A stretch of DNA of 64,000 nucleotides from a plasmid. Made by a program: the position numbers and the translations under genes. This document shows positions 1 to 64,000 of the stretch, in pieces. Where the stretch lies: sequence record NZ_CP020440.2; one strand, written 5' to 3'. Every line of letters begins with the position of its first letter. Within the stretch, counting starts at the first letter, position 1. A model generated the notes under the pieces. It saw only the letters and a list, made by a program, of their open reading frames with translations, did not search any database and had not been told where the DNA came from.

Positions 1-570
1 CAGGCCCGCCCGCACCTCGGCCAGCCGGGCGCGGTGGCGGATCAGCGGATGGCCCCAGCCCGCGACGACCGCGCCGAAGCTGGTCGGCGTCGCCGCCTGC
101 CCATAGGTGCGCGCGGCCATCGGCAGCGCCGCGTGCCGGCGCGCAAGCCGCCCCAGCGCGGCGATGAGATCCCCGATCCGTTCGTCCCAGATCTGGGTCA
201 CGCGGCGCAGGCGCAGCGCCAAGCCGGTTTCCATGATGTCCTGGCTGGTCGCGCCCCAATGCAGGTATTGCGCGTGATCGGGCGCGTTCATTGCCTTGCG
301 GAAGGCCGCGACCAGGGCCGGGACCGGCACGCCGTTCGTCGCCGTCTCGGCCCCCAGGGCGGCGGGGTCGATCTGCACCTCGCGGCTCGCGCGGTCGATG
401 AAGGCCGCCGCCGTTTCGGGGATGATGCCCAGGGCGCCCTGAACACGCGCAAGCGCGCCTTCGACCAGCAGCATGGCGCGGATCTCGGCGCTGTCGGTGA
501 AAAGCGCGGCCGTCGCATCGTCGGAAAACAGGCTGCGGTAGATGGCGCTGTCGGCGGCTGAGGCGGGCAT
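1..570 (-). CDS. pcaB: 3-carboxy-cis,cis-muconate cycloisomerase (PcaB), N-terminal portion; the gene continues past the window start
   Basis: Reverse-strand ATG at 568-570. Manual translation MPASAADSAIYRSLFSDDATAALF...AQYLHWGATSQDIMETGLALRLR matches the fumarate-lyase-family PcaB N-terminus. Not in the ORF track because it is cut by the window edge. It lies downstream of the pcaDCHG genes on the same strand. Confidence 0.7.
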   Translation of the reverse strand, partial: MPASAADSAIYRSLFSDDATAALFTDSAEIRAMLLVEGALARVQGALGIIPETAAAFIDRASREVQIDPAALGAETATNGVPVPALVAAFRKAMNAPDHAQYLHWGATSQDIMETGLALRLRRVTQIWDERIGDLIAALGRLARRHAALPMAARTYGQAATPTSFGAVVAGWGHPLIRHRARLAEVRAGL

Positions 571-652
571 GGGCAGTCCTTTGTGGAACGCGAAGGACCG
601 GGGGCTGTCTGCCCCCGGACCCCCGAGGATATTTCGGCAAGAAAGAAACGCC

Positions 653-1495
653 TCAGGCGGCGGGGCGCAAGCCCAGGATCTGGCGCGCCTGCTGCCAGGT
701 GGCGACGGGGCGGCCGTATTTCTCGCAAAGCTCGGCAGCGCGTTTCACCAGGGCGGCGTTCGAAGGCGCCAGCCGGTCGCGGTCGAGGCGCACGTTGTCC
801 TCGAGCCCGGTGCGGGCATGGCCGCCCGAGGAAATCGCCCAGTCGTTCAGCACGATCTGGTTCGGGCCGATGCCGGCGGCGCACCATGGGGCGTCCTCGC
901 CGAACAGGCGCTTGACGGTGTAGATATAGTAGTCGAACACCTCGCGGTCGGCGGGCATGGCGTTCTTCACGCCCATCACGAACTGGACATAGGGACGATC
1001 CGCGATCTGCCCCGCCGTCCACATCTGATGCGCCTTGAGGATATGGCTGAGGTCGAAGGCCTCGATTTCCGGCTTCACCCCGTATTTCACCATTTCCGAC
1101 GCCAGCCAGTCCACCAGGTCGGGCGGGTTTTCATAGACCCGCGTCGGGAAGTTGTTCGAACCGACCGAAAGCGAGGCCATGTCGGGCGCGAGCGGCAGCA
1201 TGCCACCCCGCGCCTGTCCCGCGCCCGAGCGTCCGCCCGTCGAGAGCTGCACGATGAGGCCGGGGCAGTGCTTTTCCAGCCCCTCCTTGAGCGCGGCGAA
1301 GCGGTCCGGGTCGCTGGTCGGGCGGCCCTCGTCATCGCGGACGTGGCAATGGGCAATGCTCGCACCCGCCTCGAAGGCTTCCTGCGTCGACTCGATCTGC
1401 TCGGCCACGGTGATCGGCACCGCCGGGTTGTTGTCCTTGGTCGGAAGCGAGCCGGTGATGGCGACGCAGATGATGCAGGGATTGCCCATGGTCAC
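653..1495 (-). CDS. beta-keto acid cleavage enzyme family protein (DUF849/BKACE; 3-keto-5-aminohexanoate cleavage enzyme-like)
   Basis: 280 aa ORF with TIM-barrel BKACE hallmarks (ICVAITGS...HCHVRD...QLSTGGR...). It sits between pcaG and pcaB on the same strand with 6 and 82 bp gaps. The start is probably GTG at 1493-1495, or ATG at 1487-1489. Confidence 0.75.
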   Translation of the reverse strand: MTMGNPCIICVAITGSLPTKDNNPAVPITVAEQIESTQEAFEAGASIAHCHVRDDEGRPTSDPDRFAALKEGLEKHCPGLIVQLSTGGRSGAGQARGGMLPLAPDMASLSVGSNNFPTRVYENPPDLVDWLASEMVKYGVKPEIEAFDLSHILKAHQMWTAGQIADRPYVQFVMGVKNAMPADREVFDYYIYTVKRLFGEDAPWCAAGIGPNQIVLNDWAISSGGHARTGLEDNVRLDRDRLAPSNAALVKRAAELCEKYGRPVATWQQARQILGLRPAA

Positions 1496-1501
1496 GCCTT
1501 C

Positions 1502-2113
1502 TCAGATGTCGAAGAACACGGTTTCGTTGTCGCCCTGCAGCTTGAAATCGAAGCTGTATGCGCCGGGGCCGGTCCTTTTGGCCAGCAGGGTCTGGACGCG
1601 GGCCTTGTGCTCGATCCGGGCCAGAACCGGGCATTCGGCATTGGCCGCTTCCTCGTCATCGAAATAGATGCGGGTCTGCAGTCCCACGTTGATGCCGCGC
1701 GCCACCAGCCAGATGTTGATGTGCGGCGCCATCAGCCGGCCGTCCGGAAAGGGCACGCGGCCCGGCTTGATCGTCTCCAGCCGATAGATGCCGGTGTCGA
1801 AATCCGCAGCGACCCGGGCCCAGCCGGTGACGTTCGGATCGGCCCGGCCGCGCGGGTCGTTGCCGGGATAGATGCCCTCGGCATCCGCCTGCCAGCTTTC
1901 GAACAGCGCATCGCGCAGGATCATGTCGGCGCCGTCGATGACGCGGCCGGTGATGGTGATGCGCTCGCCCTTGGCGCCCTCGCGGATGGGCGAGCCGCCC
2001 AGGTCCTCGGGATAGATGCCGGGGTTGCCGAGCGCGTTCGGGGTCAGCCCGATGTGGACATAGGGGCCCGCCGTCTGCGAGGGCGTTTCCTTGAGATAGT
2101 CCAGCTTCTGCAT
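1502..2113 (-). CDS. pcaG: protocatechuate 3,4-dioxygenase alpha subunit
   Basis: Start at [22 protein letters not shown] (residue 27 of track ORF 1502..2191). Classic PcaG sequence. The ATG overlaps the pcaH stop (ATGA). Confidence 0.85.
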   Translation of the reverse strand: MQKLDYLKETPSQTAGPYVHIGLTPNALGNPGIYPEDLGGSPIREGAKGERITITGRVIDGADMILRDALFESWQADAEGIYPGNDPRGRADPNVTGWARVAADFDTGIYRLETIKPGRVPFPDGRLMAPHINIWLVARGINVGLQTRIYFDDEEAANAECPVLARIEHKARVQTLLAKRTGPGAYSFDFKLQGDNETVFFDI

Positions 2114-2907
2114 CACAGCCCCTCCTTGCGGTTTTCGAAGAACGACTGGCGGCGGCCGCGCAGCACGATGTCGAACTTGTAGGCCAGACAATCCATCGGG
2201 ATCGCCCGGTTCATGTCAAGCGGCGCGACCAGCGCCTGGATGGCGCGGTCCTGCCCGATGGTGTTCACGATGGGGCATTTCGCGATCAGGGGGTCGCCCT
2301 CGAAATACATCTGGGTGATCAGGCGCTGACCGAAGCCCGAGCCGAAGACCGAGATGTGGATGTGCATCGGCCGCCAGTTGTTGACGTGGTTCGGCCAGGG
2401 ATAGGCGCCGGGCCGCACGGTCAGGAATTCATAGGATCCGTCGCGGCCCGTCAGGGTGCGCCCGCAGCCGCCGAAGTTCGGGTCCAGCGGCGCCAGGTAG
2501 CCGTCCTTCTTGTGGCGATAGCGCCCGCCGGCATTGGCCTGCCAGATCTCGACCAGCACGCCCGGCACGCCGCGGCCGGTTTCGTCCAGCACCCGGCCGT
2601 GCATGATGATGCGTTCGCCGATCGCCGGATCGCCGGTGAAGTTCATGATCAGGTTGTTGTCCAGGTCCCCGATCATCGAATGGCCGAAGGCCGGGCCGGT
2701 TTCCTCGGACAGCGTCGATCCCAGCGCGACCAGCGCGCGCTGCGGGGCGCGGGTCATCGAGGTCTTGTAGCCCGGCGTATAGGCCGGCGGATGCCAGTCG
2801 CGGTCGCGAAAGAACAGCGGTCCGGGGACGACCGAATGGTCGGTCTCGTCCCCGGCGGGGTTGTTGAGATGGGGCTTGACCTGAAAATCGGCCTGGCTGC
2901 GGTTCAT
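2113..2907 (-). CDS. pcaH: protocatechuate 3,4-dioxygenase beta subunit
   Basis: Real start at [14 protein letters not shown], residue 154 of the 417 aa track ORF. The upstream part of that ORF is an Arg/Pro-rich GC artefact. Intradiol dioxygenase motifs are present ([19 protein letters not shown]). Overlaps the pcaC stop by 4 nt. Confidence 0.85.
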
Positions 2908-3287
2908 GGATGGGTCTCCTCCATTTCGGCGAAGGTGTCCTTCGCGATCTTGATGGCATGGTTCGCGCGCGGCACGCCGGCGTAGATCGCGACATGCAAA
3001 AGCGCCTCGAGCACATCCTGCCGGCTGGCGCCGGTGCGGGCGGTGGCGCGGATGTGCATGGCCAGTTCGTGGTCGTTGCCAAGCCCCGCCAGCAGCGCGA
3101 TGGTCAGCATCGAACGTTCGCGCTTGCTGATCGTGTCGCGCGACCAGACCGAACCCCAGGCGCCTTCGGTGATCAGCGTCTGGAAGGGCGCGTCGAAATC
3201 GGTCTTGGCGGCCTCGGCGCGGTCCACATGGGCATCGCCCAGCACCGTGCGGCGCGTGGCCATGCCCTGGTCGTAGCGGTCGGTCAT
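2904..3287 (-). CDS. pcaC: 4-carboxymuconolactone decarboxylase
   Basis: 127 aa C-terminal segment of track ORF 2904..4118, starting at [51 protein letters not shown]-family signature. Only the last 127 aa of the track ORF are plausible protein. Confidence 0.8.
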
Positions 3288-4063
3288 CGGGCGTGTTCCT
3301 GGACAAAGGGGGCAAGGATCGCGGCATAGGCCGCGGGCTGTTCGACGCAGGGCAGGTGGCCCGCATCGGGAATGACGTGGAAGGCCGCGCCGGGGATCAG
3401 GTCGGCGGTGGCCTTGACCAGTTCGGCGGGCGAGGATCCGTCCTGATCGCCCGCGATGACCAGCACCGGCAGGCGCAGGCCGGCGGTCCCGGCGGCCAGG
3501 TCGGTCGCGGCCAGCGCCTCGCAGGCGGCGGCATAGCCGGCGACCGAGGTGCGCACGACCATGTTGCGCCAGGCGGCAAGCTCGGGCCGGGCGCGGAAGC
3601 CGGGGGCGAACCAGCGCTCCATGATGGTATCCGCGATCGAGCCGATGCCGGGTCCGCGCACCGCCGCGATGCGGTCGGCCCAGCTTTCGGCCGTGCCCAT
3701 CTTGACGGCGGTGTTCGACAGGACCACGGCGCGCAGCAGATCGGGGCGGCGCGCCGCCAGCGACTGCGCGATCATGCCGCCGATGGACAGGCCCACGAAG
3801 ACCACCGGCCCCACGCCCAGATGCTCGATCAGCGCGGCTGCGTCTTCGGCCAGGTCGTCGATGGAAAACGCGCCGCCCTCGTCGGACAGGCCGTGGCCGC
3901 GCTTGTCGAAGCGGATCGCGCGCAGGCCGGGCATCTTGGCCAGAAGCCCGTCCCACAGCCGCAGGTCGGTGCCCAGAGAATTGGCAAAGACGACGGCGGG
4001 CCCATCGGCCGGACCGTCGACGCGGTAATGCATCGCACCCCAGGGGCGGTTCAGAACTTGCAT
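3284..4063 (-). CDS. pcaD: 3-oxoadipate enol-lactonase (alpha/beta hydrolase)
   Basis: 259 aa from [37 protein letters not shown], an alpha/beta-hydrolase nucleophile elbow. Overlaps the pcaC start by 4 nt. The upstream 340 aa of the track ORF is an artefact that overlaps pcaQ on the other strand. Confidence 0.8.
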
Positions 4064-4129
4064 GGCATTCTCCCTTGTTCGATAATCTCTCATATCGAAA
4101 ACGGCTTGGATAATGCAAACTTCGCCCTG

Positions 4130-5044
4130 ATGGATAACCGTACCGCTATGCATCCGGGCGTCAAGCTGCGCCATATCCGCGCCTTTCTGGATATTGCCGC
4201 CGAAGGCGGGCTGACGGCCGTCGCCCGCGCGCAGGGCATCACCCAGCCGGCGCTGTCGCGTACCCTGGCGGAACTGGAAACGCTGCTGGGCCAGCCCATG
4301 TTCCTGCGCCAGGGCCGCCGCCTGGTCCTGACCGAGGCCGGGGCCCTGTTCCGCCGCCATGCCAGCGCCGCCGTCCAGGCGCTGGAGGCCGGGGCCGCCG
4401 CCCTTCGCCCCGGCAGCAGCGGCACGCTGCGCCTCGGCGTGCTGCCCACGGTCGCAACCCGCTTCCTGCCCCGCGTCGTCCTGCGCTTTCGCGAGATACG
4501 CCCCGAAATCGTGCTGGCGGCCGAAACCGGGCCGCATTTCCACCTGATGCGGCTTTTGCGCGAAGGCTCGGTCGATCTGGTCGTGGGCCGGCTGCCCGGC
4601 GCCTCCGAGATGGCGGGCCTGAGCTTCGATCACCTGTATGAGGAGGAGGTGATCCTGGCCGCGCGCGCCGATCACCCCATGCGCGCCCGCCCCGCCCCCG
4701 AGGCGCTGGCGGCGTCCCCAGTGATCCTGCCGCCCGCGACCGCGCTGATCCGGCCGGTGGTGGACAGCTACCTGGCCGCGAACGGTCTGGCCGGGCTGCG
4801 CCCCGCGCTCGAGACCGTCTCGCTGGCGCTGGGGCGCGGCATCTGCCTGGCCTCGGACGCGCTGTGGTTCATCTCGCGCGGGGTGGTGGTCCACGAACTC
4901 GACAAGGCCGAGATGATCGAACTGCCGACCGGGGCGCGGTTTCTGTCGGGCGCGGTGGGGATGACGCGACGTCAGGCCTCGGCCGCGCCGGGGCTGGCGG
5001 ATTTCGCCGAAATCGCGGCCGAGGTCGCCCGCCAGATGCCCTGA
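4130..5044 (+). CDS. pcaQ: LysR-family transcriptional activator of the pca operon
   Basis: 304 aa from MDNRTAMHPGVKLRHIRAFLDIAAEGGLTAVARAQGITQPALSRTLAELE (LysR HTH). Transcribed divergently from pcaD with a 66 bp intergenic region, the classical pcaQ-pcaDCHGB layout of Rhizobiales and Rhodobacterales. Confidence 0.75.
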   Translation: MDNRTAMHPGVKLRHIRAFLDIAAEGGLTAVARAQGITQPALSRTLAELETLLGQPMFLRQGRRLVLTEAGALFRRHASAAVQALEAGAAALRPGSSGTLRLGVLPTVATRFLPRVVLRFREIRPEIVLAAETGPHFHLMRLLREGSVDLVVGRLPGASEMAGLSFDHLYEEEVILAARADHPMRARPAPEALAASPVILPPATALIRPVVDSYLAANGLAGLRPALETVSLALGRGICLASDALWFISRGVVVHELDKAEMIELPTGARFLSGAVGMTRRQASAAPGLADFAEIAAEVARQMP

Positions 5045-5189
5045 CCCGGCGGCCGGGCGACCGAAAGTTTCAAAAACCCCTTGCATGAAGTCCATTTACG
5101 CAAGGCAAATGCATTGATACTGGGCCCCGCAAGGCCGGTGCCGAAAAAAGCCGGTCCCGGATTTCCGAGCGAACAGGAGGGATTCGATC

Positions 5190-6467
5190 TTGGTGACGCA
5201 AACACAGCCGCGCGGCATGGCGGCAACGACCTGGGTGGCCAGCCTGTGCTGGATCGCCGTGGTGCTGGACGGGTTCGATCTGGTGGTGCTGGGCGCCCTG
5301 ATCCCGACGCTGACGGGGGGCGAATCGCCCTTCATGACCAAACCCGAGGCGACCTTCGTGTCGACCATCAGCCTGGTCGGGATGACGCTGGGGGCGCTGA
5401 CCATCGGCGCGCTGACCGACCGGGTCGGACGGCGCAAGGCGATGATCTGGGCGGTCGCGGCCTTTTCGGTCGCCACACTGGCCTGCGCATTCGCGCAGAA
5501 CTGGGGCCAGCTCGGCCTGTTCCGCTTCCTTGCGGGCTTCGGCCTGGGCGGCTGCCTGCCCACCGCCATCGCCATGGTGACCGAGTTCTCCTCGGGCAAG
5601 GCGGGCAAGGCCTCGACCCGGGTGATGACGGGCTATCACGTCGGTGCGGTCGCGACGGCGCTGCTGGGACTGGTGCTGCTGCCCCTGCTGGGCTGGCGGT
5701 CCATGTTCTGGGCGGGCGCCCTGCCCGGCTTCGTGCTGGTGCCGCTGATGATGCGCCACCTGCCCGAATCGCCTTCGTTCCTGCTGGCCAAGGGGCGCCG
5801 GGACGAGGCGCTGGCCGTCGCCCGCGCCAACAACCTGGTGCTCGAGCCCGAGGCCCCCACCCCCACGGCCGAGGCGGCCATTTCGGGCAGCGCCCTGTTT
5901 CGCGCGCCCTTCCTGCGCAATTCGCTGGGGATCTGGGTCACGTCCTTCATGGGGCTTCTGCTGGTCTATGCGCTGAACACCTGGCTGCCCACGCTGATGA
6001 TCGAGGCGGGCTACGGGTTGCAGCGCGGGCTGTGGTTCCTGCTCTTGATGAACGTCGGCGCCATCGTGGGCCTTCTGGTCGCCGGCCAGGTCGGCGACGC
6101 CATCGGGCTGCGCACCGCGGTCATCATCTGGTTCCTGGCCAGCGCCATCCTGCTGGCGGCGCTGTCGGTCAAGGTCCAGGTCGGGCTGCTTTACCCGCTG
6201 GTCTTCGTCACCGGCTGCTTCGTCTTTTCGGCGCAGGTGCTGGTCTATGCCTATACGGCGGCGAACCATCCCCCGGCCGTGCGGGCCACCGCGCTTGGCA
6301 TGGCGGCGGGCATCGGCCGGCTCGGCGCGATCTCGGGCCCGCTTCTGGGCGGCACGCTGGTGTCGATGGGCATCGGCCACCCCTGGGGCTTTTACGTCTT
6401 CGCCTTGGTGGGCCTGCTGGCCGCCATCGCCATCACCTCGACCCGGGTGATGCGGCAAAAGGTCTGA
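5190..6467 (+). CDS. pcaK: MFS transporter, aromatic acid:H+ symporter family (4-hydroxybenzoate/protocatechuate transporter-like)
   Basis: 425 aa with 12 predicted TM segments and MFS motifs (LTDRVGRRKAM, GxxxGG). It lies between pcaQ and pobR-pobA. The gene symbol is inferred from context only. Confidence 0.6.
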   Translation: MVTQTQPRGMAATTWVASLCWIAVVLDGFDLVVLGALIPTLTGGESPFMTKPEATFVSTISLVGMTLGALTIGALTDRVGRRKAMIWAVAAFSVATLACAFAQNWGQLGLFRFLAGFGLGGCLPTAIAMVTEFSSGKAGKASTRVMTGYHVGAVATALLGLVLLPLLGWRSMFWAGALPGFVLVPLMMRHLPESPSFLLAKGRRDEALAVARANNLVLEPEAPTPTAEAAISGSALFRAPFLRNSLGIWVTSFMGLLLVYALNTWLPTLMIEAGYGLQRGLWFLLLMNVGAIVGLLVAGQVGDAIGLRTAVIIWFLASAILLAALSVKVQVGLLYPLVFVTGCFVFSAQVLVYAYTAANHPPAVRATALGMAAGIGRLGAISGPLLGGTLVSMGIGHPWGFYVFALVGLLAAIAITSTRVMRQKV

Positions 6468-6522
6468 TCCCCCTCGCCCGGCGCCCCGATGCGGGCGCCG
6501 GGTCCTGCGGCCAAGGCGAGCC

Positions 6523-7410
6523 ATGTCCAGCGACCAGCCGATCCCGCATTACTATCTTTACGGCGACAGCGGCGCCGACGTCGAACGCGACTTCCTGCAT
6601 GTCGAGCCGATCCTGGACCGCAGCGGCCCGCACGGCTGGCGCATCAGGCCCCATGCCCATCCCGACCATGCCCAGGTCTTTCTGATCCACCAGGGCGGCG
6701 GCACCGTCCGGTTCGAGGACCGCACCCTGGCGATCCCCCTGCCCGCCGTCATGGTCGTGCCCGCGGGCTGCGTCCACCAGTTCGAATTCCAGCCCGGCAC
6801 CGACGGCTATGTGGTGACGGCGGCGCTTGGCTGGCTGCAGGCGGCGACGGCGGGTGACCCGCAGCTGGCGCAGGTGCTGGCCGATCCGGCGGTGCTGGCG
6901 CTCGAAGGCTCGGGCATCCACGAACCCACGGTGATCGACAGCTTCGACTGGCTCCTGCGCGAATTCGTCTGGTCGGCACCCGGGCGGCGCACGGCGATCA
7001 TGGCGCTTTACCTGCGCATCCTGGTCATCGTGCTGCGCCTGCGCGTCGCGCATCAGGCCCTGGCGGGGCCCGCGCCCCTTGACCGCGACCAGGACCTGCT
7101 GGTGCGCTACCGCGCCCTGATCGAGCGGCATTTCCGAAAGCAGCGCGCGCCGGCCTTCTACGCCGATGCGCTGGCCGTCACCGTCGCCCGGCTGAACGCT
7201 GCCTGCAAGGCCCGCGCCGGGCGCACCGCCAGCGCGGTGCTGCACGAACGCATCCTGCTCGAGGCCAAGCGCATCCTGCTTTACACCGACCACACGGTCG
7301 CCCGCGTGGCCCACATGACGGGTTTCGAGGACCCGGCCTATTTCAGCCGGTTTTTTGCGCAGCGCACGGGCCGGTCCCCCGCCAGCTGGCGCAAGCTTCA
7401 GGCCGGCTGA
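6523..7410 (+). CDS. pobR: AraC-family transcriptional regulator, putative 4-hydroxybenzoate hydroxylase regulator
   Basis: 295 aa. Cupin-like N-terminal domain and a C-terminal AraC HTH (ILLEAKRILLYTDHTVARVAHMTGFEDPAYFSRFF). Sits immediately upstream of pobA. The gene symbol is inferred from context only. Confidence 0.6.
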   Translation: MSSDQPIPHYYLYGDSGADVERDFLHVEPILDRSGPHGWRIRPHAHPDHAQVFLIHQGGGTVRFEDRTLAIPLPAVMVVPAGCVHQFEFQPGTDGYVVTAALGWLQAATAGDPQLAQVLADPAVLALEGSGIHEPTVIDSFDWLLREFVWSAPGRRTAIMALYLRILVIVLRLRVAHQALAGPAPLDRDQDLLVRYRALIERHFRKQRAPAFYADALAVTVARLNAACKARAGRTASAVLHERILLEAKRILLYTDHTVARVAHMTGFEDPAYFSRFFAQRTGRSPASWRKLQAG

Positions 7411-7523
7411 CGATCCGTCCAAGTTTTTCGACGCCCCGTCCATTCCCCGGAAAGCCCCGGTTGCGCCATTTTGCCGCATCAGCGCGGGCCCCCCTCGCCC
7501 GCGACCGGAAGGGAGGAAAGACC

Positions 7524-8690
7524 ATGCGTCACCAGGTCTGCATCATCGGCGGCGGCCCCTCGGGCCTGCTGCTTTCGCTGCTTTTGCGCCGCGCCGGCGT
7601 CGATTCCGTCGTGCTGGAACGCCGCTCGCGCGACTATGTGCTGTCGCGCATCCGGGCGGGCGTGCTGGAACAGGGCCTGTGCGACATCCTGCGCAAGGCC
7701 GGCGTCGGCGCGCGCATGGATGCCGAAGGTTTCGTCCATGACGGCACCATCATCACCGCCCATGGCACCACCGTGCACATCGACTTCAAGGCGCTAATGA
7801 ACAAGTCCGTCATGATCTACGGCCAGACCGAGGTCACGCAGGACCTTTACACGGAACTCGACCGCATCGGCGCGCCGATCTTTCACGAGGCCGAGGATGT
7901 CGCGATCCACGGCGCCGACAGCGACGCGCCGCATGTGACCTTCACCCAGGGCGGCAAGCCCCACCGCGTCGATTGCGACCATATCGCGGGCTGCGACGGG
8001 TTCCACGGCGTCAGCCGCCGCACCATCCCCGAAAGCGTGCGGCGCGAATTCGAAAGCGTCTATCCCTTCGGCTGGCTGGGCATCCTGTCCGAAACCCCGC
8101 CGGCCGCCGAGGAACTGATCTATTCCGGCCACGAACGCGGCTTTGCGCTGTGTTCCATGCGCAACGCCAACCTCTCGCGCCACTATCTGCAGGTGCCGCT
8201 GACCGACACGCCCGAGGCCTGGTCCGACGACGCCTTCTGGGACGAACTCCGCCGCCGCCTGCCGCCGCATTTCGCCGAAACCCTGGTGACTGGCCCCAGC
8301 ATCGAAAAAAGCATCGCGCCGCTGCGCAGCTTCATTTCCGAACCGATGAGCTGGGGGCGCATCCACCTGGCGGGCGACGCCGCCCATATCGTGCCGCCGA
8401 CCGGCGCCAAGGGGCTGAACCTGGCCGCGTCCGATGTCTGGTATCTGTCACAGGCGCTGATCGCGCTTTACGCGGGCGATCCGGCACCGCTGCGGGACTA
8501 TTCCGCGACGGCCCTGGCGCGGGTCTGGAAGGCGTCGCGCTTTTCCTGGTCGATGACGCGGATGCTGCACCAGTTCCCGGCCGAGGGCGCGTTCCTGGCC
8601 CGGATGCAGGCGGCCGAGGTCGACTATCTGGCGCAGTCCAGGGCCGCCCAGACCGCGCTTGCGGAAAACTACGTCGGCCTGCCCTACTGA
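7524..8690 (+). CDS. pobA: 4-hydroxybenzoate 3-monooxygenase
   Basis: Start at MRHQVCIIGGGPSGLLLSLLL (FAD GxGxxG motif) with a GGGAGG Shine-Dalgarno sequence about 8 nt upstream. The track ORF begins earlier at a TTG. Full-length PHBH-like sequence (DGFHGVSRR, HLAGDAAH). Confidence 0.85.
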   Translation: MRHQVCIIGGGPSGLLLSLLLRRAGVDSVVLERRSRDYVLSRIRAGVLEQGLCDILRKAGVGARMDAEGFVHDGTIITAHGTTVHIDFKALMNKSVMIYGQTEVTQDLYTELDRIGAPIFHEAEDVAIHGADSDAPHVTFTQGGKPHRVDCDHIAGCDGFHGVSRRTIPESVRREFESVYPFGWLGILSETPPAAEELIYSGHERGFALCSMRNANLSRHYLQVPLTDTPEAWSDDAFWDELRRRLPPHFAETLVTGPSIEKSIAPLRSFISEPMSWGRIHLAGDAAHIVPPTGAKGLNLAASDVWYLSQALIALYAGDPAPLRDYSATALARVWKASRFSWSMTRMLHQFPAEGAFLARMQAAEVDYLAQSRAAQTALAENYVGLPY

Positions 8691-8705
8691 CGGCGGCCGG
8701 AACGG

Positions 8706-8743
8706 AAAACGCCCGGGGGACGACCTCCCCCGGGCGTTTCTTC
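8706..8743. terminator. GC-rich hairpin followed by a T-rich run; a candidate bidirectional terminator between convergent pobA and the helicase gene
   Basis: AACGCCCGGGGGA-cgacc-TCCCCCGGGCGTT followed by tcttc, about 16 nt after the pobA stop and overlapping the helicase stop. Confidence 0.4.
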
Positions 8744-10652
8744 ATGCCTTGCGGCCCTTCGGGGCATAGCCGCCCCGGTCGGCCTTGCCCTTGGCCCCCG
8801 GCTTGGCCCAGCCGGGCTTGCCGGCGAACTTGCCCTCGGGCCGGCCGGCGGGCTTCTGGTCGAACTTGCCGCGCGGCTTGTCGCGCGGGGGCGCGGCGTC
8901 ACCTGCGGCGCGCTTGGCGGCCTTGTCTGCCGTGCTCCAGCGGGCCTTTTTCGGCGCGGCCTCGGCTTCGGCTGGGCGCTCGGCCTCGGGCGTGGGGGCG
9001 GGCGCGCGGCGGGGATAGCCTTTCTTCTCGGGCGTCTCGCGGCGCGGGGGCGCGGCGCTGCGCTCGAAATTCGGCATGCCCTCCAGCCGGACCATCATCA
9101 GCCCGTCCTCAAGCTCGGTCGCCTCGCCGAAGGCCGGGGCCGCCTCGCGCGCGATCTGCACGAAGCTTTCGTGGTCGCGCACCTTGATGGCGCCGATCAC
9201 GTCCTTGGTCACGCGGCCCGCCTCGCAGATCTTGGGCAACAGCCAGCGCGCCTCGGCCCGGCCGGAATAGCCGACCGACAGCGAGAACCAGACCGAATCG
9301 CCGAAATCGCGCGGCTCGCGCGGCGCCAGCGCATCGGGGCGTTCGCGCACCACGGTCAGTTCCTCGGGGGCCGGGCGGCCTTCGCGCCACAGCCGGATGA
9401 AGGCGGCGGCGACCTGCTCGGGGCCAAAGCGCGCGATCAGGTTCGCGGCCTGCTCGGCCTCGTCTCCGGCGGGCTCGGCCAGGGCGGGATGCTCCAGCAT
9501 CCGCTGATCGTCGCGGGCGCGCACCTCGTCGGCGCTGGGGGCACCGCCCCAGGTCGCCTCGACCCGGGCGGTCTTCAGCAGGCGCTGCGCCTTCTTGTAT
9601 TCCGGCGCGACCACGATCAGCGCCGAAACGCCCTTGGACCCCGCCCGGCCGGTCCGGCCCGAACGGTGCAGCAGGGTTTCGGCATTGGTCGGCAGGTCGG
9701 CGTGGATCACCAGCTCCAGCCCCGGCAGGTCGATGCCGCGCGCGGCCACGTCGGTCGCGATGCAGACGCGGGCGCGGCCATCGCGCAGCGCCTGCAGCGC
9801 ATGGGTGCGTTCCTGCTGGCTCAGCTCGCCCGACAGCGCCACCGCCTTGAAGCCGCGGTTGCCCATCCGCGCCAGCAGGTGGTTCACATTGGCGCGGGTC
9901 TTGCAGAAGATGATCGCCGTCTGGCTTTCATGCAGCCGCAGCAGGTTGAAGATCGCCGGTTCCCGGTCGCGAACCGAAACGCTGATCGCCCGATATTCGA
10001 TGTCGCCGTGCTGGCGCGCCTCGCCCTGGGCCACGATGCGCAGGGCGTCCTTCTGGAAATCCTTGGCCAGCTTCTCGATCGCCGGCGGCACGGTGGCCGA
10101 GAACATCAGCGTGCGGCGGCTGTCGGGGGCCGATTGCAGGATGAACTCCAGGTCCTCGCGGAAGCCCAGGTCCAGCATCTCGTCGGCCTCGTCCAGGACG
10201 GCGGCGCGCAGGCCCGACAGGTCCAGCCCGCCGCGCTCGATATGGTCGCGCAGCCGGCCGGGGGTGCCGACGACGATATGGGGCCCGCGTTCCAGCGCCC
10301 GGCGTTCGGTGCGATAGTCCATGCCGCCCACGCAGGTCGCGATGCGCGCGCCTGCCTCGGCGTAAAGCCATTCCAGTTCGCGCGCGACCTGCAGCGCCAG
10401 TTCGCGCGTCGGCGCGATGGCCAGGCCCAGCGGCACGTCGGCCGGCAGCAGCACCGCGCCCTCGCCCAGGATGTCGGGCGCCACGGCCAGGCCGAAGGCC
10501 ACCGTCTTGCCCGATCCGGTCTGCGCCGAGACCAGCATGTCGCGGCCCGCCGCGTCGGCGGCCAGCACCGCCTGCTGCACCGAGGTCAGGCTGGCATAGC
10601 CCTTGGCCGCCAGCGCCGCGGCCAAAGGCGCGGCAATAGTCAGTTCGTTCAT
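8742..10652 (-). CDS. DEAD-box ATP-dependent RNA helicase with a basic low-complexity C-terminal tail
   Basis: Start at MNELTIAAPLAAALAAKGYASLTSVQ. Motifs AQTGSGKT, PTRELA, DEAD, SAT and HRSGRTGRAG are present, plus a DbpA/RRM-like C-terminal region and then about 100 aa rich in K, R, P and A. Confidence 0.8.
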   Translation of the reverse strand: MNELTIAAPLAAALAAKGYASLTSVQQAVLAADAAGRDMLVSAQTGSGKTVAFGLAVAPDILGEGAVLLPADVPLGLAIAPTRELALQVARELEWLYAEAGARIATCVGGMDYRTERRALERGPHIVVGTPGRLRDHIERGGLDLSGLRAAVLDEADEMLDLGFREDLEFILQSAPDSRRTLMFSATVPPAIEKLAKDFQKDALRIVAQGEARQHGDIEYRAISVSVRDREPAIFNLLRLHESQTAIIFCKTRANVNHLLARMGNRGFKAVALSGELSQQERTHALQALRDGRARVCIATDVAARGIDLPGLELVIHADLPTNAETLLHRSGRTGRAGSKGVSALIVVAPEYKKAQRLLKTARVEATWGGAPSADEVRARDDQRMLEHPALAEPAGDEAEQAANLIARFGPEQVAAAFIRLWREGRPAPEELTVVRERPDALAPREPRDFGDSVWFSLSVGYSGRAEARWLLPKICEAGRVTKDVIGAIKVRDHESFVQIAREAAPAFGEATELEDGLMMVRLEGMPNFERSAAPPRRETPEKKGYPRRAPAPTPEAERPAEAEAAPKKARWSTADKAAKRAAGDAAPPRDKPRGKFDQKPAGRPEGKFAGKPGWAKPGAKGKADRGGYAPKGRKA

Positions 10653-10794
10653 GTGATCGCCAGAAAAGGGGGGTGCCGAACACCCGATGGACGGCACCTT
10701 GCCCTTGCGGCGGCCCATGGAAACCCGCCGCCCCGGACATGCGGAGCCAAAGCGCGCTTTCTAAGCCCAGGGCGCGCCGAAGGCAAGCGCAAAA

Positions 10795-11649
10795 TCACGA
10801 AACAAGGCACACCGGCACATTGTCGATCAGCCGCACCCCGTCCAGCCAGACCGCGACCAGCAGCCGCGCCTCGTGCCCCGGGCGGGGCTCGGCCAGGCTC
10901 AGGGCGTCGCGCAGCTCCAGATAATCCAGCGGTCCCAGCCCGGCGTCGCGCAGCGTGGCGCGCGCGTCCTCCAGCACCGGCTCGGGCGCGGCCCCGCCCT
11001 CGATGGCGCGGGCGGCCGCCGTCAGCGCCTGCGGGATCGCCGCCGCGCGGCGCCGCGCATCGGGCGACAGCCGCTGGTTGCGCGACGACAGCGCCACCCC
11101 GTCCTCGGCCCGGACCGAGGGGCAGGCGACGATGCGGACGGGCATGCGCAGGTCGGCAACCATCTGCCGCACGACCTGCAGCTGCTGCCAGTCCTTTTCC
11201 CCGAAATAGGCCCGGTCCGCCCGCGTCAAGTTCAAAAGCAGCGCCACCACCGTCGCCACCCCGTCGAAATGCCCCGGCCGGTGCGCGCCCTCCAGCAGCG
11301 TGTCGATGCCCCCGACCGAGACCACCGTGGCGTGGCCCGGCGGATAGACCTCGGCCGCGTCCGGCACGAACAGCGCATCGACCGCCAAGGGTGCCAGGAT
11401 CGCGGCATCGGCGTCTTCGGTACGGGGGTATTTCGCGAAATCCTCGGGGTTGTTGAACTGGCGCGGGTTCACGAACAGCGTCACGATCACCCGGTCGCAT
11501 TCGCCTTGCGCCGCGCGCACCAGGCTCAGGTGGCCCTCGTGCAGCGCGCCCATGGTCGGGACCACGCCGATGGTCGCACCCTCGGCCCGCCAGTCGCCGA
11601 TCAGCGCGGCCAGTTCGCCCGCGCCGCGGATGATGGGCACGCCGCTCAT
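10795..11649 (-). CDS. panC: pantoate--beta-alanine ligase
   Basis: 284 aa with PanC motifs ([22 protein letters not shown]). Its start overlaps the panB stop by 4 nt. Confidence 0.85.
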
Positions 11650-12476
11650 GCGGGCTTGCCCTGGTCGGCAAAGCCGTGCTCGGGCGCCGGAAAGCGGCGG
11701 GCGCGCACGTCCTCGGCATAGGACGCGATGGCCGCCTCGGCCGCGCGGCCCAGATCCGCATAGCGGCGCACGAACTTGGGCTGGAAATCGGCGAACAGCC
11801 CCAGGATGTCGTCCACGACCAGGACCTGCCCGTCGCAGCCCGCGCCGGCGCCGATGCCGATGGTCGGGGCCGCGATCCCCTCGGTGATGCGCGCCCCCAG
11901 GGACTCGGGCAGCTTCTCCAGCACCACCGCAAAGGCCCCGGCCTCGGACAGGGCCTGCGCATCGGCCGCGACGCGCGCGCCGTCCTCGCCCCGGCCCTGC
12001 ACCTTGTAGCCGCCAAGCGCGTTCACCGATTGCGGCGTCAGCCCGACATGGCCCATCACCGGAATGCCGCGTTCGACCAGGAAGCGCACCGTTCCGGCCA
12101 TGTGCTGCCCGCCCTCAAGCTTGACCGCCTGACAGCCCGTCTCGGCCACCAGCCGCGCGGCATTGCGCATGGCCTGTTCGGGGCTCTCCTCGTAGCTGCC
12201 GAAGGGCATGTCCACCACCAGGCAGGCGCGCTCGATGCCGCGCGCCACCGCCCGGCCGTGCAGGATCATCATCTCCATCGTCACCCCCAGGGTCGAGGGC
12301 AGCCCGTGCAGCACCATGCCCAGGCTGTCGCCCACCAGCACCAGGTCGCAGGCGCGGTCCATCAGCCGCGCCATCGGCGTGGTATAGGCGGTCAGGCAGG
12401 CGATCGGCGCGCCCCCCTTGCGCGCGCGGATGTCGCCGGGCGTCAGCCGGGTCCGGCGTTCTGGCGTGGCGCTCAT
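11646..12476 (-). CDS. panB: 3-methyl-2-oxobutanoate hydroxymethyltransferase
   Basis: 276 aa with the PanB signature ([28 protein letters not shown]). Confidence 0.85.
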
Positions 12477-12631
12477 CTCATGGTCCCCCTTGCGTTTCCA
12501 GTCGGTTCGGGCGACTGAATGGCCGATTCCCGCGCCGATGTCGCGTGAAAAGATGCGCGGCGCGGCCCGGAACGCCCACGGCGGCGGGCCCCCCTGCCCC
12601 GCTTTCAGGACCCAGTAACCCTTGGTGAACC

Positions 12632-14164
12632 ATGCCCGAGTTCCAGTTCCAGCCCGACCGCAACTGCTGGCGGGTCGAACGCGCCAGCTGCTTTTCCTTC
12701 ATCATCGACGGGCAGGCCTATTTCCGCGCCCTGCGCGAATCCCTGCTGAAGGCGCAGCGGCTGATCATCATGGTCGGCTGGGACCTCGATTTCGAAATCG
12801 AGATGCTGCCCGGCGAAAGCGACGATCAGGGCATGGCCCCGGACGGGTTGCCGAACCAGGTCGGCCCCTTCATCGACGCGCTGGCCGACCGCCGCCCCGA
12901 CCTCGACATCTACCTGCTGAAATGGAGCGGCGGCGCCCTGATCGCGCCGGGACGGGTGCTGCCCGCCGCGCGCATCAAGCTGCTTTCGCCCGACCAGGTG
13001 CACCTGGCCTTCGACGGGCGCCACCCGATCGGCGCCTGCCATCACCAGAAGATCGCGGTGATCGACGATTCGCTGGCGTTCTGCGGCGGCATCGACATGA
13101 CCGACGGGCGCTGGGACCGGCCCGAGCACGCGCCGGAAGACGATCTGCGCCGGCTCAAGAACGGCGACGTGGCCCAGCCCTGGCACGACGCCTCGGCGGT
13201 GGTGTCGGGGCCAGTGGCGGCGGCGCTGTCGGAACTGGCCCGCGACCGCTGGGCCCGCGCCAACGACGCCGAGATGGACGAGGCGTTCCGCCCCGGGGGC
13301 GACCTCTGGCCCGACAGCATCGCCCCCCTGCTGCGCGACGTCGAGATCGCCATCGCCCGGACCGAGCCGCCCGGCCCCGACAGCCCCACCGTGCCCGAGA
13401 TCGAGAACCTCTATCTGGACAGCATCCGCGCGGCGCGGGATTACATCTACCTGGAATCGCAATATTTCTGCGCCGACAGCATCACCGCGGCGATCCGTGA
13501 GCGGCTGGCCGACCCGGACGGGCCCGAGGTCGTCGTCATCAACCCCATGGCCGCGCAGTCGGTGGTCGAGGACGCCGCCATGCACGTCAGCCGCTCGCGC
13601 ATGGTGCGCGAGCTGCGCGCGCATGATCCGCATGGCCGCTTCCGCATCTTCTATCCCGTCAACGCGGCGGGCGAGCCGATCTATGTCCATGCCAAGATCA
13701 GCATCATCGACGATTGCCTGCTGCGGGTCGGCTCCTCGAACATCGACCGCCGCTCGATGGCCTTCGACACCGAATGCGACGTGGCGCTGGCGGGCCGCGA
13801 CCCGGAGGGCCGCCGCGTCATCGGAGAGTTGCGCGACCGGCTGCTGGCCGAGCATCTGGACCGCGACCCGGCCACCGTGGCGCGCGCCTTGCGCGACAAG
13901 GGCGGGCTGATCCCGGCCATCGAGGCGCTGAACCGCGATTCGGGCCGGGGCCTGCGCGACCTGCCGCTGCGCAAGGAAACGCTTCTTGGTAGCCTGCTGG
14001 CCGACACCCGCTTCTTCGATCCGCGCTATCGCCGCTCGGCGCAGGCGCGGCTGGGGCTGACCTCGCGCCACCTGATGCTGGGGGCCGGGCTGGCGCTTGG
14101 CGGCGCGCTGCTCTGGCGCCACCTGCGCCAGCAACACAGGGCGCAGCAGCCACCACGGGAATGA
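12632..14164 (+). CDS. phospholipase D / cardiolipin-synthase-like family protein with two HKD motifs
   Basis: 510 aa containing [10 protein letters not shown] and HAKISIIDD HxK(x4)D motifs. No signal peptide is evident. Confidence 0.7.
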
Positions 14165-14247
14165 CAGAACCCGCACCCTTATCCCCGATTCGCCCCTTTC
14201 GGACAGGATCGCGGATGGGTGCCAAGATTTCCTGGACGCACAGCCTT

Positions 14248-14925
14248 TCAGGGCGCGATGACCCGCACGCGCTGCACCGTGCCGTCACTGCGCCGCACGG
14301 CCGTCGCCAACCGCTCGGCCAGATGGGTCTGGACGTAGGACGCGTGAAACCGCGACGGCGCCAGCAGGGTCAGGCAGCCGTCCTCGACCGCCGCCTCGGA
14401 CAGGGCGGCGAACCAGCTTTCGAACAGGGTGCGGTCTTCCTCGGCCAGCCGGGCGCAGGCCTGCGCCCACAGCCCCTCGCCCCGGGGCAGGACGGGCCGG
14501 GCCGGCCGCAGCGGCACGACATTGTCCGCGCCGGCCCCCTGCCCCGCCAGCCGGGCCACGAAATCGGGCCCGATGTTCTCCCACTCGGGCCGCGTGTCCA
14601 GCATGATCCGCTCCAGCTCCAGCCCCAGGACCGACACCCGCCCCCGGGCCCCCGGCTGGCGCACGGCGATCCAGCCCATCGCCCGCAGCCGCGCCATCTC
14701 GCGCTTGACGGTGCGCTCGTCCACGCTCCACAGCCGCGCGATCTCGCGCTGGCCCACGGTCAACTCGTCCCGCTGCCAGTTGTAGCGGCTGGTGATCAGC
14801 GCCATCAGCCGCAGGACCAGCCGCTGGCGATGCTTGTCGCCGGCCAGGGCATGGGCCATCATGGCTGACAGGATATCGTATTTCTTGGCCGCGGCCTCAC
14901 GCCCGACGGCTCGTATCACCTGCAT
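14248..14925 (-). CDS. small DnaA-like replication initiator (winged-helix N-terminus plus DnaA domain I-like C-terminus)
   Basis: 225 aa. The N-terminal part has an HTH-like segment (ELTVGQREIARLWSVDERTVKREMARLRAMGWI). The C-terminal 70 aa (GLWAQACARLAEEDRTLFESWFAALSEAAVEDGCLTLLAPSRFHASYVQTHLAERL) follows the DnaA domain I pattern (LWxxCLxRLxxEL...W..L......L.L.APNRF..DWV...Y). It is divergent from the parAB operon across a 480 bp intergenic region. Confidence 0.55.
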   Translation of the reverse strand: MQVIRAVGREAAAKKYDILSAMMAHALAGDKHRQRLVLRLMALITSRYNWQRDELTVGQREIARLWSVDERTVKREMARLRAMGWIAVRQPGARGRVSVLGLELERIMLDTRPEWENIGPDFVARLAGQGAGADNVVPLRPARPVLPRGEGLWAQACARLAEEDRTLFESWFAALSEAAVEDGCLTLLAPSRFHASYVQTHLAERLATAVRRSDGTVQRVRVIAP

Positions 14926-15405
14926 CTCGCTCCTGCCCCCGGGGACCGCCCGGCTGCTTCATGACCCGGGTGCTGACCCCGGTACTGCCCTGGGAGGCCC
15001 GCGCCGGTCTTTGCCGCCAACGCTTTTCGTCATCCCTGCCCCATTTGCGTCCTGTTTGACGATTCTGTCAAGCGGCCCCGGGCCGTGGCACCGAAAACCC
15101 TGGATGACTCCCCCAAACCTGATTGCAAAATCGGTATTAATGGTATTGGGGGACAGGCAGGATGACACCCTATTCCGCCGCTTTGTCCCCCATTCCGCTG
15201 CGCGGGCGCCATTTTGCGTCCCCCAGTTCCGGCTCCGCCTCGACGGCTGGCCAGGCAACGCGCGTTGCCGGCGATTCGCGGGCCAGGCCGCGTTTTCAGG
15301 GCCTTGGGGAGAATTCCTGCTCTGATGAAAAATGGTTTTTGCCAGAAAGGCAAATCCGGCGTAAAAGCGGGACAGAAGAAAATTAACGTTCCATGAGACA
15401 GGCAG
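14926..15405. other. candidate replication origin and partition-operator region between the replicase and parA
   Basis: 480 bp non-coding stretch. It contains an AT-rich patch (ATTGCAAAATCGGTATTAATGGTATTGG, about 15121-15148). There is a 16 bp perfect palindrome GGCAACGCGCGTTGCC (about 15253-15268) and an inverted repeat TTGAC-N6-GTCAA (about 15055-15070). A palindrome TTTGCC-agaaa-GGCAAA (about 15337-15353) lies about 50 bp upstream of parA. The motif CCATTT(T)GCGTCC occurs as a direct repeat at about 15038 and 15208. Confidence 0.4.
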
Positions 15406-16710
15406 ATGTACACGCACGAAGACCTCGCCCGGCTGCAGGCCCAGTCCCTCAAGATGCAGGGCTGGATCCGGCGCCAGACCTTCAGCCCGGCCAATGAAAA
15501 GACCCTGCGCCGCTTCTCCTCCTGGGAGGTGGCCGAGCTGATCTTCCGGATGAACCAGTCGACCTTCCGCGGCAAGCTCGCCGCCGACCCGAACCTTCCC
15601 CTCGGGGAAGTCGAGGAGGACGGCCGCCAGCGCTGGTTCTCGCTCGACGAGGTGAACGAGCTGCGCCGCCGCATCAAGGTCAACCGCAAAAGCCTGATGC
15701 CGCCCCGCCCCGAGGGCAAGCGCGCCTTCCGCGCCGCCATCGCGAACTTCAAGGGCGGTGCCGGCAAGTCGACCGTGGCGCTGCACTTCGCCCATGCCGC
15801 GGCGCTCGATGGCTACCGCGTCCTCCTGGTGGACTTCGACCCCCAGGCGACGCTGTCGCACAGCATGGGCCTGACCGACGTGGGCGAGGATCATACCGTC
15901 TGGGGCATCATGGCCCGCGACCTCGAACGCGAAACCGACCGCATGAACGCCGTCGCCCGCGGCGCCGAATCGGGCACCGCCCTGCCCCAGCGCAAGCTGC
16001 CCGCCTCGATCCGCGACATGGGTCTCGGCACGCTGCGGCCTGCGGACTTCATCAAGCCCACCGCCTGGCCCACCATCGACATCATCCCCAGCTGCGCCAA
16101 CGCCGCCTTCGTCGAGTTCGCCAGCGCCCAGTACCGCCACCTGAACCCGGAATGGACCTTCTTCGGCGCGGTCTCGCGCTTCCTCGACAGCCTCGCGGAC
16201 GATGCCTACGACCTGATCCTCTTCGACTGCCCGCCGGCCATCGGCTACCAGTCGATGAACGCGGTCTTTGCGGCCGACATGCTCTATATCCCCTCGGGTC
16301 CCGGCTACTGGGAATACGACTCGACCACCAGCTTCATCGGCCAGCTCTCCGAGGCGCTCGAGGATCTCTCGCACGGGTTCGAGAACTTCCCCACGGGGAA
16401 GATCCGCCTGCCCAAGGCCTTCGCCGATGTCCGCTTCCTGATGACGCGGTTCGAGCCCTCGAACGAATTGCACCAGGCCATGCTCGGCGCCTTCCGCCAG
16501 GTCTTCGGCGATCGCATGGCCGAGCACCCGATCGAGCTGACCCGCGCCGTCGAGCAATCCGGCCGCTTCCTCAGCTCCATCTACGAGATCGACTACCGCG
16601 AGATGACCCGCGGCACGTGGCGACGCGCCCGCGCGACCTTCGATCAGGCCTATGAGGAGTTCAAGTCCCACGCCATCGCAGCCTGGGCCAAGCTGGAGGA
16701 TCAGGCATGA
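15406..16710 (+). CDS. RepA/ParA-family partition ATPase with a long N-terminal extension
   Basis: 434 aa. Deviant Walker A (KGGAGKST), LLVDFDPQ, and an N-terminal extension of about 120 aa typical of RepA from repABC and related alphaproteobacterial replicons. The stop overlaps the parB start. Confidence 0.8.
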   Translation: MYTHEDLARLQAQSLKMQGWIRRQTFSPANEKTLRRFSSWEVAELIFRMNQSTFRGKLAADPNLPLGEVEEDGRQRWFSLDEVNELRRRIKVNRKSLMPPRPEGKRAFRAAIANFKGGAGKSTVALHFAHAAALDGYRVLLVDFDPQATLSHSMGLTDVGEDHTVWGIMARDLERETDRMNAVARGAESGTALPQRKLPASIRDMGLGTLRPADFIKPTAWPTIDIIPSCANAAFVEFASAQYRHLNPEWTFFGAVSRFLDSLADDAYDLILFDCPPAIGYQSMNAVFAADMLYIPSGPGYWEYDSTTSFIGQLSEALEDLSHGFENFPTGKIRLPKAFADVRFLMTRFEPSNELHQAMLGAFRQVFGDRMAEHPIELTRAVEQSGRFLSSIYEIDYREMTRGTWRRARATFDQAYEEFKSHAIAAWAKLEDQA

Positions 16711-17816
16711 GCCGCAAGCGCCGCATGTTCGACATCGAGATGCCCGACGAGCCCGCCCCCGACGTCCCCGCGGGGAAGGTCGAGCCCGCCCCCGAGGCCG
16801 AGCCGCCGCGTCGCGGTCCCATGGCCACCGCGATCAGCGAAACCGCCGAATCCAGTCGCGAGCGCGCCCGGCTTGAAGCCGATATCCGGGCTGAGAACGA
16901 CGCGCTGGCCGCCGAGCATGTCCGGCTGAAGCGGGCAGGGCTCATCACCGACCTGATCCCGGTCGACGTCATCGACACCCAGAAGCTGATCCGCGACCGC
17001 GCGCCCGGTCCCGATTTCGAACTGGCCGAGCTGGTCGCCTCGATCCGCGAGATCGGCCTTTCGAACCCGATCCGCGTCGAGCCCGCCGGGAACGGCCGCT
17101 ACGAACTGATCCAGGGCTGGCGCCGCTTGTCGGCCTATCGCCAGCTGCTCGAGGAGACCGGCGATGCCGAGACCTGGGGCCGGATCCCGGCCGGCATCGC
17201 GGCGCGCGGCGACGAACTGGAACGCCTCTACCGCCGCATGGTGGACGAGAACCTGGTGCGCAAGGACATCTCCTTCGCCGAGATGGCCCAGCTCGCCCTG
17301 CATTACGCCATGGACCCGCTGACGCCCGAGAACGACCCCGAGAAGGCCGTGGCGATCCTGTTCAAGTCCGCCGGCTATCAGAAGCGCAGCTACATCCGCA
17401 GCTTCATCCGCGTGGTCGAGGCGCTGGACGGCGTGCTCCTCTACATGGCCGAGATCCCGCGCGCCCTGGGCCTGGCGCTGGCGGCGCGCCTGGACGAGGT
17501 GCCGGGCCTGGTCGGCGCCATCCGGGCCGAGCTCAAGGACTGGGACACCCGCAGCATCAAGGACGAACTTGATCTGCTCCGCCGCTTCGCAGGGCAGGGC
17601 GAGGACGCGGTCACCGCGCCCGCTCCCAAGGCCAAGTCCCCGACCATCCCCGCGGGGAAGGCGCGCACCACCTTCCAGATCGCGCGCCCCCAGGGCAGTG
17701 CCAAATGCACCGCCGCCAACGGCCGGCTCGAGATCCGGCTGCCGCGCGACTTCTCGGCCATCGACCGCCGCAAGCTTGAGGCCGCCGTCCGCTCCATGCT
17801 GGAAAGCCTCGAGTGA
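16707..17816 (+). CDS. ParB/RepB-family partition protein
   Basis: 369 aa with a ParB-box region (IPVDVIDTQKLIRDRAPG...IREIGLSNPIRVEPAGNGRYELIQGWRRLSAYRQL). It is followed by non-replication genes, so no repC follows it. Confidence 0.8.
   Translation: MSRKRRMFDIEMPDEPAPDVPAGKVEPAPEAEPPRRGPMATAISETAESSRERARLEADIRAENDALAAEHVRLKRAGLITDLIPVDVIDTQKLIRDRAPGPDFELAELVASIREIGLSNPIRVEPAGNGRYELIQGWRRLSAYRQLLEETGDAETWGRIPAGIAARGDELERLYRRMVDENLVRKDISFAEMAQLALHYAMDPLTPENDPEKAVAILFKSAGYQKRSYIRSFIRVVEALDGVLLYMAEIPRALGLALAARLDEVPGLVGAIRAELKDWDTRSIKDELDLLRRFAGQGEDAVTAPAPKAKSPTIPAGKARTTFQIARPQGSAKCTAANGRLEIRLPRDFSAIDRRKLEAAVRSMLESLE
16765..16778. repeat. copy 1 of the GC-rich palindrome TCCCCGCGGGGAAG, inside the parB coding sequence (codons P-A-G-K, residues 21-24); a candidate parS-like site
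   Basis: Exact 14-mer identical to the copies at about 17647 and about 17820. The core CCCCGCGGGG is a perfect palindrome. Confidence 0.4.
17647..17660. repeat. copy 2 of TCCCCGCGGGGAAG, inside the parB coding sequence (I-P-A-G-K, residues 314-318)
   Basis: Exact repeat of the 14-mer. Placed by codon arithmetic from the parB start. Confidence 0.4.
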
Positions 17817-17817
17817 C

Positions 17818-17833
17818 CTTCCCCGCGGGGAAG
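17818..17833. repeat. copy 3, extended to a perfect 16 bp palindrome CTTCCCCGCGGGGAAG two nt after the parB stop; a candidate parS and/or parB terminator hairpin
   Basis: Perfect palindrome followed by a T-rich stretch (cttctttctt). Confidence 0.45.
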
Positions 17834-18021
17834 CCGCCCCCAGTGCTTCTTTCTTGCCCAAATATCCCGCAGGGGCTCCGGGGGACGCGAAGTCCCCCGT
17901 GCGGCCGCGCCAAAGGTGGAATGTTCCTGTTATGTTCCGTTCGTCCGCGCTTTGCCTTCACCGGGCGGACGTGCTAGCCCGGCCTGAAAACCGGGCGACG
18001 CCGGGGCAGGGACAACGGGCG

Positions 18022-18930
18022 ATGGCAGGCAGGATCAGCGGGGCGATAGACCTGGGCGGCACCAAGATCGAGGCGCGGCTTTTCGACGCGGGCTTCGCCA
18101 CGCTCGACCGCCGTCGCCTGCCGACGCCCACCCAGGATTTCGGCGCCCTGATCGAGGCCGTCGCCGCCCAGGTCGCCTGGCTGGAGGGGCTGGGGGGCGC
18201 GGCGCTGCCCATCGGCATCTCGATCGCCGGGGTGATCGACCCCGACACCGGCCGCGCCACCGCCGCGAACCTGCCGGTCTCCGGGCGCGACCTTGGCCAT
18301 GCCTTGCGCGGGCGGCTGGGCCGCGATCTGCCCTTGATGAACGACTGCACAGCTTTTGCCTGGTCCGAGGCCCATGGCGGCGCGGGGCAGGGGGCGCGTT
18401 CGGTCCTGGGGCTGGTGCTGGGCACCGGGGTCGGGGCCGGCATGGTGCTGGACGGCCGGCCCATGCACCGCGCCTCGGGCCTTGCCGTCGAGATCGGACA
18501 TATGGGCGTGCCGGCCCGGGCGCTGGCGCGGCATGGGTTGCCACTGTGGGATTGCGGCTGCGGCCAGGCCGGATGCTATGAGAATTATGTCTCGGGACCC
18601 GGGCTGGCCCGCATCGCGGCCTGGGCCGGGATCGCGCAGACCGACCCCGCAGCGCTGGCCGGCGATCCGGCGGCCGCGCCGGCGCTGGCGATCTGGACCG
18701 ATCTGGCGGCCGAGATGCTGTACGACGCGCAGCTGATGCTGGACCCGCAGGTGATCGTCCTGGGTGGCGGGTTGTCGAACATGGCGGGCATTGCCGACCG
18801 TCTGGCCCAGGCGCTGGACGGGCGCCGGCTGGGCGGCGTGCGGGCGCCCGACCTGAGGCTGGCGCAGCATGGCGACAGTTCCGGCGCGCGCGGCGCGGCG
18901 CTGATGGCCTGCGGGGTGGGCCCGTGCTGA
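18022..18930 (+). CDS. nagK: ROK-family N-acetylglucosamine kinase
   Basis: Start at MAGRISGAIDLGGTKIEARL (ROK ATP-binding motif) and the Cys-rich ROK zinc motif (CGCGQAGCYENYVSG). The upstream 151 aa of the track ORF is an artefact. Confidence 0.7.
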   Translation: MAGRISGAIDLGGTKIEARLFDAGFATLDRRRLPTPTQDFGALIEAVAAQVAWLEGLGGAALPIGISIAGVIDPDTGRATAANLPVSGRDLGHALRGRLGRDLPLMNDCTAFAWSEAHGGAGQGARSVLGLVLGTGVGAGMVLDGRPMHRASGLAVEIGHMGVPARALARHGLPLWDCGCGQAGCYENYVSGPGLARIAAWAGIAQTDPAALAGDPAAAPALAIWTDLAAEMLYDAQLMLDPQVIVLGGGLSNMAGIADRLAQALDGRRLGGVRAPDLRLAQHGDSSGARGAALMACGVGPC

Positions 18931-20021
18931 TCGCGGCCGACCGGATCTGGCAGGAGGGCGCGCTGGTCCCGGGCCTGGCCGTGGAGACCGACGGCCGCCG
19001 CGTCCTGGCCCTGCGTCCGCTGGGCGCCGACCGGCCCGACCATCATGTGCCGCTGCTGGTGCCGGGCTGCACCGACCTGCAGGTGAACGGCGGCGGCGGT
19101 GTCCTGTTCAACGCCGACCCGACGCCCGAAGGGATCGCCGCCATTGCCGCCGCCCATCATCGGCTGGGGGTGGCGCAGATCCTGCCCACGGTCATCACCG
19201 ACGCGCCCGAGGTGCTGGAGGCCGCCGCCGATGCGGTGATCGCCTGCCGGGACGCGCCGGGCATCGCCGGCATCCATATCGAGGGGCCCCATATCGCCCC
19301 CGAGCGGCGCGGCACGCATGAGGCGCGCTTCATCCGCCCGCTGGATGCCCGCACGCTGGCCGTGCTGCGCCGGCTGCGCGCCGCCGGCGTGCCGGTGCTG
19401 CTGACGCTTGCGCCCGAGACCGCCGATCCGACCCTGCTGGCCGAGGCGAAGGCCCTGGGCGTGGTGCTCTCGGCCGGGCACAGCATGGCCGACGCCGCCC
19501 AGGCGCGCGCCGCGCTGGCGCAAGGCGTCACCATGGCCACCCATCTGTTCAACGCCATGCCGCAGATGACCGCCCGCGCGCCGGGGCTGATCGCCGCCGC
19601 GCTGCTGTCGGGCCTGTGGTGCGGGCTGATCGCGGACGGCATCCATGTCTCGGCCGAGATGCTGGCGATCGCGCTGCGGGTCGCGGGGGATCGCTGCTTT
19701 CTGGTCTCGGACGCGATGCCGACGGTCGGGGGGCCGGACCGCTTCAGCCTGTACGGGCGCGAGATCGCGGTCCGCGACGGCAGGCTGGTCAATGCCGAGG
19801 GCGCGCTGGCCGGCGCCCATCTGGACCTGCCGCAGGCCATGCGGCGCCTGGTCGCGCTGACCGGGGCCAGCCCTGGGACCGCCATCGCCATGGCGACCGA
19901 CCGGCCGCGCCGCGCGATGGGGCTGGCGCCGCTTGCTGTCGCGCCGGGGACCGCGCTGCGCGACCTGCTGGCGCTGGACCACGACTTGCACATGGTGCCG
20001 CTGCCGGGACGGGACGCATGA
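18924..20021 (+). CDS. nagA: N-acetylglucosamine-6-phosphate deacetylase
   Basis: 365 aa with amidohydrolase NagA motifs ([25 protein letters not shown]). GTG start overlapping the nagK end. The stop overlaps the next gene's ATG (ATGA). Confidence 0.8.
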
Positions 20022-21022
20022 TCCCGGTCTTTGTCGTCACCGGCTTTCTGAGGGCGGGCAAGACCACGCTGGTCAACCGCCTTCTGGCCGCCCATCCCGA
20101 TACGGCCCTCATCATCAATGAATTCGGCGCGGTCGCGGTCGATCACCATCTGGTCCGGCAGGGCCGCGAACGGGTGCTGACCAGCACCGGCTGTATCTGC
20201 TGCACGGCGGGCAGCGACCTGCGCAGCACGCTGGACGAGTTGCTGCGCGGCCGCCGCGACGGCAGCCTGCCCGGCTATGCCCGGGTGCTGGTGGAAACCA
20301 CGGGTCTGGCCGATCCGGCCCCCATCGTGAACAGCCTGATCCCGGGCGGCCTGCCGGCTGTGGCGCTGCGCGACCATGCGGTGGCGCGGGCGTTCCGGCT
20401 GTCCTCGGTCATCACCGTGGCGGATGCGCAGGGGATTGCGGCGCTGGTCGCGCGCCACGCGCAGGCGCTGCGCCAGGTGGCCTTTGCCGACCATCTGGTG
20501 CTGAGCCACACCGACCTTGGCCCGCCGGGCGATCTGTCGGCGCTCACGGCGATCAACCCCGGCCTGCGGGTCCATGACGCGGGCGATCCCGCCTTCGACC
20601 CGGGCCTGCTGCTGGCCCCCGGCAGCTATGACGCGGCGGGGAAGGGCGCGGCGCTGGCGGGCTGGCTGGCCGAGGCGAAGGGCGCCTCCGGTCCGCGGCA
20701 TGGCGGCATCGCCGCCCATACGCTGGCGGCGGATGCGCTCCTGGATCGGGCGCGGCTGATGGATTTCCTGGCAGGCCTTGTCGCGGGCGGGCAGGTGCTG
20801 CGCGCCAAGGGGCTGGTCGCGGTCGCCGATGATCCGGGCCGCCCGCTGGTCGTCCATGCCGTGGGCCACCGGCTTTATCCCCCCGTCATGGCCGAGGCCT
20901 GGCCCGAGGGCCCGGCCGGCTCGCGGCTGGTCGTCATCGGCGAGGGGCTGGACGGCGCGCTGCTGCAGCGGCGCTTTGCCGCGCTGGCGGGGCCGGCGCG
21001 CCTGCCGGGGCTTGGCGGCTGA
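20018..21022 (+). CDS. CobW/COG0523-family GTPase (putative zinc metallochaperone)
   Basis: Start at [18 protein letters not shown] (Walker A) with the CxCC metal motif (GCICCTAG), about 334 aa. The upstream 134 aa of the track ORF is out-of-frame overlap with nagA. Confidence 0.7.
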   Translation: MIPVFVVTGFLRAGKTTLVNRLLAAHPDTALIINEFGAVAVDHHLVRQGRERVLTSTGCICCTAGSDLRSTLDELLRGRRDGSLPGYARVLVETTGLADPAPIVNSLIPGGLPAVALRDHAVARAFRLSSVITVADAQGIAALVARHAQALRQVAFADHLVLSHTDLGPPGDLSALTAINPGLRVHDAGDPAFDPGLLLAPGSYDAAGKGAALAGWLAEAKGASGPRHGGIAAHTLAADALLDRARLMDFLAGLVAGGQVLRAKGLVAVADDPGRPLVVHAVGHRLYPPVMAEAWPEGPAGSRLVVIGEGLDGALLQRRFAALAGPARLPGLGG

Positions 21023-21098
21023 GCGTCGATTCCGGGGGTTCCGGCCGGGCTGCGCTTTGGCTAGGCTGGCCGCAACCAAGAACACACAAGGGGCAGTC

Positions 21099-22382
21099 AT
21101 GCGCATTTCATTCAGGCATTCGGTCGGCTTTGCGGCGGTGGCGTTGATGCTCGCCTCGTGCGGGGTGGGGAACTATGGTCCCGGTCCGCGCGGCGTGGCC
21201 CCGCAAAGCCAGGAGATCAAATGGGGCCGCAACCAGAACCCGCCCCCCGCCAAGGTCGTGGGGCTGAACGCCTGGGTCGCGAATTTCAAGGGTCAGGCGC
21301 GGGGGCAGGGGATCAGCGACCAGACGCTGGAATTCGCCTTCCGCGACGTGGTCTACAACCCCGAGGTGGTGAAGCGCAGCCAGAACCAGGCCGAGTTCAA
21401 GAAATCCCTGTGGGAGTATCTGGAAAACGCCGTGTCGGAAAAGCGGCAGACCAACGGGCGCGCAGCGCTGGGGCAATACGGCGGCGTGCTGAACGCGGTC
21501 GAGGCGCGCTACGGCGTCGACAAGGAGGTCGTCACCGCCGTCTGGGGCATGGAATCGACCTATGGCGAACGCCGCGGCGACCTGCCGCTGATCGAGGCGC
21601 TGTCCACCCTGTCCTATGAGGGGTATCGCGGCGACTTCTTCCGCAGCCAACTGATCGCCGCGCTGAAGATCCTGCAGGCGGGCGACATCGACCCCGCGCA
21701 TATGACCGGCAGCTGGGCGGGCGCGATGGGGCACACCCAGTTCATCCCGACCACCTATCTGGCCTATGCCGCCGATTTCAACGGCGACGGGCGGCGCGAC
21801 ATCTGGTCGAACGACCCGAGCGATTCCCTGGCCTCGACGGCGAACTACCTGGCGAAATCGGGCTGGCAGCGCGGCCTGCCGGCGGCGGTCGAGGTGGCGC
21901 TGCCCGCAGGCTTCGACATGGGGCTGGCGGGCAAGGGCAAGCGCCGCTCGGTCGCGGAGTGGCAGTCGCTGGGCATCCGGCAGGCCAGTTCCCGGCCGCT
22001 GCCGCCGGCGGGGGCCTCGGCGGAACTCCTGGTGCCGGGCGGGCGCGACGGGGCGGCCTTCCTGATCACGCGCAACTTCCATGCCATCCTGCGCTATAAC
22101 AACGCCGACAGCTATGCGCTGGCGGTGGCGCATCTGGCCGACCGGCTGAAAGGCTATCCGGGGCTGACCAACCCCTGGCCCGCCAGCCACCCCGGCCTGC
22201 GCATCGAGAGCCGCAAGGAGATGCAGGAGCTGCTGACCGCGCGCGGCTTCGACACGCAGGGGGTGGACGGCAACGTCGGCTCGAACACCACGAACGCGAT
22301 CCGGGCCTATCAGCAGTCGCGCGGCCTGCCCGTGACCGGAGAGCCGAGCGCCGAGCTGCTGGCCCAGCTGCGCCGGGGCTAG
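21099..22382 (+). CDS. lytic murein transglycosylase (MltB/Slt-family) lipoprotein with a C-terminal peptidoglycan-binding domain
   Basis: Start at MRISFRHSVGFAAVALMLASCG (lipobox). Core similar to MltB (VWGMESTYG, QFIPTTY), with C-terminal PG_binding_1-like repeats (GVDGNVGSNTTNAIRAYQQSRGLPVTG). Confidence 0.75.
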   Translation: MRISFRHSVGFAAVALMLASCGVGNYGPGPRGVAPQSQEIKWGRNQNPPPAKVVGLNAWVANFKGQARGQGISDQTLEFAFRDVVYNPEVVKRSQNQAEFKKSLWEYLENAVSEKRQTNGRAALGQYGGVLNAVEARYGVDKEVVTAVWGMESTYGERRGDLPLIEALSTLSYEGYRGDFFRSQLIAALKILQAGDIDPAHMTGSWAGAMGHTQFIPTTYLAYAADFNGDGRRDIWSNDPSDSLASTANYLAKSGWQRGLPAAVEVALPAGFDMGLAGKGKRRSVAEWQSLGIRQASSRPLPPAGASAELLVPGGRDGAAFLITRNFHAILRYNNADSYALAVAHLADRLKGYPGLTNPWPASHPGLRIESRKEMQELLTARGFDTQGVDGNVGSNTTNAIRAYQQSRGLPVTGEPSAELLAQLRRG

Positions 22383-22401
22383 GGCAGGGGGGTCGGGCGG
22401 C

Positions 22402-22797
22402 CTAGCCGCCCAGCACCGCCCGGGCTGCGCCGTTCTCGTCCAGGGCGACGAAGGTGAAGGTGGCCTCGGTCACCTGCTGGCTGTCGTCGCGGTGGCGTTC
22501 GCGGCGCCATGCCTCGACATGGATGCGCATCGAGGTGCGGCCGATGTGGACGATCTCGGCGTACAGCGAGACCTCGTCCCCGACCTTGACGGGGCGGTGG
22601 AACTTCATTCCCTCGACCGCGATGGTGGCGCTGCGGCCGCGCGCGGTCAGCGCCGCGACCGAACCGGCGGCCAGGTCCATCTGGCTCATCAGCCAGCCGC
22701 CGAAGATGTCGCCCGCCGGATTGGTGTCGGCGGGCATGGCGATGGTGCGGATGGTGGGGCTGCCGGGCGGCTGGATGTCGCTGTCGGTCAGGGGCAT
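22402..22797 (-). CDS. acyl-CoA thioesterase, hotdog fold (YciA-like)
   Basis: 131 aa from MPLTDSDIQPPGSP...NPAGDIFGGWLMSQMDLAAG...FHRPVKVGDEV. Only the C-terminal 131 aa of the 644 aa track ORF is real. Confidence 0.7.
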   Translation of the reverse strand: MPLTDSDIQPPGSPTIRTIAMPADTNPAGDIFGGWLMSQMDLAAGSVAALTARGRSATIAVEGMKFHRPVKVGDEVSLYAEIVHIGRTSMRIHVEAWRRERHRDDSQQVTEATFTFVALDENGAARAVLGG

Positions 22798-22865
22798 GGT
22801 GTCTCCTTGCGGGCGGGGGCTGGCAGGTCTTGCTAGCCGATCCGCCCACCCGGGGGAAAGCCCGT

Positions 22866-24254
22866 TCAGGCGTTCTGCAGGCTGCCTTCGTCCTCGCTGG
22901 CCATGACCGCGCGGTCGGTCTGGCCCAGCAGTTGCGAGGTGATGGTGCCCGCCGTCATCGAGCCGTTGACGTTCAGCGCGGTGCGGCCCATGTCGATCAG
23001 CGGCTCGACCGAGATCAGCAGCGCGACCAGCGTGACCGGCAGGCCCATGGCCGGCAGCACGATCAGCGCGGCCATGGTGGCGCCGCCGCCGACCCCCGCG
23101 ACCCCCGCCGAGGAGAGCGTGACGATGGCGATCAGGCTGACGATCCAGCCCGGGTCCAGCGGGTTGATGCCGACGGTCGGCGCGACCATGACGGCCAGCA
23201 TCGCCGGGTAAAGCCCGGCGCAGCCGTTCTGGCCGATGGTGGCGCCGAAGCTGGCGGCAAAGCTGGCGATGGTCGGCGGCACGCCTAGGCGGCGGGTCTG
23301 GATTTCCACGTTCAGGGGGATGGTGGCGGCGCTGGACCGGCTGGAGAAGGCGAAGCTGAGCGCGGGCAGCACCTTGCGGAAGAAGGCCAGCGGGTTCACC
23401 CCGGTCGCCGCCAGCAGCAGCGCATGCACCCCGAACATGATCGCGAGCCCCAGATAGGACGCCAGGACGAACTTGCCGAGGTTCAGGATGTCGGCGGCGT
23501 TCGAGGTGGCGGCCATCTTGGTCATCAGCGCCATGACGCCGAAGGGCGTCAGCGTCATGATGAGCCGCACGAGCTGGGCGATCCAGGACTGCATCAGGTC
23601 GATGAAGGCGATCAGGCGCCCGCCCTTGTCCGGGTCGCGCCGGACCAGCCGGATCGCCGCGACGCCCAGGAAGCCCGCGAAGATCACCACCGAGATGATC
23701 GAGGTCGGGTTCGCGCCGGTCAGATCGGCGAAGGGGTTCTTGGGGATGAAGGACAGGATCAGCTGCGGCAGGGTCAGGTCGGCGACCTTGGGCGCATAGG
23801 TCGATTGCAGCGTCGACAGCCGGGCGGTTTCCTGCGCGCCCTGGGCCAGCCCCTCGGCGGTCAGGCCGAAGGCCAGCGACATCGCGACGCCGACGAAGGC
23901 CGCGATGGCGGTCGTCCCCAGCAGCGTCCCCAGCGTGAGCGCCGAGATGCGCCCCAGCGAGGACGCGTCGTGCAGCTTGCTGACCGCGTTCAGGATGGCG
24001 ACGAAGACCAGCGGCATGACGATCATCTGCAACAGCTGCACATAGCCGTTGCCGACGATGTTGATCCAGCTGATCGTGGTGGCCAGCGTCGGATTCGCGG
24101 CGCCATAGACCAGTTGCAGGCCGATGCCGAACAGGGTGCCCAGCACCAGGCCCACGAAGACCCGGGCGGACAGCGAAAGCGTGCCGGACTGCAATCGGGC
24201 GAGGCCGAACAGCAGGGCAGCGAACAGAACAAGGTTGATGAACACGGGCGCCAT
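22866..24254 (-). CDS. dicarboxylate/amino acid:cation symporter family transporter (L-cystine TcyP/YdjN-like)
   Basis: 462 aa polytopic membrane protein with DAACS-family features. Confidence 0.7.
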
Positions 24255-24400
24255 GGTGCGTCTCCGGCTTATTGTATGGGGTCCTTATGCTAGTCACCGC
24301 CGCGCCGCAGGGTAAGGTCGCCGCGAAAATAAGCACGAACCCGGTCGCTTAGCGCCGGGGGACGTGAAAAAGTTCCACCCAGGCGGGAAAGCGTGGAACG

Positions 24401-24817
24401 CTATCCGGCCCCTTGCGCGAAGGGATCGACCAGCCGGCAGCCGGTCGGCCGGAAATCGGCGGTGTTGCCGGTGACCACGGCCGCGTCATGCGCAAGCGCG
24501 GTCGCCGCGATCAGCAGGTCGGCCCCGGCGTGGCCCAGCCGGGCGGAAAGCTGGCCCCAGAGCAGCGCCTCGGCCGCGCTGAAGGGCAGCAGGCGGTCGG
24601 AAAACAGCGTGACGGTGCGCGTCAGCCAATCGCGCAGGTCGCGGGCAAAGGGCGGGTTCTGCGATTCCTGGCGGACGATGCCGCGCTCGATCTCGCCCAA
24701 GGTGACGACGGAGAGATAGAGCGCGGTGTCGTCCTGCCGGGCCAGCCAGGCGGCGACCGCCGGGCTGCGTTCGGGGCGGCGCAGCGCCGACAGGACATTG
24801 GTATCCAGGATCAGCAT
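24401..24817 (-). CDS. PIN-domain toxin (VapC/FitB-like) of a type II toxin-antitoxin pair
   Basis: 138 aa. MLILDTNVLS (PIN acidic residue D6), later conserved acidic residues, and ...TGNTADF. Its start abuts the antitoxin stop. Confidence 0.75.
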   Translation of the reverse strand: MLILDTNVLSALRRPERSPAVAAWLARQDDTALYLSVVTLGEIERGIVRQESQNPPFARDLRDWLTRTVTLFSDRLLPFSAAEALLWGQLSARLGHAGADLLIAATALAHDAAVVTGNTADFRPTGCRLVDPFAQGAG

Positions 24818-25072
24818 TCAGAAGCTGACGTCGCGCGGGGCCACCCAGGCGCGCCCGGAATCGGGGCTCAGGTCGGGGCCCGGAAAGCTGAGGAGGTGGG
24901 CGGCGAAGGAGCCGCGGTTTTCCTGCGTCGCGGCCAGCATCCGGGCGTAGTCCGCGGCGGCCAGCACCACGACGGCGGGCTTGCCGCGCCGCGTCACCTG
25001 CTGCGGCTGGCCGGCAAGCGCCGCATCGACCACGGCCGAAAAGCGGTTCTTGGCATCCTGAAGCGTCCACAT
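24818..25072 (-). CDS. Phd/YefM-family antitoxin
   Basis: 84 aa. The N-terminus (MWTLQDAKNRFSAVVDAALAGQPQQVTRRGKPAVVVLAAADY) matches the Phd/YefM fold. Immediately upstream of the PIN toxin with no gap. Confidence 0.65.
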   Translation of the reverse strand: MWTLQDAKNRFSAVVDAALAGQPQQVTRRGKPAVVVLAAADYARMLAATQENRGSFAAHLLSFPGPDLSPDSGRAWVAPRDVSF

Positions 25073-25081
25073 GGCGGTTTC

Positions 25082-25105
25082 CTATCTAGCTCTCTGGCTA
25101 GATAG
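25082..25105. promoter_or_regulatory. inverted repeat CTATCTAGC-N6-GCTAGATAG 10-33 bp upstream of the antitoxin start; a candidate autoregulatory operator of the toxin-antitoxin operon
   Basis: Perfect 9 bp arms seen directly in the sequence (cctatctagctctctggctagatagatagc). Confidence 0.45.
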
Positions 25106-25185
25106 ATAGCGCAGGATGGGGCAGGTTTCAAGAAAAACGCCCGGGCTGGGGCGGCCCGGGCGTGCTTACAGGGACTGGGACGGGG

Positions 25186-26493
25186 TCAGCTGCGCCCGAA
25201 TTCGATCCGGCGGGCGAAGCGCAGCGCCAGAACGGTGCAGACCGCGCCCGACAGCAGGTAAAGCCCCGCCGCTGGCAGGCCCAGCCAGGACGACAGCGCC
25301 AGCGCCGCCAGAGGTGCGAAGCCCGCGCCGAAGAGCCACGCCAGGTCCGACACCACCGCCGAGTCGGTGTAGCGCCGCGCCGGGTCGAAGAGCGATGCGA
25401 CCGCGCCCGAGCTTTGGCCGAAGCTGACGCCCAGCACGATGAAGCCGACGGTCATGTAGACGGCCTCGCCCAGCTTGTCGCCCGACAAGAGAAGCGGCGC
25501 GACCAGGCTGAAGATGGCGATGGCGATGGCGCCGCGATAAAGCAGCTTGCGGTGCCCGATGCGGTCGGCCAGCAGCCCCGAGGCCGCGATGGCGAGAAAG
25601 CCCCAGCCGGCGGCGATGGCCTGGATCACCAGGAAGCCGGCGGGGTTTTCGCTGGTGTAGAGATAGACCCAGGACAGCGGGAACACCGTGACCATGTGGA
25701 ACAGCGCAAAGCTGGCCAGCGGCACGAAGGCGCCGATCAGGATCATGCGGCCGTCCTGGCGGAAGGCGGCGCGAAAGCTCGACGGGTTCAGGTGGCGCGT
25801 CTCGAACGCCTCGGTGTATTCCGGGGTCACCACGATGCGCAGGCGCGCGAACAGCGCCACGACGTTGATCGCGAAGGCCACGAAGAAGGGATAGCGCCAG
25901 CCCCAGTCCAGGAAATCGGCCTGCGACATGTTGCTGAGCAGATAGGCGAACAGCAGGCTGGCGACGGCCAGGCCGACCGGCGCGCCAAGCTGCGGCATCA
26001 TGGTGTAAAGGCCGCGCCGCCCCTTGGGCGCGTTCATGTTCAGCAGCGACGGCAACCCGTCCCAGGCCCCGCCAAGCGCGAAGCCCTGACCGATTCGCAG
26101 CAGGCACAGCAGCCAGATCGAGGCCGCGCCGATGTTTTCATAGGACGGGATCAGGCCCATGCCGACGGTCGAGGTGCCCAGGATCAGCAGCGCCAGCGTC
26201 AGCTTGGCGCTTTTGCCGTGGCGCCGGTCGATGACGGTGAAGAACGCCGTGCCCAGCGGCCGCGCCAGGAACGCCAGCGCAAAGACGGTGAACGACCACA
26301 GCGTCGCAGTCAGCGGATCGGCAAAGGAAAAATACCGCGCCGGGAACACGATGACCGAGGCGATGGCGAAGACGAAGAAGTCGAAGAATTCGGACGACCG
26401 GCCGATGACGACGCCCACTGCGATGTCGGAAGGCGAGACGTGGATGTCCTTCGCCTCATCGGGAAGCGTGGAAGGGGTGTGCGCTGCGCTCAT
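25186..26493 (-). CDS. MFS transporter, metabolite:H+ symporter family
   Basis: Start at MSAAHTPS, residue 33 of the track ORF. Twelve predicted TM segments and MFS motifs (GxLxDRxGRK-like IDRRHGKS). Confidence 0.7.
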   Translation of the reverse strand: MSAAHTPSTLPDEAKDIHVSPSDIAVGVVIGRSSEFFDFFVFAIASVIVFPARYFSFADPLTATLWSFTVFALAFLARPLGTAFFTVIDRRHGKSAKLTLALLILGTSTVGMGLIPSYENIGAASIWLLCLLRIGQGFALGGAWDGLPSLLNMNAPKGRRGLYTMMPQLGAPVGLAVASLLFAYLLSNMSQADFLDWGWRYPFFVAFAINVVALFARLRIVVTPEYTEAFETRHLNPSSFRAAFRQDGRMILIGAFVPLASFALFHMVTVFPLSWVYLYTSENPAGFLVIQAIAAGWGFLAIAASGLLADRIGHRKLLYRGAIAIAIFSLVAPLLLSGDKLGEAVYMTVGFIVLGVSFGQSSGAVASLFDPARRYTDSAVVSDLAWLFGAGFAPLAALALSSWLGLPAAGLYLLSGAVCTVLALRFARRIEFGRS

Positions 26494-26699
26494 GTCTAGC
26501 TGACCTCTTGGGGGCACCCGGGCCGAGGAGGGGAGGCTTTGGGGGCAATAGAAGGCCGAGAGCATCCTTTGGTCAACCGCCAGATTCAAGGTGTGCAGGG
26601 TGTGGCAAATTGTCCTATGTCTGGTTCCGGGCCCAGCCTTTAGGGGGTGGGGCTTAACCGACTCATCCTCATGCTCCCCCCTTGGTGAGGTCAGGCTTC

Positions 26700-27905
26700 A
26701 TGCACATACCCTTTCGCCTGGCGCGCCTTGCCGCGCTTGCCCCGATCGTTCTTGGCCTCGCCGCCTGCAAGATGGAGGTCCTGTCGCCCTCGGGCGATGT
26801 CGCCGAGCGGCAACGCGACCTGCTGGTGCAGTCCACCTGGCTGATGCTGCTGATCATCATTCCCGTGATGGCGCTGACCATCTGGTTCGCCTGGCGCTAT
26901 CGCGCCTCGAACCGCGATGCGACCTATGCGCCCGACTGGGACCACTCGGCCAAGTTCGAGCTGGTGATCTGGGCGGCGCCGCTGCTGATCATCATCTGCC
27001 TGGGCGCGCTGACCTGGGTCGGCACCCACCTGCTGGACCCCTATCGCCGGCTGGACCGGCTGTCGGTCGAGCAGCCCGTGCCCGACGAGGACCCGTTCCG
27101 GGTCCAGGTCGTCGCGCTGGACTGGAAATGGCTGTTCATCTATCCCGAGCAGGGCGTCGCCTCGATCAACGAGCTGGCGGTGCCGACCGACCGCGAGATC
27201 GAGTTCACGCTGACCTCCTCGACGGTGATGAACGCCTTCTACATCCCGGCGATGGCGGGCATGATCTATGCCATGCCGGGGATGCAGACCACGCTGCACG
27301 GGGTCTTCAACAACCCGGGCGAATACCAGGGTCTGGCCTCGCATTACTCGGGACACGGTTTTTCGGGGATGCGGTTCAAGACCCATGCGACGGACCAGGC
27401 GGGCTTCGACGCCTGGGTGGACGAGGCGCGCGCCGCGGGCGGGCTGCTCGACCGCGCGAAATACCTGGAGCTGGAAGCGCCGACCGAGAACGTCAAGCCG
27501 CAGACCTTCGCCGACGTGGACCCCGAACTGTTCGACCGCGTGGTCAACATGTGCGTCGAGCAGGGCAAGATCTGCATGGCCGAGATGATGGCGCTGGACG
27601 CGCAGGGCGGCACCGGGCTTGCCGGCACGATCAACACCGCGCAGCTGACCCATGACAAGGACCTGCGCCGCGGCATTCCGCGCCCGGTGCTGGGGCCCAC
27701 CCCCTTCATGGTCACCGGCTTCTGCACGCCCGAGGATTCGGCCAAGATGTTCGCCGACCTGCGCAAGACCGATCCGCAGACCCGCATCGACCAATCGCCC
27801 ATGCGCGGCGTGGCGTTGCCCCGCCCTGAAAACCGCCTTGGCATCGACATGCCTCGGAGCATCCAGGACGCACGGCGAGACAACGCCGTCGAAACCCAAC
27901 TCTGA
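26700..27905 (+). CDS. cyoA: cytochrome o/ba3-type ubiquinol oxidase subunit II
   Basis: Start at MHIPFRLARLAALAPIVLGLAAC (lipoprotein-like signal peptide). Two TM segments, a cupredoxin-like domain without the CuA ligands as in quinol oxidases, and a long C-terminal extension. Confidence 0.8.
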   Translation: MHIPFRLARLAALAPIVLGLAACKMEVLSPSGDVAERQRDLLVQSTWLMLLIIIPVMALTIWFAWRYRASNRDATYAPDWDHSAKFELVIWAAPLLIIICLGALTWVGTHLLDPYRRLDRLSVEQPVPDEDPFRVQVVALDWKWLFIYPEQGVASINELAVPTDREIEFTLTSSTVMNAFYIPAMAGMIYAMPGMQTTLHGVFNNPGEYQGLASHYSGHGFSGMRFKTHATDQAGFDAWVDEARAAGGLLDRAKYLELEAPTENVKPQTFADVDPELFDRVVNMCVEQGKICMAEMMALDAQGGTGLAGTINTAQLTHDKDLRRGIPRPVLGPTPFMVTGFCTPEDSAKMFADLRKTDPQTRIDQSPMRGVALPRPENRLGIDMPRSIQDARRDNAVETQL

Positions 27906-27917
27906 CCGGAGTCCCAG

Positions 27918-29930
27918 ATGGCCATTCCAACAAATGTCGAAACGACCTTCCTTCTGGGGCGCCTGAACTGGGACGCCATCCCGAAGGAGCCGATCGTCAT
28001 GGCGACCTTCGTGGTCGTCGCCCTGGGCGGCATCGCCATGGTCGCCGCCCTGACCAAATACCGCCTGTGGGGCTATCTGTGGCACGAGTGGTTCACCTCG
28101 ATCGACCACAAGAAGATCGGGATCATGTACATGATCCTGGGCATCGTCATGTTCGTGCGTGGCTTTGCCGACGCGGTGATGATGCGCATCCAGCAGGCCA
28201 TGGCCTTCAACGGGTCCGAGGGCTACCTGAACGCGCACCACTATGACCAGATCTTCACGGCGCATGGCGTCATCATGATCTTCTTCGTGGCGATGCCGGT
28301 CGTCACGGGGCTGATGAACTATATCGTGCCCCTGCAGATTGGCGCGCGCGACGTGTCCTTCCCGTTCCTGAACAACTTCTCGTTCTGGATGACGACGGGC
28401 GGCGCGGTGATCGTCATGGCCTCGCTGTTCGTGGGCGAATTCGCGCAGACCGGCTGGCTGGCCTTCCCGCCGCTGTCGGGCATCGCCTATTCCCCCTGGG
28501 TCGGCGTCGACTATTACATCTGGGGCCTTCAGGTCGCGGGCGTCGGCACCACGCTGTCGGGCATCAACCTGCTGGTCACCATCCTGAAGATGCGCGCCCC
28601 GGGCATGACCATGATGCGGATGCCGATCTTTACCTGGACGTCGTTCTGCACCAACATCCTGATCGTGGCGTCGTTCCCGGTGCTGACCATGACGCTGATC
28701 CTGCTGACGCTGGACCGCTATCTGGGCACCAACTTCTTCACCAACGACCTTGGTGGCAATCCGATGATGTACATCAACCTCATCTGGATCTGGGGCCACC
28801 CCGAGGTCTATATCCTGATCCTGCCGCTGTTCGGCGTCTATTCGGAAATCGCGGCCACCTTCTCGGGCAAGCGGCTGTTCGGCTATACCTCGATGGTCTA
28901 TGCCACCATCTGCATCACGGTCCTGAGCTATCTGGTCTGGCTGCACCACTTCTTCACCATGGGATCGGGCGCGTCGGTGAACTCGTTCTTCGGGATCACC
29001 ACGATGATCATCTCGATCCCGACGGGCGCCAAGATCTTCAACTGGCTGTTCACCATGTACCGCGGCCGCGTGCGCTATGAACTGCCGATGATGTGGCTGG
29101 TGGCCTTCATGCTGACCTTCGTCATCGGCGGCATGACGGGCGTGCTGCTGGCCGTGCCGCCGGCGGATTTCGTGCTGCACAACTCGCTGTTCCTAATCGC
29201 GCACTTCCACAACGTCATCATCGGCGGCGTGCTGTTCGGGACCTTCGCCGCGATCAACTTCTGGTGGCCCAAGGCCTTCGGCTTCAAGCTGAACGTGTTC
29301 TGGGGCAAGGTCCAGTTCTGGTGCTGGGTCGTCGGCTTCTGGGTGGCGTTCATGCCGCTTTATATCCTGGGCCTGATGGGCGTGACCCGCCGGGTGCGCG
29401 TCTTCGACGACCCGAGCCTGCAGATCTGGTTCATCATCGCCGGCATCGGCGCGGCGCTGATCGCCGCCGGGATCGGTGCGATGTTCGTGCAGTTCGCCGT
29501 CTCGATCTGGAAGCGGAACGAACCCGAATACCGCGACGTGACGGGCGATCCGTGGAACGGGCGGACGCTGGAATGGGCGACCTCGTCGCCGCCGCCCTTC
29601 TACAACTTCGCCTTCACGCCGGTGGTCCACGGGCTGGACGCCTGGTGGGACATGAAGCAGGCGGGCGCCGCGCGTCCCAAGGCCGATTACATCCCGATCC
29701 ACATGCCGCATTACACCGGCAGCGGGGTGGTTCTGGCGGGGCTGTCCACCCTCTGCGGCCTTGCGATGATCTGGTACATCTGGTGGCTGGCCGTCCTGTC
29801 CTTTGTCGGCATCGTCGGTTATGCGACCTGGCACACCTTCAACTATGACCGCGACTATTACGTCCCCGCCGAGGAAGTGCGCGAGACGGAAGAAGCCCGC
29901 GACCGCGCGCTGGCCGCACAGGGAGCCTGA
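27918..29930 (+). CDS. cyoB: cytochrome o/ba3-type ubiquinol oxidase subunit I
   Basis: 670 aa with a heme-copper oxidase subunit I signature ([26 protein letters not shown]) and a CyoB-type N-terminus ([11 protein letters not shown]). Confidence 0.9.
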
Positions 29931-29933
29931 GGC

Positions 29934-30554
29934 ATGAGCACCGCAACCGAACTCAAGTCCCCCGCCGAATACTGGGAGACCGAGCCCCACCATCATCCGG
30001 AAGGCGCCTCGACCAGCATCGGGTTCTGGGTCTACCTGATGAGCGACTGCCTGATGTTCGCGGTCCTTTTCGCCTGCTACGGCGTGCTTCAGGGCAACCT
30101 GGCCGCCGGTCCGGGGCCGAAGGACCTGTTCGACCTGGAGCTGGTCGCGATCAACACGGCGATGCTGCTGTTCTCGTCGATCACCTACGGCTTTGCCATG
30201 CTGTCCATGGCCAAGGGCGACCGCAGCGGCACGCTGCGCTGGCTGGGGATCACGCTGTTCTTCGGCCTGTGCTTCCTGGCCATCGAGCTTTACGAGTTCC
30301 ACCACCTGATCCACATCGGTGCGGGACCGGGACGCTCGGCCTTCCTGTCGGCCTTCTTCACGCTGGTCGGCACCCACGGGCTGCACGTCACCTTCGGCTC
30401 GATCTGGCTGGTGACGCTGATGGTCCAGGTGTCGAAATTCGGGCTGACCCAGGCCAACCAGCGCCGGCTGATGTGCCTGAGCCTGTTCTGGCACTTCCTG
30501 GACCTGATCTGGATCGGGGTCTTTACCGTCGTCTATCTGCTGGGGGTGCTGTGA
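29934..30554 (+). CDS. cyoC: cytochrome o ubiquinol oxidase subunit III
   Basis: 206 aa. The subunit III family sequence is clear. Confidence 0.85.
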   Translation: MSTATELKSPAEYWETEPHHHPEGASTSIGFWVYLMSDCLMFAVLFACYGVLQGNLAAGPGPKDLFDLELVAINTAMLLFSSITYGFAMLSMAKGDRSGTLRWLGITLFFGLCFLAIELYEFHHLIHIGAGPGRSAFLSAFFTLVGTHGLHVTFGSIWLVTLMVQVSKFGLTQANQRRLMCLSLFWHFLDLIWIGVFTVVYLLGVL

Positions 30555-30955
30555 TGGCCCATTCGCACAATCATCATCACGACGCGCATCATGGAGACCA
30601 TGGCCACGGCCAGGGCGATCACCATGACCACGGCAGCTATTCCAGCTATATCACCGGCTTCGTGCTGGCGGTGATCCTGACGGTCATTCCCTTCGGCATC
30701 GTCATGGGCGGCTGGATCGACAGCCGGCCGCTGGCCGTGGGCATCATCGTGATCTGCGCCGTGGCGCAGATGCTGGTCCACATGGTCTATTTCCTGCACA
30801 TGAACAGCCGCGCCGAAGAGGGCTGGACCCTGCTGTCGACGCTGTTCACCATCGTCATCGTGGTGATCGTCCTGGCCGGTTCGCTGTGGGTCATGTTCCA
30901 TATGAACCAGAACATGATGCCGCAGATGAACCACGAACTGCAGGTCATGCCGTGA
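30554..30955 (+). CDS. cyoD: cytochrome o ubiquinol oxidase subunit IV with a histidine-rich N-terminal extension
   Basis: 133 aa from MAHSHNHHHDAHHGDHGHGQGDHHDHGSYSSYITGFVLAVILTVIPF. Three TM helices typical of CyoD. The ATG overlaps the cyoC stop (ATGA). It is the C-terminal part of track ORF 30269..30955. Confidence 0.7.
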   Translation: MAHSHNHHHDAHHGDHGHGQGDHHDHGSYSSYITGFVLAVILTVIPFGIVMGGWIDSRPLAVGIIVICAVAQMLVHMVYFLHMNSRAEEGWTLLSTLFTIVIVVIVLAGSLWVMFHMNQNMMPQMNHELQVMP

Positions 30956-31695
30956 CCCAGCGCGCGGCCCCCGGCGGGCCGCGCAGGCGCGGCGCGGGCT
31001 GGTGGCTGATGGCGCTCGCCTCGGCGCTTGGCGTCGTCGTGCTGTGCGCGCTGGGGGTCTGGCAGGTCCAGCGCCTGCACTGGAAGACCGACCTGATCGC
31101 CCGGGTCGAGGCGCGGCTGGCCGCCCCGCCGGCCCCTGCGCCGGGGCCGGGCGACTGGCTTGGCCTCACCGCAAAGGACGACGAATACCGCCGCGTCGCG
31201 GTGACGGGCCGCTACGATTTCGCGGCCGAGGAACTGGCCCAGGCGGTGACCGCGCAAGGCCCCGGCTTTTGGGTGATGACGCCCCTGGAAACCTCGCAGG
31301 GCTGGGCCGTCTGGATCAACCGCGGCTTCGTTCCCATGGACCGCCGCGAGGCCGCCAACCGCGCCCGCCCGGACGGGACGGTCGAGGTCACGGGCCTGCT
31401 GCGCATGACCCAGCCGGACGGCGCCTTCCTGCGCAAGAACGACCCGCAGGCCGGGCGCTGGTATTCGCGCGATGTCGCGGCCCTGTCGGCGCAGCACGGC
31501 ATCGCGCAGGCCGCGCCCTATTTCATCGACGCCGAGGCGGGTGAAGTCGCGGGCGCGCTGCCCGTCGGCGGGCTGACCGTGGTGAGTTTTCGCAACACCC
31601 ACCTCAGCTATGCGCTGACCTGGTTCGCTATGGCGACGGGCCTGGCCGCCGCCTCGGTCTTTGCACTCAGGCGGGACGGCCGCGACGAGCCCTAG
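30952..31695 (+). CDS. SURF1-family cytochrome oxidase assembly protein
   Basis: GTG start overlapping the cyoD stop (GTGA); an alternative ATG lies at about 31009. An N-terminal TM segment (WWLMALASALGVVVLCALGVWQVQRLHWK) is followed by a SURF1 core and a C-terminal TM segment. Confidence 0.65.
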   Translation: MTQRAAPGGPRRRGAGWWLMALASALGVVVLCALGVWQVQRLHWKTDLIARVEARLAAPPAPAPGPGDWLGLTAKDDEYRRVAVTGRYDFAAEELAQAVTAQGPGFWVMTPLETSQGWAVWINRGFVPMDRREAANRARPDGTVEVTGLLRMTQPDGAFLRKNDPQAGRWYSRDVAALSAQHGIAQAAPYFIDAEAGEVAGALPVGGLTVVSFRNTHLSYALTWFAMATGLAAASVFALRRDGRDEP

Positions 31696-33062
31696 GCCGC
31701 CGAGGCGTGCTTTCGTCCCTCGAGGTCGGTCACGAAGTTTTCCGCCCAGACCGAGACCGGGTAGCGTTCCAGCCGCCGCAGCATGTCGGTATGACGCTCG
31801 CGCCGTTCGGCGATGGACATGGTCAGGGCGCGGGCGATGGCGTTGGCCACCTCTTCGACGTCATAGGGGTTCACGATCAGCGCCGACTGCATCTCGGCCG
31901 CGGCGCCCGCGAACTGGGACAGCACCAGGACGCCCGGATCCTCGGGGTCCTGGGCGGCGACATATTCCTTGGCGACCAGGTTCATGCCGTCGCGCAACGG
32001 CGTCACCAGCCCGACCCGTGCCAGCCGGTAAAGCCCGGCCAGCAGGCTGTGGCTGAAGGCGCGGTTGATATAGCGCACCGGAACCCAGTCGAGCGTGCCG
32101 TAGCTGGCGTTCAGCCGGCCCGCGCGCTCGGCCACCTCTTGCTGGATGCGATCGTAGCCTTCGATCCCGCTGCGCGAGGCCGGGGTGATCTGCAGGAAGC
32201 TGACGCGGTTGTGCAGCCCGGCATGGTTTTCCAGCAGCTGCTCGATGGCGCGCAGGCGCTCGGGCAGGCCCTTGGAGTAGTCCAGCCGGTCCACCCCGAT
32301 CACCAGGTCGCGGGGGCCGAAGCGCTGGTGCAGGTCGCGGATGCGGGGCAGGTCGCGGGCGCGGCGGGCGCGGGCGGTGAAGCCGCGCGTGTCGATCGAG
32401 ATCGGATAAGCGCCGATCCGGGTCCCGCGCGGCGAGGTCGCGCGCTCCAGCCGGTGGCGCGCGGCGTCCAGCGCGTCGCGCAGGTTCTTCGCGTCCCCGG
32501 GCGTCTGCAGGCCCACCACATCATAGGCCAGCATCTCGGACAGGAAATCGTCGGCGCGGGGCAGGGCGCGGAACAGGTCATGCGCCGGCCAGGGAATGTG
32601 GTGGAAATAGCCGATGCGGTTCGTCACCCCCAGCGCGCGAAGCTTGGCCGCAAGCGGCATCAGGTGATAGTCGTGCACCCACACCAAATCGCCCGGCTGC
32701 AGCAGCCCGACCAGGACGCGGGCGAATTTCTCGTTCACCGCCAGATAGCGCTCCATCGCCGTGCGGTTGAATTCCAGCAGGTCCGGGCGGTAATGGCACA
32801 GCGGCCACAGGACCGAATTCGAGATGCCCTCGTAATAGCCCGCGATGTCCTCCGGGGTCAGGTCCAGGGCGGCATAGGTGACGTTGCCTTCGTCGACCAG
32901 CCGCAGGTCGTCGGTCGCGTCCTCGACCGCGCGGCCCGACCAGCCGAGCCACAGCCCTTCGTGATGTTTAAGCGCGGCTTCCAATGCCACCGCAAGCCCT
33001 CCGGCCGCGACGCCCTTGCCAAGGGCGGGCAGGCGATTCGACACGACGACAAGGCGGCTCAT
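31692..33062 (-). CDS. otsA: alpha,alpha-trehalose-phosphate synthase (UDP-forming)
   Basis: 456 aa from [12 protein letters not shown] (canonical OtsA N-terminus), GT20 family. The start overlaps the upstream GH15 stop by 4 nt. Confidence 0.85.
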
Positions 33063-34855
33063 ACGACCTCCTCCCAGCTTCTGGACAGTTTCATCGCGGC
33101 ATCGACCAGGCCGACCATGGAATAGGTCTGGGGGAAATTGCCCCAGAGCTGGCCCGTTTCGACGTGGATCCCCTCGGACAGCAGCCCCAGCCGGTTGCGC
33201 TGCGCCAGCACCTCGTCGAAGATCTCGCGCGCTTCGTCGTGGCGACCCAGCCGGCACAGCGCGTCGATCAGCCAGAAGGTGCAGGCGTTGAAGGCCGTCT
33301 CGGGCGTGCCGAAATCGTCCGGAGCCTTGTAGCGGAACAGGTGGTGGCCCTGGCGCAGCTGCTCCTCGATCGCGGCGACGGTGGACTGGTAGCGGGCGTT
33401 CGCGCCCGTGGTATAGCCGACCTCGGTCATCAGAAGCAGGCTTGCGTCCAGATCCTCGCCGTCGAAGGTCATCACATAGCTTTCCAGCCGGGGGTTCCAG
33501 CCGCGCGCCTCGATGGCGTCGCGGATGGTGTCGGCATGGCCCGCCCAGAACGAGGCGCGGTCGGGCAGCCCAAGCTGCGCCGCGATGCGCGCCAGCCGGT
33601 CGCAGGCGCCCCAGCACATCAGCGCGGAATGGGTGTGGATGCTTTCGCGGGTGCGGAATTCCCACAGGCCGGCGTCGGGCGTGTTCCAGCGCGCCACCGC
33701 CTGGTGGCCCAGGTTCTCGAGCCGCTCGAACAGGTCTGTGCCGCCCAGACGGGGCAGACGTTCGTCGAAAAAGCACTGGCTGACCGCCAGTATGACCGAG
33801 CCGTAGCCGTCGTTCTGGACCTGGGTATAGGCCGCGTTGCCGCGCCGCACGGGGGCATTGCCGCGGTAGCCGGCCAGATGGGGGCACTCCTCCTCGGTGA
33901 TGATGCGTTCGTGGCCCAGGCCGAACAGCGGCTGCATGTAGCCGTCCGGCGCCCCGGTCGCGAGGTTCAGGACGTAATCGAGATAGTCCTCCATCGTCTT
34001 GGTGACGCCAAGCGCGTTCAGCGCCTTGACCGTGAAGAAACTGTCGCGCAGCCAGCAGAAGCGGTAATCCCAGTTCCGGCCGGTGCCCTGGTATTCGGGG
34101 ATCGAGGTGGTCAGCGCGGCCACGATGCCGCCGGTTTCCTCGTATTCGCACAGTTTCAGCGTGATCGCGGCGCGGATCACCGCCTCCTGGTAATCGGGCG
34201 GGATCGAGAGCGCGCGGACCCAGTCCAGCCAGTAATCCTGCGTCCGTTCAAGGAAGCGGTCGGCGATCACCTGCGGCGCATCGCTCAGCGGCTCGTTCGG
34301 GCCCAGCAGGAAGACTTGCGGCCGGTCCAGCAGGAAGGGCGTTTCGTTCAGCACGAATTCGATCGGCGCGGTGGTGGTCAGGCGCAGTTCTTCGGGGCCG
34401 AGCTCATAGCGGACGTGGTTCGATCCGCGCCGGACCCGCGCCGGATGCTCGCCATAGCCGTGCCGCGGGCGCAGGCGCATGGTGATGCGGGGCATGCCCG
34501 TCAGGGGCTCGATCATGCGCACCAGGGTACGGCCGCGGAACATCCTGCCGCGGTCGCGAAAGCGCGGCATGAAGTCGGTGATGCGCAGGCTGTTGCCCTG
34601 GTCGTCCGTCAGCACGGTTTCCAGGATGGCGGTGTTGCGGCGATAGGCCTGGTGGCACTCGGCCAGGTTGTCCACCCGGATCGACCAGCGCCCCTCGTCG
34701 GGGCCGGCGACGGGTTCCAGAAGGCCGCAGAACAGCGGATCGCCGTCGAAGCGGGGCAGGCACATCCAGCAGATGTCGCCCCGCGCGTCGACCAGCGCGG
34801 CGGTCGCGGCATTGCCGATCAGGCCCAGGTCCAGCGAGGTGGGCAAAGCGGTCAT
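33059..34855 (-). CDS. glycoside hydrolase family 15 protein (glucoamylase/trehalase-like)
   Basis: 598 aa from MTALPTSLDLGLIGN. An (alpha/alpha)6-barrel GH15 catalytic region (WDYRFCWLRDS, motifs around MCWGACD) plus an N-terminal beta-sandwich domain. Located between otsB and otsA and overlapping both. Confidence 0.75.
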   Translation of the reverse strand: MTALPTSLDLGLIGNAATAALVDARGDICWMCLPRFDGDPLFCGLLEPVAGPDEGRWSIRVDNLAECHQAYRRNTAILETVLTDDQGNSLRITDFMPRFRDRGRMFRGRTLVRMIEPLTGMPRITMRLRPRHGYGEHPARVRRGSNHVRYELGPEELRLTTTAPIEFVLNETPFLLDRPQVFLLGPNEPLSDAPQVIADRFLERTQDYWLDWVRALSIPPDYQEAVIRAAITLKLCEYEETGGIVAALTTSIPEYQGTGRNWDYRFCWLRDSFFTVKALNALGVTKTMEDYLDYVLNLATGAPDGYMQPLFGLGHERIITEEECPHLAGYRGNAPVRRGNAAYTQVQNDGYGSVILAVSQCFFDERLPRLGGTDLFERLENLGHQAVARWNTPDAGLWEFRTRESIHTHSALMCWGACDRLARIAAQLGLPDRASFWAGHADTIRDAIEARGWNPRLESYVMTFDGEDLDASLLLMTEVGYTTGANARYQSTVAAIEEQLRQGHHLFRYKAPDDFGTPETAFNACTFWLIDALCRLGRHDEAREIFDEVLAQRNRLGLLSEGIHVETGQLWGNFPQTYSMVGLVDAAMKLSRSWEEVV

Positions 34856-35598
34856 GCGGCCAGCCTCCGTTCCAGCCACAGCGCCAGGGCGGCGGGTCCG
34901 GGCAGATGGACATCGGCGGGCATGTCGCGTTCGCCCATGGCGACGGCGATGCCGCCCGCCTCGCGCGCGGCCCGCAGCATGGGCAGGTCGTTCAGGTCGT
35001 CGCCGAAGGCCACGGGGCGGCGCCCGGCAAAGGGCGGCACGGCCAGGAAGCGGCGTAGCGCCGTGCCCTTGTCGGCCCCCCGCGGCCGGATCTCGGCCAC
35101 GAACTTGCCGGGCTGGATGATCCAGCCGTCGCCCAGGTCGGCCAGGGCGCGGGTCGCGGCCTCGGTCATCGCGGCCTCGGCCATGGGGACGGCGCGCCAG
35201 TGCAGGGCCAGTCCTTCGCCCTTGTCCTCGAGGACAGAGCCGGGATGCGCCTCGGTCAGGGTCCGAAGCGGTTCGAGCAGCGGGCGCACCGCCGCGACGC
35301 GCCGCGCCCGGTCCGGGTCGTCGGACTCGGCCGGGTCGGGAAACTCGACCCCGTGCAGCCCCGCGACCGGGATCACCTCGCCCAGGCGTTCGTTGATCTC
35401 GGACCGCCCGCGCCCCGAGATGATCGCCACCGCGCCGCCCGTCCGCTCGCTGAGCCGCAAAAGGTCGTCGCGCAGCCGGTCCGAGATCGAGGCGTCCTGC
35501 GGGCGGTTGGTGAATTCGGCCAGGGTGCCGTCGAAATCGAAGAAGAAGGCGTGCCGGTCCAGGTCCAGGGTGGCAAGGTCGACGCTGGTGTCTTTCAA
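34852..35598 (-). CDS. otsB: trehalose-6-phosphate phosphatase
   Basis: HAD motif I (FFFDFDGTL) and a conserved GDDLND motif. A probable TTG start at 35596-35598 gives about 249 aa (LKDTSVDLATLDL...) with a GGAG-like Shine-Dalgarno sequence upstream. The track ORF extends a further 57 codons upstream, with no internal ATG before the HAD motif. Confidence 0.7.
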   Translation of the reverse strand: MKDTSVDLATLDLDRHAFFFDFDGTLAEFTNRPQDASISDRLRDDLLRLSERTGGAVAIISGRGRSEINERLGEVIPVAGLHGVEFPDPAESDDPDRARRVAAVRPLLEPLRTLTEAHPGSVLEDKGEGLALHWRAVPMAEAAMTEAATRALADLGDGWIIQPGKFVAEIRPRGADKGTALRRFLAVPPFAGRRPVAFGDDLNDLPMLRAAREAGGIAVAMGERDMPADVHLPGPAALALWLERRLAA

Positions 35599-35831
35599 GG
35601 GTCTCTCCGTTCCTTTGCGGGTCTTGCGACCGGCGGGACGCCTCCCGCCGGGGCGCCCGGTCACGCAAGAAATGCGTTCCGCCGCGCCATGGTTCCGCGC
35701 TGCGGCGCCCGGGGCCCGGCCGCGCCGCGCGATTGTTCGACAGGCAGGCAAGGATGCCCCCAAGGGCATGCCGCGACAGGGGTCATGCCTGGGGGTTTCG
35801 CACGATTATCGCGGAAAATCAAACGCCGCCG

Positions 35832-36011
35832 TCAGCGGCCGCGCCGCAGGAACAGCGCATAGGCCAGATACAGCCCCGCCGCGGCAAAGAGGCCCGCCCA
35901 GACATGGGCGCCGGAATAAAGCTCGACCCCCGCCCAGGCAAGCGGCAGGATCACGCACAGGAGCCGCACCCAGAGCGCGTCGAAGAAGGGATTGTTTGGA
36001 TCGACCAGCAT
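35832..36011 (-). CDS. hypothetical small membrane protein (59 aa, two predicted TM helices)
   Basis: Manual translation MLVDPNNPFFDALWVRLLCVILPLAWAGVELYSGAHVWAGLFAAAGLYLAYALFLRRGR. Just below the 60 aa track cut-off. The Shine-Dalgarno spacing is poor. Confidence 0.2.
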   Translation of the reverse strand: MLVDPNNPFFDALWVRLLCVILPLAWAGVELYSGAHVWAGLFAAAGLYLAYALFLRRGR

Positions 36012-36096
36012 GCCCCTTGATAGCCGGGCCCGGCCTGCGCCGAAAGGGCCAATCGGGGGGGACTGCCGGCCGGAACGGGCCGGCGGTCGTGTCGTG

Positions 36097-36833
36097 TCAC
36101 CAGCTGAAGTCGTCGCTGCTGAGCTGGTTCAGGCGCATGTCCTGGATCACCACCCGGTCGGCGCCAGCATTGATGACCACGCTGTCGCCGCTTTGAACCG
36201 CCGCGCCGCGAATGTCGGCGAAGCTGTCGAAACGGGCATAATAGGACAGGTCGATGCGGTCGTCGCCGTTCTCGAAATCGGTGATCACGTCGCGCCCGCC
36301 GTTCCAGACGAAGACGTCCGCGCCTTCGCCGCCGCTCATGGTGTCGTTGCCGGCACCGCCGTTCAGGGTATCGTTGCCTTCGTGTCCGAACAGCCGGTCG
36401 TTGCCGGCCTCGGCCAGGATGCGGTCATCGCCTTCGCCGCCATAGATGATGTCGGCGCCCGCGCCCGAACGGACCACGTCATTGCCTTCGCCCGCCCAGA
36501 TCCGGTCGGCGCCCGAGCCGGTCACCGCGCTGTCGTTGCCTTCGCCCAGGGTGATGCGGTTGTTGCCGTGGCCGGCGTTCACCACGTCGTTGCCGTCACC
36601 CGCGTCGATGATGTCGTTGCCGGCGCCGGCCGTGATGACGTCGTTGCCTTCGCCGCCCAGGACGCGGTTGTGGCCCTGGCCCGCGTTGATGCGGTCGTTG
36701 CCTTCGCCCCGTCGATGGTGTCGGCACCGTTGTAGCCGTTGATGGTATCGTCCCCGGACATGCCCCAGATCCGGTCAACCAGATTGGTGCCGTTCAGGCG
36801 GTTGTCGTCGTCGTTGCCACGAATGTTGGCCAT
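36097..36833 (-). pseudogene. RTX-type calcium-binding repeat (hemolysin-type GGxGxDxxx) protein, disrupted by a -1 frameshift at about 36708-36712
   Basis: Track ORFs 36579..36848 and 36097..36585 are two pieces of one gene (MANIRGNDDDNRLNGT...TIDG / GEGNDRINAGQGHNRVLGGEGNDVITAGAGNDIIDAGDGNDVVNAGHGNN...). The expected ...GACGGCGGCGAAGGC... reads ...GACGGGGCGAAGGC..., one base short, so the nonapeptide repeat register jumps frames. Intact length would be about 245 aa. Confidence 0.6.
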
Positions 36834-36988
36834 GATGGTCTCCGTCATGCAATCGTCTGTGCCGGCGGGTCAGAGCGGACCCAAGGGACCCCTCGCCGCG
36901 CAGGGCTGCCGGTTCGGCCGCTGCGCGGGGCGGTGCGCGGCTTGGTCGGCCCGCACGTTCCACAAGGATGACGCGGCGGATGGGGGGA

Positions 36989-38035
36989 TTATTCCGCACC
37001 CGCGGCAAATATCTGTCCTTCGGCGGAAGCTTGCCGGTCGCAGGCCCCGGCGGCGCTGTCGCGGTAACGGGCCGGGGTCGTGCCCTCGAGCTTGAGAAAG
37101 GCGCGGTGGAAGGCCCCCGGCTCGGCATAGCCCAGCCGCGCGGCGATGCGGGCGACGCTGTCGGTGCCGTCGCGCAGCAGGCGGCAGGCCTGGGCGTGGC
37201 GCATCTCGGCGCGCAGGGCGGCAAAGCCCTGGCCCTCGGCCCGCAGGCGGCGGCGCAGCGTGGCGGGCGACAGGCCAAGGTCGCGCGCGAGCCTGTCGAA
37301 GTCGGGCCATTCGGCGGGCGCCGTCGCGCGCAGCAGCGCCCGGACCCGCCCCGAGACGCCCTGATCGTGGCGATAGCGCAGCAGGATGTTCGCCGGCGCC
37401 CCGCGCAGAAAGGTCTTGAGCGCCTTTTCACTGCGGATCGTCGGCAAGGCGAGGTGCCGGGCGGCCAGCACCAGCCGGCTTTCGGGCTGGTCGAAATGCA
37501 CCGGCGCGCCAAAGAACTGGCGGTAATCCTGCCGGTTCGGCGGGGCCGGGCCGGCAAAGTCCACCCGGACCAGCGGCAGGCGGCGTCCGACCAGCCAGCA
37601 CATCAGCCCCAGCAGGATCAGCCAATAGGCGCGATAGGCGAAGGCCGGGCGCGGGCCCGCCCGGTCGGTCAGCACGATCTCGGCCCGGCCGTCGCGCAGG
37701 ACCACCCGGCCCTGCGGATCGTCCAGCACCACGTTCAGGAAGCGCAGCGCCCGGGGCAGCGCGCGTTCCAGCCGGCCCGCGTGCAGCACGGCATGGCCCA
37801 TCAGCGCAAAGCTGCCCGGCCGCATCGGCCGCGCGGCCATGCCGAAGATCTCGCAGCCGATGCGGTCCGCGATGGCCAGCCACAGCCGGCCGTATTGCAG
37901 GTTGTCGACCGGCCCCCGGGCGTCGGGCGCGATCCCCGCGCGGGCGAGCACCGGGCCGGGGTCGATGCCGCGCGCGGTCAGGCTGGCCAGCGCGTCCTGC
38001 ACGAAGCCTTGAGAAATCATGCTGCGTTCGGCCAC
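36989..38035 (-). CDS. AraC-family transcriptional regulator (AraC-binding-like N-terminal domain)
   Basis: 348 aa with a C-terminal AraC HTH (ACRLLRDGTDSVARIAARLGYAEPGAFHRAF). Divergent from the acyl-CoA ligase operon with 141 bp between the starts. GTG start at 38033-38035 or ATG at 38018-38020. Confidence 0.7.
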   Translation of the reverse strand: MAERSMISQGFVQDALASLTARGIDPGPVLARAGIAPDARGPVDNLQYGRLWLAIADRIGCEIFGMAARPMRPGSFALMGHAVLHAGRLERALPRALRFLNVVLDDPQGRVVLRDGRAEIVLTDRAGPRPAFAYRAYWLILLGLMCWLVGRRLPLVRVDFAGPAPPNRQDYRQFFGAPVHFDQPESRLVLAARHLALPTIRSEKALKTFLRGAPANILLRYRHDQGVSGRVRALLRATAPAEWPDFDRLARDLGLSPATLRRRLRAEGQGFAALRAEMRHAQACRLLRDGTDSVARIAARLGYAEPGAFHRAFLKLEGTTPARYRDSAAGACDRQASAEGQIFAAGAE

Positions 38036-38176
38036 GCGCGCGCCCCTTCATGGCATTTCCGATCAGCAATTCTGGCCGCGAATGTCATTGCCTGCAATGC
38101 CCGCCGCATTATCCTTGCCCCGAACTCAGGGAGCCGCCCGATCGTCAGGGGCGGGAGTTTGACGGGAGGATCGACC

Positions 38177-39850
38177 ATGTCCGACACGACAGTGTCCCCG
38201 GCGCCGCTGCGCCCTGCCTATGCCGATGCCTATGCCGGGTTCCGCCTGGATCAGGCCCGCGCCCGCCTGTCGGGCGACCTGGACAGCGGGCTGAACGCCT
38301 GCGTGGAATGCTGCGACCGCCATTGCGGGGCCAATCGCATCGCGCTGCGCTGCCTGTCGGCGGGCGAGGTGCTGACCGAGTACAGCTTCGAGGACCTGCG
38401 CGCCCTGTCCGCCAAGGCGGCGAACGTCCTGCGCGACAAGGGCGTCAGGCCCGGCGATGTGGTGGCGGGCATGTTGCCGCGCACGGTCGAACTGGTCGCG
38501 CTGATCCTGGGCGCCTGGCGGCTGGGGGCGGTCTATCAGCCGCTGTTCACCGCCTTTGGTCCCAAGGCGATCCAGCACCGGCTGGAGACCAGCCGCGCCA
38601 AGCTGGTCGTCACGAACAGCGCGAACCGCCCCAAGCTCGATGAGGTTCAGGGCTGCCCGCAGATCGCCACGGTGCGCGACGGCGAGGCGCCCCTGGCCCC
38701 CGAGGACGTCGATTTCCGCAAGGCGCTGGCCGAGGCGTCGACGGATTTCGCCCCGGTGATGCGCAAGGGCGACGATCTTTTCATGCTGATGTCCACCTCG
38801 GGCACCACGGGCCTGCCCAAGGGGGTGCCGGTGCCGTTGCGGGCCCTGCTGGCCTTTGACGCCTATATGCGCGACGCCATCGACTTGCGCGACGACGACG
38901 TGTTCTGGAACATCGCCGACCCGGGCTGGGCCTATGGGCTTTACTATGCGATCTGCGGGCCGCTGCTGCTGGGCCGCACGACGCTGCTTTACGAAGGCGG
39001 GTTCACGGCGGAGTCGACCTTTCGCATCGTCCGGCGGATGGGGGTGACGAACCTTGCCGGCTCGCCCACCGCCTATCGGCTGCTGATCGCGGCGGGCCCC
39101 GAGGCCGCGGCGCCCGTCAAGGGCCAGCTGCGCGCCGTCAGTTCGGCCGGCGAGCCCCTGAACCCCGAGATCCTGCGCTGGTTCGCCCAGCATCTGGACG
39201 CGCCGATCCACGACCATTACGGCCAGACCGAGATGGGCATGTGCGTGAACAACCACCACGGGCTGGACCATCCGGTGCGCCCCGGCTCGGCCGGGTTGTC
39301 GATGCCGGGCTATCGCGTCGTCGTGCTGGACGATCAGGATCGGGAAATGGGCCCGAACCAGCCGGGGGTGCTGGCCATCGACCTGGAACAGTCGCCGCTG
39401 ATGTGGTTTTCGGGCTATCTGGGCAAGCCCGCCCTGGACGGGCGGTATTACCGGACCGGCGACAGCGTCGAGTTCGAGCCCGACGGCTCGATCAGCTTCA
39501 TCGGGCGCTCGGACGATGTGATCACAAGCTCGGGCTATCGGATCGGGCCCTTCGACGTGGAAAGCGCGCTGATCGAGCATCCCGCCGTGGTCGAGGCCGC
39601 GGTGATCGGCGTCCCCGACCCCGGGCGGACCGAGGTGGTGAAGGCCTTCGTGGTGCTGGCCAAGGGGGCAGAGGCCTCGGCCGCGCTGGCCGAGGAACTG
39701 CAGGCCCATGTCAAGCGCCGCCTGTCGGCCCATGCCTATCCCCGGCTGGTCGAATTCGTCACCGAACTGCCCAAGACCCCCAGCGGCAAGATCCAGCGGT
39801 TCCTGCTGCGCAAGGCCGAGGTCGAGAAGCTGGCGGAAAGTCAGGTCTAG
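38177..39850 (+). CDS. AMP-dependent acyl-CoA synthetase/ligase
   Basis: 557 aa from MSDTTVSPAPLRPAYADAYAGFRL, with a GGGAGGA Shine-Dalgarno sequence upstream. AMP-binding motif MSTSGTTGLPKG and C-terminal PKTPSGKIQR. Confidence 0.8.
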   Translation: MSDTTVSPAPLRPAYADAYAGFRLDQARARLSGDLDSGLNACVECCDRHCGANRIALRCLSAGEVLTEYSFEDLRALSAKAANVLRDKGVRPGDVVAGMLPRTVELVALILGAWRLGAVYQPLFTAFGPKAIQHRLETSRAKLVVTNSANRPKLDEVQGCPQIATVRDGEAPLAPEDVDFRKALAEASTDFAPVMRKGDDLFMLMSTSGTTGLPKGVPVPLRALLAFDAYMRDAIDLRDDDVFWNIADPGWAYGLYYAICGPLLLGRTTLLYEGGFTAESTFRIVRRMGVTNLAGSPTAYRLLIAAGPEAAAPVKGQLRAVSSAGEPLNPEILRWFAQHLDAPIHDHYGQTEMGMCVNNHHGLDHPVRPGSAGLSMPGYRVVVLDDQDREMGPNQPGVLAIDLEQSPLMWFSGYLGKPALDGRYYRTGDSVEFEPDGSISFIGRSDDVITSSGYRIGPFDVESALIEHPAVVEAAVIGVPDPGRTEVVKAFVVLAKGAEASAALAEELQAHVKRRLSAHAYPRLVEFVTELPKTPSGKIQRFLLRKAEVEKLAESQV

Positions 39851-39853
39851 GCG

Positions 39854-40621
39854 ATGCAGATGCAGGACAGGGTTTTCGTGATTACCGGCGCGGGCTCGGG
39901 TCTGGGGGCGGCGGTCGCGCGGATGGCGGTCGATGCCGGCGCCCGCGTCATGGTGCTGGACATCGACGCCGAGGCCGGCCGCGCCACGGTCGACGCCTTG
40001 GGCAAGGCCGCGCGCTTTCAGCGCTGCGACGTGACCAGCGCGGCCGAGGGTGAGGCGGCGATCCAGGCCGCACTGGACAGCTTCGGCCGGATCGACGTGG
40101 CGGTGAACTGCGCGGGCGTCGCCCCGGGCGAGCGGATCGTCGGCCGCGACGGGCCGCACAGGCTGGAGAGCTTCGCCCGCGCCATCCAGATCAACCTGAT
40201 CGGCACCTTCAACATCCTGCGGCTGGCGGCCTCGGCCATGACCGGGAACGCGCCGCTTGAGGGCGGCGAACGCGGGGTGATCGTCAACACCGCCTCGATT
40301 GCGGCTTTTGACGGGCAGATCGGCCAGGCGGCCTATGCGGCCTCCAAGGGGGGCGTCGCCGCGTTGACCCTGCCCGCCGCGCGCGAACTGGCGCGCCACG
40401 GCATCCGGGTGGTGACCATCGCGCCCGGCATCTTTGCCACTCCGATGATGGCGGGTCTGCCGGCCGAGGTGCAGGACAGCCTGGGCGGCACGGTCCCGTT
40501 CCCCGCGCGGCTGGGCGATCCCGCCGAATACGCCGCCCTGCTGCGCCACATCGTCGAGAACCCCTACCTGAACGGCGAGGTGATCCGGCTGGACGGCGCG
40601 CTGCGCATGGCCCCGAAATAA
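39854..40621 (+). CDS. SDR-family 3-hydroxyacyl-CoA dehydrogenase (HSD17B10-like)
   Basis: 255 aa with Rossmann TGAGSGLG and a YxxxK catalytic motif (YAASKGG). Confidence 0.75.
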
Positions 40622-40631
40622 GGATATCAGG

Positions 40632-41807
40632 ATGGACCCGATTGTGATCACAGGCGCTGCCCGCACCCCGATGGGCGGCTTTCAGGGCGACCTGGCGGGG
40701 GTTCCCGCCGCCACGCTGGGCGCGACCGCGATCCGCGCCGCCCTGGCGGGGCTGGACCCGCAGGCGGTGGACGAGGTGCTGATGGGTTGCGTCCTGCCCG
40801 CGGGCCAGGGCCAGGCGCCCGCGCGTCAGGCGGCGCTGGGGGCCGGCCTGCCGCTGGGGACCGGGGCGACCACGGTCAACAAGATGTGCGGCTCGGGGAT
40901 GAAGGCCGCGATGCTGGGCCACGACCTGATCCTGGCGGGCTCGGCCGGGGTGGTGGTCGCAGGCGGCATGGAGAGCATGTCGAACGCGCCCTATCTGCTG
41001 CCCAAGGCCCGCGCCGGCTATCGCATGGGCCACGGGCAGGTCATCGACCACATGTTCCTGGACGGGCTTGAGGATGCCTATGACAAGGGCCGGTTGATGG
41101 GCACATTCGCCGAGGATTGCGCCGAGGCCTATCAGTTCACGCGCGAGGCGCAGGACGCCTTTGCCATCGCCTCGCTGACCCGAGCGCAATCGGCCATCAC
41201 CCAGGGGCGCTTTGCGGCCGAGATCGCGCCGGTCGCGGTCAAGGGCCGTGGCGGAGAGGCGATGGTCGATACCGACGAACAGCCCGGCAAGGCGCGGCTG
41301 GACAAGATCCCGACCCTGAAGCCCGCCTTCCGCGACGGCGGCACGGTGACGGCGGCGAACGCCTCGTCGATTTCGGACGGAGCGGCGGCGCTGGTCCTGA
41401 TGCGCCAGTCCGAGGCCGAGCGGCGCGGCCTGACCCCGCGGGCCCGCATCCTGGGCCATGCCACCCATGCCGACGCGCCGAACCTGTTTCCCACCGCGCC
41501 CATCGGCGCCGTCAGGAAACTGCTGGAAAAAACCGGGTCGACTACCCGGGACTTCGACCTGTTCGAGGTCAACGAGGCATTCGCCGTCGTCGCCATGGCC
41601 GCGATGCGCGACCTGGGCCTGCCGCATGACGTGGTGAACGTGCATGGCGGGGCCTGCGCGCTTGGCCATCCCATCGGCGCCTCGGGCGCGCGGGTGCTGG
41701 TCACGCTGCTGGCCGCGCTGGAAACGCACGGGCTCAAGCGCGGCATCGCCTCGCTTTGCATCGGCGGCGGCGAGGCGACCGCCATGGCGATCGAGGTGCT
41801 GGCATGA
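40632..41807 (+). CDS. acetyl-CoA C-acyltransferase (thiolase)
   Basis: 391 aa with thiolase motifs ([30 protein letters not shown]). Confidence 0.85.
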
Positions 41808-42943
41808 TGCTGACCGAGGAGCAGGAGCAGATCCGCGACGCCGCCCGCGCCTTCGCGCAAGAACGCCTCGCCCCCGGCGCGGCGGAACGCGACCGCGACA
41901 GCCGCTTTCCGCGCGCCGAACTGACCGAGATGGGCGAGCTGGGCTTCCTGGGGATGCTGGTCCCCGAGGAACACGGCGGGTCGGAAACCGGCACCGTCGC
42001 CTATGCCCTGGCGCTCGAGGAAATCGCGGCGGCGGACGGGGCCTGCAGCACCATCATGTCGGTGCACAGTTCCGTCGGCTGCGTCCCGATCCTGCGCTTT
42101 GGCACCGACGACCAGAAGGCCCGCTTTTTGCCCCGCATGGCCAGCGGCGAATGGATCGGCGGCTTTGCCCTGACCGAGCCGCAGGCGGGTTCGGACGCCT
42201 CGAACCTGCGCACCAGGGCGCGGCGCGACGGGGATCATTACGTCATCGACGGGGCCAAGCAGTTCATCACCTCGGGCAAGAACGGCAAGGTCGTGATCGT
42301 CTTTGCCGTCACCGACCCGGATGCGGGGAAAAAGGGCATCTCGGCCTTTCTGGTGCCGACCGATACGCCGGGCTATCAGGTGGTCACCGTCGAGCAGAAG
42401 CTGGGCCTGCACGCCTCGGACACCTGCGCGCTGGCGTTCACCGACATGCGGGTGCCGGTCGAGAACCGGCTGGGCGCCGAGGGCGAGGGCTATCGCATTG
42501 CACTGGCGAACCTGGAAGGCGGCCGCATCGGCATCGCCGCGCAATCCGTCGGCATGGCGCGCGGCGCCTGGCAGGCCGCGCTGGCCTATGCGCGGGACCG
42601 CATCGCCTTTGGCCGGCCCATCGCCGAACATCAGGCGGTGGCCTTCATGCTGGCCGACATGGCGGTGCAGATCGACGCCGCGCGGCTGCTGGTCCTGCGC
42701 GCAGCCGGGCTGCGCGAGGCCGGCAAGCCCTGCCTGACCGAGGCCAGCATGGCCAAGCTGTTCGCATCCGAGATGGCGGAAAAGGTCTGCTCGGCGGCGA
42801 TCCAGATCCACGGGGGCTATGGCTATCTGGCCGATTACCCGGTCGAGCGCATCTATCGCGACGTGCGCGTGACGCAGATCTATGAAGGCACAAGCGAGGT
42901 GCAGCGGATGGTGATCGCCCGCGGCCTGGACGCCGCGGGCTGA
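41804..42943 (+). CDS. acyl-CoA dehydrogenase
   Basis: 379 aa from [24 protein letters not shown]. The C-terminal catalytic region ([34 protein letters not shown]) is conserved. The ATG overlaps the thiolase stop (ATGA). Confidence 0.85.
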
Positions 42944-42947
42944 CCGG

Positions 42948-42968
42948 GGCCGTCAGTTGCTGACGGCC
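42948..42968. terminator. hairpin GGCCGTCAG-ttg-CTGACGGCC between and overlapping the convergent ACAD and opgG stops; a candidate bidirectional terminator
   Basis: Perfect 9 bp stem seen directly in the sequence. There is no strong T-run. Confidence 0.3.
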
Positions 42969-44605
42969 GCGGGCGTGGCCTGGGCATCGGCCCCGGGTCG
43001 GGCGCGGTCGAACTGGGCCGGATGGACCTGGCCCAGCCAGGTTTCCGTCAGCGGCTGGCCGTCCTTGGCCAGATAGGCGCGGATGTCGGCCGTCTCGACC
43101 CCCGGCGCGTCGATGTCGAAGATCAGCCGCCAGCGCGAGGTGCCCACCACCGGCAGGGCATAGCTTTGCACGATGGTGACGCCTTCGGGGACCGTCACGA
43201 CGGGTTCGACCCCCTGGTTCTGGCCCAGCGTGCCGATCTGGCCGCCGTCGAAGTCGATCACGATCTTCAGCTCGTCCTTGGGCCGGGGCAGGCCGGGAAC
43301 GCCGCCCGCGCCGATGCGGGTGGACACGGTGCGGGCCAGCGGCTGCGGCACCGGCGCCTGGTCGACCCAGCTGAGCGTATAGTCGAAGTCCATTTCCTGG
43401 CCCGGCTGCGGCTGGCGTTCGGGGTTCCAGAAGGCGACGATGTTGTCATAGACCTCGTCCTCGGTCGGGATCTCGACCAGCTGGACGTTGCCCTTGCCCC
43501 AGCCTTCCCTGGGCGCGATCCAGACCGAGGCGCGCCTGTCATAGAACACGCCGTCGTCCTCGTAGTTCTCGAAGCGGCGGTCGCGCTGGATCAGGCCGAA
43601 CCCTTTCGGATTCTCGGTCTGGAAGCTCGAGGTGACGACGCGGGGCGGGTTCATCAGCGGGCGCCAGATCTGTTCGCCGTTGCCCATGACCATCATCAGC
43701 CCGTCGGCGTCATGCACCTCGGGGCGCCAGTCAAAGGCCAGCACGCGGTTGGTTTCCGAATACCAGTACATCGAGGTCAAGGGCGCGATCCCCAGCCGCT
43801 GGACCGCGTTGCGGAAGAACAGCTTCGAGGACACCTGCATGGTCTGGCCCTGGCCGGGCGTGCCCTTGCGGATGTCCATGCGATAGGCGCCCGCGACCGA
43901 GGGGCTGTCCATCAGCGCATAGATCGTCACGTCGGTCTGCCCGTCCTTGGGCTTTTCGATGTAGAACTCGGTGAACAGGGGAAATTCCTCAGGCTCGGTC
44001 ATGCCCGAGTTGATGGCCAGGCCGCGCGCCGACATGCCGTATTGGCCGAAGGGGCCCGAGGTGCGGAAATAGGACGCGCCCAGAAAGCTGATCCAGTCGG
44101 TCCTGAGGTCGGGGTCCATCAGGCGGAACCCGGCAAATCCGGTCCCTCGGGTCAGCTGCCGCGCCGGGCTGTCGGCAGGCATGTCGAAAAAGCGCGGGTC
44201 ATAGGTGATGGCGCGGGCCGCGCCGTCCTCGACCACGGCGATCCTGACCGGGTTGCGGAAATAGGTTCCCAGGTGGAAGAACTGCACCGGCACGTCGCCG
44301 ACCCGGACCGTCGCCTCGGGGCGGAAGCGGATCTTCCAATGGGCGTCGTAGTCGATCTTTTCCAGGACCTCGGGCTGTTCGACCACGGGGGCGCGATAGG
44401 GCTGGGCGGCCAGGTCGCGGGCGCGCTGGGTCAGCACGTCCATGCTGAAGGGCTGCGCCTGCCCCAGCGCCGGCTGGAACGCGGCCGCTTGTTCCTGCGC
44501 CGCGGCAAGAGGGGGCAGGGCGGTCTGGCCAAGCGCCAAGGCAAGGACGGCGGCGCAAAGGGCGGCGGGACGGCGAAGGCGCAAGTCGGGGACTCCGTTG
44601 AACAT
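42953..44605 (-). CDS. periplasmic glucan biosynthesis protein (MdoG/OpgG-OpgD family)
   Basis: 550 aa with a signal peptide and an MdoG-family core. Confidence 0.8.
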   Translation of the reverse strand: MFNGVPDLRLRRPAALCAAVLALALGQTALPPLAAAQEQAAAFQPALGQAQPFSMDVLTQRARDLAAQPYRAPVVEQPEVLEKIDYDAHWKIRFRPEATVRVGDVPVQFFHLGTYFRNPVRIAVVEDGAARAITYDPRFFDMPADSPARQLTRGTGFAGFRLMDPDLRTDWISFLGASYFRTSGPFGQYGMSARGLAINSGMTEPEEFPLFTEFYIEKPKDGQTDVTIYALMDSPSVAGAYRMDIRKGTPGQGQTMQVSSKLFFRNAVQRLGIAPLTSMYWYSETNRVLAFDWRPEVHDADGLMMVMGNGEQIWRPLMNPPRVVTSSFQTENPKGFGLIQRDRRFENYEDDGVFYDRRASVWIAPREGWGKGNVQLVEIPTEDEVYDNIVAFWNPERQPQPGQEMDFDYTLSWVDQAPVPQPLARTVSTRIGAGGVPGLPRPKDELKIVIDFDGGQIGTLGQNQGVEPVVTVPEGVTIVQSYALPVVGTSRWRLIFDIDAPGVETADIRAYLAKDGQPLTETWLGQVHPAQFDRARPGADAQATPAAVSN

Positions 44606-44717
44606 TTCGGCGGCGAGGGGGGTGATGCCCGCCTTATCGCTAGGGCGAATGCGGCGGCGCTGGCAAGCAATTTGGCTGCACGATCAAGCGAATGTTGCGG
44701 ACTGTCGCCGGCGGGCG

Positions 44718-46085
44718 TCAGCCTTGCCGGCGGTCTTTCGCCGGTTCCCCGGCACCTGCACAGGGCAGATGCAATTCCGCGACGAGCCCGCCCGCCGGGG
44801 CGTTCGCCAGCGCCAGAGTGCCGCCATGGGCGCGGGCGATGTCGCGCGCGATGGAAAGGCCCAGTCCTGCGCCGCCGGTGCCTGCGTTGCGGCTTTCCTC
44901 GCCCCGCACGAACGGCTCGGTGACACGGGACAACAGCGCCTGGGGGATGCCGGGGCCGTCGTCCTCGACCCGGATCACGGCCTCGCCCGCCTTACCCATG
45001 GCAAGGGTCACGCGGGCATTGCCGGCATAGCGCAACGCATTGCCGACCAGGTTGCAGACCGCGCGGCTGATCGCCACCGGGCGCAGCCGGACGGGCACGG
45101 GCCCCGGCCCGCGATAGGGCACGCCCTGCTCGGCGCAAAGCCGGGACAGCAGCCGGTCCAGGTCGGTCACCTGGCGCGGTTCGGTCGTGGCGCCGGTGGT
45201 GGCGGCCTGCAGCAGCCCCTCGGCCATCACCGCCATGTCGTCCAGGATGCGGATCATGTCGTCGCGCTGGTCGTCGTCCTCCAGCAGCTCGGCCCGCAGG
45301 CGGAGGCTGGTGATCGGGGTGCGCAGGTCGTGGCCAAGCGCGGCCAGCATCCGCATCCGCTCGGCCTCGAGCCCGGCGATGCGGCGCTGCATGTCGTTGA
45401 AGGCCACGGCGGCCTCGCGCAGTTCGCTGGCCCCCGTCTCGGCCGCGCGGGCGGCGCGGTCGCCCCGGCCGGCGGCGCGCGCTGCCTGGGCCAGCGATTG
45501 CAGCGGGTGCGTCATCCGACGGATGAACCACAGCCCGACCAGCAGCGTGCCCACCAGGGATGCGCCCAGCGGCACGAACAGGCCCGACTTGACCGCCCAG
45601 GCGCGGGTGGTGGGCAGCGGATAGGCCAGCGTGTTCAGCCAGTCGCCCCGATAATGCCCGGCCTTCAGCCGGACCGAGACCGTCATCAGGGGGGCGCCGC
45701 GCGCGGCCCCGATCGGAGCGCCCCCTTCGCGGATCTGGATGTCGTGGGCGGGCAGGTGGGCGGCCAGCACCGCCTCCTCGGCCGGCAGGCGGTGCGAGTC
45801 GCCGGGATCGACCGGGGCGGCATCGACCGAGAACCGGGTAAATCCCGTGCTGCTGCGCCGGGGCAGCAGCCGCGCCGTCGCCGCATCGGCCGATTCCAGC
45901 GCCGAGACCAGCGCCATCAGCCGCTGCGTGTCGCCCTGCAAGCGGATCGCACGGTCAAAGGACGATCCTTCGCGCGCCAGAAGGATCGCGGCGATCAGGT
46001 TCATGCCCAGCACCGCCGCGACCAGCAGCAGCGAAAACCGCGCCGCCAGCCGGTCGGGCAGCAGCCGGCGCAGCGGGGCGATCAC
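44718..46085 (-). CDS. sensor histidine kinase (HAMP-HisKA-HATPase), partner of the upstream OmpR-type response regulator
   Basis: GTG start overlapping the response-regulator stop (GTGA), about 455 aa. Two TM segments, H-box LGHDLRTPITSL, and G-boxes (DDGPGIP, GTGGAGLGLSIA). The rest of the 706 aa track ORF is a fusion artefact. Confidence 0.75.
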   Translation of the reverse strand: MIAPLRRLLPDRLAARFSLLLVAAVLGMNLIAAILLAREGSSFDRAIRLQGDTQRLMALVSALESADAATARLLPRRSSTGFTRFSVDAAPVDPGDSHRLPAEEAVLAAHLPAHDIQIREGGAPIGAARGAPLMTVSVRLKAGHYRGDWLNTLAYPLPTTRAWAVKSGLFVPLGASLVGTLLVGLWFIRRMTHPLQSLAQAARAAGRGDRAARAAETGASELREAAVAFNDMQRRIAGLEAERMRMLAALGHDLRTPITSLRLRAELLEDDDQRDDMIRILDDMAVMAEGLLQAATTGATTEPRQVTDLDRLLSRLCAEQGVPYRGPGPVPVRLRPVAISRAVCNLVGNALRYAGNARVTLAMGKAGEAVIRVEDDGPGIPQALLSRVTEPFVRGEESRNAGTGGAGLGLSIARDIARAHGGTLALANAPAGGLVAELHLPCAGAGEPAKDRRQG

Positions 46086-46801
46086 GGCAGGACCTCGACC
46101 TCGGCGGCCAGCCGATAGCCGCCGCCCCATTCGGTGACGATCAGGCGCGGGTTGCGCGGATCGGCCTCGATCTTGTGGCGCAGGCGGCTGATGGTGTTGT
46201 CGACGGCCCGGTCGTAGGCCCGCGCCTCGCGGCCCGCGTGCAGGTCCAGCAGCCGCATCCGGGTCAGCACCTGGCCCGGATGGTCCAGAAGCAGCCCGAG
46301 CATGCGGCTTTCCCCCGAAGTCAGCGCGATCTCGGCCCCCGAGGGGCGGATGATGCGCCGGCTGGCGGGGTCGTGGACAAGCCCGCCGAAACGGCGGCGC
46401 AGCGCGCTGGGGCCGGGCTGGAGCGGGGGCGCGCGGCGCAGCACGGCGCGGATGCGCGCCAGCAGTTCGCGCGGGTTGAAGGGCTTGGTCACGTAATCGT
46501 CGGCGCCGGTTTCCAGTCCGGTCACCTGATCCTCGGACGTGGCCAGGGCGGTCAGCAGGATCACCGGAACCCGGCCTTCGCGCGCAAGCGAGGCGCACAG
46601 GCTCAGCCCGTCCTCGCCCGGCATCATCACGTCGATGACGGCCAGGTGCACCGGGTCCTCGGCCAGGGCCTGACGGGCCTCGGCGGCATCGGCGGCCAGG
46701 CGGGTGCGATAGCCGCTGCGGCGCAGGAACTGGCCCAGCGGCTCGCGGATGTCGCGGGCGTCGTCGACGATCAGGATGCGCGGCTCGGCTGCGTCGGTCA
46801 T
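46082..46801 (-). CDS. OmpR-family two-component response regulator
   Basis: 239 aa. Receiver domain (ILIVDDARDIRE, D57-like VIDVMMP) plus a winged-helix trans_reg_C domain. Confidence 0.8.
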   Translation of the reverse strand: MTDAAEPRILIVDDARDIREPLGQFLRRSGYRTRLAADAAEARQALAEDPVHLAVIDVMMPGEDGLSLCASLAREGRVPVILLTALATSEDQVTGLETGADDYVTKPFNPRELLARIRAVLRRAPPLQPGPSALRRRFGGLVHDPASRRIIRPSGAEIALTSGESRMLGLLLDHPGQVLTRMRLLDLHAGREARAYDRAVDNTISRLRHKIEADPRNPRLIVTEWGGGYRLAAEVEVLP

Positions 46802-46882
46802 GGGGCCCTCGGCTTGGGAATGCGAACGACGGCGGCATCCCGGATGCCGCCGCCCATGGTGGGGGAAAGGCCAGTCGGCCGA

Positions 46883-49180
46883 TCAGAACGAGGCGGTCAG
46901 CCCCATGTAGAAGGCGCGGCCCGGTTCGTTGAACGTGTTCGCGCCGTCGCTGGTATTGGTGCGCAGGATCTGCTTGTCGAACAGGTTCGTCACCCCCGCC
47001 GACAGCCGCGCGGTTTCGTTGACCTGCCAGTTTGCGCCCACGTTGACCAACGTATAGCCGCCGCGCGCCTCGGGGTCCTCGATCTCGTTGCCCATGCTGT
47101 TGCCGATCGTTGCCGGGTCGATCTTGCCGTAGTGCGTCGCACCCAGGGTCAGGGTCAGATCCGGCGTCGCATACCAGTCGAGCGAGGCGTTGATGGTATA
47201 GTCCGGCACCAGGCTCAGCGGTTGGCCGTTTTCGTCCTCGGACTTGATCATCTTGGTGAAGTTGGTGTTGAAGGCATAGCGGTCGCCCAGCGGCGTCGAG
47301 AAGTTGCCCTCGATCCCCGAGATCACCGCGTTCTTCTGGTTCTCCCAGCGGAACAGGCGGTTTTCCGTGGCGCCGGGGTTGTGCTGGATCCGACCCGAGC
47401 CGATGCGGTTGTCATAGTCGTTGTGGAACCAGGTCAGGCTGGCGTTCAGATCGTTGGCGCCCTGATAGGCGATCCCGATTTCCTTGTTCAGGCTGCGTTC
47501 GGCCTCGAGATCGGGGTTTCCCAGGACATAGCACGGACCGCTGATCTGCACGCCGTCCACATAGGGGCAGCCGCGCCCGCGCGTGGTGTAGACGTAGTTC
47601 GGGTTCAGCTGATACAGGTTCGGTGCCTTGAACGCGCGCGCCACGCCCAGCTTCATGGTCCAGGCCTCGTTGAACGCATAGGTCGCGTTCAGGCTGGGCG
47701 ACCAGGCGGCGCCGAAATTGTCGTTGTAGTCGAAGCGCAGACCGGGGGTCAGGGTCAGCCTGTCGTTCCACAGGATATTCGCCTCGGCATAAAGGCCGAT
47801 GGTCTGTTGGTCGGTCTTGGGATCGCGGTTCTCTCCGTCGGGATCGACGCCGATGTCTTCGCCCAGGTCCGGATCCAGCGACCCGCGGATCGACACGCCG
47901 TCCTCCATGAACTCGCCGCGGTATTCGGCGCCGAAGGTCACGCGGCTGTCCCGGCCGGCCAGCTGCATCGGCAGGATCCATTCGCTTTTGGCGGTGATGT
48001 TGTCCAGCGTGATCGTGCTGAACGCCATCGCGTCGTCTTCGCCGTCGCCATCGGTATCGACGCAGTTGGTGATCGCGCCCTCGCCACTGCCGGCCGTGCC
48101 TTCGCACAGCCGCGCGTTGCGGGTGTTTTCCCATTGCAGATAGCTGAAGGACTCGCCGAAGTCATATTCGCCCCGGTGGGTCACCGACAGGGTGCGGCGA
48201 TACATCCGGTTGGTCTCGGTGCCGATCAGGTTGACGCCGTCCTGTTCCTCTTTCACCGAGCCGAACATGGTGTCGCCGGCATAGATGTTGCCCTGGCGCG
48301 AGAAGCCCGCTTCGAAGTCGATGACATGGCCGGGGGCGACCTGCCAGCTCAGCAACCCGTTCAGATCCTTGTTCACCACGCCTTCGCGGCCAGCGAGGTT
48401 GCTGTATTCGGGGTTGCCCTCGTCATCGAGGACCGGGTTGCCGTCGTCGTCCAGCAGGGGCACGCGGTTGATGTCGGGGGAATCGGCATCGGTCTTGTTG
48501 TAATTGCCGAACAGCCGGAAGGTAAGATTTTCACCGATGGGCCCGGCCAGCATGAAGTTGCTGCGCACCGAGTCGCCTTCCTGCCGGCTTTCGGGCGAGT
48601 TGTAGTGCATCCCGACCTGCCCCGAGAAGGTTTCGGGGCGCTTGGTGATGATATTGACCACCCCGCCCGACGAGCCCGAACCATAGCGCGCCGCCGCCGG
48701 GCCGCGCAGAACTTCAATGCGCTCGATCATCTCGGCCGGCACCCAGTTCGAATCGCCGCGCGAATCGCGTTCGCCGTTGCGGCTCATGCGGACCGAGTTG
48801 CGCGACATGACGGGCTTGCCGTCGATCAGGATCAGGGTGTTTTCCGGCCCCATGCCGCGGATGTCGATCTGGCGCTGGTTGCCGCGCTGGCCGCTGGCGG
48901 TGGCGCCGGTCAGGTTGACGCCGGGCATCTTGCGCACGATTTCCGAGATGTCGTTGACGACCGGCTGTTTTTCGATGTCCTCTGCGGTGATGGTCGAGAT
49001 GCCCAGGGCCTGCTTGCCCTGTTCCTCGGCGGAAAGGACGACGGTTTCAAGGACGACGGTGTCGTCGGTATCGGTGGTTTCGATCGTGTCCTGGGCCAGG
49101 GCAAAACCTGCGAAGGCCGGGATCGAGATCAACAGGCAAAGGGCGGTGCCCATTGCTGGGCGCGGGATAAGCGTAGCCAT
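46883..49180 (-). CDS. TonB-dependent outer-membrane receptor, FepA/PfeA-like (catecholate siderophore type)
   Basis: Start at MATLIPRPAMGTALCLLISIPAFA (signal peptide). The plug region is close to E. coli FepA (GQRGNQRQIDIRGMGPENTLILIDGKPV...NWVPAEMIERIEVLRGPAAARYGSGSSGGVVNIITK). Ends with a C-terminal aromatic residue (ASF). Confidence 0.85.
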   Translation of the reverse strand: MATLIPRPAMGTALCLLISIPAFAGFALAQDTIETTDTDDTVVLETVVLSAEEQGKQALGISTITAEDIEKQPVVNDISEIVRKMPGVNLTGATASGQRGNQRQIDIRGMGPENTLILIDGKPVMSRNSVRMSRNGERDSRGDSNWVPAEMIERIEVLRGPAAARYGSGSSGGVVNIITKRPETFSGQVGMHYNSPESRQEGDSVRSNFMLAGPIGENLTFRLFGNYNKTDADSPDINRVPLLDDDGNPVLDDEGNPEYSNLAGREGVVNKDLNGLLSWQVAPGHVIDFEAGFSRQGNIYAGDTMFGSVKEEQDGVNLIGTETNRMYRRTLSVTHRGEYDFGESFSYLQWENTRNARLCEGTAGSGEGAITNCVDTDGDGEDDAMAFSTITLDNITAKSEWILPMQLAGRDSRVTFGAEYRGEFMEDGVSIRGSLDPDLGEDIGVDPDGENRDPKTDQQTIGLYAEANILWNDRLTLTPGLRFDYNDNFGAAWSPSLNATYAFNEAWTMKLGVARAFKAPNLYQLNPNYVYTTRGRGCPYVDGVQISGPCYVLGNPDLEAERSLNKEIGIAYQGANDLNASLTWFHNDYDNRIGSGRIQHNPGATENRLFRWENQKNAVISGIEGNFSTPLGDRYAFNTNFTKMIKSEDENGQPLSLVPDYTINASLDWYATPDLTLTLGATHYGKIDPATIGNSMGNEIEDPEARGGYTLVNVGANWQVNETARLSAGVTNLFDKQILRTNTSDGANTFNEPGRAFYMGLTASF

Positions 49181-49383
49181 CGCATGCTCCGGGATCGGGG
49201 GACTGAGGGAGGGATGGCTGGCTTGCGCGGGCTTGGGGCCTTCAATCACTTACAGGCACAAGCATCAAGAAAACTTACAGAATATTTTGTCGCAATCTGT
49301 CGCAAAGCTGCGGCTGCGCCGCACGGAAACGCCCGGCGGAAGGCTGTTCCGCCGGGCGCTCGTCGGTCAACCGGCCAGGCCGA

Positions 49384-50784
49384 TCAGGACTTGGGCGTGA
49401 TCTTCCAGATGCGGTCGCCCGCCTCGTCGCCCTGCGCGCCCTTGTTCACGGCCCAGATGTTGCCCTTGCCGTCGGCGCGCAGCTGGTTCGGCATGCCGCC
49501 GATGTCCAGGTTCGCGACGATTTCGCCCTGCGGGCTGACGACGGTGACGGTGCCCGCGCCGCGGTTCGCGACATAGGCCAAGCGCCCCACCGGGTCGAAG
49601 GCCACGTTCAGCGCACCCGCGCCCACCGCCACGTCATGCAGGACCTCGCCCGTGTCGGCCTTAAGGATCAGCAGGTTGTCGGTTGCTTGCGAGGCGACGA
49701 AGATCAGCCCTTCCTGCGGGTCATAGGCCACGCCCGAGGCGGCCTTGGCGCCCGGCAGCGCGTGCACCTCGACCTCGCCGGTCTTGAGATCGACGATGGC
49801 CGCTTCGGGCGTGGACAGGCTGACGGTGACGAGCTTGCCGCCCGGCTCGTCGATGTCCAGCGCCATGGTCGAGAACTCTTCGCCCCGGATCTTGGACGGG
49901 ATGACGATGGGGTCCAGCGGCTCCAGCGTCTTGGTGTCGAAGACCTTGATCTCGTTCGTGCCGGTCGCGCTGGCATAGGCGCGGCCATTGGATTCGTCCA
50001 CCACCACGTCGCGGGCGTGCGGCACCGCGCCCGGTTCGAACTGCTTGACCAGCGACAGATCGGATTGCTTGTAGACGGCTGCCGTGTCCTGGCGGGTGTT
50101 GGTGACCCAGACATTGCCGTTGGCCTCGTCCACGTCCACGCCATAGACGGCCAGCAGGCCGCCGTCGCTGCCGTCGGCACGGGCGGGGGCGGCGGCGGGC
50201 GTCACCTCGGCCAGGACCTTCAGGCTGTCGGCGTCGATCTTGACAAGCTTGGATTCCTTGACCGGCGGCCGGCCGACGGCGCTGGTCACGAAGGCGGCAT
50301 TCGCACCCTGGCTGTATTTCACCTGGTACAGCCCGCGCGTCACCGGCTGGTTTTCCACGGTGAACTTGTCCGCCCCCGACACAGGCACCTCGGGCGAGAC
50401 CTTCAGCTGCACGACCTCGGCGCTGGCCGGATTCTCGGTCACGACCAGGATCGGTTGCAGGCCGATTTCCGCATCGGCGTCCAGCGCCAGGTCAAAGCTG
50501 AAGTTGCCTTCGGCATCGACGGTGATCGGCTGCGGGTTCAGGGGGGTCGTTCCGCGCAGCAGGGTCACGGTCTGGCCGGGCACCAGCCCCTCGCCGGAAA
50601 TGACCGCCTTGCCGCCCTTGAGGATCGGCGCGCGGTCTACCCCCTGGGCCGAAACGCGACCCACGAAATCGGGGACGGGTTTGGTGAAAAGCGTATCGGC
50701 CAGGCTGGCCGTGGCGCCGCCGGCCAGCGCGATCGCCGAGGCGCACAGCATCAGCCGCATACGGGACATCCGGATCATCGACAT
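49384..50784 (-). CDS. secreted YVTN/NHL-type beta-propeller repeat protein with an N-terminal Ig-like domain
   Basis: Start at MSMIRMSRMRLMLCASAIALAGGATASLA (signal peptide). Recurring blade-like segments of about 40 aa (...VYGVDVDEANGNVWVTN..., ...AYASATGTNEIKVFD..., ...LAYVANRGAGTVTVV...). Directly upstream of the TonB receptor on the same strand. Confidence 0.6.
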   Translation of the reverse strand: MSMIRMSRMRLMLCASAIALAGGATASLADTLFTKPVPDFVGRVSAQGVDRAPILKGGKAVISGEGLVPGQTVTLLRGTTPLNPQPITVDAEGNFSFDLALDADAEIGLQPILVVTENPASAEVVQLKVSPEVPVSGADKFTVENQPVTRGLYQVKYSQGANAAFVTSAVGRPPVKESKLVKIDADSLKVLAEVTPAAAPARADGSDGGLLAVYGVDVDEANGNVWVTNTRQDTAAVYKQSDLSLVKQFEPGAVPHARDVVVDESNGRAYASATGTNEIKVFDTKTLEPLDPIVIPSKIRGEEFSTMALDIDEPGGKLVTVSLSTPEAAIVDLKTGEVEVHALPGAKAASGVAYDPQEGLIFVASQATDNLLILKADTGEVLHDVAVGAGALNVAFDPVGRLAYVANRGAGTVTVVSPQGEIVANLDIGGMPNQLRADGKGNIWAVNKGAQGDEAGDRIWKITPKS

Positions 50785-50989
50785 GAAACGTTCCTTATCA
50801 TGTAGTTCGCGCCGCAGGCCGAGGCCACCATCGGGTCGCGCAAGGCTGCCCCGGGGCCGGTCGTCCTGACGGTCGAAAGTTGGCAGGCTGGCGTGGGGCT
50901 GGCACGGCGCGATTAAGACCAGCACCCCGATCCGAGTGCAAGCGAAAACCCGCGGCGAGTTTGTCGCGAAATGTCGCTGGCCCGGATGG

Positions 50990-51736
50990 TCAGGACTTGT
51001 CGGGCGCGGCCAGGAAGGCCTCGCGCGCGCGGTCGGCCCCCTCAAGGATGACGGCGCGCATGGCCGCGGCGGCGGCCTCGGGGTCGCGCGCGGCGATGGC
51101 GCTGGCGATGGAGAGGTGCTGGGCCGCGCAGCGGGCGATGCCCTCGGGGCTGAGCGCGGGGGACGACATCTGGAACGACACGGCCAGCGCCGCCTCGATC
51201 AGCGTGGTGACCGAGCGCATGAAGGGGTTGCGCGACATGGCGGCGACCGCCAGGTGAAAGTTCAGGTCCTCTTGCGCGACGGATTCGCGGCTGTGGCCCG
51301 GGTTGTCGATGCGCGCGGCGATGCCGAACAGCGCTGCGATTTCCTCGGCCGTGGCGTTCAGCGCGGCCAGGCGGGCCGCGGCCGGCTCGAACGCCAGGCG
51401 CATTTCGCTGAGATGGTCGATGAATTCGGCGCTCATGCCCGATTGCATCGTCCATGTGATCACGTCTGAATCGACGAAGTTCCAGGCGGCGCGGGGATTG
51501 ACCCGCGTGCCGACGCGGGATTTCGCGCGGACCAGCCCCTTGGCGGCCAGCGTCTTCATCGCCTCGCGCAGGACACTGCGGGACACGCCGAAGCGGTCCA
51601 GCAGCTGCGGATCGCCGGGCAGGGTGGCGCCTTCGGGGAACTCGCCCGCGATGATGGCGCGGCCCAACTGGTCCACCACCCGGGCGTGGCTGGATCGCGG
51701 CGCGTCCCCGAACATGCGCTGGCGCAGGATTCCCAT
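50990..51736 (-). CDS. GntR-family (FadR/FCD subfamily) transcriptional regulator
   Basis: 248 aa. N-terminal GntR wHTH (LPGDPQLLDRFGVSRSVLREAMKTLAAKGLV) plus an FCD ligand domain. Upstream of the sugar ABC operon. Confidence 0.7.
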   Translation of the reverse strand: MGILRQRMFGDAPRSSHARVVDQLGRAIIAGEFPEGATLPGDPQLLDRFGVSRSVLREAMKTLAAKGLVRAKSRVGTRVNPRAAWNFVDSDVITWTMQSGMSAEFIDHLSEMRLAFEPAAARLAALNATAEEIAALFGIAARIDNPGHSRESVAQEDLNFHLAVAAMSRNPFMRSVTTLIEAALAVSFQMSSPALSPEGIARCAAQHLSIASAIAARDPEAAAAAMRAVILEGADRAREAFLAAPDKS

Positions 51737-51741
51737 CGGCC

Positions 51742-52722
51742 TCAGCCCCCCGACGCGCGCAGGGCGGCGCGACGTTCAGAGACCAGCAGGATCAGCCGCT
51801 GCAGCACGATGAAGGCGAAAAGCAGCAATCCCACCACGATCTTGGTCCACCAGGACGACAGCGTGCCGTCAAAGACGATATAGGTCTGGATCAGCCCCTG
51901 GATCAACACGCCGAACAGCGTCCCGAGAACCAGGCCCGATCCGCCGGTCAGCAAGGTGCCCCCCACCACCACGGCGGCGATGGCGTCCAGTTCCAGCCCG
52001 ACCGCCGCCAGCGAATAGCCGGCCGAGGTGTAAAGCGTATAGGCCAACCCCGAAAGCCCCGCCATGAAGCCCGAAAAGGCGTAAAGCTGCACCATGGTGC
52101 GGCGCAGCGGCACGCCCATCAGCTCGGCCGATTGTTCCGACCCGCCTAGCGCATAGACATTGGCGCCGAAGCGGGTGCGATGGGCCAGCACCACGCCGAC
52201 GGCAAAACCCGCCAGCATCAGCATGGCCAGGAAGCTGAGCTTGCCGCGGTCGGGCAGGGCGATGAACAGCCCCTTGAGCGCGCGCAGGAAGTCGTGGCTG
52301 ATCGGCACGCTGTCGGTCGAGATCAGGAAGGCCGCGCCGCGCGCCAGGAACATCCCCGCCAGCGTCACCACGAAGGCCGGCATCTTGAGCGCGTGGATGG
52401 TCAGCCCCATCAACGCCCCGAACCCGGTCGAGACGGCCAGCGCCAGGGCGAAGGCCAGCGCCGGATGCACGCCGGCCCGGACCAGCACCGCCACGAAGAC
52501 CGAGGTGAAGGCGATGACCGAGCCCATCGACAGGTCGATCCCGCCCGACAGGATGACGAAGGTCATGCCGACCGCCGCGATGCCCAGGAAGGCGTTGTCG
52601 GTCAGCAGGTTTCCCGCCACCCGCCAGGACAGCATGTTCGGGAACTGCGCCGCGCAAAGCGCATAGGCCGCCAGAAAGATCAGGACGGTCGCGGCAAAGG
52701 GCAGGTGGCGGGCGCGGATCAT
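51742..52722 (-). CDS. sugar ABC transporter permease (YjfF-like)
   Basis: Start at MIRARHLPFAATVLIFLAAYALC, residue 227 of the 552 aa track ORF, about 326 aa. Ribose/galactofuranose-type permease family. Confidence 0.75.
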   Translation of the reverse strand: MIRARHLPFAATVLIFLAAYALCAAQFPNMLSWRVAGNLLTDNAFLGIAAVGMTFVILSGGIDLSMGSVIAFTSVFVAVLVRAGVHPALAFALALAVSTGFGALMGLTIHALKMPAFVVTLAGMFLARGAAFLISTDSVPISHDFLRALKGLFIALPDRGKLSFLAMLMLAGFAVGVVLAHRTRFGANVYALGGSEQSAELMGVPLRRTMVQLYAFSGFMAGLSGLAYTLYTSAGYSLAAVGLELDAIAAVVVGGTLLTGGSGLVLGTLFGVLIQGLIQTYIVFDGTLSSWWTKIVVGLLLFAFIVLQRLILLVSERRAALRASGG

Positions 52723-53717
52723 TCCGGGGCCTTTCGACGGGCTGTCAGGCCCTTCAGCATCGTCACCTGGTCGGTGACCGCGGGCGATTGCAGCGTCAGG
52801 ATGGCGACGATGACCACGGCCTTGACGATCAGGTTGAACTCGGGCGGCCAGCCGGACATCAGGATGCCCGTATTCAGGGCCTGGATGATCAGCGCCCCGA
52901 TCAGCGAGGCGGTGATGGAAAACCGCCCTCCCGCCAGCGAGGTGCCGCCGATCACCACGGCGAGGATCGCGTCCAACTCCAGCCAGAGGCCCGCGTTGTT
53001 GGCGTCGGCGCCGTGGATGTCGGCGGTGACGATCATTCCCGCCATGGCCGCGCAAAGCCCCGAGATGGCATAGGTCGCAAGGATCAGGAACCGCGCCCGC
53101 ACCCCCACCAGCATCGCGGCGCGGCGGTTGATCCCCACCGCCTCGATCAGCAGGCCAAGCGCGGTGCGGCGAACGGCCAGCCCGACCGCGGCCCCCATCG
53201 CCAGCCAGATCAGGATCGGCATGGGCACGCCCAGGACCGCGCCCGAGCCCAGAAAGCTGAAGGCGTCCGAATTGAAGGTCAGGATCACGCCGCCGGTGAC
53301 AAGCTGCGCGATGCCGCGCCCCGCGACCATCAGGATCAGCGTGGCGATGATCGGCTGGATGTCCAGGAATGCCACTAGCACGCCGTTCCAAAGCCCGCAC
53401 AGCAGCCCCAGCGCCAGCGAGACCGCCAGCACCACCGGGACCGGCTGGCCGTCGGCCACCAGCGTCGCCGCGACCGCGCCGGTGATCGCCATGACCGCGC
53501 CCACCGACAGGTCGATGCCGCGCGTCGCGATCACCAGCGTCATGCCGATCGCCAGCAGCGCGACCGGCGCGACGCGCACGCCCACGTCGATCAGGCTGCC
53601 GTAAAGCCGGCCGTTCTGCACCGTGACCGAAAAGAACCCGGGCGAGACGAGGCCGATCAGCACCAGCACCACGGCCAGCGCGACAAGTTGCGGACGAAGC
53701 GCGACCAGCTTTTTCAT
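52719..53717 (-). CDS. sugar ABC transporter permease (YtfT-like)
   Basis: Start at MKKLVALRPQLVALAVVLVLIGL, residue 167 of the track ORF, about 332 aa. The stop overlaps the downstream permease start. Confidence 0.75.
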   Translation of the reverse strand: MKKLVALRPQLVALAVVLVLIGLVSPGFFSVTVQNGRLYGSLIDVGVRVAPVALLAIGMTLVIATRGIDLSVGAVMAITGAVAATLVADGQPVPVVLAVSLALGLLCGLWNGVLVAFLDIQPIIATLILMVAGRGIAQLVTGGVILTFNSDAFSFLGSGAVLGVPMPILIWLAMGAAVGLAVRRTALGLLIEAVGINRRAAMLVGVRARFLILATYAISGLCAAMAGMIVTADIHGADANNAGLWLELDAILAVVIGGTSLAGGRFSITASLIGALIIQALNTGILMSGWPPEFNLIVKAVVIVAILTLQSPAVTDQVTMLKGLTARRKAPE

Positions 53718-55228
53718 GCGGCCTCTCCGGGCACGGCCATGGCCTCGACGATGGCCTGGGCCGAGATGTCGGCGCCCCGCAGTTCGCGGACGTGCTGGCG
53801 GTCCGACAGCACGATGACGCGGGTGGAATAGGCGACCAGCTCCTCGATTTCCGAGGAGATGACGACCAGCGCCATGCCGTCGGCGCGCAGCCGCTCGATC
53901 AGGGCGATGATTTCGGCATGTGCGCCGATGTCGATGCCGCGCGTCGGCTCGTCCAGGATCAGCAGTCGCGGGTCGGTCGCAAGCCAGCGCGCCAAGATCG
54001 CCTTTTGCTGGTTGCCGCCGGACAGGAACTTGATCGGCCGGTCGGGGTCGGGCGGGCGGATGTCCAGCGCCTTGATATAGCGCCGCGCCAGCGCATCCGC
54101 CTCGCGCCGGGGGATGGGGCGGGCCCAGCCGCGCCGGGCCTGCAGGGCCAGCGCGATGTTCTGGCTTACCGACAGGTCGCCCACGATGCCGTCGGTCTTG
54201 CGTTCCTCGGGGCACATGCCGAAGCCCAGCGAGATCGCCTCTTCGGGCGAGGTCAGGGCGACGGGGCGGTCGTCGACCAGCGCGCGGCCGCTGTCGGGGC
54301 GGTCGATCCCGAACATCAGCCGCGCCGTCTCGGTGCGCCCCGAGCCCAGAAGCCCCGCGATCCCCACCACCTCGCCCGCGCGGATCGCCAGGTCGAAGGG
54401 CGCGACCGAGCCGCGCTTGCCGTAGCCTTCGAACCGGAAGGCGGCCGGCGTGTCGCCGGGGTTGCCCGCGCCGGGGTCGCGATGCGCCGTCGCCTCGGCC
54501 AGTTCGCGGCCCAGCATCAGGGCCACCAGATCGCGGCGGGGCAGGTCCGCCAGGCGGCGGCTGCCGACCATGCGGCCGTTCCTCAGCACCGTCACGCGGT
54601 CGGCGACCTGATAGACCTGATCCAGGAAATGGGTGATGATGACGATGCCCAGGCCCTGGTCGCGCAACTGTTTCAGGACGGTGAACAGCGCCTGTACCTC
54701 GCGCGCGTCCAGGCTTGCGGTGGGTTCGTCCAGAAACAGCACCTTGCCCGACAGATCCACCGCGCGGGCGATGGCGATGATCTGGCGCACGGCCACGGAA
54801 TAGCGGGCCAGGGTTTCGTCCGGGTCGGCGGCAATGCCATAGCGGGCCAGCAGCGCGCCGGCGCGGGCCCGCATCCGGCGGCGGTCGATCATGCCCCAGC
54901 GGCGGGGCTGCCGGCCCAGATACAGGTTCTCGGCCACCGTCAGATTGTCGAGCAGGTTGACCTCTTGATAGACCGTGCCGATGCCCAGGGCCTGCGCCTC
55001 GGCAACGGATCGCGGCTCGACCTCGGCACCCTCAAGCTGCATGGCGCCGTCGTCGCGGCGATAGGCGCCGGTCAGGATCTTGACCAGCGTGGACTTGCCC
55101 GCGCCGTTTTCACCCAGCAGGGCATGGATCTCTCCGGGATGCAGGGTGAAATCGACGCCGTCCAGCACCTTCACGCCGAAGAATGCCTTGTCGATTCCCC
55201 GTGCGGTCAGCAGCGCCGGGTCGGTCAT
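53714..55228 (-). CDS. sugar ABC transporter ATP-binding protein with duplicated NBDs (YtfR-like)
   Basis: 504 aa. Two Walker A/ABC signature sets (GENGAGKST ... LSGGNQQK). Confidence 0.8.
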   Translation of the reverse strand: MTDPALLTARGIDKAFFGVKVLDGVDFTLHPGEIHALLGENGAGKSTLVKILTGAYRRDDGAMQLEGAEVEPRSVAEAQALGIGTVYQEVNLLDNLTVAENLYLGRQPRRWGMIDRRRMRARAGALLARYGIAADPDETLARYSVAVRQIIAIARAVDLSGKVLFLDEPTASLDAREVQALFTVLKQLRDQGLGIVIITHFLDQVYQVADRVTVLRNGRMVGSRRLADLPRRDLVALMLGRELAEATAHRDPGAGNPGDTPAAFRFEGYGKRGSVAPFDLAIRAGEVVGIAGLLGSGRTETARLMFGIDRPDSGRALVDDRPVALTSPEEAISLGFGMCPEERKTDGIVGDLSVSQNIALALQARRGWARPIPRREADALARRYIKALDIRPPDPDRPIKFLSGGNQQKAILARWLATDPRLLILDEPTRGIDIGAHAEIIALIERLRADGMALVVISSEIEELVAYSTRVIVLSDRQHVRELRGADISAQAIVEAMAVPGEAA

Positions 55229-55276
55229 GATCGGGTTCCCTAAAAGGGGCGGGGCCGGACAGCCCCGCCCGCAGGC

Positions 55277-56239
55277 TCAATAGCCCAGGTCCTTCTTGGA
55301 TTCGTAGACCGCCTTGGGGTCGTCGGCCTGGGTATAGAGTTTCGATTCCGTCTGGATCCATTTCGGCGGCTCGGTGCCGTCGGCCAGGTATTTCTCGAGC
55401 ACGTCGAAGGCGGGCCCCGCCATGTTCGGGGTCAGCTCGACCGTGGCGTTCGCCTCTCCGGCGGCCATGGCCAGGAAGATGTCGGGCACGGCGTCGATCG
55501 ACACGATCCTGATGTCGGTGCCGGGTTTCAGCCCCGCTTCCTTGATGGCCTGGATCGCGCCGACGGCCATGTCGTCGTTATGGGCATAGACCGCGCAGAT
55601 GTCCTTGCCGCCGTTTTCCGCCTTGATGAAGCTTTCCATCACCTCCTTGCCCTTGGTGCGGGTAAAGTCGCCGGTCTGGCTGCGGGCGATGGTGATGTTC
55701 GGATGGCCCGCGATGGCTTCCTCGAAGCCCTTCTTGCGGTTGATCGCCGGGGACGAGCCGGTGGTGCCCTGCAGTTCCACGACCTTGCACGGCTTGTCGC
55801 CCACGTCCTTGACCAGCCATTCGCCGGCCACCTTGCCTTCGTGGACCTGGTCCGAAGTGACGGCGGTCAGGTACAGGTCCTCGGGCGCGTCGATCTGGCG
55901 GTCCAGCAGGACGACGGGGATTTCGGCGTCCTTGGCCTCGGCCAGCACGTCCTCCCATCCGGTGGCGACGACCGGGGCGATCAGGATGGCGTCGACCCCC
56001 TGCGCGATGAAGCCGCGCACGGCCTTGATCTGGTTTTCCTGTTTCTGCTGGGCATCGGCGAATTTCAGGTCGATGCCGCGGTCCTTGGCCTGGTTCTGCG
56101 TCACCGTGGTTTCGGCGGCGCGCCAGCCCGATTCCGAGCCGATCTGCGAAAAGCCCACGGTCATGTCCGCGGCGAAGGCGCCGGCGCCGGACAGCATCAG
56201 GCAGGCGGCCGAACTGGCCGCCAGAAGCGTGCGTTTCAT
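55277..56239 (-). CDS. periplasmic sugar-binding protein of an ABC transporter (YtfQ/galactofuranose-binding-like)
   Basis: Start at MKRTLLAASSAACLMLSGAGAFA (signal peptide), with a GGAGGA-like Shine-Dalgarno sequence upstream. Periplasmic-binding-protein type I fold. Confidence 0.75.
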   Translation of the reverse strand: MKRTLLAASSAACLMLSGAGAFAADMTVGFSQIGSESGWRAAETTVTQNQAKDRGIDLKFADAQQKQENQIKAVRGFIAQGVDAILIAPVVATGWEDVLAEAKDAEIPVVLLDRQIDAPEDLYLTAVTSDQVHEGKVAGEWLVKDVGDKPCKVVELQGTTGSSPAINRKKGFEEAIAGHPNITIARSQTGDFTRTKGKEVMESFIKAENGGKDICAVYAHNDDMAVGAIQAIKEAGLKPGTDIRIVSIDAVPDIFLAMAAGEANATVELTPNMAGPAFDVLEKYLADGTEPPKWIQTESKLYTQADDPKAVYESKKDLGY

Positions 56240-56359
56240 GATGATCCTCCCCTGTGAAGGTCCTTCAACCCTCAGACTCAAGGGATAAAGTATGATTTAT
56301 TACCGGTCAACAGTTTCAACTGTCATCCCGAACGGTGGCAGGTCCGCCGAATAGTCAGA

Positions 56360-56566
56360 TCAATCGCGATGCCGCCGGTCGCAGCGCAGGACCCAGAGCC
56401 AGCCCAGCAGGTGCAGGATGACGCCGATGCGAAAGGCCAGGCCGACATGGCCCACCAGCCAGCCGATCAGCAGCGCGACCTCCAGCACCAGGGCCAGCGA
56501 CATCGCGAACCAGATCAGCCCGCAGCACAGGCGCATCAGCCAGTTCTGGTCGCGATCGAGTGTCAT
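56360..56566 (-). CDS. hypothetical small membrane protein (68 aa, two TM helices) downstream of emrB
   Basis: C-terminal 68 aa of track ORF 56360..56806 (MTLDRDQNWLMRLCCGLIWFAMSLALVLEVALLIGWLVGHVGLAFRIGVILHLLGWLWVLRCDRRHRD). The upstream 80 aa look non-coding (Arg-rich). Confidence 0.3.
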   Translation of the reverse strand: MTLDRDQNWLMRLCCGLIWFAMSLALVLEVALLIGWLVGHVGLAFRIGVILHLLGWLWVLRCDRRHRD

Positions 56567-56854
56567 GTGGGGAATACCTTGGACCGCCAAAGGGGCAAGG
56601 GCGTGTCGGCAAGCCGCGTTGCCACGTCGATGCAGACGCGCGGCGTCCGCGCCACCAGGGTGTTCGGCGCCAGGCCCATCACGCGGCCGTCGCGAAGGGC
56701 GCCGACGCTTTTCTGGCCTGTCCAGGATGAAATCAGCCTTCGCCCCATCGGGTCCGCTCCGCATGTGCAGAATCGCAGTAAAACATCGCCGCGAGCGAGC
56801 CAGCAATGGCTGATTACAATTTCCCCGATTCCTGTGTTCTGCTTCGCGGGCGGG

Positions 56855-58441
56855 CTAGTGCCCGCCGCCGCCCCCGCCCCCGGCCGCCGGTTTCTGGACA
56901 AAGGCCAGAAGCAGGCCGAGCGCGGCGAAAAGTCCAGCCAGCAAAAGGAAGATATCGCCCAGCGACATGACCATGGCCTGCATGCGCACAAGGCCCGTCA
57001 ACGTCGACAGCGCCGCGGTGTCGGCCACATCGCCCAGCGAGGCGTAAGCGCCCTGAAGCATCCCCATCGCCTGATCGGCGGCCGGGTTCGTGGCGCTGAC
57101 GCTTTCGGCGATCCGGGCATAGTGGAAGTCCTGGCGATTCGACAGGATCGTGTTGATCAGCGCCAGCCCCACCGCGCCGCCCAGGTTGCGCGTCAGGTTG
57201 AACAGGCCCGAGGCGTTCTTGACCTTGTCGGGCGGCAGCATCCCCAGCGCGATGTTCGACACCGGCACCATGCACAGCATCAAGGACACCCCGCGCAGGA
57301 TCTGAGGCACGAAGATCTCCCAGTAATCCCAGTCGTCGGTCAGCCGGGTCATCATCCAGCAGCTCAGCGAGAACATGACGAAGCCCACGGCCATCATGAT
57401 CCGGGGATCGACCGAGCGCGACAGCCGTCCCGCCACGGGCGCGGTCAGGAACATGGCGATGCCCGACACCATCATCGCCTCGCCGATCTGCAGCGAGTTG
57501 TAGCCGCGGATCCCCGACAGATAGACCGGAAAGATATAGATCAGCCCGTAAAGCCCGATGCCAAGGCCGAAGCTGAACATCGAGCCCATGGCGAAGTTGC
57601 GGTCGGCGAAGGCGTCCAGCCGCACGATGGGCTCGCGCGCCGTGAAGGCCCGCCAGAAGAACAGGAATCCCCCCACCAGCATCACGGCCGTCAGAAGCAC
57701 GATGGTCTCGTCCGCGAACCAGTCGTTCTTGGCGCCTTCCTCAAGCACGTACTCCATGGCCCCCAGCAGCAGCGCCAGGCCCAGAAAGCCCCACCAGTCG
57801 AACCGGCTGAGCAGGCTCATGTCCGGTTTGTCGAAGTCGATCAGCAGGAAGGCCGCCGTGGTGACGATGATGCCGGGGATCACGTTGATGAAGAACAGCC
57901 AGTGCCAGCTGAGGAACTCGGTCAGATAGCCGCCCAGCGTCGGGCCGATGGTCGGCGCCAGCGTCGCCACCAGCCCGATCATGGGCGAGACTATGTGCAT
58001 CTTGGAGCGCGGAAAGATCGTGAAGGCGCAGGCAAAGACCGTCGGGATCATCGCGCCCCCGATGAAGCCTTGCAGCGCGCGCCACAGGATCATCTCGCTG
58101 ATGTTGTTCGAAAGGCCGCACATCAGGCTCATCAGCGTGAAGCCGGCCGACGAAATGGTGAACAGCCAGCGCGTCGACAGCATCCGCGACAGATAGCCCG
58201 ACAGCGGGATCATGATGACTTCGGCGATCAGGTACGAGGTCTGGATCCACGGGATCTCGTCGCCCGAGGCCGCAAGCCCGGACTGGATTTCGGACAGCGA
58301 GGCCGAGACGATCTGGATGTCCAGGATCGCCATGAACATGCCCAGCACCATCAGCAGGAAGGTGATCAGCCGCCTGGGGTCGATGCGGTCGTCCGCCGGG
58401 GCGCCCGCGGGCCCGGCCACCGTCGCGGCGGGGCTTGCCAT
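56855..58441 (-). CDS. MFS drug:H+ antiporter, DHA2 family (EmrB/QacA-like, 14 TM)
   Basis: 528 aa with EmrB-like motifs (LMVLGMFMAILDIQIVSASL, GxxxGPxxGG). Confidence 0.8.
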   Translation of the reverse strand: MASPAATVAGPAGAPADDRIDPRRLITFLLMVLGMFMAILDIQIVSASLSEIQSGLAASGDEIPWIQTSYLIAEVIMIPLSGYLSRMLSTRWLFTISSAGFTLMSLMCGLSNNISEMILWRALQGFIGGAMIPTVFACAFTIFPRSKMHIVSPMIGLVATLAPTIGPTLGGYLTEFLSWHWLFFINVIPGIIVTTAAFLLIDFDKPDMSLLSRFDWWGFLGLALLLGAMEYVLEEGAKNDWFADETIVLLTAVMLVGGFLFFWRAFTAREPIVRLDAFADRNFAMGSMFSFGLGIGLYGLIYIFPVYLSGIRGYNSLQIGEAMMVSGIAMFLTAPVAGRLSRSVDPRIMMAVGFVMFSLSCWMMTRLTDDWDYWEIFVPQILRGVSLMLCMVPVSNIALGMLPPDKVKNASGLFNLTRNLGGAVGLALINTILSNRQDFHYARIAESVSATNPAADQAMGMLQGAYASLGDVADTAALSTLTGLVRMQAMVMSLGDIFLLLAGLFAALGLLLAFVQKPAAGGGGGGGH

Positions 58442-58442
58442 G

Positions 58443-59639
58443 TCAGCCCTCGGCGTTGGCAGCGGCGGTCACCGCGCCGCGCCGGTCCAGCGCGCTGGTC
58501 GCCGGGGCCTCGCCCGGGGCGGCGTCGGTGGGCCGCTTCGTCGCGGGGGCGGCGGCGGGCAGGGGCTCGTCCTGACCGGTGCGGGTGTCGACCTCGACCA
58601 CGACGGACATGCCGGGGCGCAGCGGCAGGCGGGCGCGGTCCTGGGCCTCGATCTCGATGCGGACCGGGACGCGCTGGACGACCTTGGTGAAGTTGCCGGT
58701 CGCGTTCGAGGCGGGCAGCAGGCTGAACACCTGCCCGGTCCCGGCGGTCAGGCTGTCCACATGGCCGCGCAGCTCGGCGTCGGGCCAGGCGTCCACGGTA
58801 ATGCGCACCGCTGCCCCCGGGCGGATGCCGGCGATCTGGGTTTCCTTGAAGTTCGCCTCGACATAGACGGCGCCGGTGGGCACCAGCGTTCCGATGCGCG
58901 AGCCGGTGGTCACGAAGGAGCCGACCTCGATCTGGCGTTCGGTCAGGATGCCGTCGAAGGGCGCGCGGACCCGGGTAAAGTCCAGGTCGCGCTGCGCCAG
59001 CCGCAGCCCGGTCTGGGCCGAGCGGACATCCAGCGCGGCGCTGTCGCGCTTGGCTTCGAGGACCTGCACCTCGGCCTTGGCCTGCGACAGCGCGGCGCGG
59101 GCGCTGGCGACCTGGGCGCTGGCCGATTTCGCCGTCGCCTCGGCCGCGTCAAGCGCCGCCTGGGTTCCGGCCGATGTCACTTTCAGTTCCTGGGCGCGGC
59201 GAAAGCTTTTCTGCGCGCCATCGTTCGTCGCCTCGGCGGCGGCAAGGGCCGCGCGGGCCTGTTCGACGGCGGCCTGGCCCGCGACGATCTGCGCGTCCAG
59301 CTGGACCTGCGCGCTTTCGGCCAGGGCCAGGGCGTTCTGCGCCTTTTCCAGCGCCAGCGCGTAATCCTGCGGGTCGATCACCGCGATCACCTGGTCCTTT
59401 TTCACGGGCGCGTTCGGGGCGACCAGCACCTCGGCGACATAGCCGGTATCGCGGGCCTGCAGCATGATCAGGTCGGCCTGCAGATAGGCGTCGTCCGTTT
59501 CCTGGTGAAAGCGGCCGTGGCTGTACCAGCGCCACCCCTGCCAGCCGGCCAGCACCAGCACCAGAAGGGCCACGATGGCCAAAACGCGCTTGGCCTTGCC
59601 GCCCTTGGCGGGCTGCGGGGCAGAAATATCGGAAGCCAT
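58443..59639 (-). CDS. HlyD-family membrane fusion protein (EmrA-like)
   Basis: Start at MASDISAPQPAKGGKAKRVLAIVALLVLVLAGW, residue 17 of the track ORF. A TM anchor and a long coiled-coil (AQ-rich) region characteristic of EmrA. The stop lies 2 nt before the emrB start. Confidence 0.75.
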   Translation of the reverse strand: MASDISAPQPAKGGKAKRVLAIVALLVLVLAGWQGWRWYSHGRFHQETDDAYLQADLIMLQARDTGYVAEVLVAPNAPVKKDQVIAVIDPQDYALALEKAQNALALAESAQVQLDAQIVAGQAAVEQARAALAAAEATNDGAQKSFRRAQELKVTSAGTQAALDAAEATAKSASAQVASARAALSQAKAEVQVLEAKRDSAALDVRSAQTGLRLAQRDLDFTRVRAPFDGILTERQIEVGSFVTTGSRIGTLVPTGAVYVEANFKETQIAGIRPGAAVRITVDAWPDAELRGHVDSLTAGTGQVFSLLPASNATGNFTKVVQRVPVRIEIEAQDRARLPLRPGMSVVVEVDTRTGQDEPLPAAAPATKRPTDAAPGEAPATSALDRRGAVTAAANAEG

Positions 59640-59694
59640 GGTGGCGGCCTTTCTAAGGGAGGCGAATCTGATCAGGAGGCTTTGCAATATAGTG

Positions 59695-59715
59695 TTGACC
59701 GAACCGTTCGGTCAA
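59695..59715. promoter_or_regulatory. 21 bp perfect palindrome TTGACCGAAC-c-GTTCGGTCAA in the divergent emrA/tetR intergenic region; a candidate TetR operator
   Basis: Seen directly in the sequence (agtgttgaccgaaccgttcggtcaatatac), about 35 bp upstream of the tetR ATG and about 55 bp upstream of the emrA ATG. Confidence 0.5.
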
Positions 59716-59748
59716 TATACCAAAAGCCGATATTACAAAGGAAAAACG

Positions 59749-60423
59749 ATGACCGAGACCGCGCCCTCTGTCGCCGGGCCCGAGGCCGCGCCGAGCGACA
59801 GCCCCAAGCGCCAGCAGATCCTGGATGGCGCCCGCCGGATGTTCCTGGCCAAGGGGTTCGAGGGCGCGTCGATGCAGGACGTGGCCAAGGCGGCGGGCGT
59901 GTCGAAGGGGACGCTCTATGTCTATTTCGACAGCAAGGAGGCCGTGTTCGAGGCGCTGGTGCTGAAGGAATGCGGCCGGATGCAGGACACCGTCCGCCGG
60001 CTGGGTTCCGGCGCGGGGCAGGCGGGGGACGAACTCTGCGCCATTGCCCGGCAGATGGTTTCGACCCTGCTGCAGCCCGAGGTGCTGGCCGCCATGCGCA
60101 TGATGATCGGCGCGGGCGAGAAGTTTCCCGACCTGGCCCGCAAGATCTACGAAGCGGGGCCCGCGCGCTCGGCCGCGATCCTGGCGGACTATCTGCAAGG
60201 CAGGGTCGACCGGGGCGACCTTGCGATCCAGGATTGCGGGGCGGCTGCGGCCGAATTCCTGGACCTGGTGATCGCGGGGCTGCAGCGGCGTGCGCTGTTG
60301 ATGATGCCGCCGCTGCCCGATGACCGGATCGAGGCGCATGTGACGTCCCGCGTCGGCCGCTTCCTGGCGGTCTATGCGCCCTCAGACGCTTTGCAGGAAG
60401 CCGCCCGACTGCCGCGCCCATAG
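59749..60423 (+). CDS. TetR/AcrR-family transcriptional repressor
   Basis: 224 aa from MTETAPS. TetR HTH (QQILDGARRMFLAKGFEGASMQDVAKAAGVSKGTLYVYF). Divergent from the emrAB-like pump. Confidence 0.75.
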   Translation: MTETAPSVAGPEAAPSDSPKRQQILDGARRMFLAKGFEGASMQDVAKAAGVSKGTLYVYFDSKEAVFEALVLKECGRMQDTVRRLGSGAGQAGDELCAIARQMVSTLLQPEVLAAMRMMIGAGEKFPDLARKIYEAGPARSAAILADYLQGRVDRGDLAIQDCGAAAAEFLDLVIAGLQRRALLMMPPLPDDRIEAHVTSRVGRFLAVYAPSDALQEAARLPRP

Positions 60424-62226
60424 GCCGGCATAGATGCCGCCCCGGGCCAGCAGCGCCTCGTGCGTGCCCTGTTCGACGATGCGGCCCCGGTCCATGACGA
60501 TCAGCCGGTCCATCTGCGCGATGGTGGACAGCCGGTGCGCGATGGCGATGACGGTCTTGCCCTGCATCATCAGCTCCAGCCGGGACTGGATCGCGGCCTC
60601 GGCTTCGCTGTCAAGCGCGCTGGTCGCCTCGTCCAGGACCAGGATCGGCGCGTCCTTCAGCAGCACCCGCGCGATGGCGATGCGCTGGCGCTGCCCGCCC
60701 GACAGTTTCACGCCGCGTTCGCCGACATGGGCATCCAAGCCCCGGCGGCCCTGGGAATCGGTCAGCCCCTCGATGAACAGGTCGGCCTCGGCCAGTTCGG
60801 TTGCGCGGCGGATCTGCGCCTCGGTCGCGTCGGGACGGCCGTAGGCGATGTTGCCGCGGATCGAGCGGTGCAGAAGCGAGGTGTCCTGCGTCACCACCCC
60901 GATGGCAGCGCGCAGGGATTCCTGCGTGACCTGCGAAATGTCCTGCCCGTCGATCAGGATCGCCCCCGATTCCAGGTCATGAAACCGCAGCATCAGGTTG
61001 ACGAGCGTGGATTTGCCGGCACCGGAACGCCCGACCAGACCGATGCGTTCGCCCGGCGCGACGGTCAGGTCCAGCCTGTCCAGAACCGCGCCGCGGCCGC
61101 TTTCCTCGGTCGCGCCATAGCGGAAGGTGACATCGCGGAACTCGACACCGCCGCTGGTCACGGCCAGCGGTCGCGCCGCCGGCGCATCCGTCACCATGCG
61201 CGGCAGCGCGAGCGAGCCGATGCCGTCCCGGACCGTGCCGATGTTTTCGAACAGCCCGGCGAATTCCCACATGATCCAGTGCGACATGTTGCCCAGGCGC
61301 AGCGCAAGGGGGATGGCGATGGCCACCGCGCCCACCTCGACCCGGCCCGAGGTCCACAGCCACAGCCCCAGCCCGGTCACGGCGAATGTCAGCCCCGAAT
61401 TCAGTGCCGACAGCAGGATGTTCTGGATCGACGCCAGCCGCATCTGCCCGTGCACCGTGTCCAGAAAGCCCTCCATGCTTTCGCGGACATAGCCTTCCTC
61501 GCGCGAGGAGTGCGAGAACAGCTTGACGGTCGAGATGTTGGTATAGCTGTCCACCACCCGGCCGGTCATCACGGCCCGGGCGTCGGCCTGCGCCTCGCTG
61601 ACGCGGCCGATGCGCGGGATCAGCCACCACAAAAGCACGCCGTAGGCGAGGCCCCACGCGAGGAAGGGCAGAGCCAGCCAGCCGTCGGTCGAGGCGGCCA
61701 GCACGATCGCGCCGATGAAATAGACCGCGACATAGACCAGCACGTCCAGGAACTTCATCGCCACTTCGCGCACCGCCAGTGCGGTCTGCATCAGCTTGGT
61801 GGCGATCCGGCCGGCGAATTCGTCCTGGAAATAGCTCATGGACTGGCGCAGCAGATAGCGGTGCGCCTGCCATCGGATGCGCTGGGGCAGGTTGCCCATC
61901 AGCGTCTGGTGCATCAGCAGCGAAAACAGCGTCTGCAGCAGCGGCAGGCCGATCATCAGGATCGCGCCCATCAGGATCAGACGGCCCCCCTCGTCGGCCC
62001 AGAATCCGGCCCGGTCGGCACCCGACATGCGGTCCACCAGATCGCCCAGATAGCCGAACAGCACCACCTCGGCCACCGCGATCAGGGCCGAGCAGGCCGC
62101 CATCGCCAGCATGTAGCCATGCGCCCCTTGCGTGAAATGCAGCATGAAACGCCACAGCCCCCGCGGCGGCATCTGCGGCGCCTGGGCCGGATAGGGATCA
62201 AGCCGGCTTTCGAACCAGCGGAACAT
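60382..62226 (-). CDS. ABC exporter, fused transmembrane-domain and ATPase (ABCB/MsbA-like)
   Basis: 614 aa. Six TM segments N-terminal, then Walker A (GRSGAGKST), signature LSGGQRQR, and Walker B ILVLDEATSALD. Confidence 0.8.
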   Translation of the reverse strand: MFRWFESRLDPYPAQAPQMPPRGLWRFMLHFTQGAHGYMLAMAACSALIAVAEVVLFGYLGDLVDRMSGADRAGFWADEGGRLILMGAILMIGLPLLQTLFSLLMHQTLMGNLPQRIRWQAHRYLLRQSMSYFQDEFAGRIATKLMQTALAVREVAMKFLDVLVYVAVYFIGAIVLAASTDGWLALPFLAWGLAYGVLLWWLIPRIGRVSEAQADARAVMTGRVVDSYTNISTVKLFSHSSREEGYVRESMEGFLDTVHGQMRLASIQNILLSALNSGLTFAVTGLGLWLWTSGRVEVGAVAIAIPLALRLGNMSHWIMWEFAGLFENIGTVRDGIGSLALPRMVTDAPAARPLAVTSGGVEFRDVTFRYGATEESGRGAVLDRLDLTVAPGERIGLVGRSGAGKSTLVNLMLRFHDLESGAILIDGQDISQVTQESLRAAIGVVTQDTSLLHRSIRGNIAYGRPDATEAQIRRATELAEADLFIEGLTDSQGRRGLDAHVGERGVKLSGGQRQRIAIARVLLKDAPILVLDEATSALDSEAEAAIQSRLELMMQGKTVIAIAHRLSTIAQMDRLIVMDRGRIVEQGTHEALLARGGIYAGLWARQSGGFLQSV

Positions 62227-62286
62227 GGCAGACCTCGTGGCAAGGGGACGGGGGCAGGCTAGCGGATCGGCCTGCCGGTCGCCAGC

Positions 62287-63108
62287 CTAGCGTTCCAGCA
62301 GGTCGCGGTGAAAGCGCTTGAGCAGCAGCAGCCCGAAGACCAGCAGCACCACCGAAACCCCGACGACATAGGCCTGGTTCACATAGGCGGCCTCGTAGGT
62401 TGGATAGATCCCGCGCCGCATCAGCCCCACGCAATGCAGCAGGGGATTGTACCACAGCAGGTTCTGGACGCTGGAGGGCATGAAATCGTACAGAAACAGC
62501 GTGCCCGAGATCAGGAACAGCGGACGCGTGACGATCTGCCAGGTCCGTTCCCAGACCGGAAAGGCCGTCATCAGGTAGCAGTTCATCGACCCGACTCCGA
62601 TGCCCAGCAACGAGATCATGACCAGCGACTCGAAGATCGCGGCCATGTTCACGACGGGCGGGATCTGGTAGACGATGAAGATCCCCGTGATCACGATGGC
62701 GATGACGGCGATGTTCGTCAGCATGTTCAAAAGCGCGCGCGCGATCATCGTGTCGATGAAGGTAACGCTGGGATAGGCCAGGAACGGGCGCGAGAAGCGG
62801 ATCGACAGCGCGATCTTGGCCGCCATGCTGTTGAACATCGTGAAGGGCAGAAAGCCGCTGGCATAGAACAGTGGAAAGCTGGTTCCCAGCGCGGGTTCGT
62901 TCAGCATCATCCCGAAGATCAGCGCCAGGATGACGATGCCCAGGACCGGCTCGATCACGGCCCAAAGATAGCCACCCGCGGACTTGCCATAGGTAGTCGC
63001 CATCTCGCGCAGGATCAGCGCCACGATGATGCGGCCCATGCGGCCGTGGGGGCGCCGGTGGGCGGCCGGAATCTGGGGCGCGCGCGGCTGGGACGTGATA
63101 TCGGACAT
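62287..63108 (-). CDS. kpsM: ABC-2 type polysaccharide export permease (KpsM-like)
   Basis: Start at MSDITSQPRAPQ, residue 280 of the 552 aa track ORF, about 273 aa. KpsM-family N-terminus (IIVALILREMATTYGKSAGGYLWAVIEP) and six TM segments. Confidence 0.7.
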   Translation of the reverse strand: MSDITSQPRAPQIPAAHRRPHGRMGRIIVALILREMATTYGKSAGGYLWAVIEPVLGIVILALIFGMMLNEPALGTSFPLFYASGFLPFTMFNSMAAKIALSIRFSRPFLAYPSVTFIDTMIARALLNMLTNIAVIAIVITGIFIVYQIPPVVNMAAIFESLVMISLLGIGVGSMNCYLMTAFPVWERTWQIVTRPLFLISGTLFLYDFMPSSVQNLLWYNPLLHCVGLMRRGIYPTYEAAYVNQAYVVGVSVVLLVFGLLLLKRFHRDLLER

Positions 63109-63468
63109 GTGAATACAAATACTGGTCTTGGCAGGGCGCAATATGTAACAACGGCGTGGAAAAGGTAAACCAGCGAAAGCGCGACCGTCGTGACCACCCC
63201 GCCCAAGACCAATGACGGCAAGGCCGCCGCCGCACCCGGCCAGCCGGACGCCGTCACCCCTGTCGTCGCGCGCGCCGAGGCGGTGAATGGCGGTGCCCCC
63301 CGGCCGTTTTCGGGGGCGGGGGCCGGGGCGGCGGCCTCGCGGCCCGTTGCCTCGGCCCGGCCGGTCCGTCCGTTCGAGGGCCAGAACCGTCCGCCGCTGA
63401 GCCAGCAGGCGCCGGCTGCCAAGCCTCACGGCGGTGCCTTGGCGACCCGGCCGATTCCGGTCCAGCCC

Positions 63469-64000
63469 ATGGCGCAACCGGCGCAGGCCCCCTTGCCGGC
63501 GGCCCGCCCGGCGCCCGGCCAGCCGGTGCCCGCACGGCCGAAGGGGCCGCCCGCGGGTCCGGGCGGGGCGCAGACCGCCGTGCGTCCCCCGGTTGCCCTG
63601 GCCAAGCCCAAGGCGCGGCATTGGCTGGTGCTGCTGTCCTTTCTGCTGGTCGTCGCCCTGCCCAGCCTGCTCTGGGCCTGGTATCTTTGGGGCCGCGCCA
63701 GCGACCAGTACCTGTCGACCGTGGGCTTTTCGGTCAGGCAGGAACAGCAGACGCCTTCGCTGGACATCCTGGGCGGGCTTGCGCCCTTTACCGGCGGCGG
63801 CGGGGCGGCGGACACGGATATCCTGTATCAGTACATCCGCAGCCAGGACATGGTCGAAAAGGTCGATGCGGAACTGGACATCCGGTCCCGGTTTTCCCGC
63901 GAATGGCCGCGGGATTTCGTCTTCGCCTTCGATCCCGAGGGTCATATCGAGGATCTGACCCGCTACTGGCAGCGCCAGGTGAAGGTGCTTTATGACAGCC
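63469..64000 (+). CDS. kpsE: capsule polysaccharide export inner-membrane protein (KpsE/RkpR-like), N-terminal part; continues past the window end
   Basis: Frame with no stop to the window end, not in the track because it is incomplete. The TM segment HWLVLLSFLLVVALPSLLWAWYLWGRASDQYLST is followed by a KpsE-like region (DILYQYIRSQDMVEKVDAELDIRSRFS). The ATG at 63469 was chosen; the same frame is open back to a GTG at about 63190. That would add a 90 aa Pro/Ala-rich N-terminal extension. Confidence 0.5.
   Translation, partial: MAQPAQAPLPAARPAPGQPVPARPKGPPAGPGGAQTAVRPPVALAKPKARHWLVLLSFLLVVALPSLLWAWYLWGRASDQYLSTVGFSVRQEQQTPSLDILGGLAPFTGGGGAADTDILYQYIRSQDMVEKVDAELDIRSRFSREWPRDFVFAFDPEGHIEDLTRYWQRQVKVLYDS

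Follow-up and report, generated by a model that had tools for sequence, protein, structure and literature searches.

The pca clusters of Methylobacterium are among the closest known systems to the locus analysed here. These clusters lack pcaI, pcaJ and pcaF. In nearly every one, pcaG and pcaB are separated by a DUF849 gene, whose product was suggested, citing Bastard et al. 2014, to act on beta-ketoadipate (Lee et al. 2022, PMC8963497). A later study named the gene kce, stated that beta-ketoadipate and acetyl-CoA are converted to succinyl-CoA and acetoacetate, and reported that M. extorquens gained growth on protocatechuate from the M. nodulans genes pcaHG-kce-pcaB-pcaL (mSphere 2025, PMC12379598). 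For the fate of acetoacetate in Methylobacterium, a CoA exchange with succinyl-CoA through the 3-oxoacid CoA transferase of the PHB cycle has been proposed, and the 3-oxoacid CoA transferase gene was up-regulated in evolved strains (2026 preprint, bioRxiv 10.64898/2026.03.02.709203). We found no report of a kce deletion phenotype in the accessible literature.

Buchan and colleagues (2004) reportedly described the pca gene organization of roseobacters and, following pcaG, a conserved ORF with co-expression in S. pomeroyi. The family of beta-keto acid cleavage enzymes (BKACE, DUF849) also includes the Kce of lysine fermentation, which acts on 3-keto-5-aminohexanoate, and proteins covered by the curated equivalog model NF053568, "3-oxoadipate:acetyl-CoA acetyltransferase". 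The short name of this model suggests a Cupriavidus necator H16 exemplar. According to a secondary source, the structures 3FA5 and 3CHV were among the modelling templates for the family in Bastard et al. 2014, and groups for beta-ketoadipate and negatively charged substrates were reported. The label of the beta-ketoadipate group varies between secondary sources: it is G4 in one (PMC8963497) and a G3 subgroup in another.

An initial annotation of a plasmid-borne pca operon had tentatively assigned a BKACE gene between pcaG and pcaB to the conversion of 3-oxoadipate and acetyl-CoA into succinyl-CoA and acetoacetate. Here we compare this locus with the systems above. The assignment is essentially right but not new: a curated model, NF053568, exists for the enzyme family, and the same layout and reaction have been printed for Methylobacterium.

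Results

Organization of the pca locus

We analysed 64,000 nucleotides of plasmid DNA (record NZ_CP020440.2), hereafter the window. Positions 1-9000 align over their full length with three Paracoccus yeei plasmids of 225-296 kb at 98.4-98.7% identity, and genes for ParA-like, ParB-like and DnaA-N-domain proteins are located at 14.2-17.8 kb of the window (Pfam). GC3-based gene calling and the RefSeq plasmid annotation were discrepant in a few regions (for example, 19157-21106), with no bearing on the BKACE gene. The features relevant to the pathway are collected in Table 1.

Table 1. Pathway-related features of the window.
Feature	Coordinates	Strand	Basis and remarks
pcaB, first 190 codons	1-570	-	best NCBIfam matches are pcaB models; truncated by the window edge
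GC-rich stem-loop in the BKACE-pcaB spacer	592-624	-	RNA fold; without a T-run after it
BKACE-family protein, putative 3-oxoadipate:acetyl-CoA acetyltransferase, 278 aa	653-1489	-	PF05853, NF053568
pcaG, protocatechuate 3,4-dioxygenase alpha subunit	1502-2113	-	TIGR02423, 233 bits (cut-off 126)
pcaH, protocatechuate 3,4-dioxygenase beta subunit	2113-2907	-	TIGR02422, 351 bits (cut-off 296)
pcaC, 4-carboxymuconolactone decarboxylase	2904-3287	-	TIGR02425, 198.5 bits (cut-off 155.7)
pcaD, 3-oxoadipate enol-lactonase, at the head of the operon	3284-4063	-	TIGR02427, 300 bits (cut-off 256)
pcaQ-like LysR regulator, divergent from pcaD	4130-5044	+	TIGR02424, 280 bits, slightly below the cut-off of 304; Pfam HTH_1 and LysR_substrate
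Aromatic acid/H+ symporter (PcaK-like MFS)	5217-6467	+	TIGR00895 family match; start as in RefSeq, P. yeei plasmid
AraC-family regulator, pobR-like	6523-7410	+	Pfam AraC_binding and HTH_18
pobA, 4-hydroxybenzoate 3-monooxygenase	7524-8690	+	TIGR02360, 632 bits (cut-off 539); RefSeq start
Acetyl-CoA C-acetyltransferase-type thiolase	40632-41807	+	51% identity to E. coli AtoB; PRK06954, 664 bits

The BKACE gene lies, as had been claimed, between pcaG and pcaB on the same strand, in the order pcaDCHG-BKACE-pcaB. Its product matches the Pfam profile PF05853 (BKACE/DUF849) from position 1 to 274 of 274 (309.6 bits, E 2.4e-92), and this end-to-end match marks it as a real gene rather than an ORF that arose by chance from a high GC content. 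The neighbouring genes pobA, pcaHG, pcaC and pcaD had also been named correctly, all of them scoring above their NCBIfam equivalog cut-offs, and pcaB is present in its window-truncated form. Beyond the window edge, identical contigs and an annotated P. yeei plasmid place pcaB at the end of the operon with 437 aa; the full-length copy of the plasmid reaches 329.5 bits, slightly below the cut-off of 355.75. Past pcaB follow a convergent DUF6635 gene and then ssu (sulfonate-utilisation) genes, and pcaIJF were not found there in either the identical contigs or the P. yeei plasmid.

The translation start of the BKACE gene is more likely ATG 1489 (278 aa) than the alternative GTG 1495 (280 aa). The 280-aa product has no exact-sequence match in the databases, and the 278-aa product matches exactly on 10 contigs. 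As the shorter product is 100% identical to RefSeq plasmid-encoded P. yeei proteins and ATG 1489 has a ribosome-binding site (GAAGG) upstream, we set the start to this codon. The gap between pcaG and the BKACE gene is consequently 12 bp instead of the 6 bp given in the initial annotation; the 82 bp given for the gap to pcaB stand.

This 82-bp spacer (571-652, minus strand) folds with a minimum free energy of -37.5 kcal/mol, which none of 200 shuffled sequences equals (z -3.1). A scan for the terminator consensus did not call its stem-loop, nor does P. aminovorans conserve the stem-loop sequence. Given a stable hairpin between the BKACE gene and pcaB, we treat the co-transcription of pcaB as an assumption. 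We also considered the spacer as a scar left by the loss of scoAB; it does not align with the scoB-pcaB spacer of P. aminovorans, and this origin is thus unsupported.

Family and active site of the BKACE protein

The BKACE protein passes NF053568 with 493.3 bits (E 1.6e-148, cut-off 350), aligning with profile positions 2-273 of 274. Its orthologues in the pca operons of P. aminovorans (491 bits) and Phaeobacter (502 bits) pass as well. Compared with the NF053568 system, the P. yeei protein, known from its sequence, has equal length and the same Zn-binding and catalytic residues, and we found no difference. The Kce equivalog NF052387, in contrast, scores 246.8 bits, below its cut-off of 382.

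Among solved structures, the closest are 3FA5 from P. denitrificans (562 bits), 3CHV from Silicibacter pomeroyi (475 bits) and 3NO5 (406 bits), which we take to be a Cupriavidus/Ralstonia protein; the Kce structure 2Y7D follows with 170 bits. The matches to 3FA5 and 3CHV span the full length. Both proteins were deposited as being of unknown function, and 3NO5 likewise as DUF849/uncharacterised. From the match to 3FA5, and with 3CHV deposited as "DUF849 with a TIM barrel fold", the P. yeei protein is predicted to adopt a TIM-barrel fold.

An alignment of the active-site residues, a comparison that the initial annotation had suggested, was made against Kce. In the numbering of Bellinzoni et al. 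2011, we take the Zn ligands of Kce to be His46, His48 and Glu230, its catalytic and substrate-anchoring set to be Glu143, Arg226, Asp231 and Ser82, and Glu14 to be the residue that binds the amino group of the substrate. In the alignment with 2Y7D, the Zn ligands are retained as His47, His49 and Glu230, and so are the catalytic and substrate-anchoring residues Glu143, Arg226, Asp231 and Ser83. None of these residues varies among 239 Paracoccus and roseobacter homologues of 83-100% identity. Kce and the BKACE protein have in common the family, the Zn site (His-x-His plus Glu) and the catalytic Glu143/Arg226/Asp231. They differ at the position of Kce Glu14, which aligns with Leu15 of the BKACE protein (234 of the homologues have Leu and 5 have Val), and at Arg87 and Arg117, which are invariant among the homologues and correspond to Ala and Asp, respectively, in Kce. 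With leucine instead of Glu14 and with the two arginines, negative charge is exchanged for positive, which would suit a substrate with an anionic distal carboxylate.

The conversion of 3-oxoadipate and acetyl-CoA that had been proposed for the gene product is precisely the function assigned to NF053568, and it agrees with the proposal for Methylobacterium. Judged by this model and its active site, the BKACE protein almost certainly cleaves 3-oxoadipate with acetyl-CoA. Assays of this protein, of a Paracoccus orthologue or of one from other Rhodobacterales were not found in the accessible literature.

Synteny in related replicons

The BKACE gene directly follows pcaG in all seven loci examined. 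Genes for CoA-transferase A and B come after it in three of them, and a thiolase gene in none. The P. aminovorans plasmid IV has the order pcaDCHG-BKACE-CoA transferase A-B-pcaB and a Phaeobacter inhibens plasmid the order pcaCHG-BKACE-CoA transferase A-B-pcaD-pcaB; in P. indicus, the transferase genes are inserted after the BKACE gene as in P. aminovorans. No thiolase gene was found in these three transferase-bearing clusters. The pca locus of P. pantotrophus has the same layout as that of P. yeei, and the BKACE gene closes the pca cluster in Albibacillus and in a further genome, which carries the label Microbulbifer sp. S227A. The adjacency to pcaG in every locus, together with the invariant catalytic residues, argues for a selected role in the protocatechuate pathway.

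By description, the P. yeei locus resembles that of Methylobacterium kce in the position between pcaG and pcaB, the lack of pcaIJF in the cluster, the proposed reaction and the 3-oxoacid CoA transferase acting downstream. Whereas Methylobacterium belongs to the Hyphomicrobiales and carries a fused pcaL, P. yeei belongs to the Rhodobacterales, carries the cluster on a plasmid and has separate pcaC and pcaD genes.

CoA transferases and thiolases

Tblastn searches with E. coli AtoD/AtoA and Paracoccus CoA-transferase A/B as queries gave no match to a family-I CoA transferase better than E 0.2 in the 64 kb, and Pfam scans of the window genes did not find a CoA_trans pair. Both results bear out the earlier statement that pcaIJ is absent from the window. 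The companion statement on pcaF, for which the equivalog search covered the window, holds in the strict sense: there is no dedicated pcaF, as nothing reaches the cut-off of 597 bits, but the window is not free of thiolases. Its only thiolase scores 315 bits on the pcaF model TIGR02430; the best model is that of an acetyl-CoA C-acetyltransferase (Table 1), and the gene is surrounded by acyl-CoA ligase, SDR and acyl-CoA dehydrogenase genes. This enzyme could possibly supply the thiolysis of acetoacetyl-CoA.

The initial annotation had also proposed a genome-wide search for pcaIJ and pcaF, or catIJF. For the transferase, such a search yielded a scoAB-type pair on the chromosome, without adjacent pca genes. 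A genome scan seeded with the P. aminovorans A subunit located the pair on the chromosome of P. yeei CCUG 46822, where subunits A and B are 95% and 94% identical, respectively, to the in-operon pair of P. aminovorans. The genes are flanked by ggt on one side and a thioesterase/tolQ cluster on the other, and no pca or thiolase gene occurs within 8 kb. Similarly, 78 of the 80 closest transferase loci stand alone, with neither pca genes nor a thiolase nearby, a pattern that points to housekeeping scoAB. As for the plasmids of the species, no P. yeei record was among the best 60 and 45 matches of the tblastn and blastn searches of PLSDB for scoAB/pcaIJ; 7 of the 22 Paracoccus records lay outside these matches. 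The chromosomal pair belongs to the NCBIfam families pcaI_scoA_fam and pcaJ_scoB_fam, which do not separate PcaIJ from ScoAB, and since the models lump the two, this transferase could also act directly on 3-oxoadipate.

Discussion

Proposed route from 3-oxoadipate

We propose that the BKACE protein is a 3-oxoadipate:acetyl-CoA acetyltransferase, that its gene is co-transcribed with pcaDCHG and pcaB on the P. yeei plasmid, and that a ScoAB-type transferase encoded on the chromosome and a generic thiolase close the route; we regard this model as very probable. In it, PobA together with PcaHG, PcaB, PcaC and PcaD would convert 4-hydroxybenzoate and protocatechuate to 3-oxoadipate. By a Zn-dependent, Claisen-type exchange, the BKACE protein would then turn 3-oxoadipate and acetyl-CoA into succinyl-CoA and acetoacetate. 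The chromosomal transferase would form acetoacetyl-CoA and succinate from acetoacetate and succinyl-CoA, and thiolysis of acetoacetyl-CoA with CoA would give two acetyl-CoA. The stoichiometry of these three reactions is textbook chemistry. Their sum, 3-oxoadipate and CoA to succinate and acetyl-CoA, would be the same as that of PcaIJ and PcaF.

The proposed route and the canonical one thus share substrate and net stoichiometry, and both require a PcaIJ-family transferase and a thiolase. Unlike the canonical route, that of BKACE would cleave the C-C bond of the free acid with a Zn TIM-barrel enzyme before CoA transfer, so that acetoacetate and acetoacetyl-CoA take the place of 3-oxoadipyl-CoA as intermediates. 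It also differs in its genes, there being no dedicated pcaIJF in the P. yeei operon or the window. The reaction had been described as a single step that bypasses PcaIJ and PcaF. This is right in that the dedicated genes are dispensed with, but not in that the enzyme types are still needed for acetoacetate, a scoAB-type transferase being present on the chromosome. A one-step bypass is overstated, because acetyl-CoA is consumed and acetoacetate has to be re-activated and then cleaved.

Alternative explanations

Both RefSeq and UniRef label the gene product "3-keto-5-aminohexanoate cleavage protein", and its fold and catalytic residues are those that it has in common with 2Y7D, as would be expected if it were a Kce acting on 3-keto-5-aminohexanoate. 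We nevertheless hold this function to be exceedingly improbable: the protein falls short of the Kce equivalog, Glu14 is replaced by leucine, two arginines occur in motifs that differ from those of Kce, and the neighbours are all pca or pob genes, with no lysine-fermentation genes found in the window. Members of the family without catalytic residues have been reported in the literature, and the gene might conceivably be a relic, inactive or no longer a BKACE, that has merely persisted in the operon. An intact ORF that covers the whole Pfam profile, with every Zn and catalytic residue in place and invariant among the homologues, makes this highly improbable.

More weight attaches to the canonical reaction sequence, in which the chromosomal transferase of the PcaIJ/ScoAB family would activate 3-oxoadipate to 3-oxoadipyl-CoA and a generic or PaaJ-type thiolase would cleave this intermediate, leaving the BKACE protein redundant, a minor parallel activity or active on another beta-keto acid. 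P. yeei does possess a transferase pair whose family model covers PcaIJ, and a thiolase is encoded in the window. Moreover, Roseovarius nubinhibens no longer grew on 4-hydroxybenzoate after inactivation of its stand-alone 3-oxoacid CoA transferase, pcaF was neither induced nor required, several thiolases being able to replace it, and the data were read as the canonical route (AEM 2025, PMC12442348). However, an essential transferase and a dispensable, uninduced pcaF are equally predicted by the BKACE route. BKACE is mentioned neither in the paper nor in its supplement (PMC12442348), and R. nubinhibens was not among the best 120 matches of a homology search seeded with the Phaeobacter BKACE protein. 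Against the canonical sequence also stand the transferase genes themselves: within operons they always directly follow the BKACE gene and are never accompanied by a thiolase, and elsewhere they are almost all found alone. Chiefly because pcaG and BKACE are strictly adjacent, the active site does not vary and the protein passes a curated equivalog for the 3-oxoadipate reaction, we consider the canonical alternative unlikely.

Implications

With 3-oxoadipate cleavage by BKACE as the preferred reading, the current nomenclature is misleading in part: a protein that passes NF053568 persists in RefSeq as "3-keto-5-aminohexanoate cleavage protein" or "BKACE family enzyme". The data of at least one recent experimental study of roseobacters have been read without taking BKACE into account (PMC12442348). 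We suggest, tentatively and with slightly more doubt than confidence, that pob-pca-BKACE is a portable "short" beta-ketoadipate pathway and that BKACE provides the only route used physiologically by Paracoccus and roseobacters. The essentiality of "pcaIJ" and the thiolase "pathway crosstalk" in Roseovarius (PMC12442348) would then reflect the recycling of acetoacetate behind an overlooked BKACE. One dedicated terminal enzyme would suffice for such a module, because it would use the ScoAB of the PHB cycle and the acetoacetyl-CoA thiolase of its host.

The cost of the BKACE route would be one dedicated enzyme plus housekeeping enzymes of the PHB cycle (ketone-body enzymes). Half of the aromatic carbon would pass through acetoacetate and acetoacetyl-CoA and would tie aromatic catabolism to PHB metabolism, as has been argued before for Methylobacterium (bioRxiv 10.64898/2026.03.02.709203). 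If the module is indeed portable in this sense, P. yeei would display a dependency across replicons, its BKACE being plasmid-encoded and its scoAB chromosomal.

Spacer hairpin and sub-cut-off scores in the pca operon

Folding of the 82-nt spacer between the BKACE gene and pcaB (571-652) yielded a minimum free energy of -37.5 kcal/mol (z -3.1), and the predicted RNA structure includes a very stable, GC-rich hairpin at 592-624(-) with no T-run on its 3' side. In P. aminovorans another, different GC-rich hairpin precedes pcaB; the sequences do not align. The spacer hairpin might set the ratio of pcaB to upstream transcript. The PcaB encoded by the operon (1-570 in the window; 11257-12570 in L009, an annotated P. 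yeei plasmid with full-length pcaB) scores slightly below both curated pcaB cut-offs (329.5 versus 355.75 and 332.5 versus 371), and its RefSeq name is 'adenylosuccinate lyase family protein'. A score slightly under the respective cut-off (280 versus 304) was also obtained for the pcaQ-like regulator.

The replicon and its other genes

The window comes from that part of a P. yeei plasmid (225-296 kb; PLSDB rep_cluster_746) which serves replication and partition. Since this replicon also carries panB, panC and ilvD, it looks chromid-like. The PIN-domain gene and the small ORF upstream of it (24401-25072) probably form a toxin-antitoxin pair of the VapBC type, which is frequent on large plasmids. 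Subunit II of the plasmid-borne haem-copper oxidase displays the COX aromatic-rich motif, and this sequence feature suggests a quinol oxidase. The genes clustered at 38201-42943 look like a candidate module for short-chain acyl-CoA oxidation. About 400 N-terminal codons of the long ORF 36968-39850 are devoid of any domain, and its start is probably over-extended. For the ORFs of 553 and 271 residues, Pfam returned no family above threshold; a weak beta-propeller hint is the sole domain signal in the longer one.

Coordinates of features in the window and in related pca loci
Feature	Location	Strand	Remarks
DnaA-N-terminal-domain gene	window 14248-14925	(-)	followed by ParA-like gene
ParA-like gene	window 15406-16710		between DnaA-N-terminal-domain and ParB-like genes
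ParB-like gene	window 16707-17816		after ParA-like gene
PIN-domain gene	window 24401-24817	(-)	
Small ORF	window 24818-25072		upstream of PIN-domain gene
Haem-copper oxidase subunits II, I, III	window 26682-30554		plasmid-borne
ORF, 271 aa	window 30787-31602		coding-like GC3
Small RTX protein	window 36097-36585		nearly all calcium-binding nonapeptide repeats; six matched stretches
Acyl-CoA ligase (AMP-binding), SDR, acetyl-CoA C-acetyltransferase-type thiolase, acyl-CoA dehydrogenase	window 38201-42943		clustered
ORF, 553 aa	window 49384-51045		coding-like GC3
scoAB-type CoA-transferase pair, P. aminovorans	L008 9652-11860		directly 3' of BKACE gene, inside pca operon
scoAB-type CoA-transferase pair, Phaeobacter inhibens	L011 6165-8328		directly 3' of BKACE gene, inside pca operon
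scoAB-type CoA-transferase pair, P. indicus	L055 7168-9340		directly 3' of BKACE gene, inside pca operon

CoA transferases in related operons and the proposed BKACE route

No thiolase gene accompanies the scoAB-type pair inserted into the pca operons of P. aminovorans, Phaeobacter inhibens and P. indicus. The P. aminovorans pair shares 94-95% identity with the housekeeping pair on the P. yeei chromosome. In an experimental study of 4-hydroxybenzoate catabolism in Roseovarius nubinhibens (PMC12442348, 2025), pcaF was dispensable and a 3-oxoacid CoA transferase essential, which its authors, who nowhere mention the BKACE family, attribute to 'pathway crosstalk'. These data fit equally well with the BKACE route, in which 3-oxoadipate and acetyl-CoA would give succinyl-CoA and acetoacetate.
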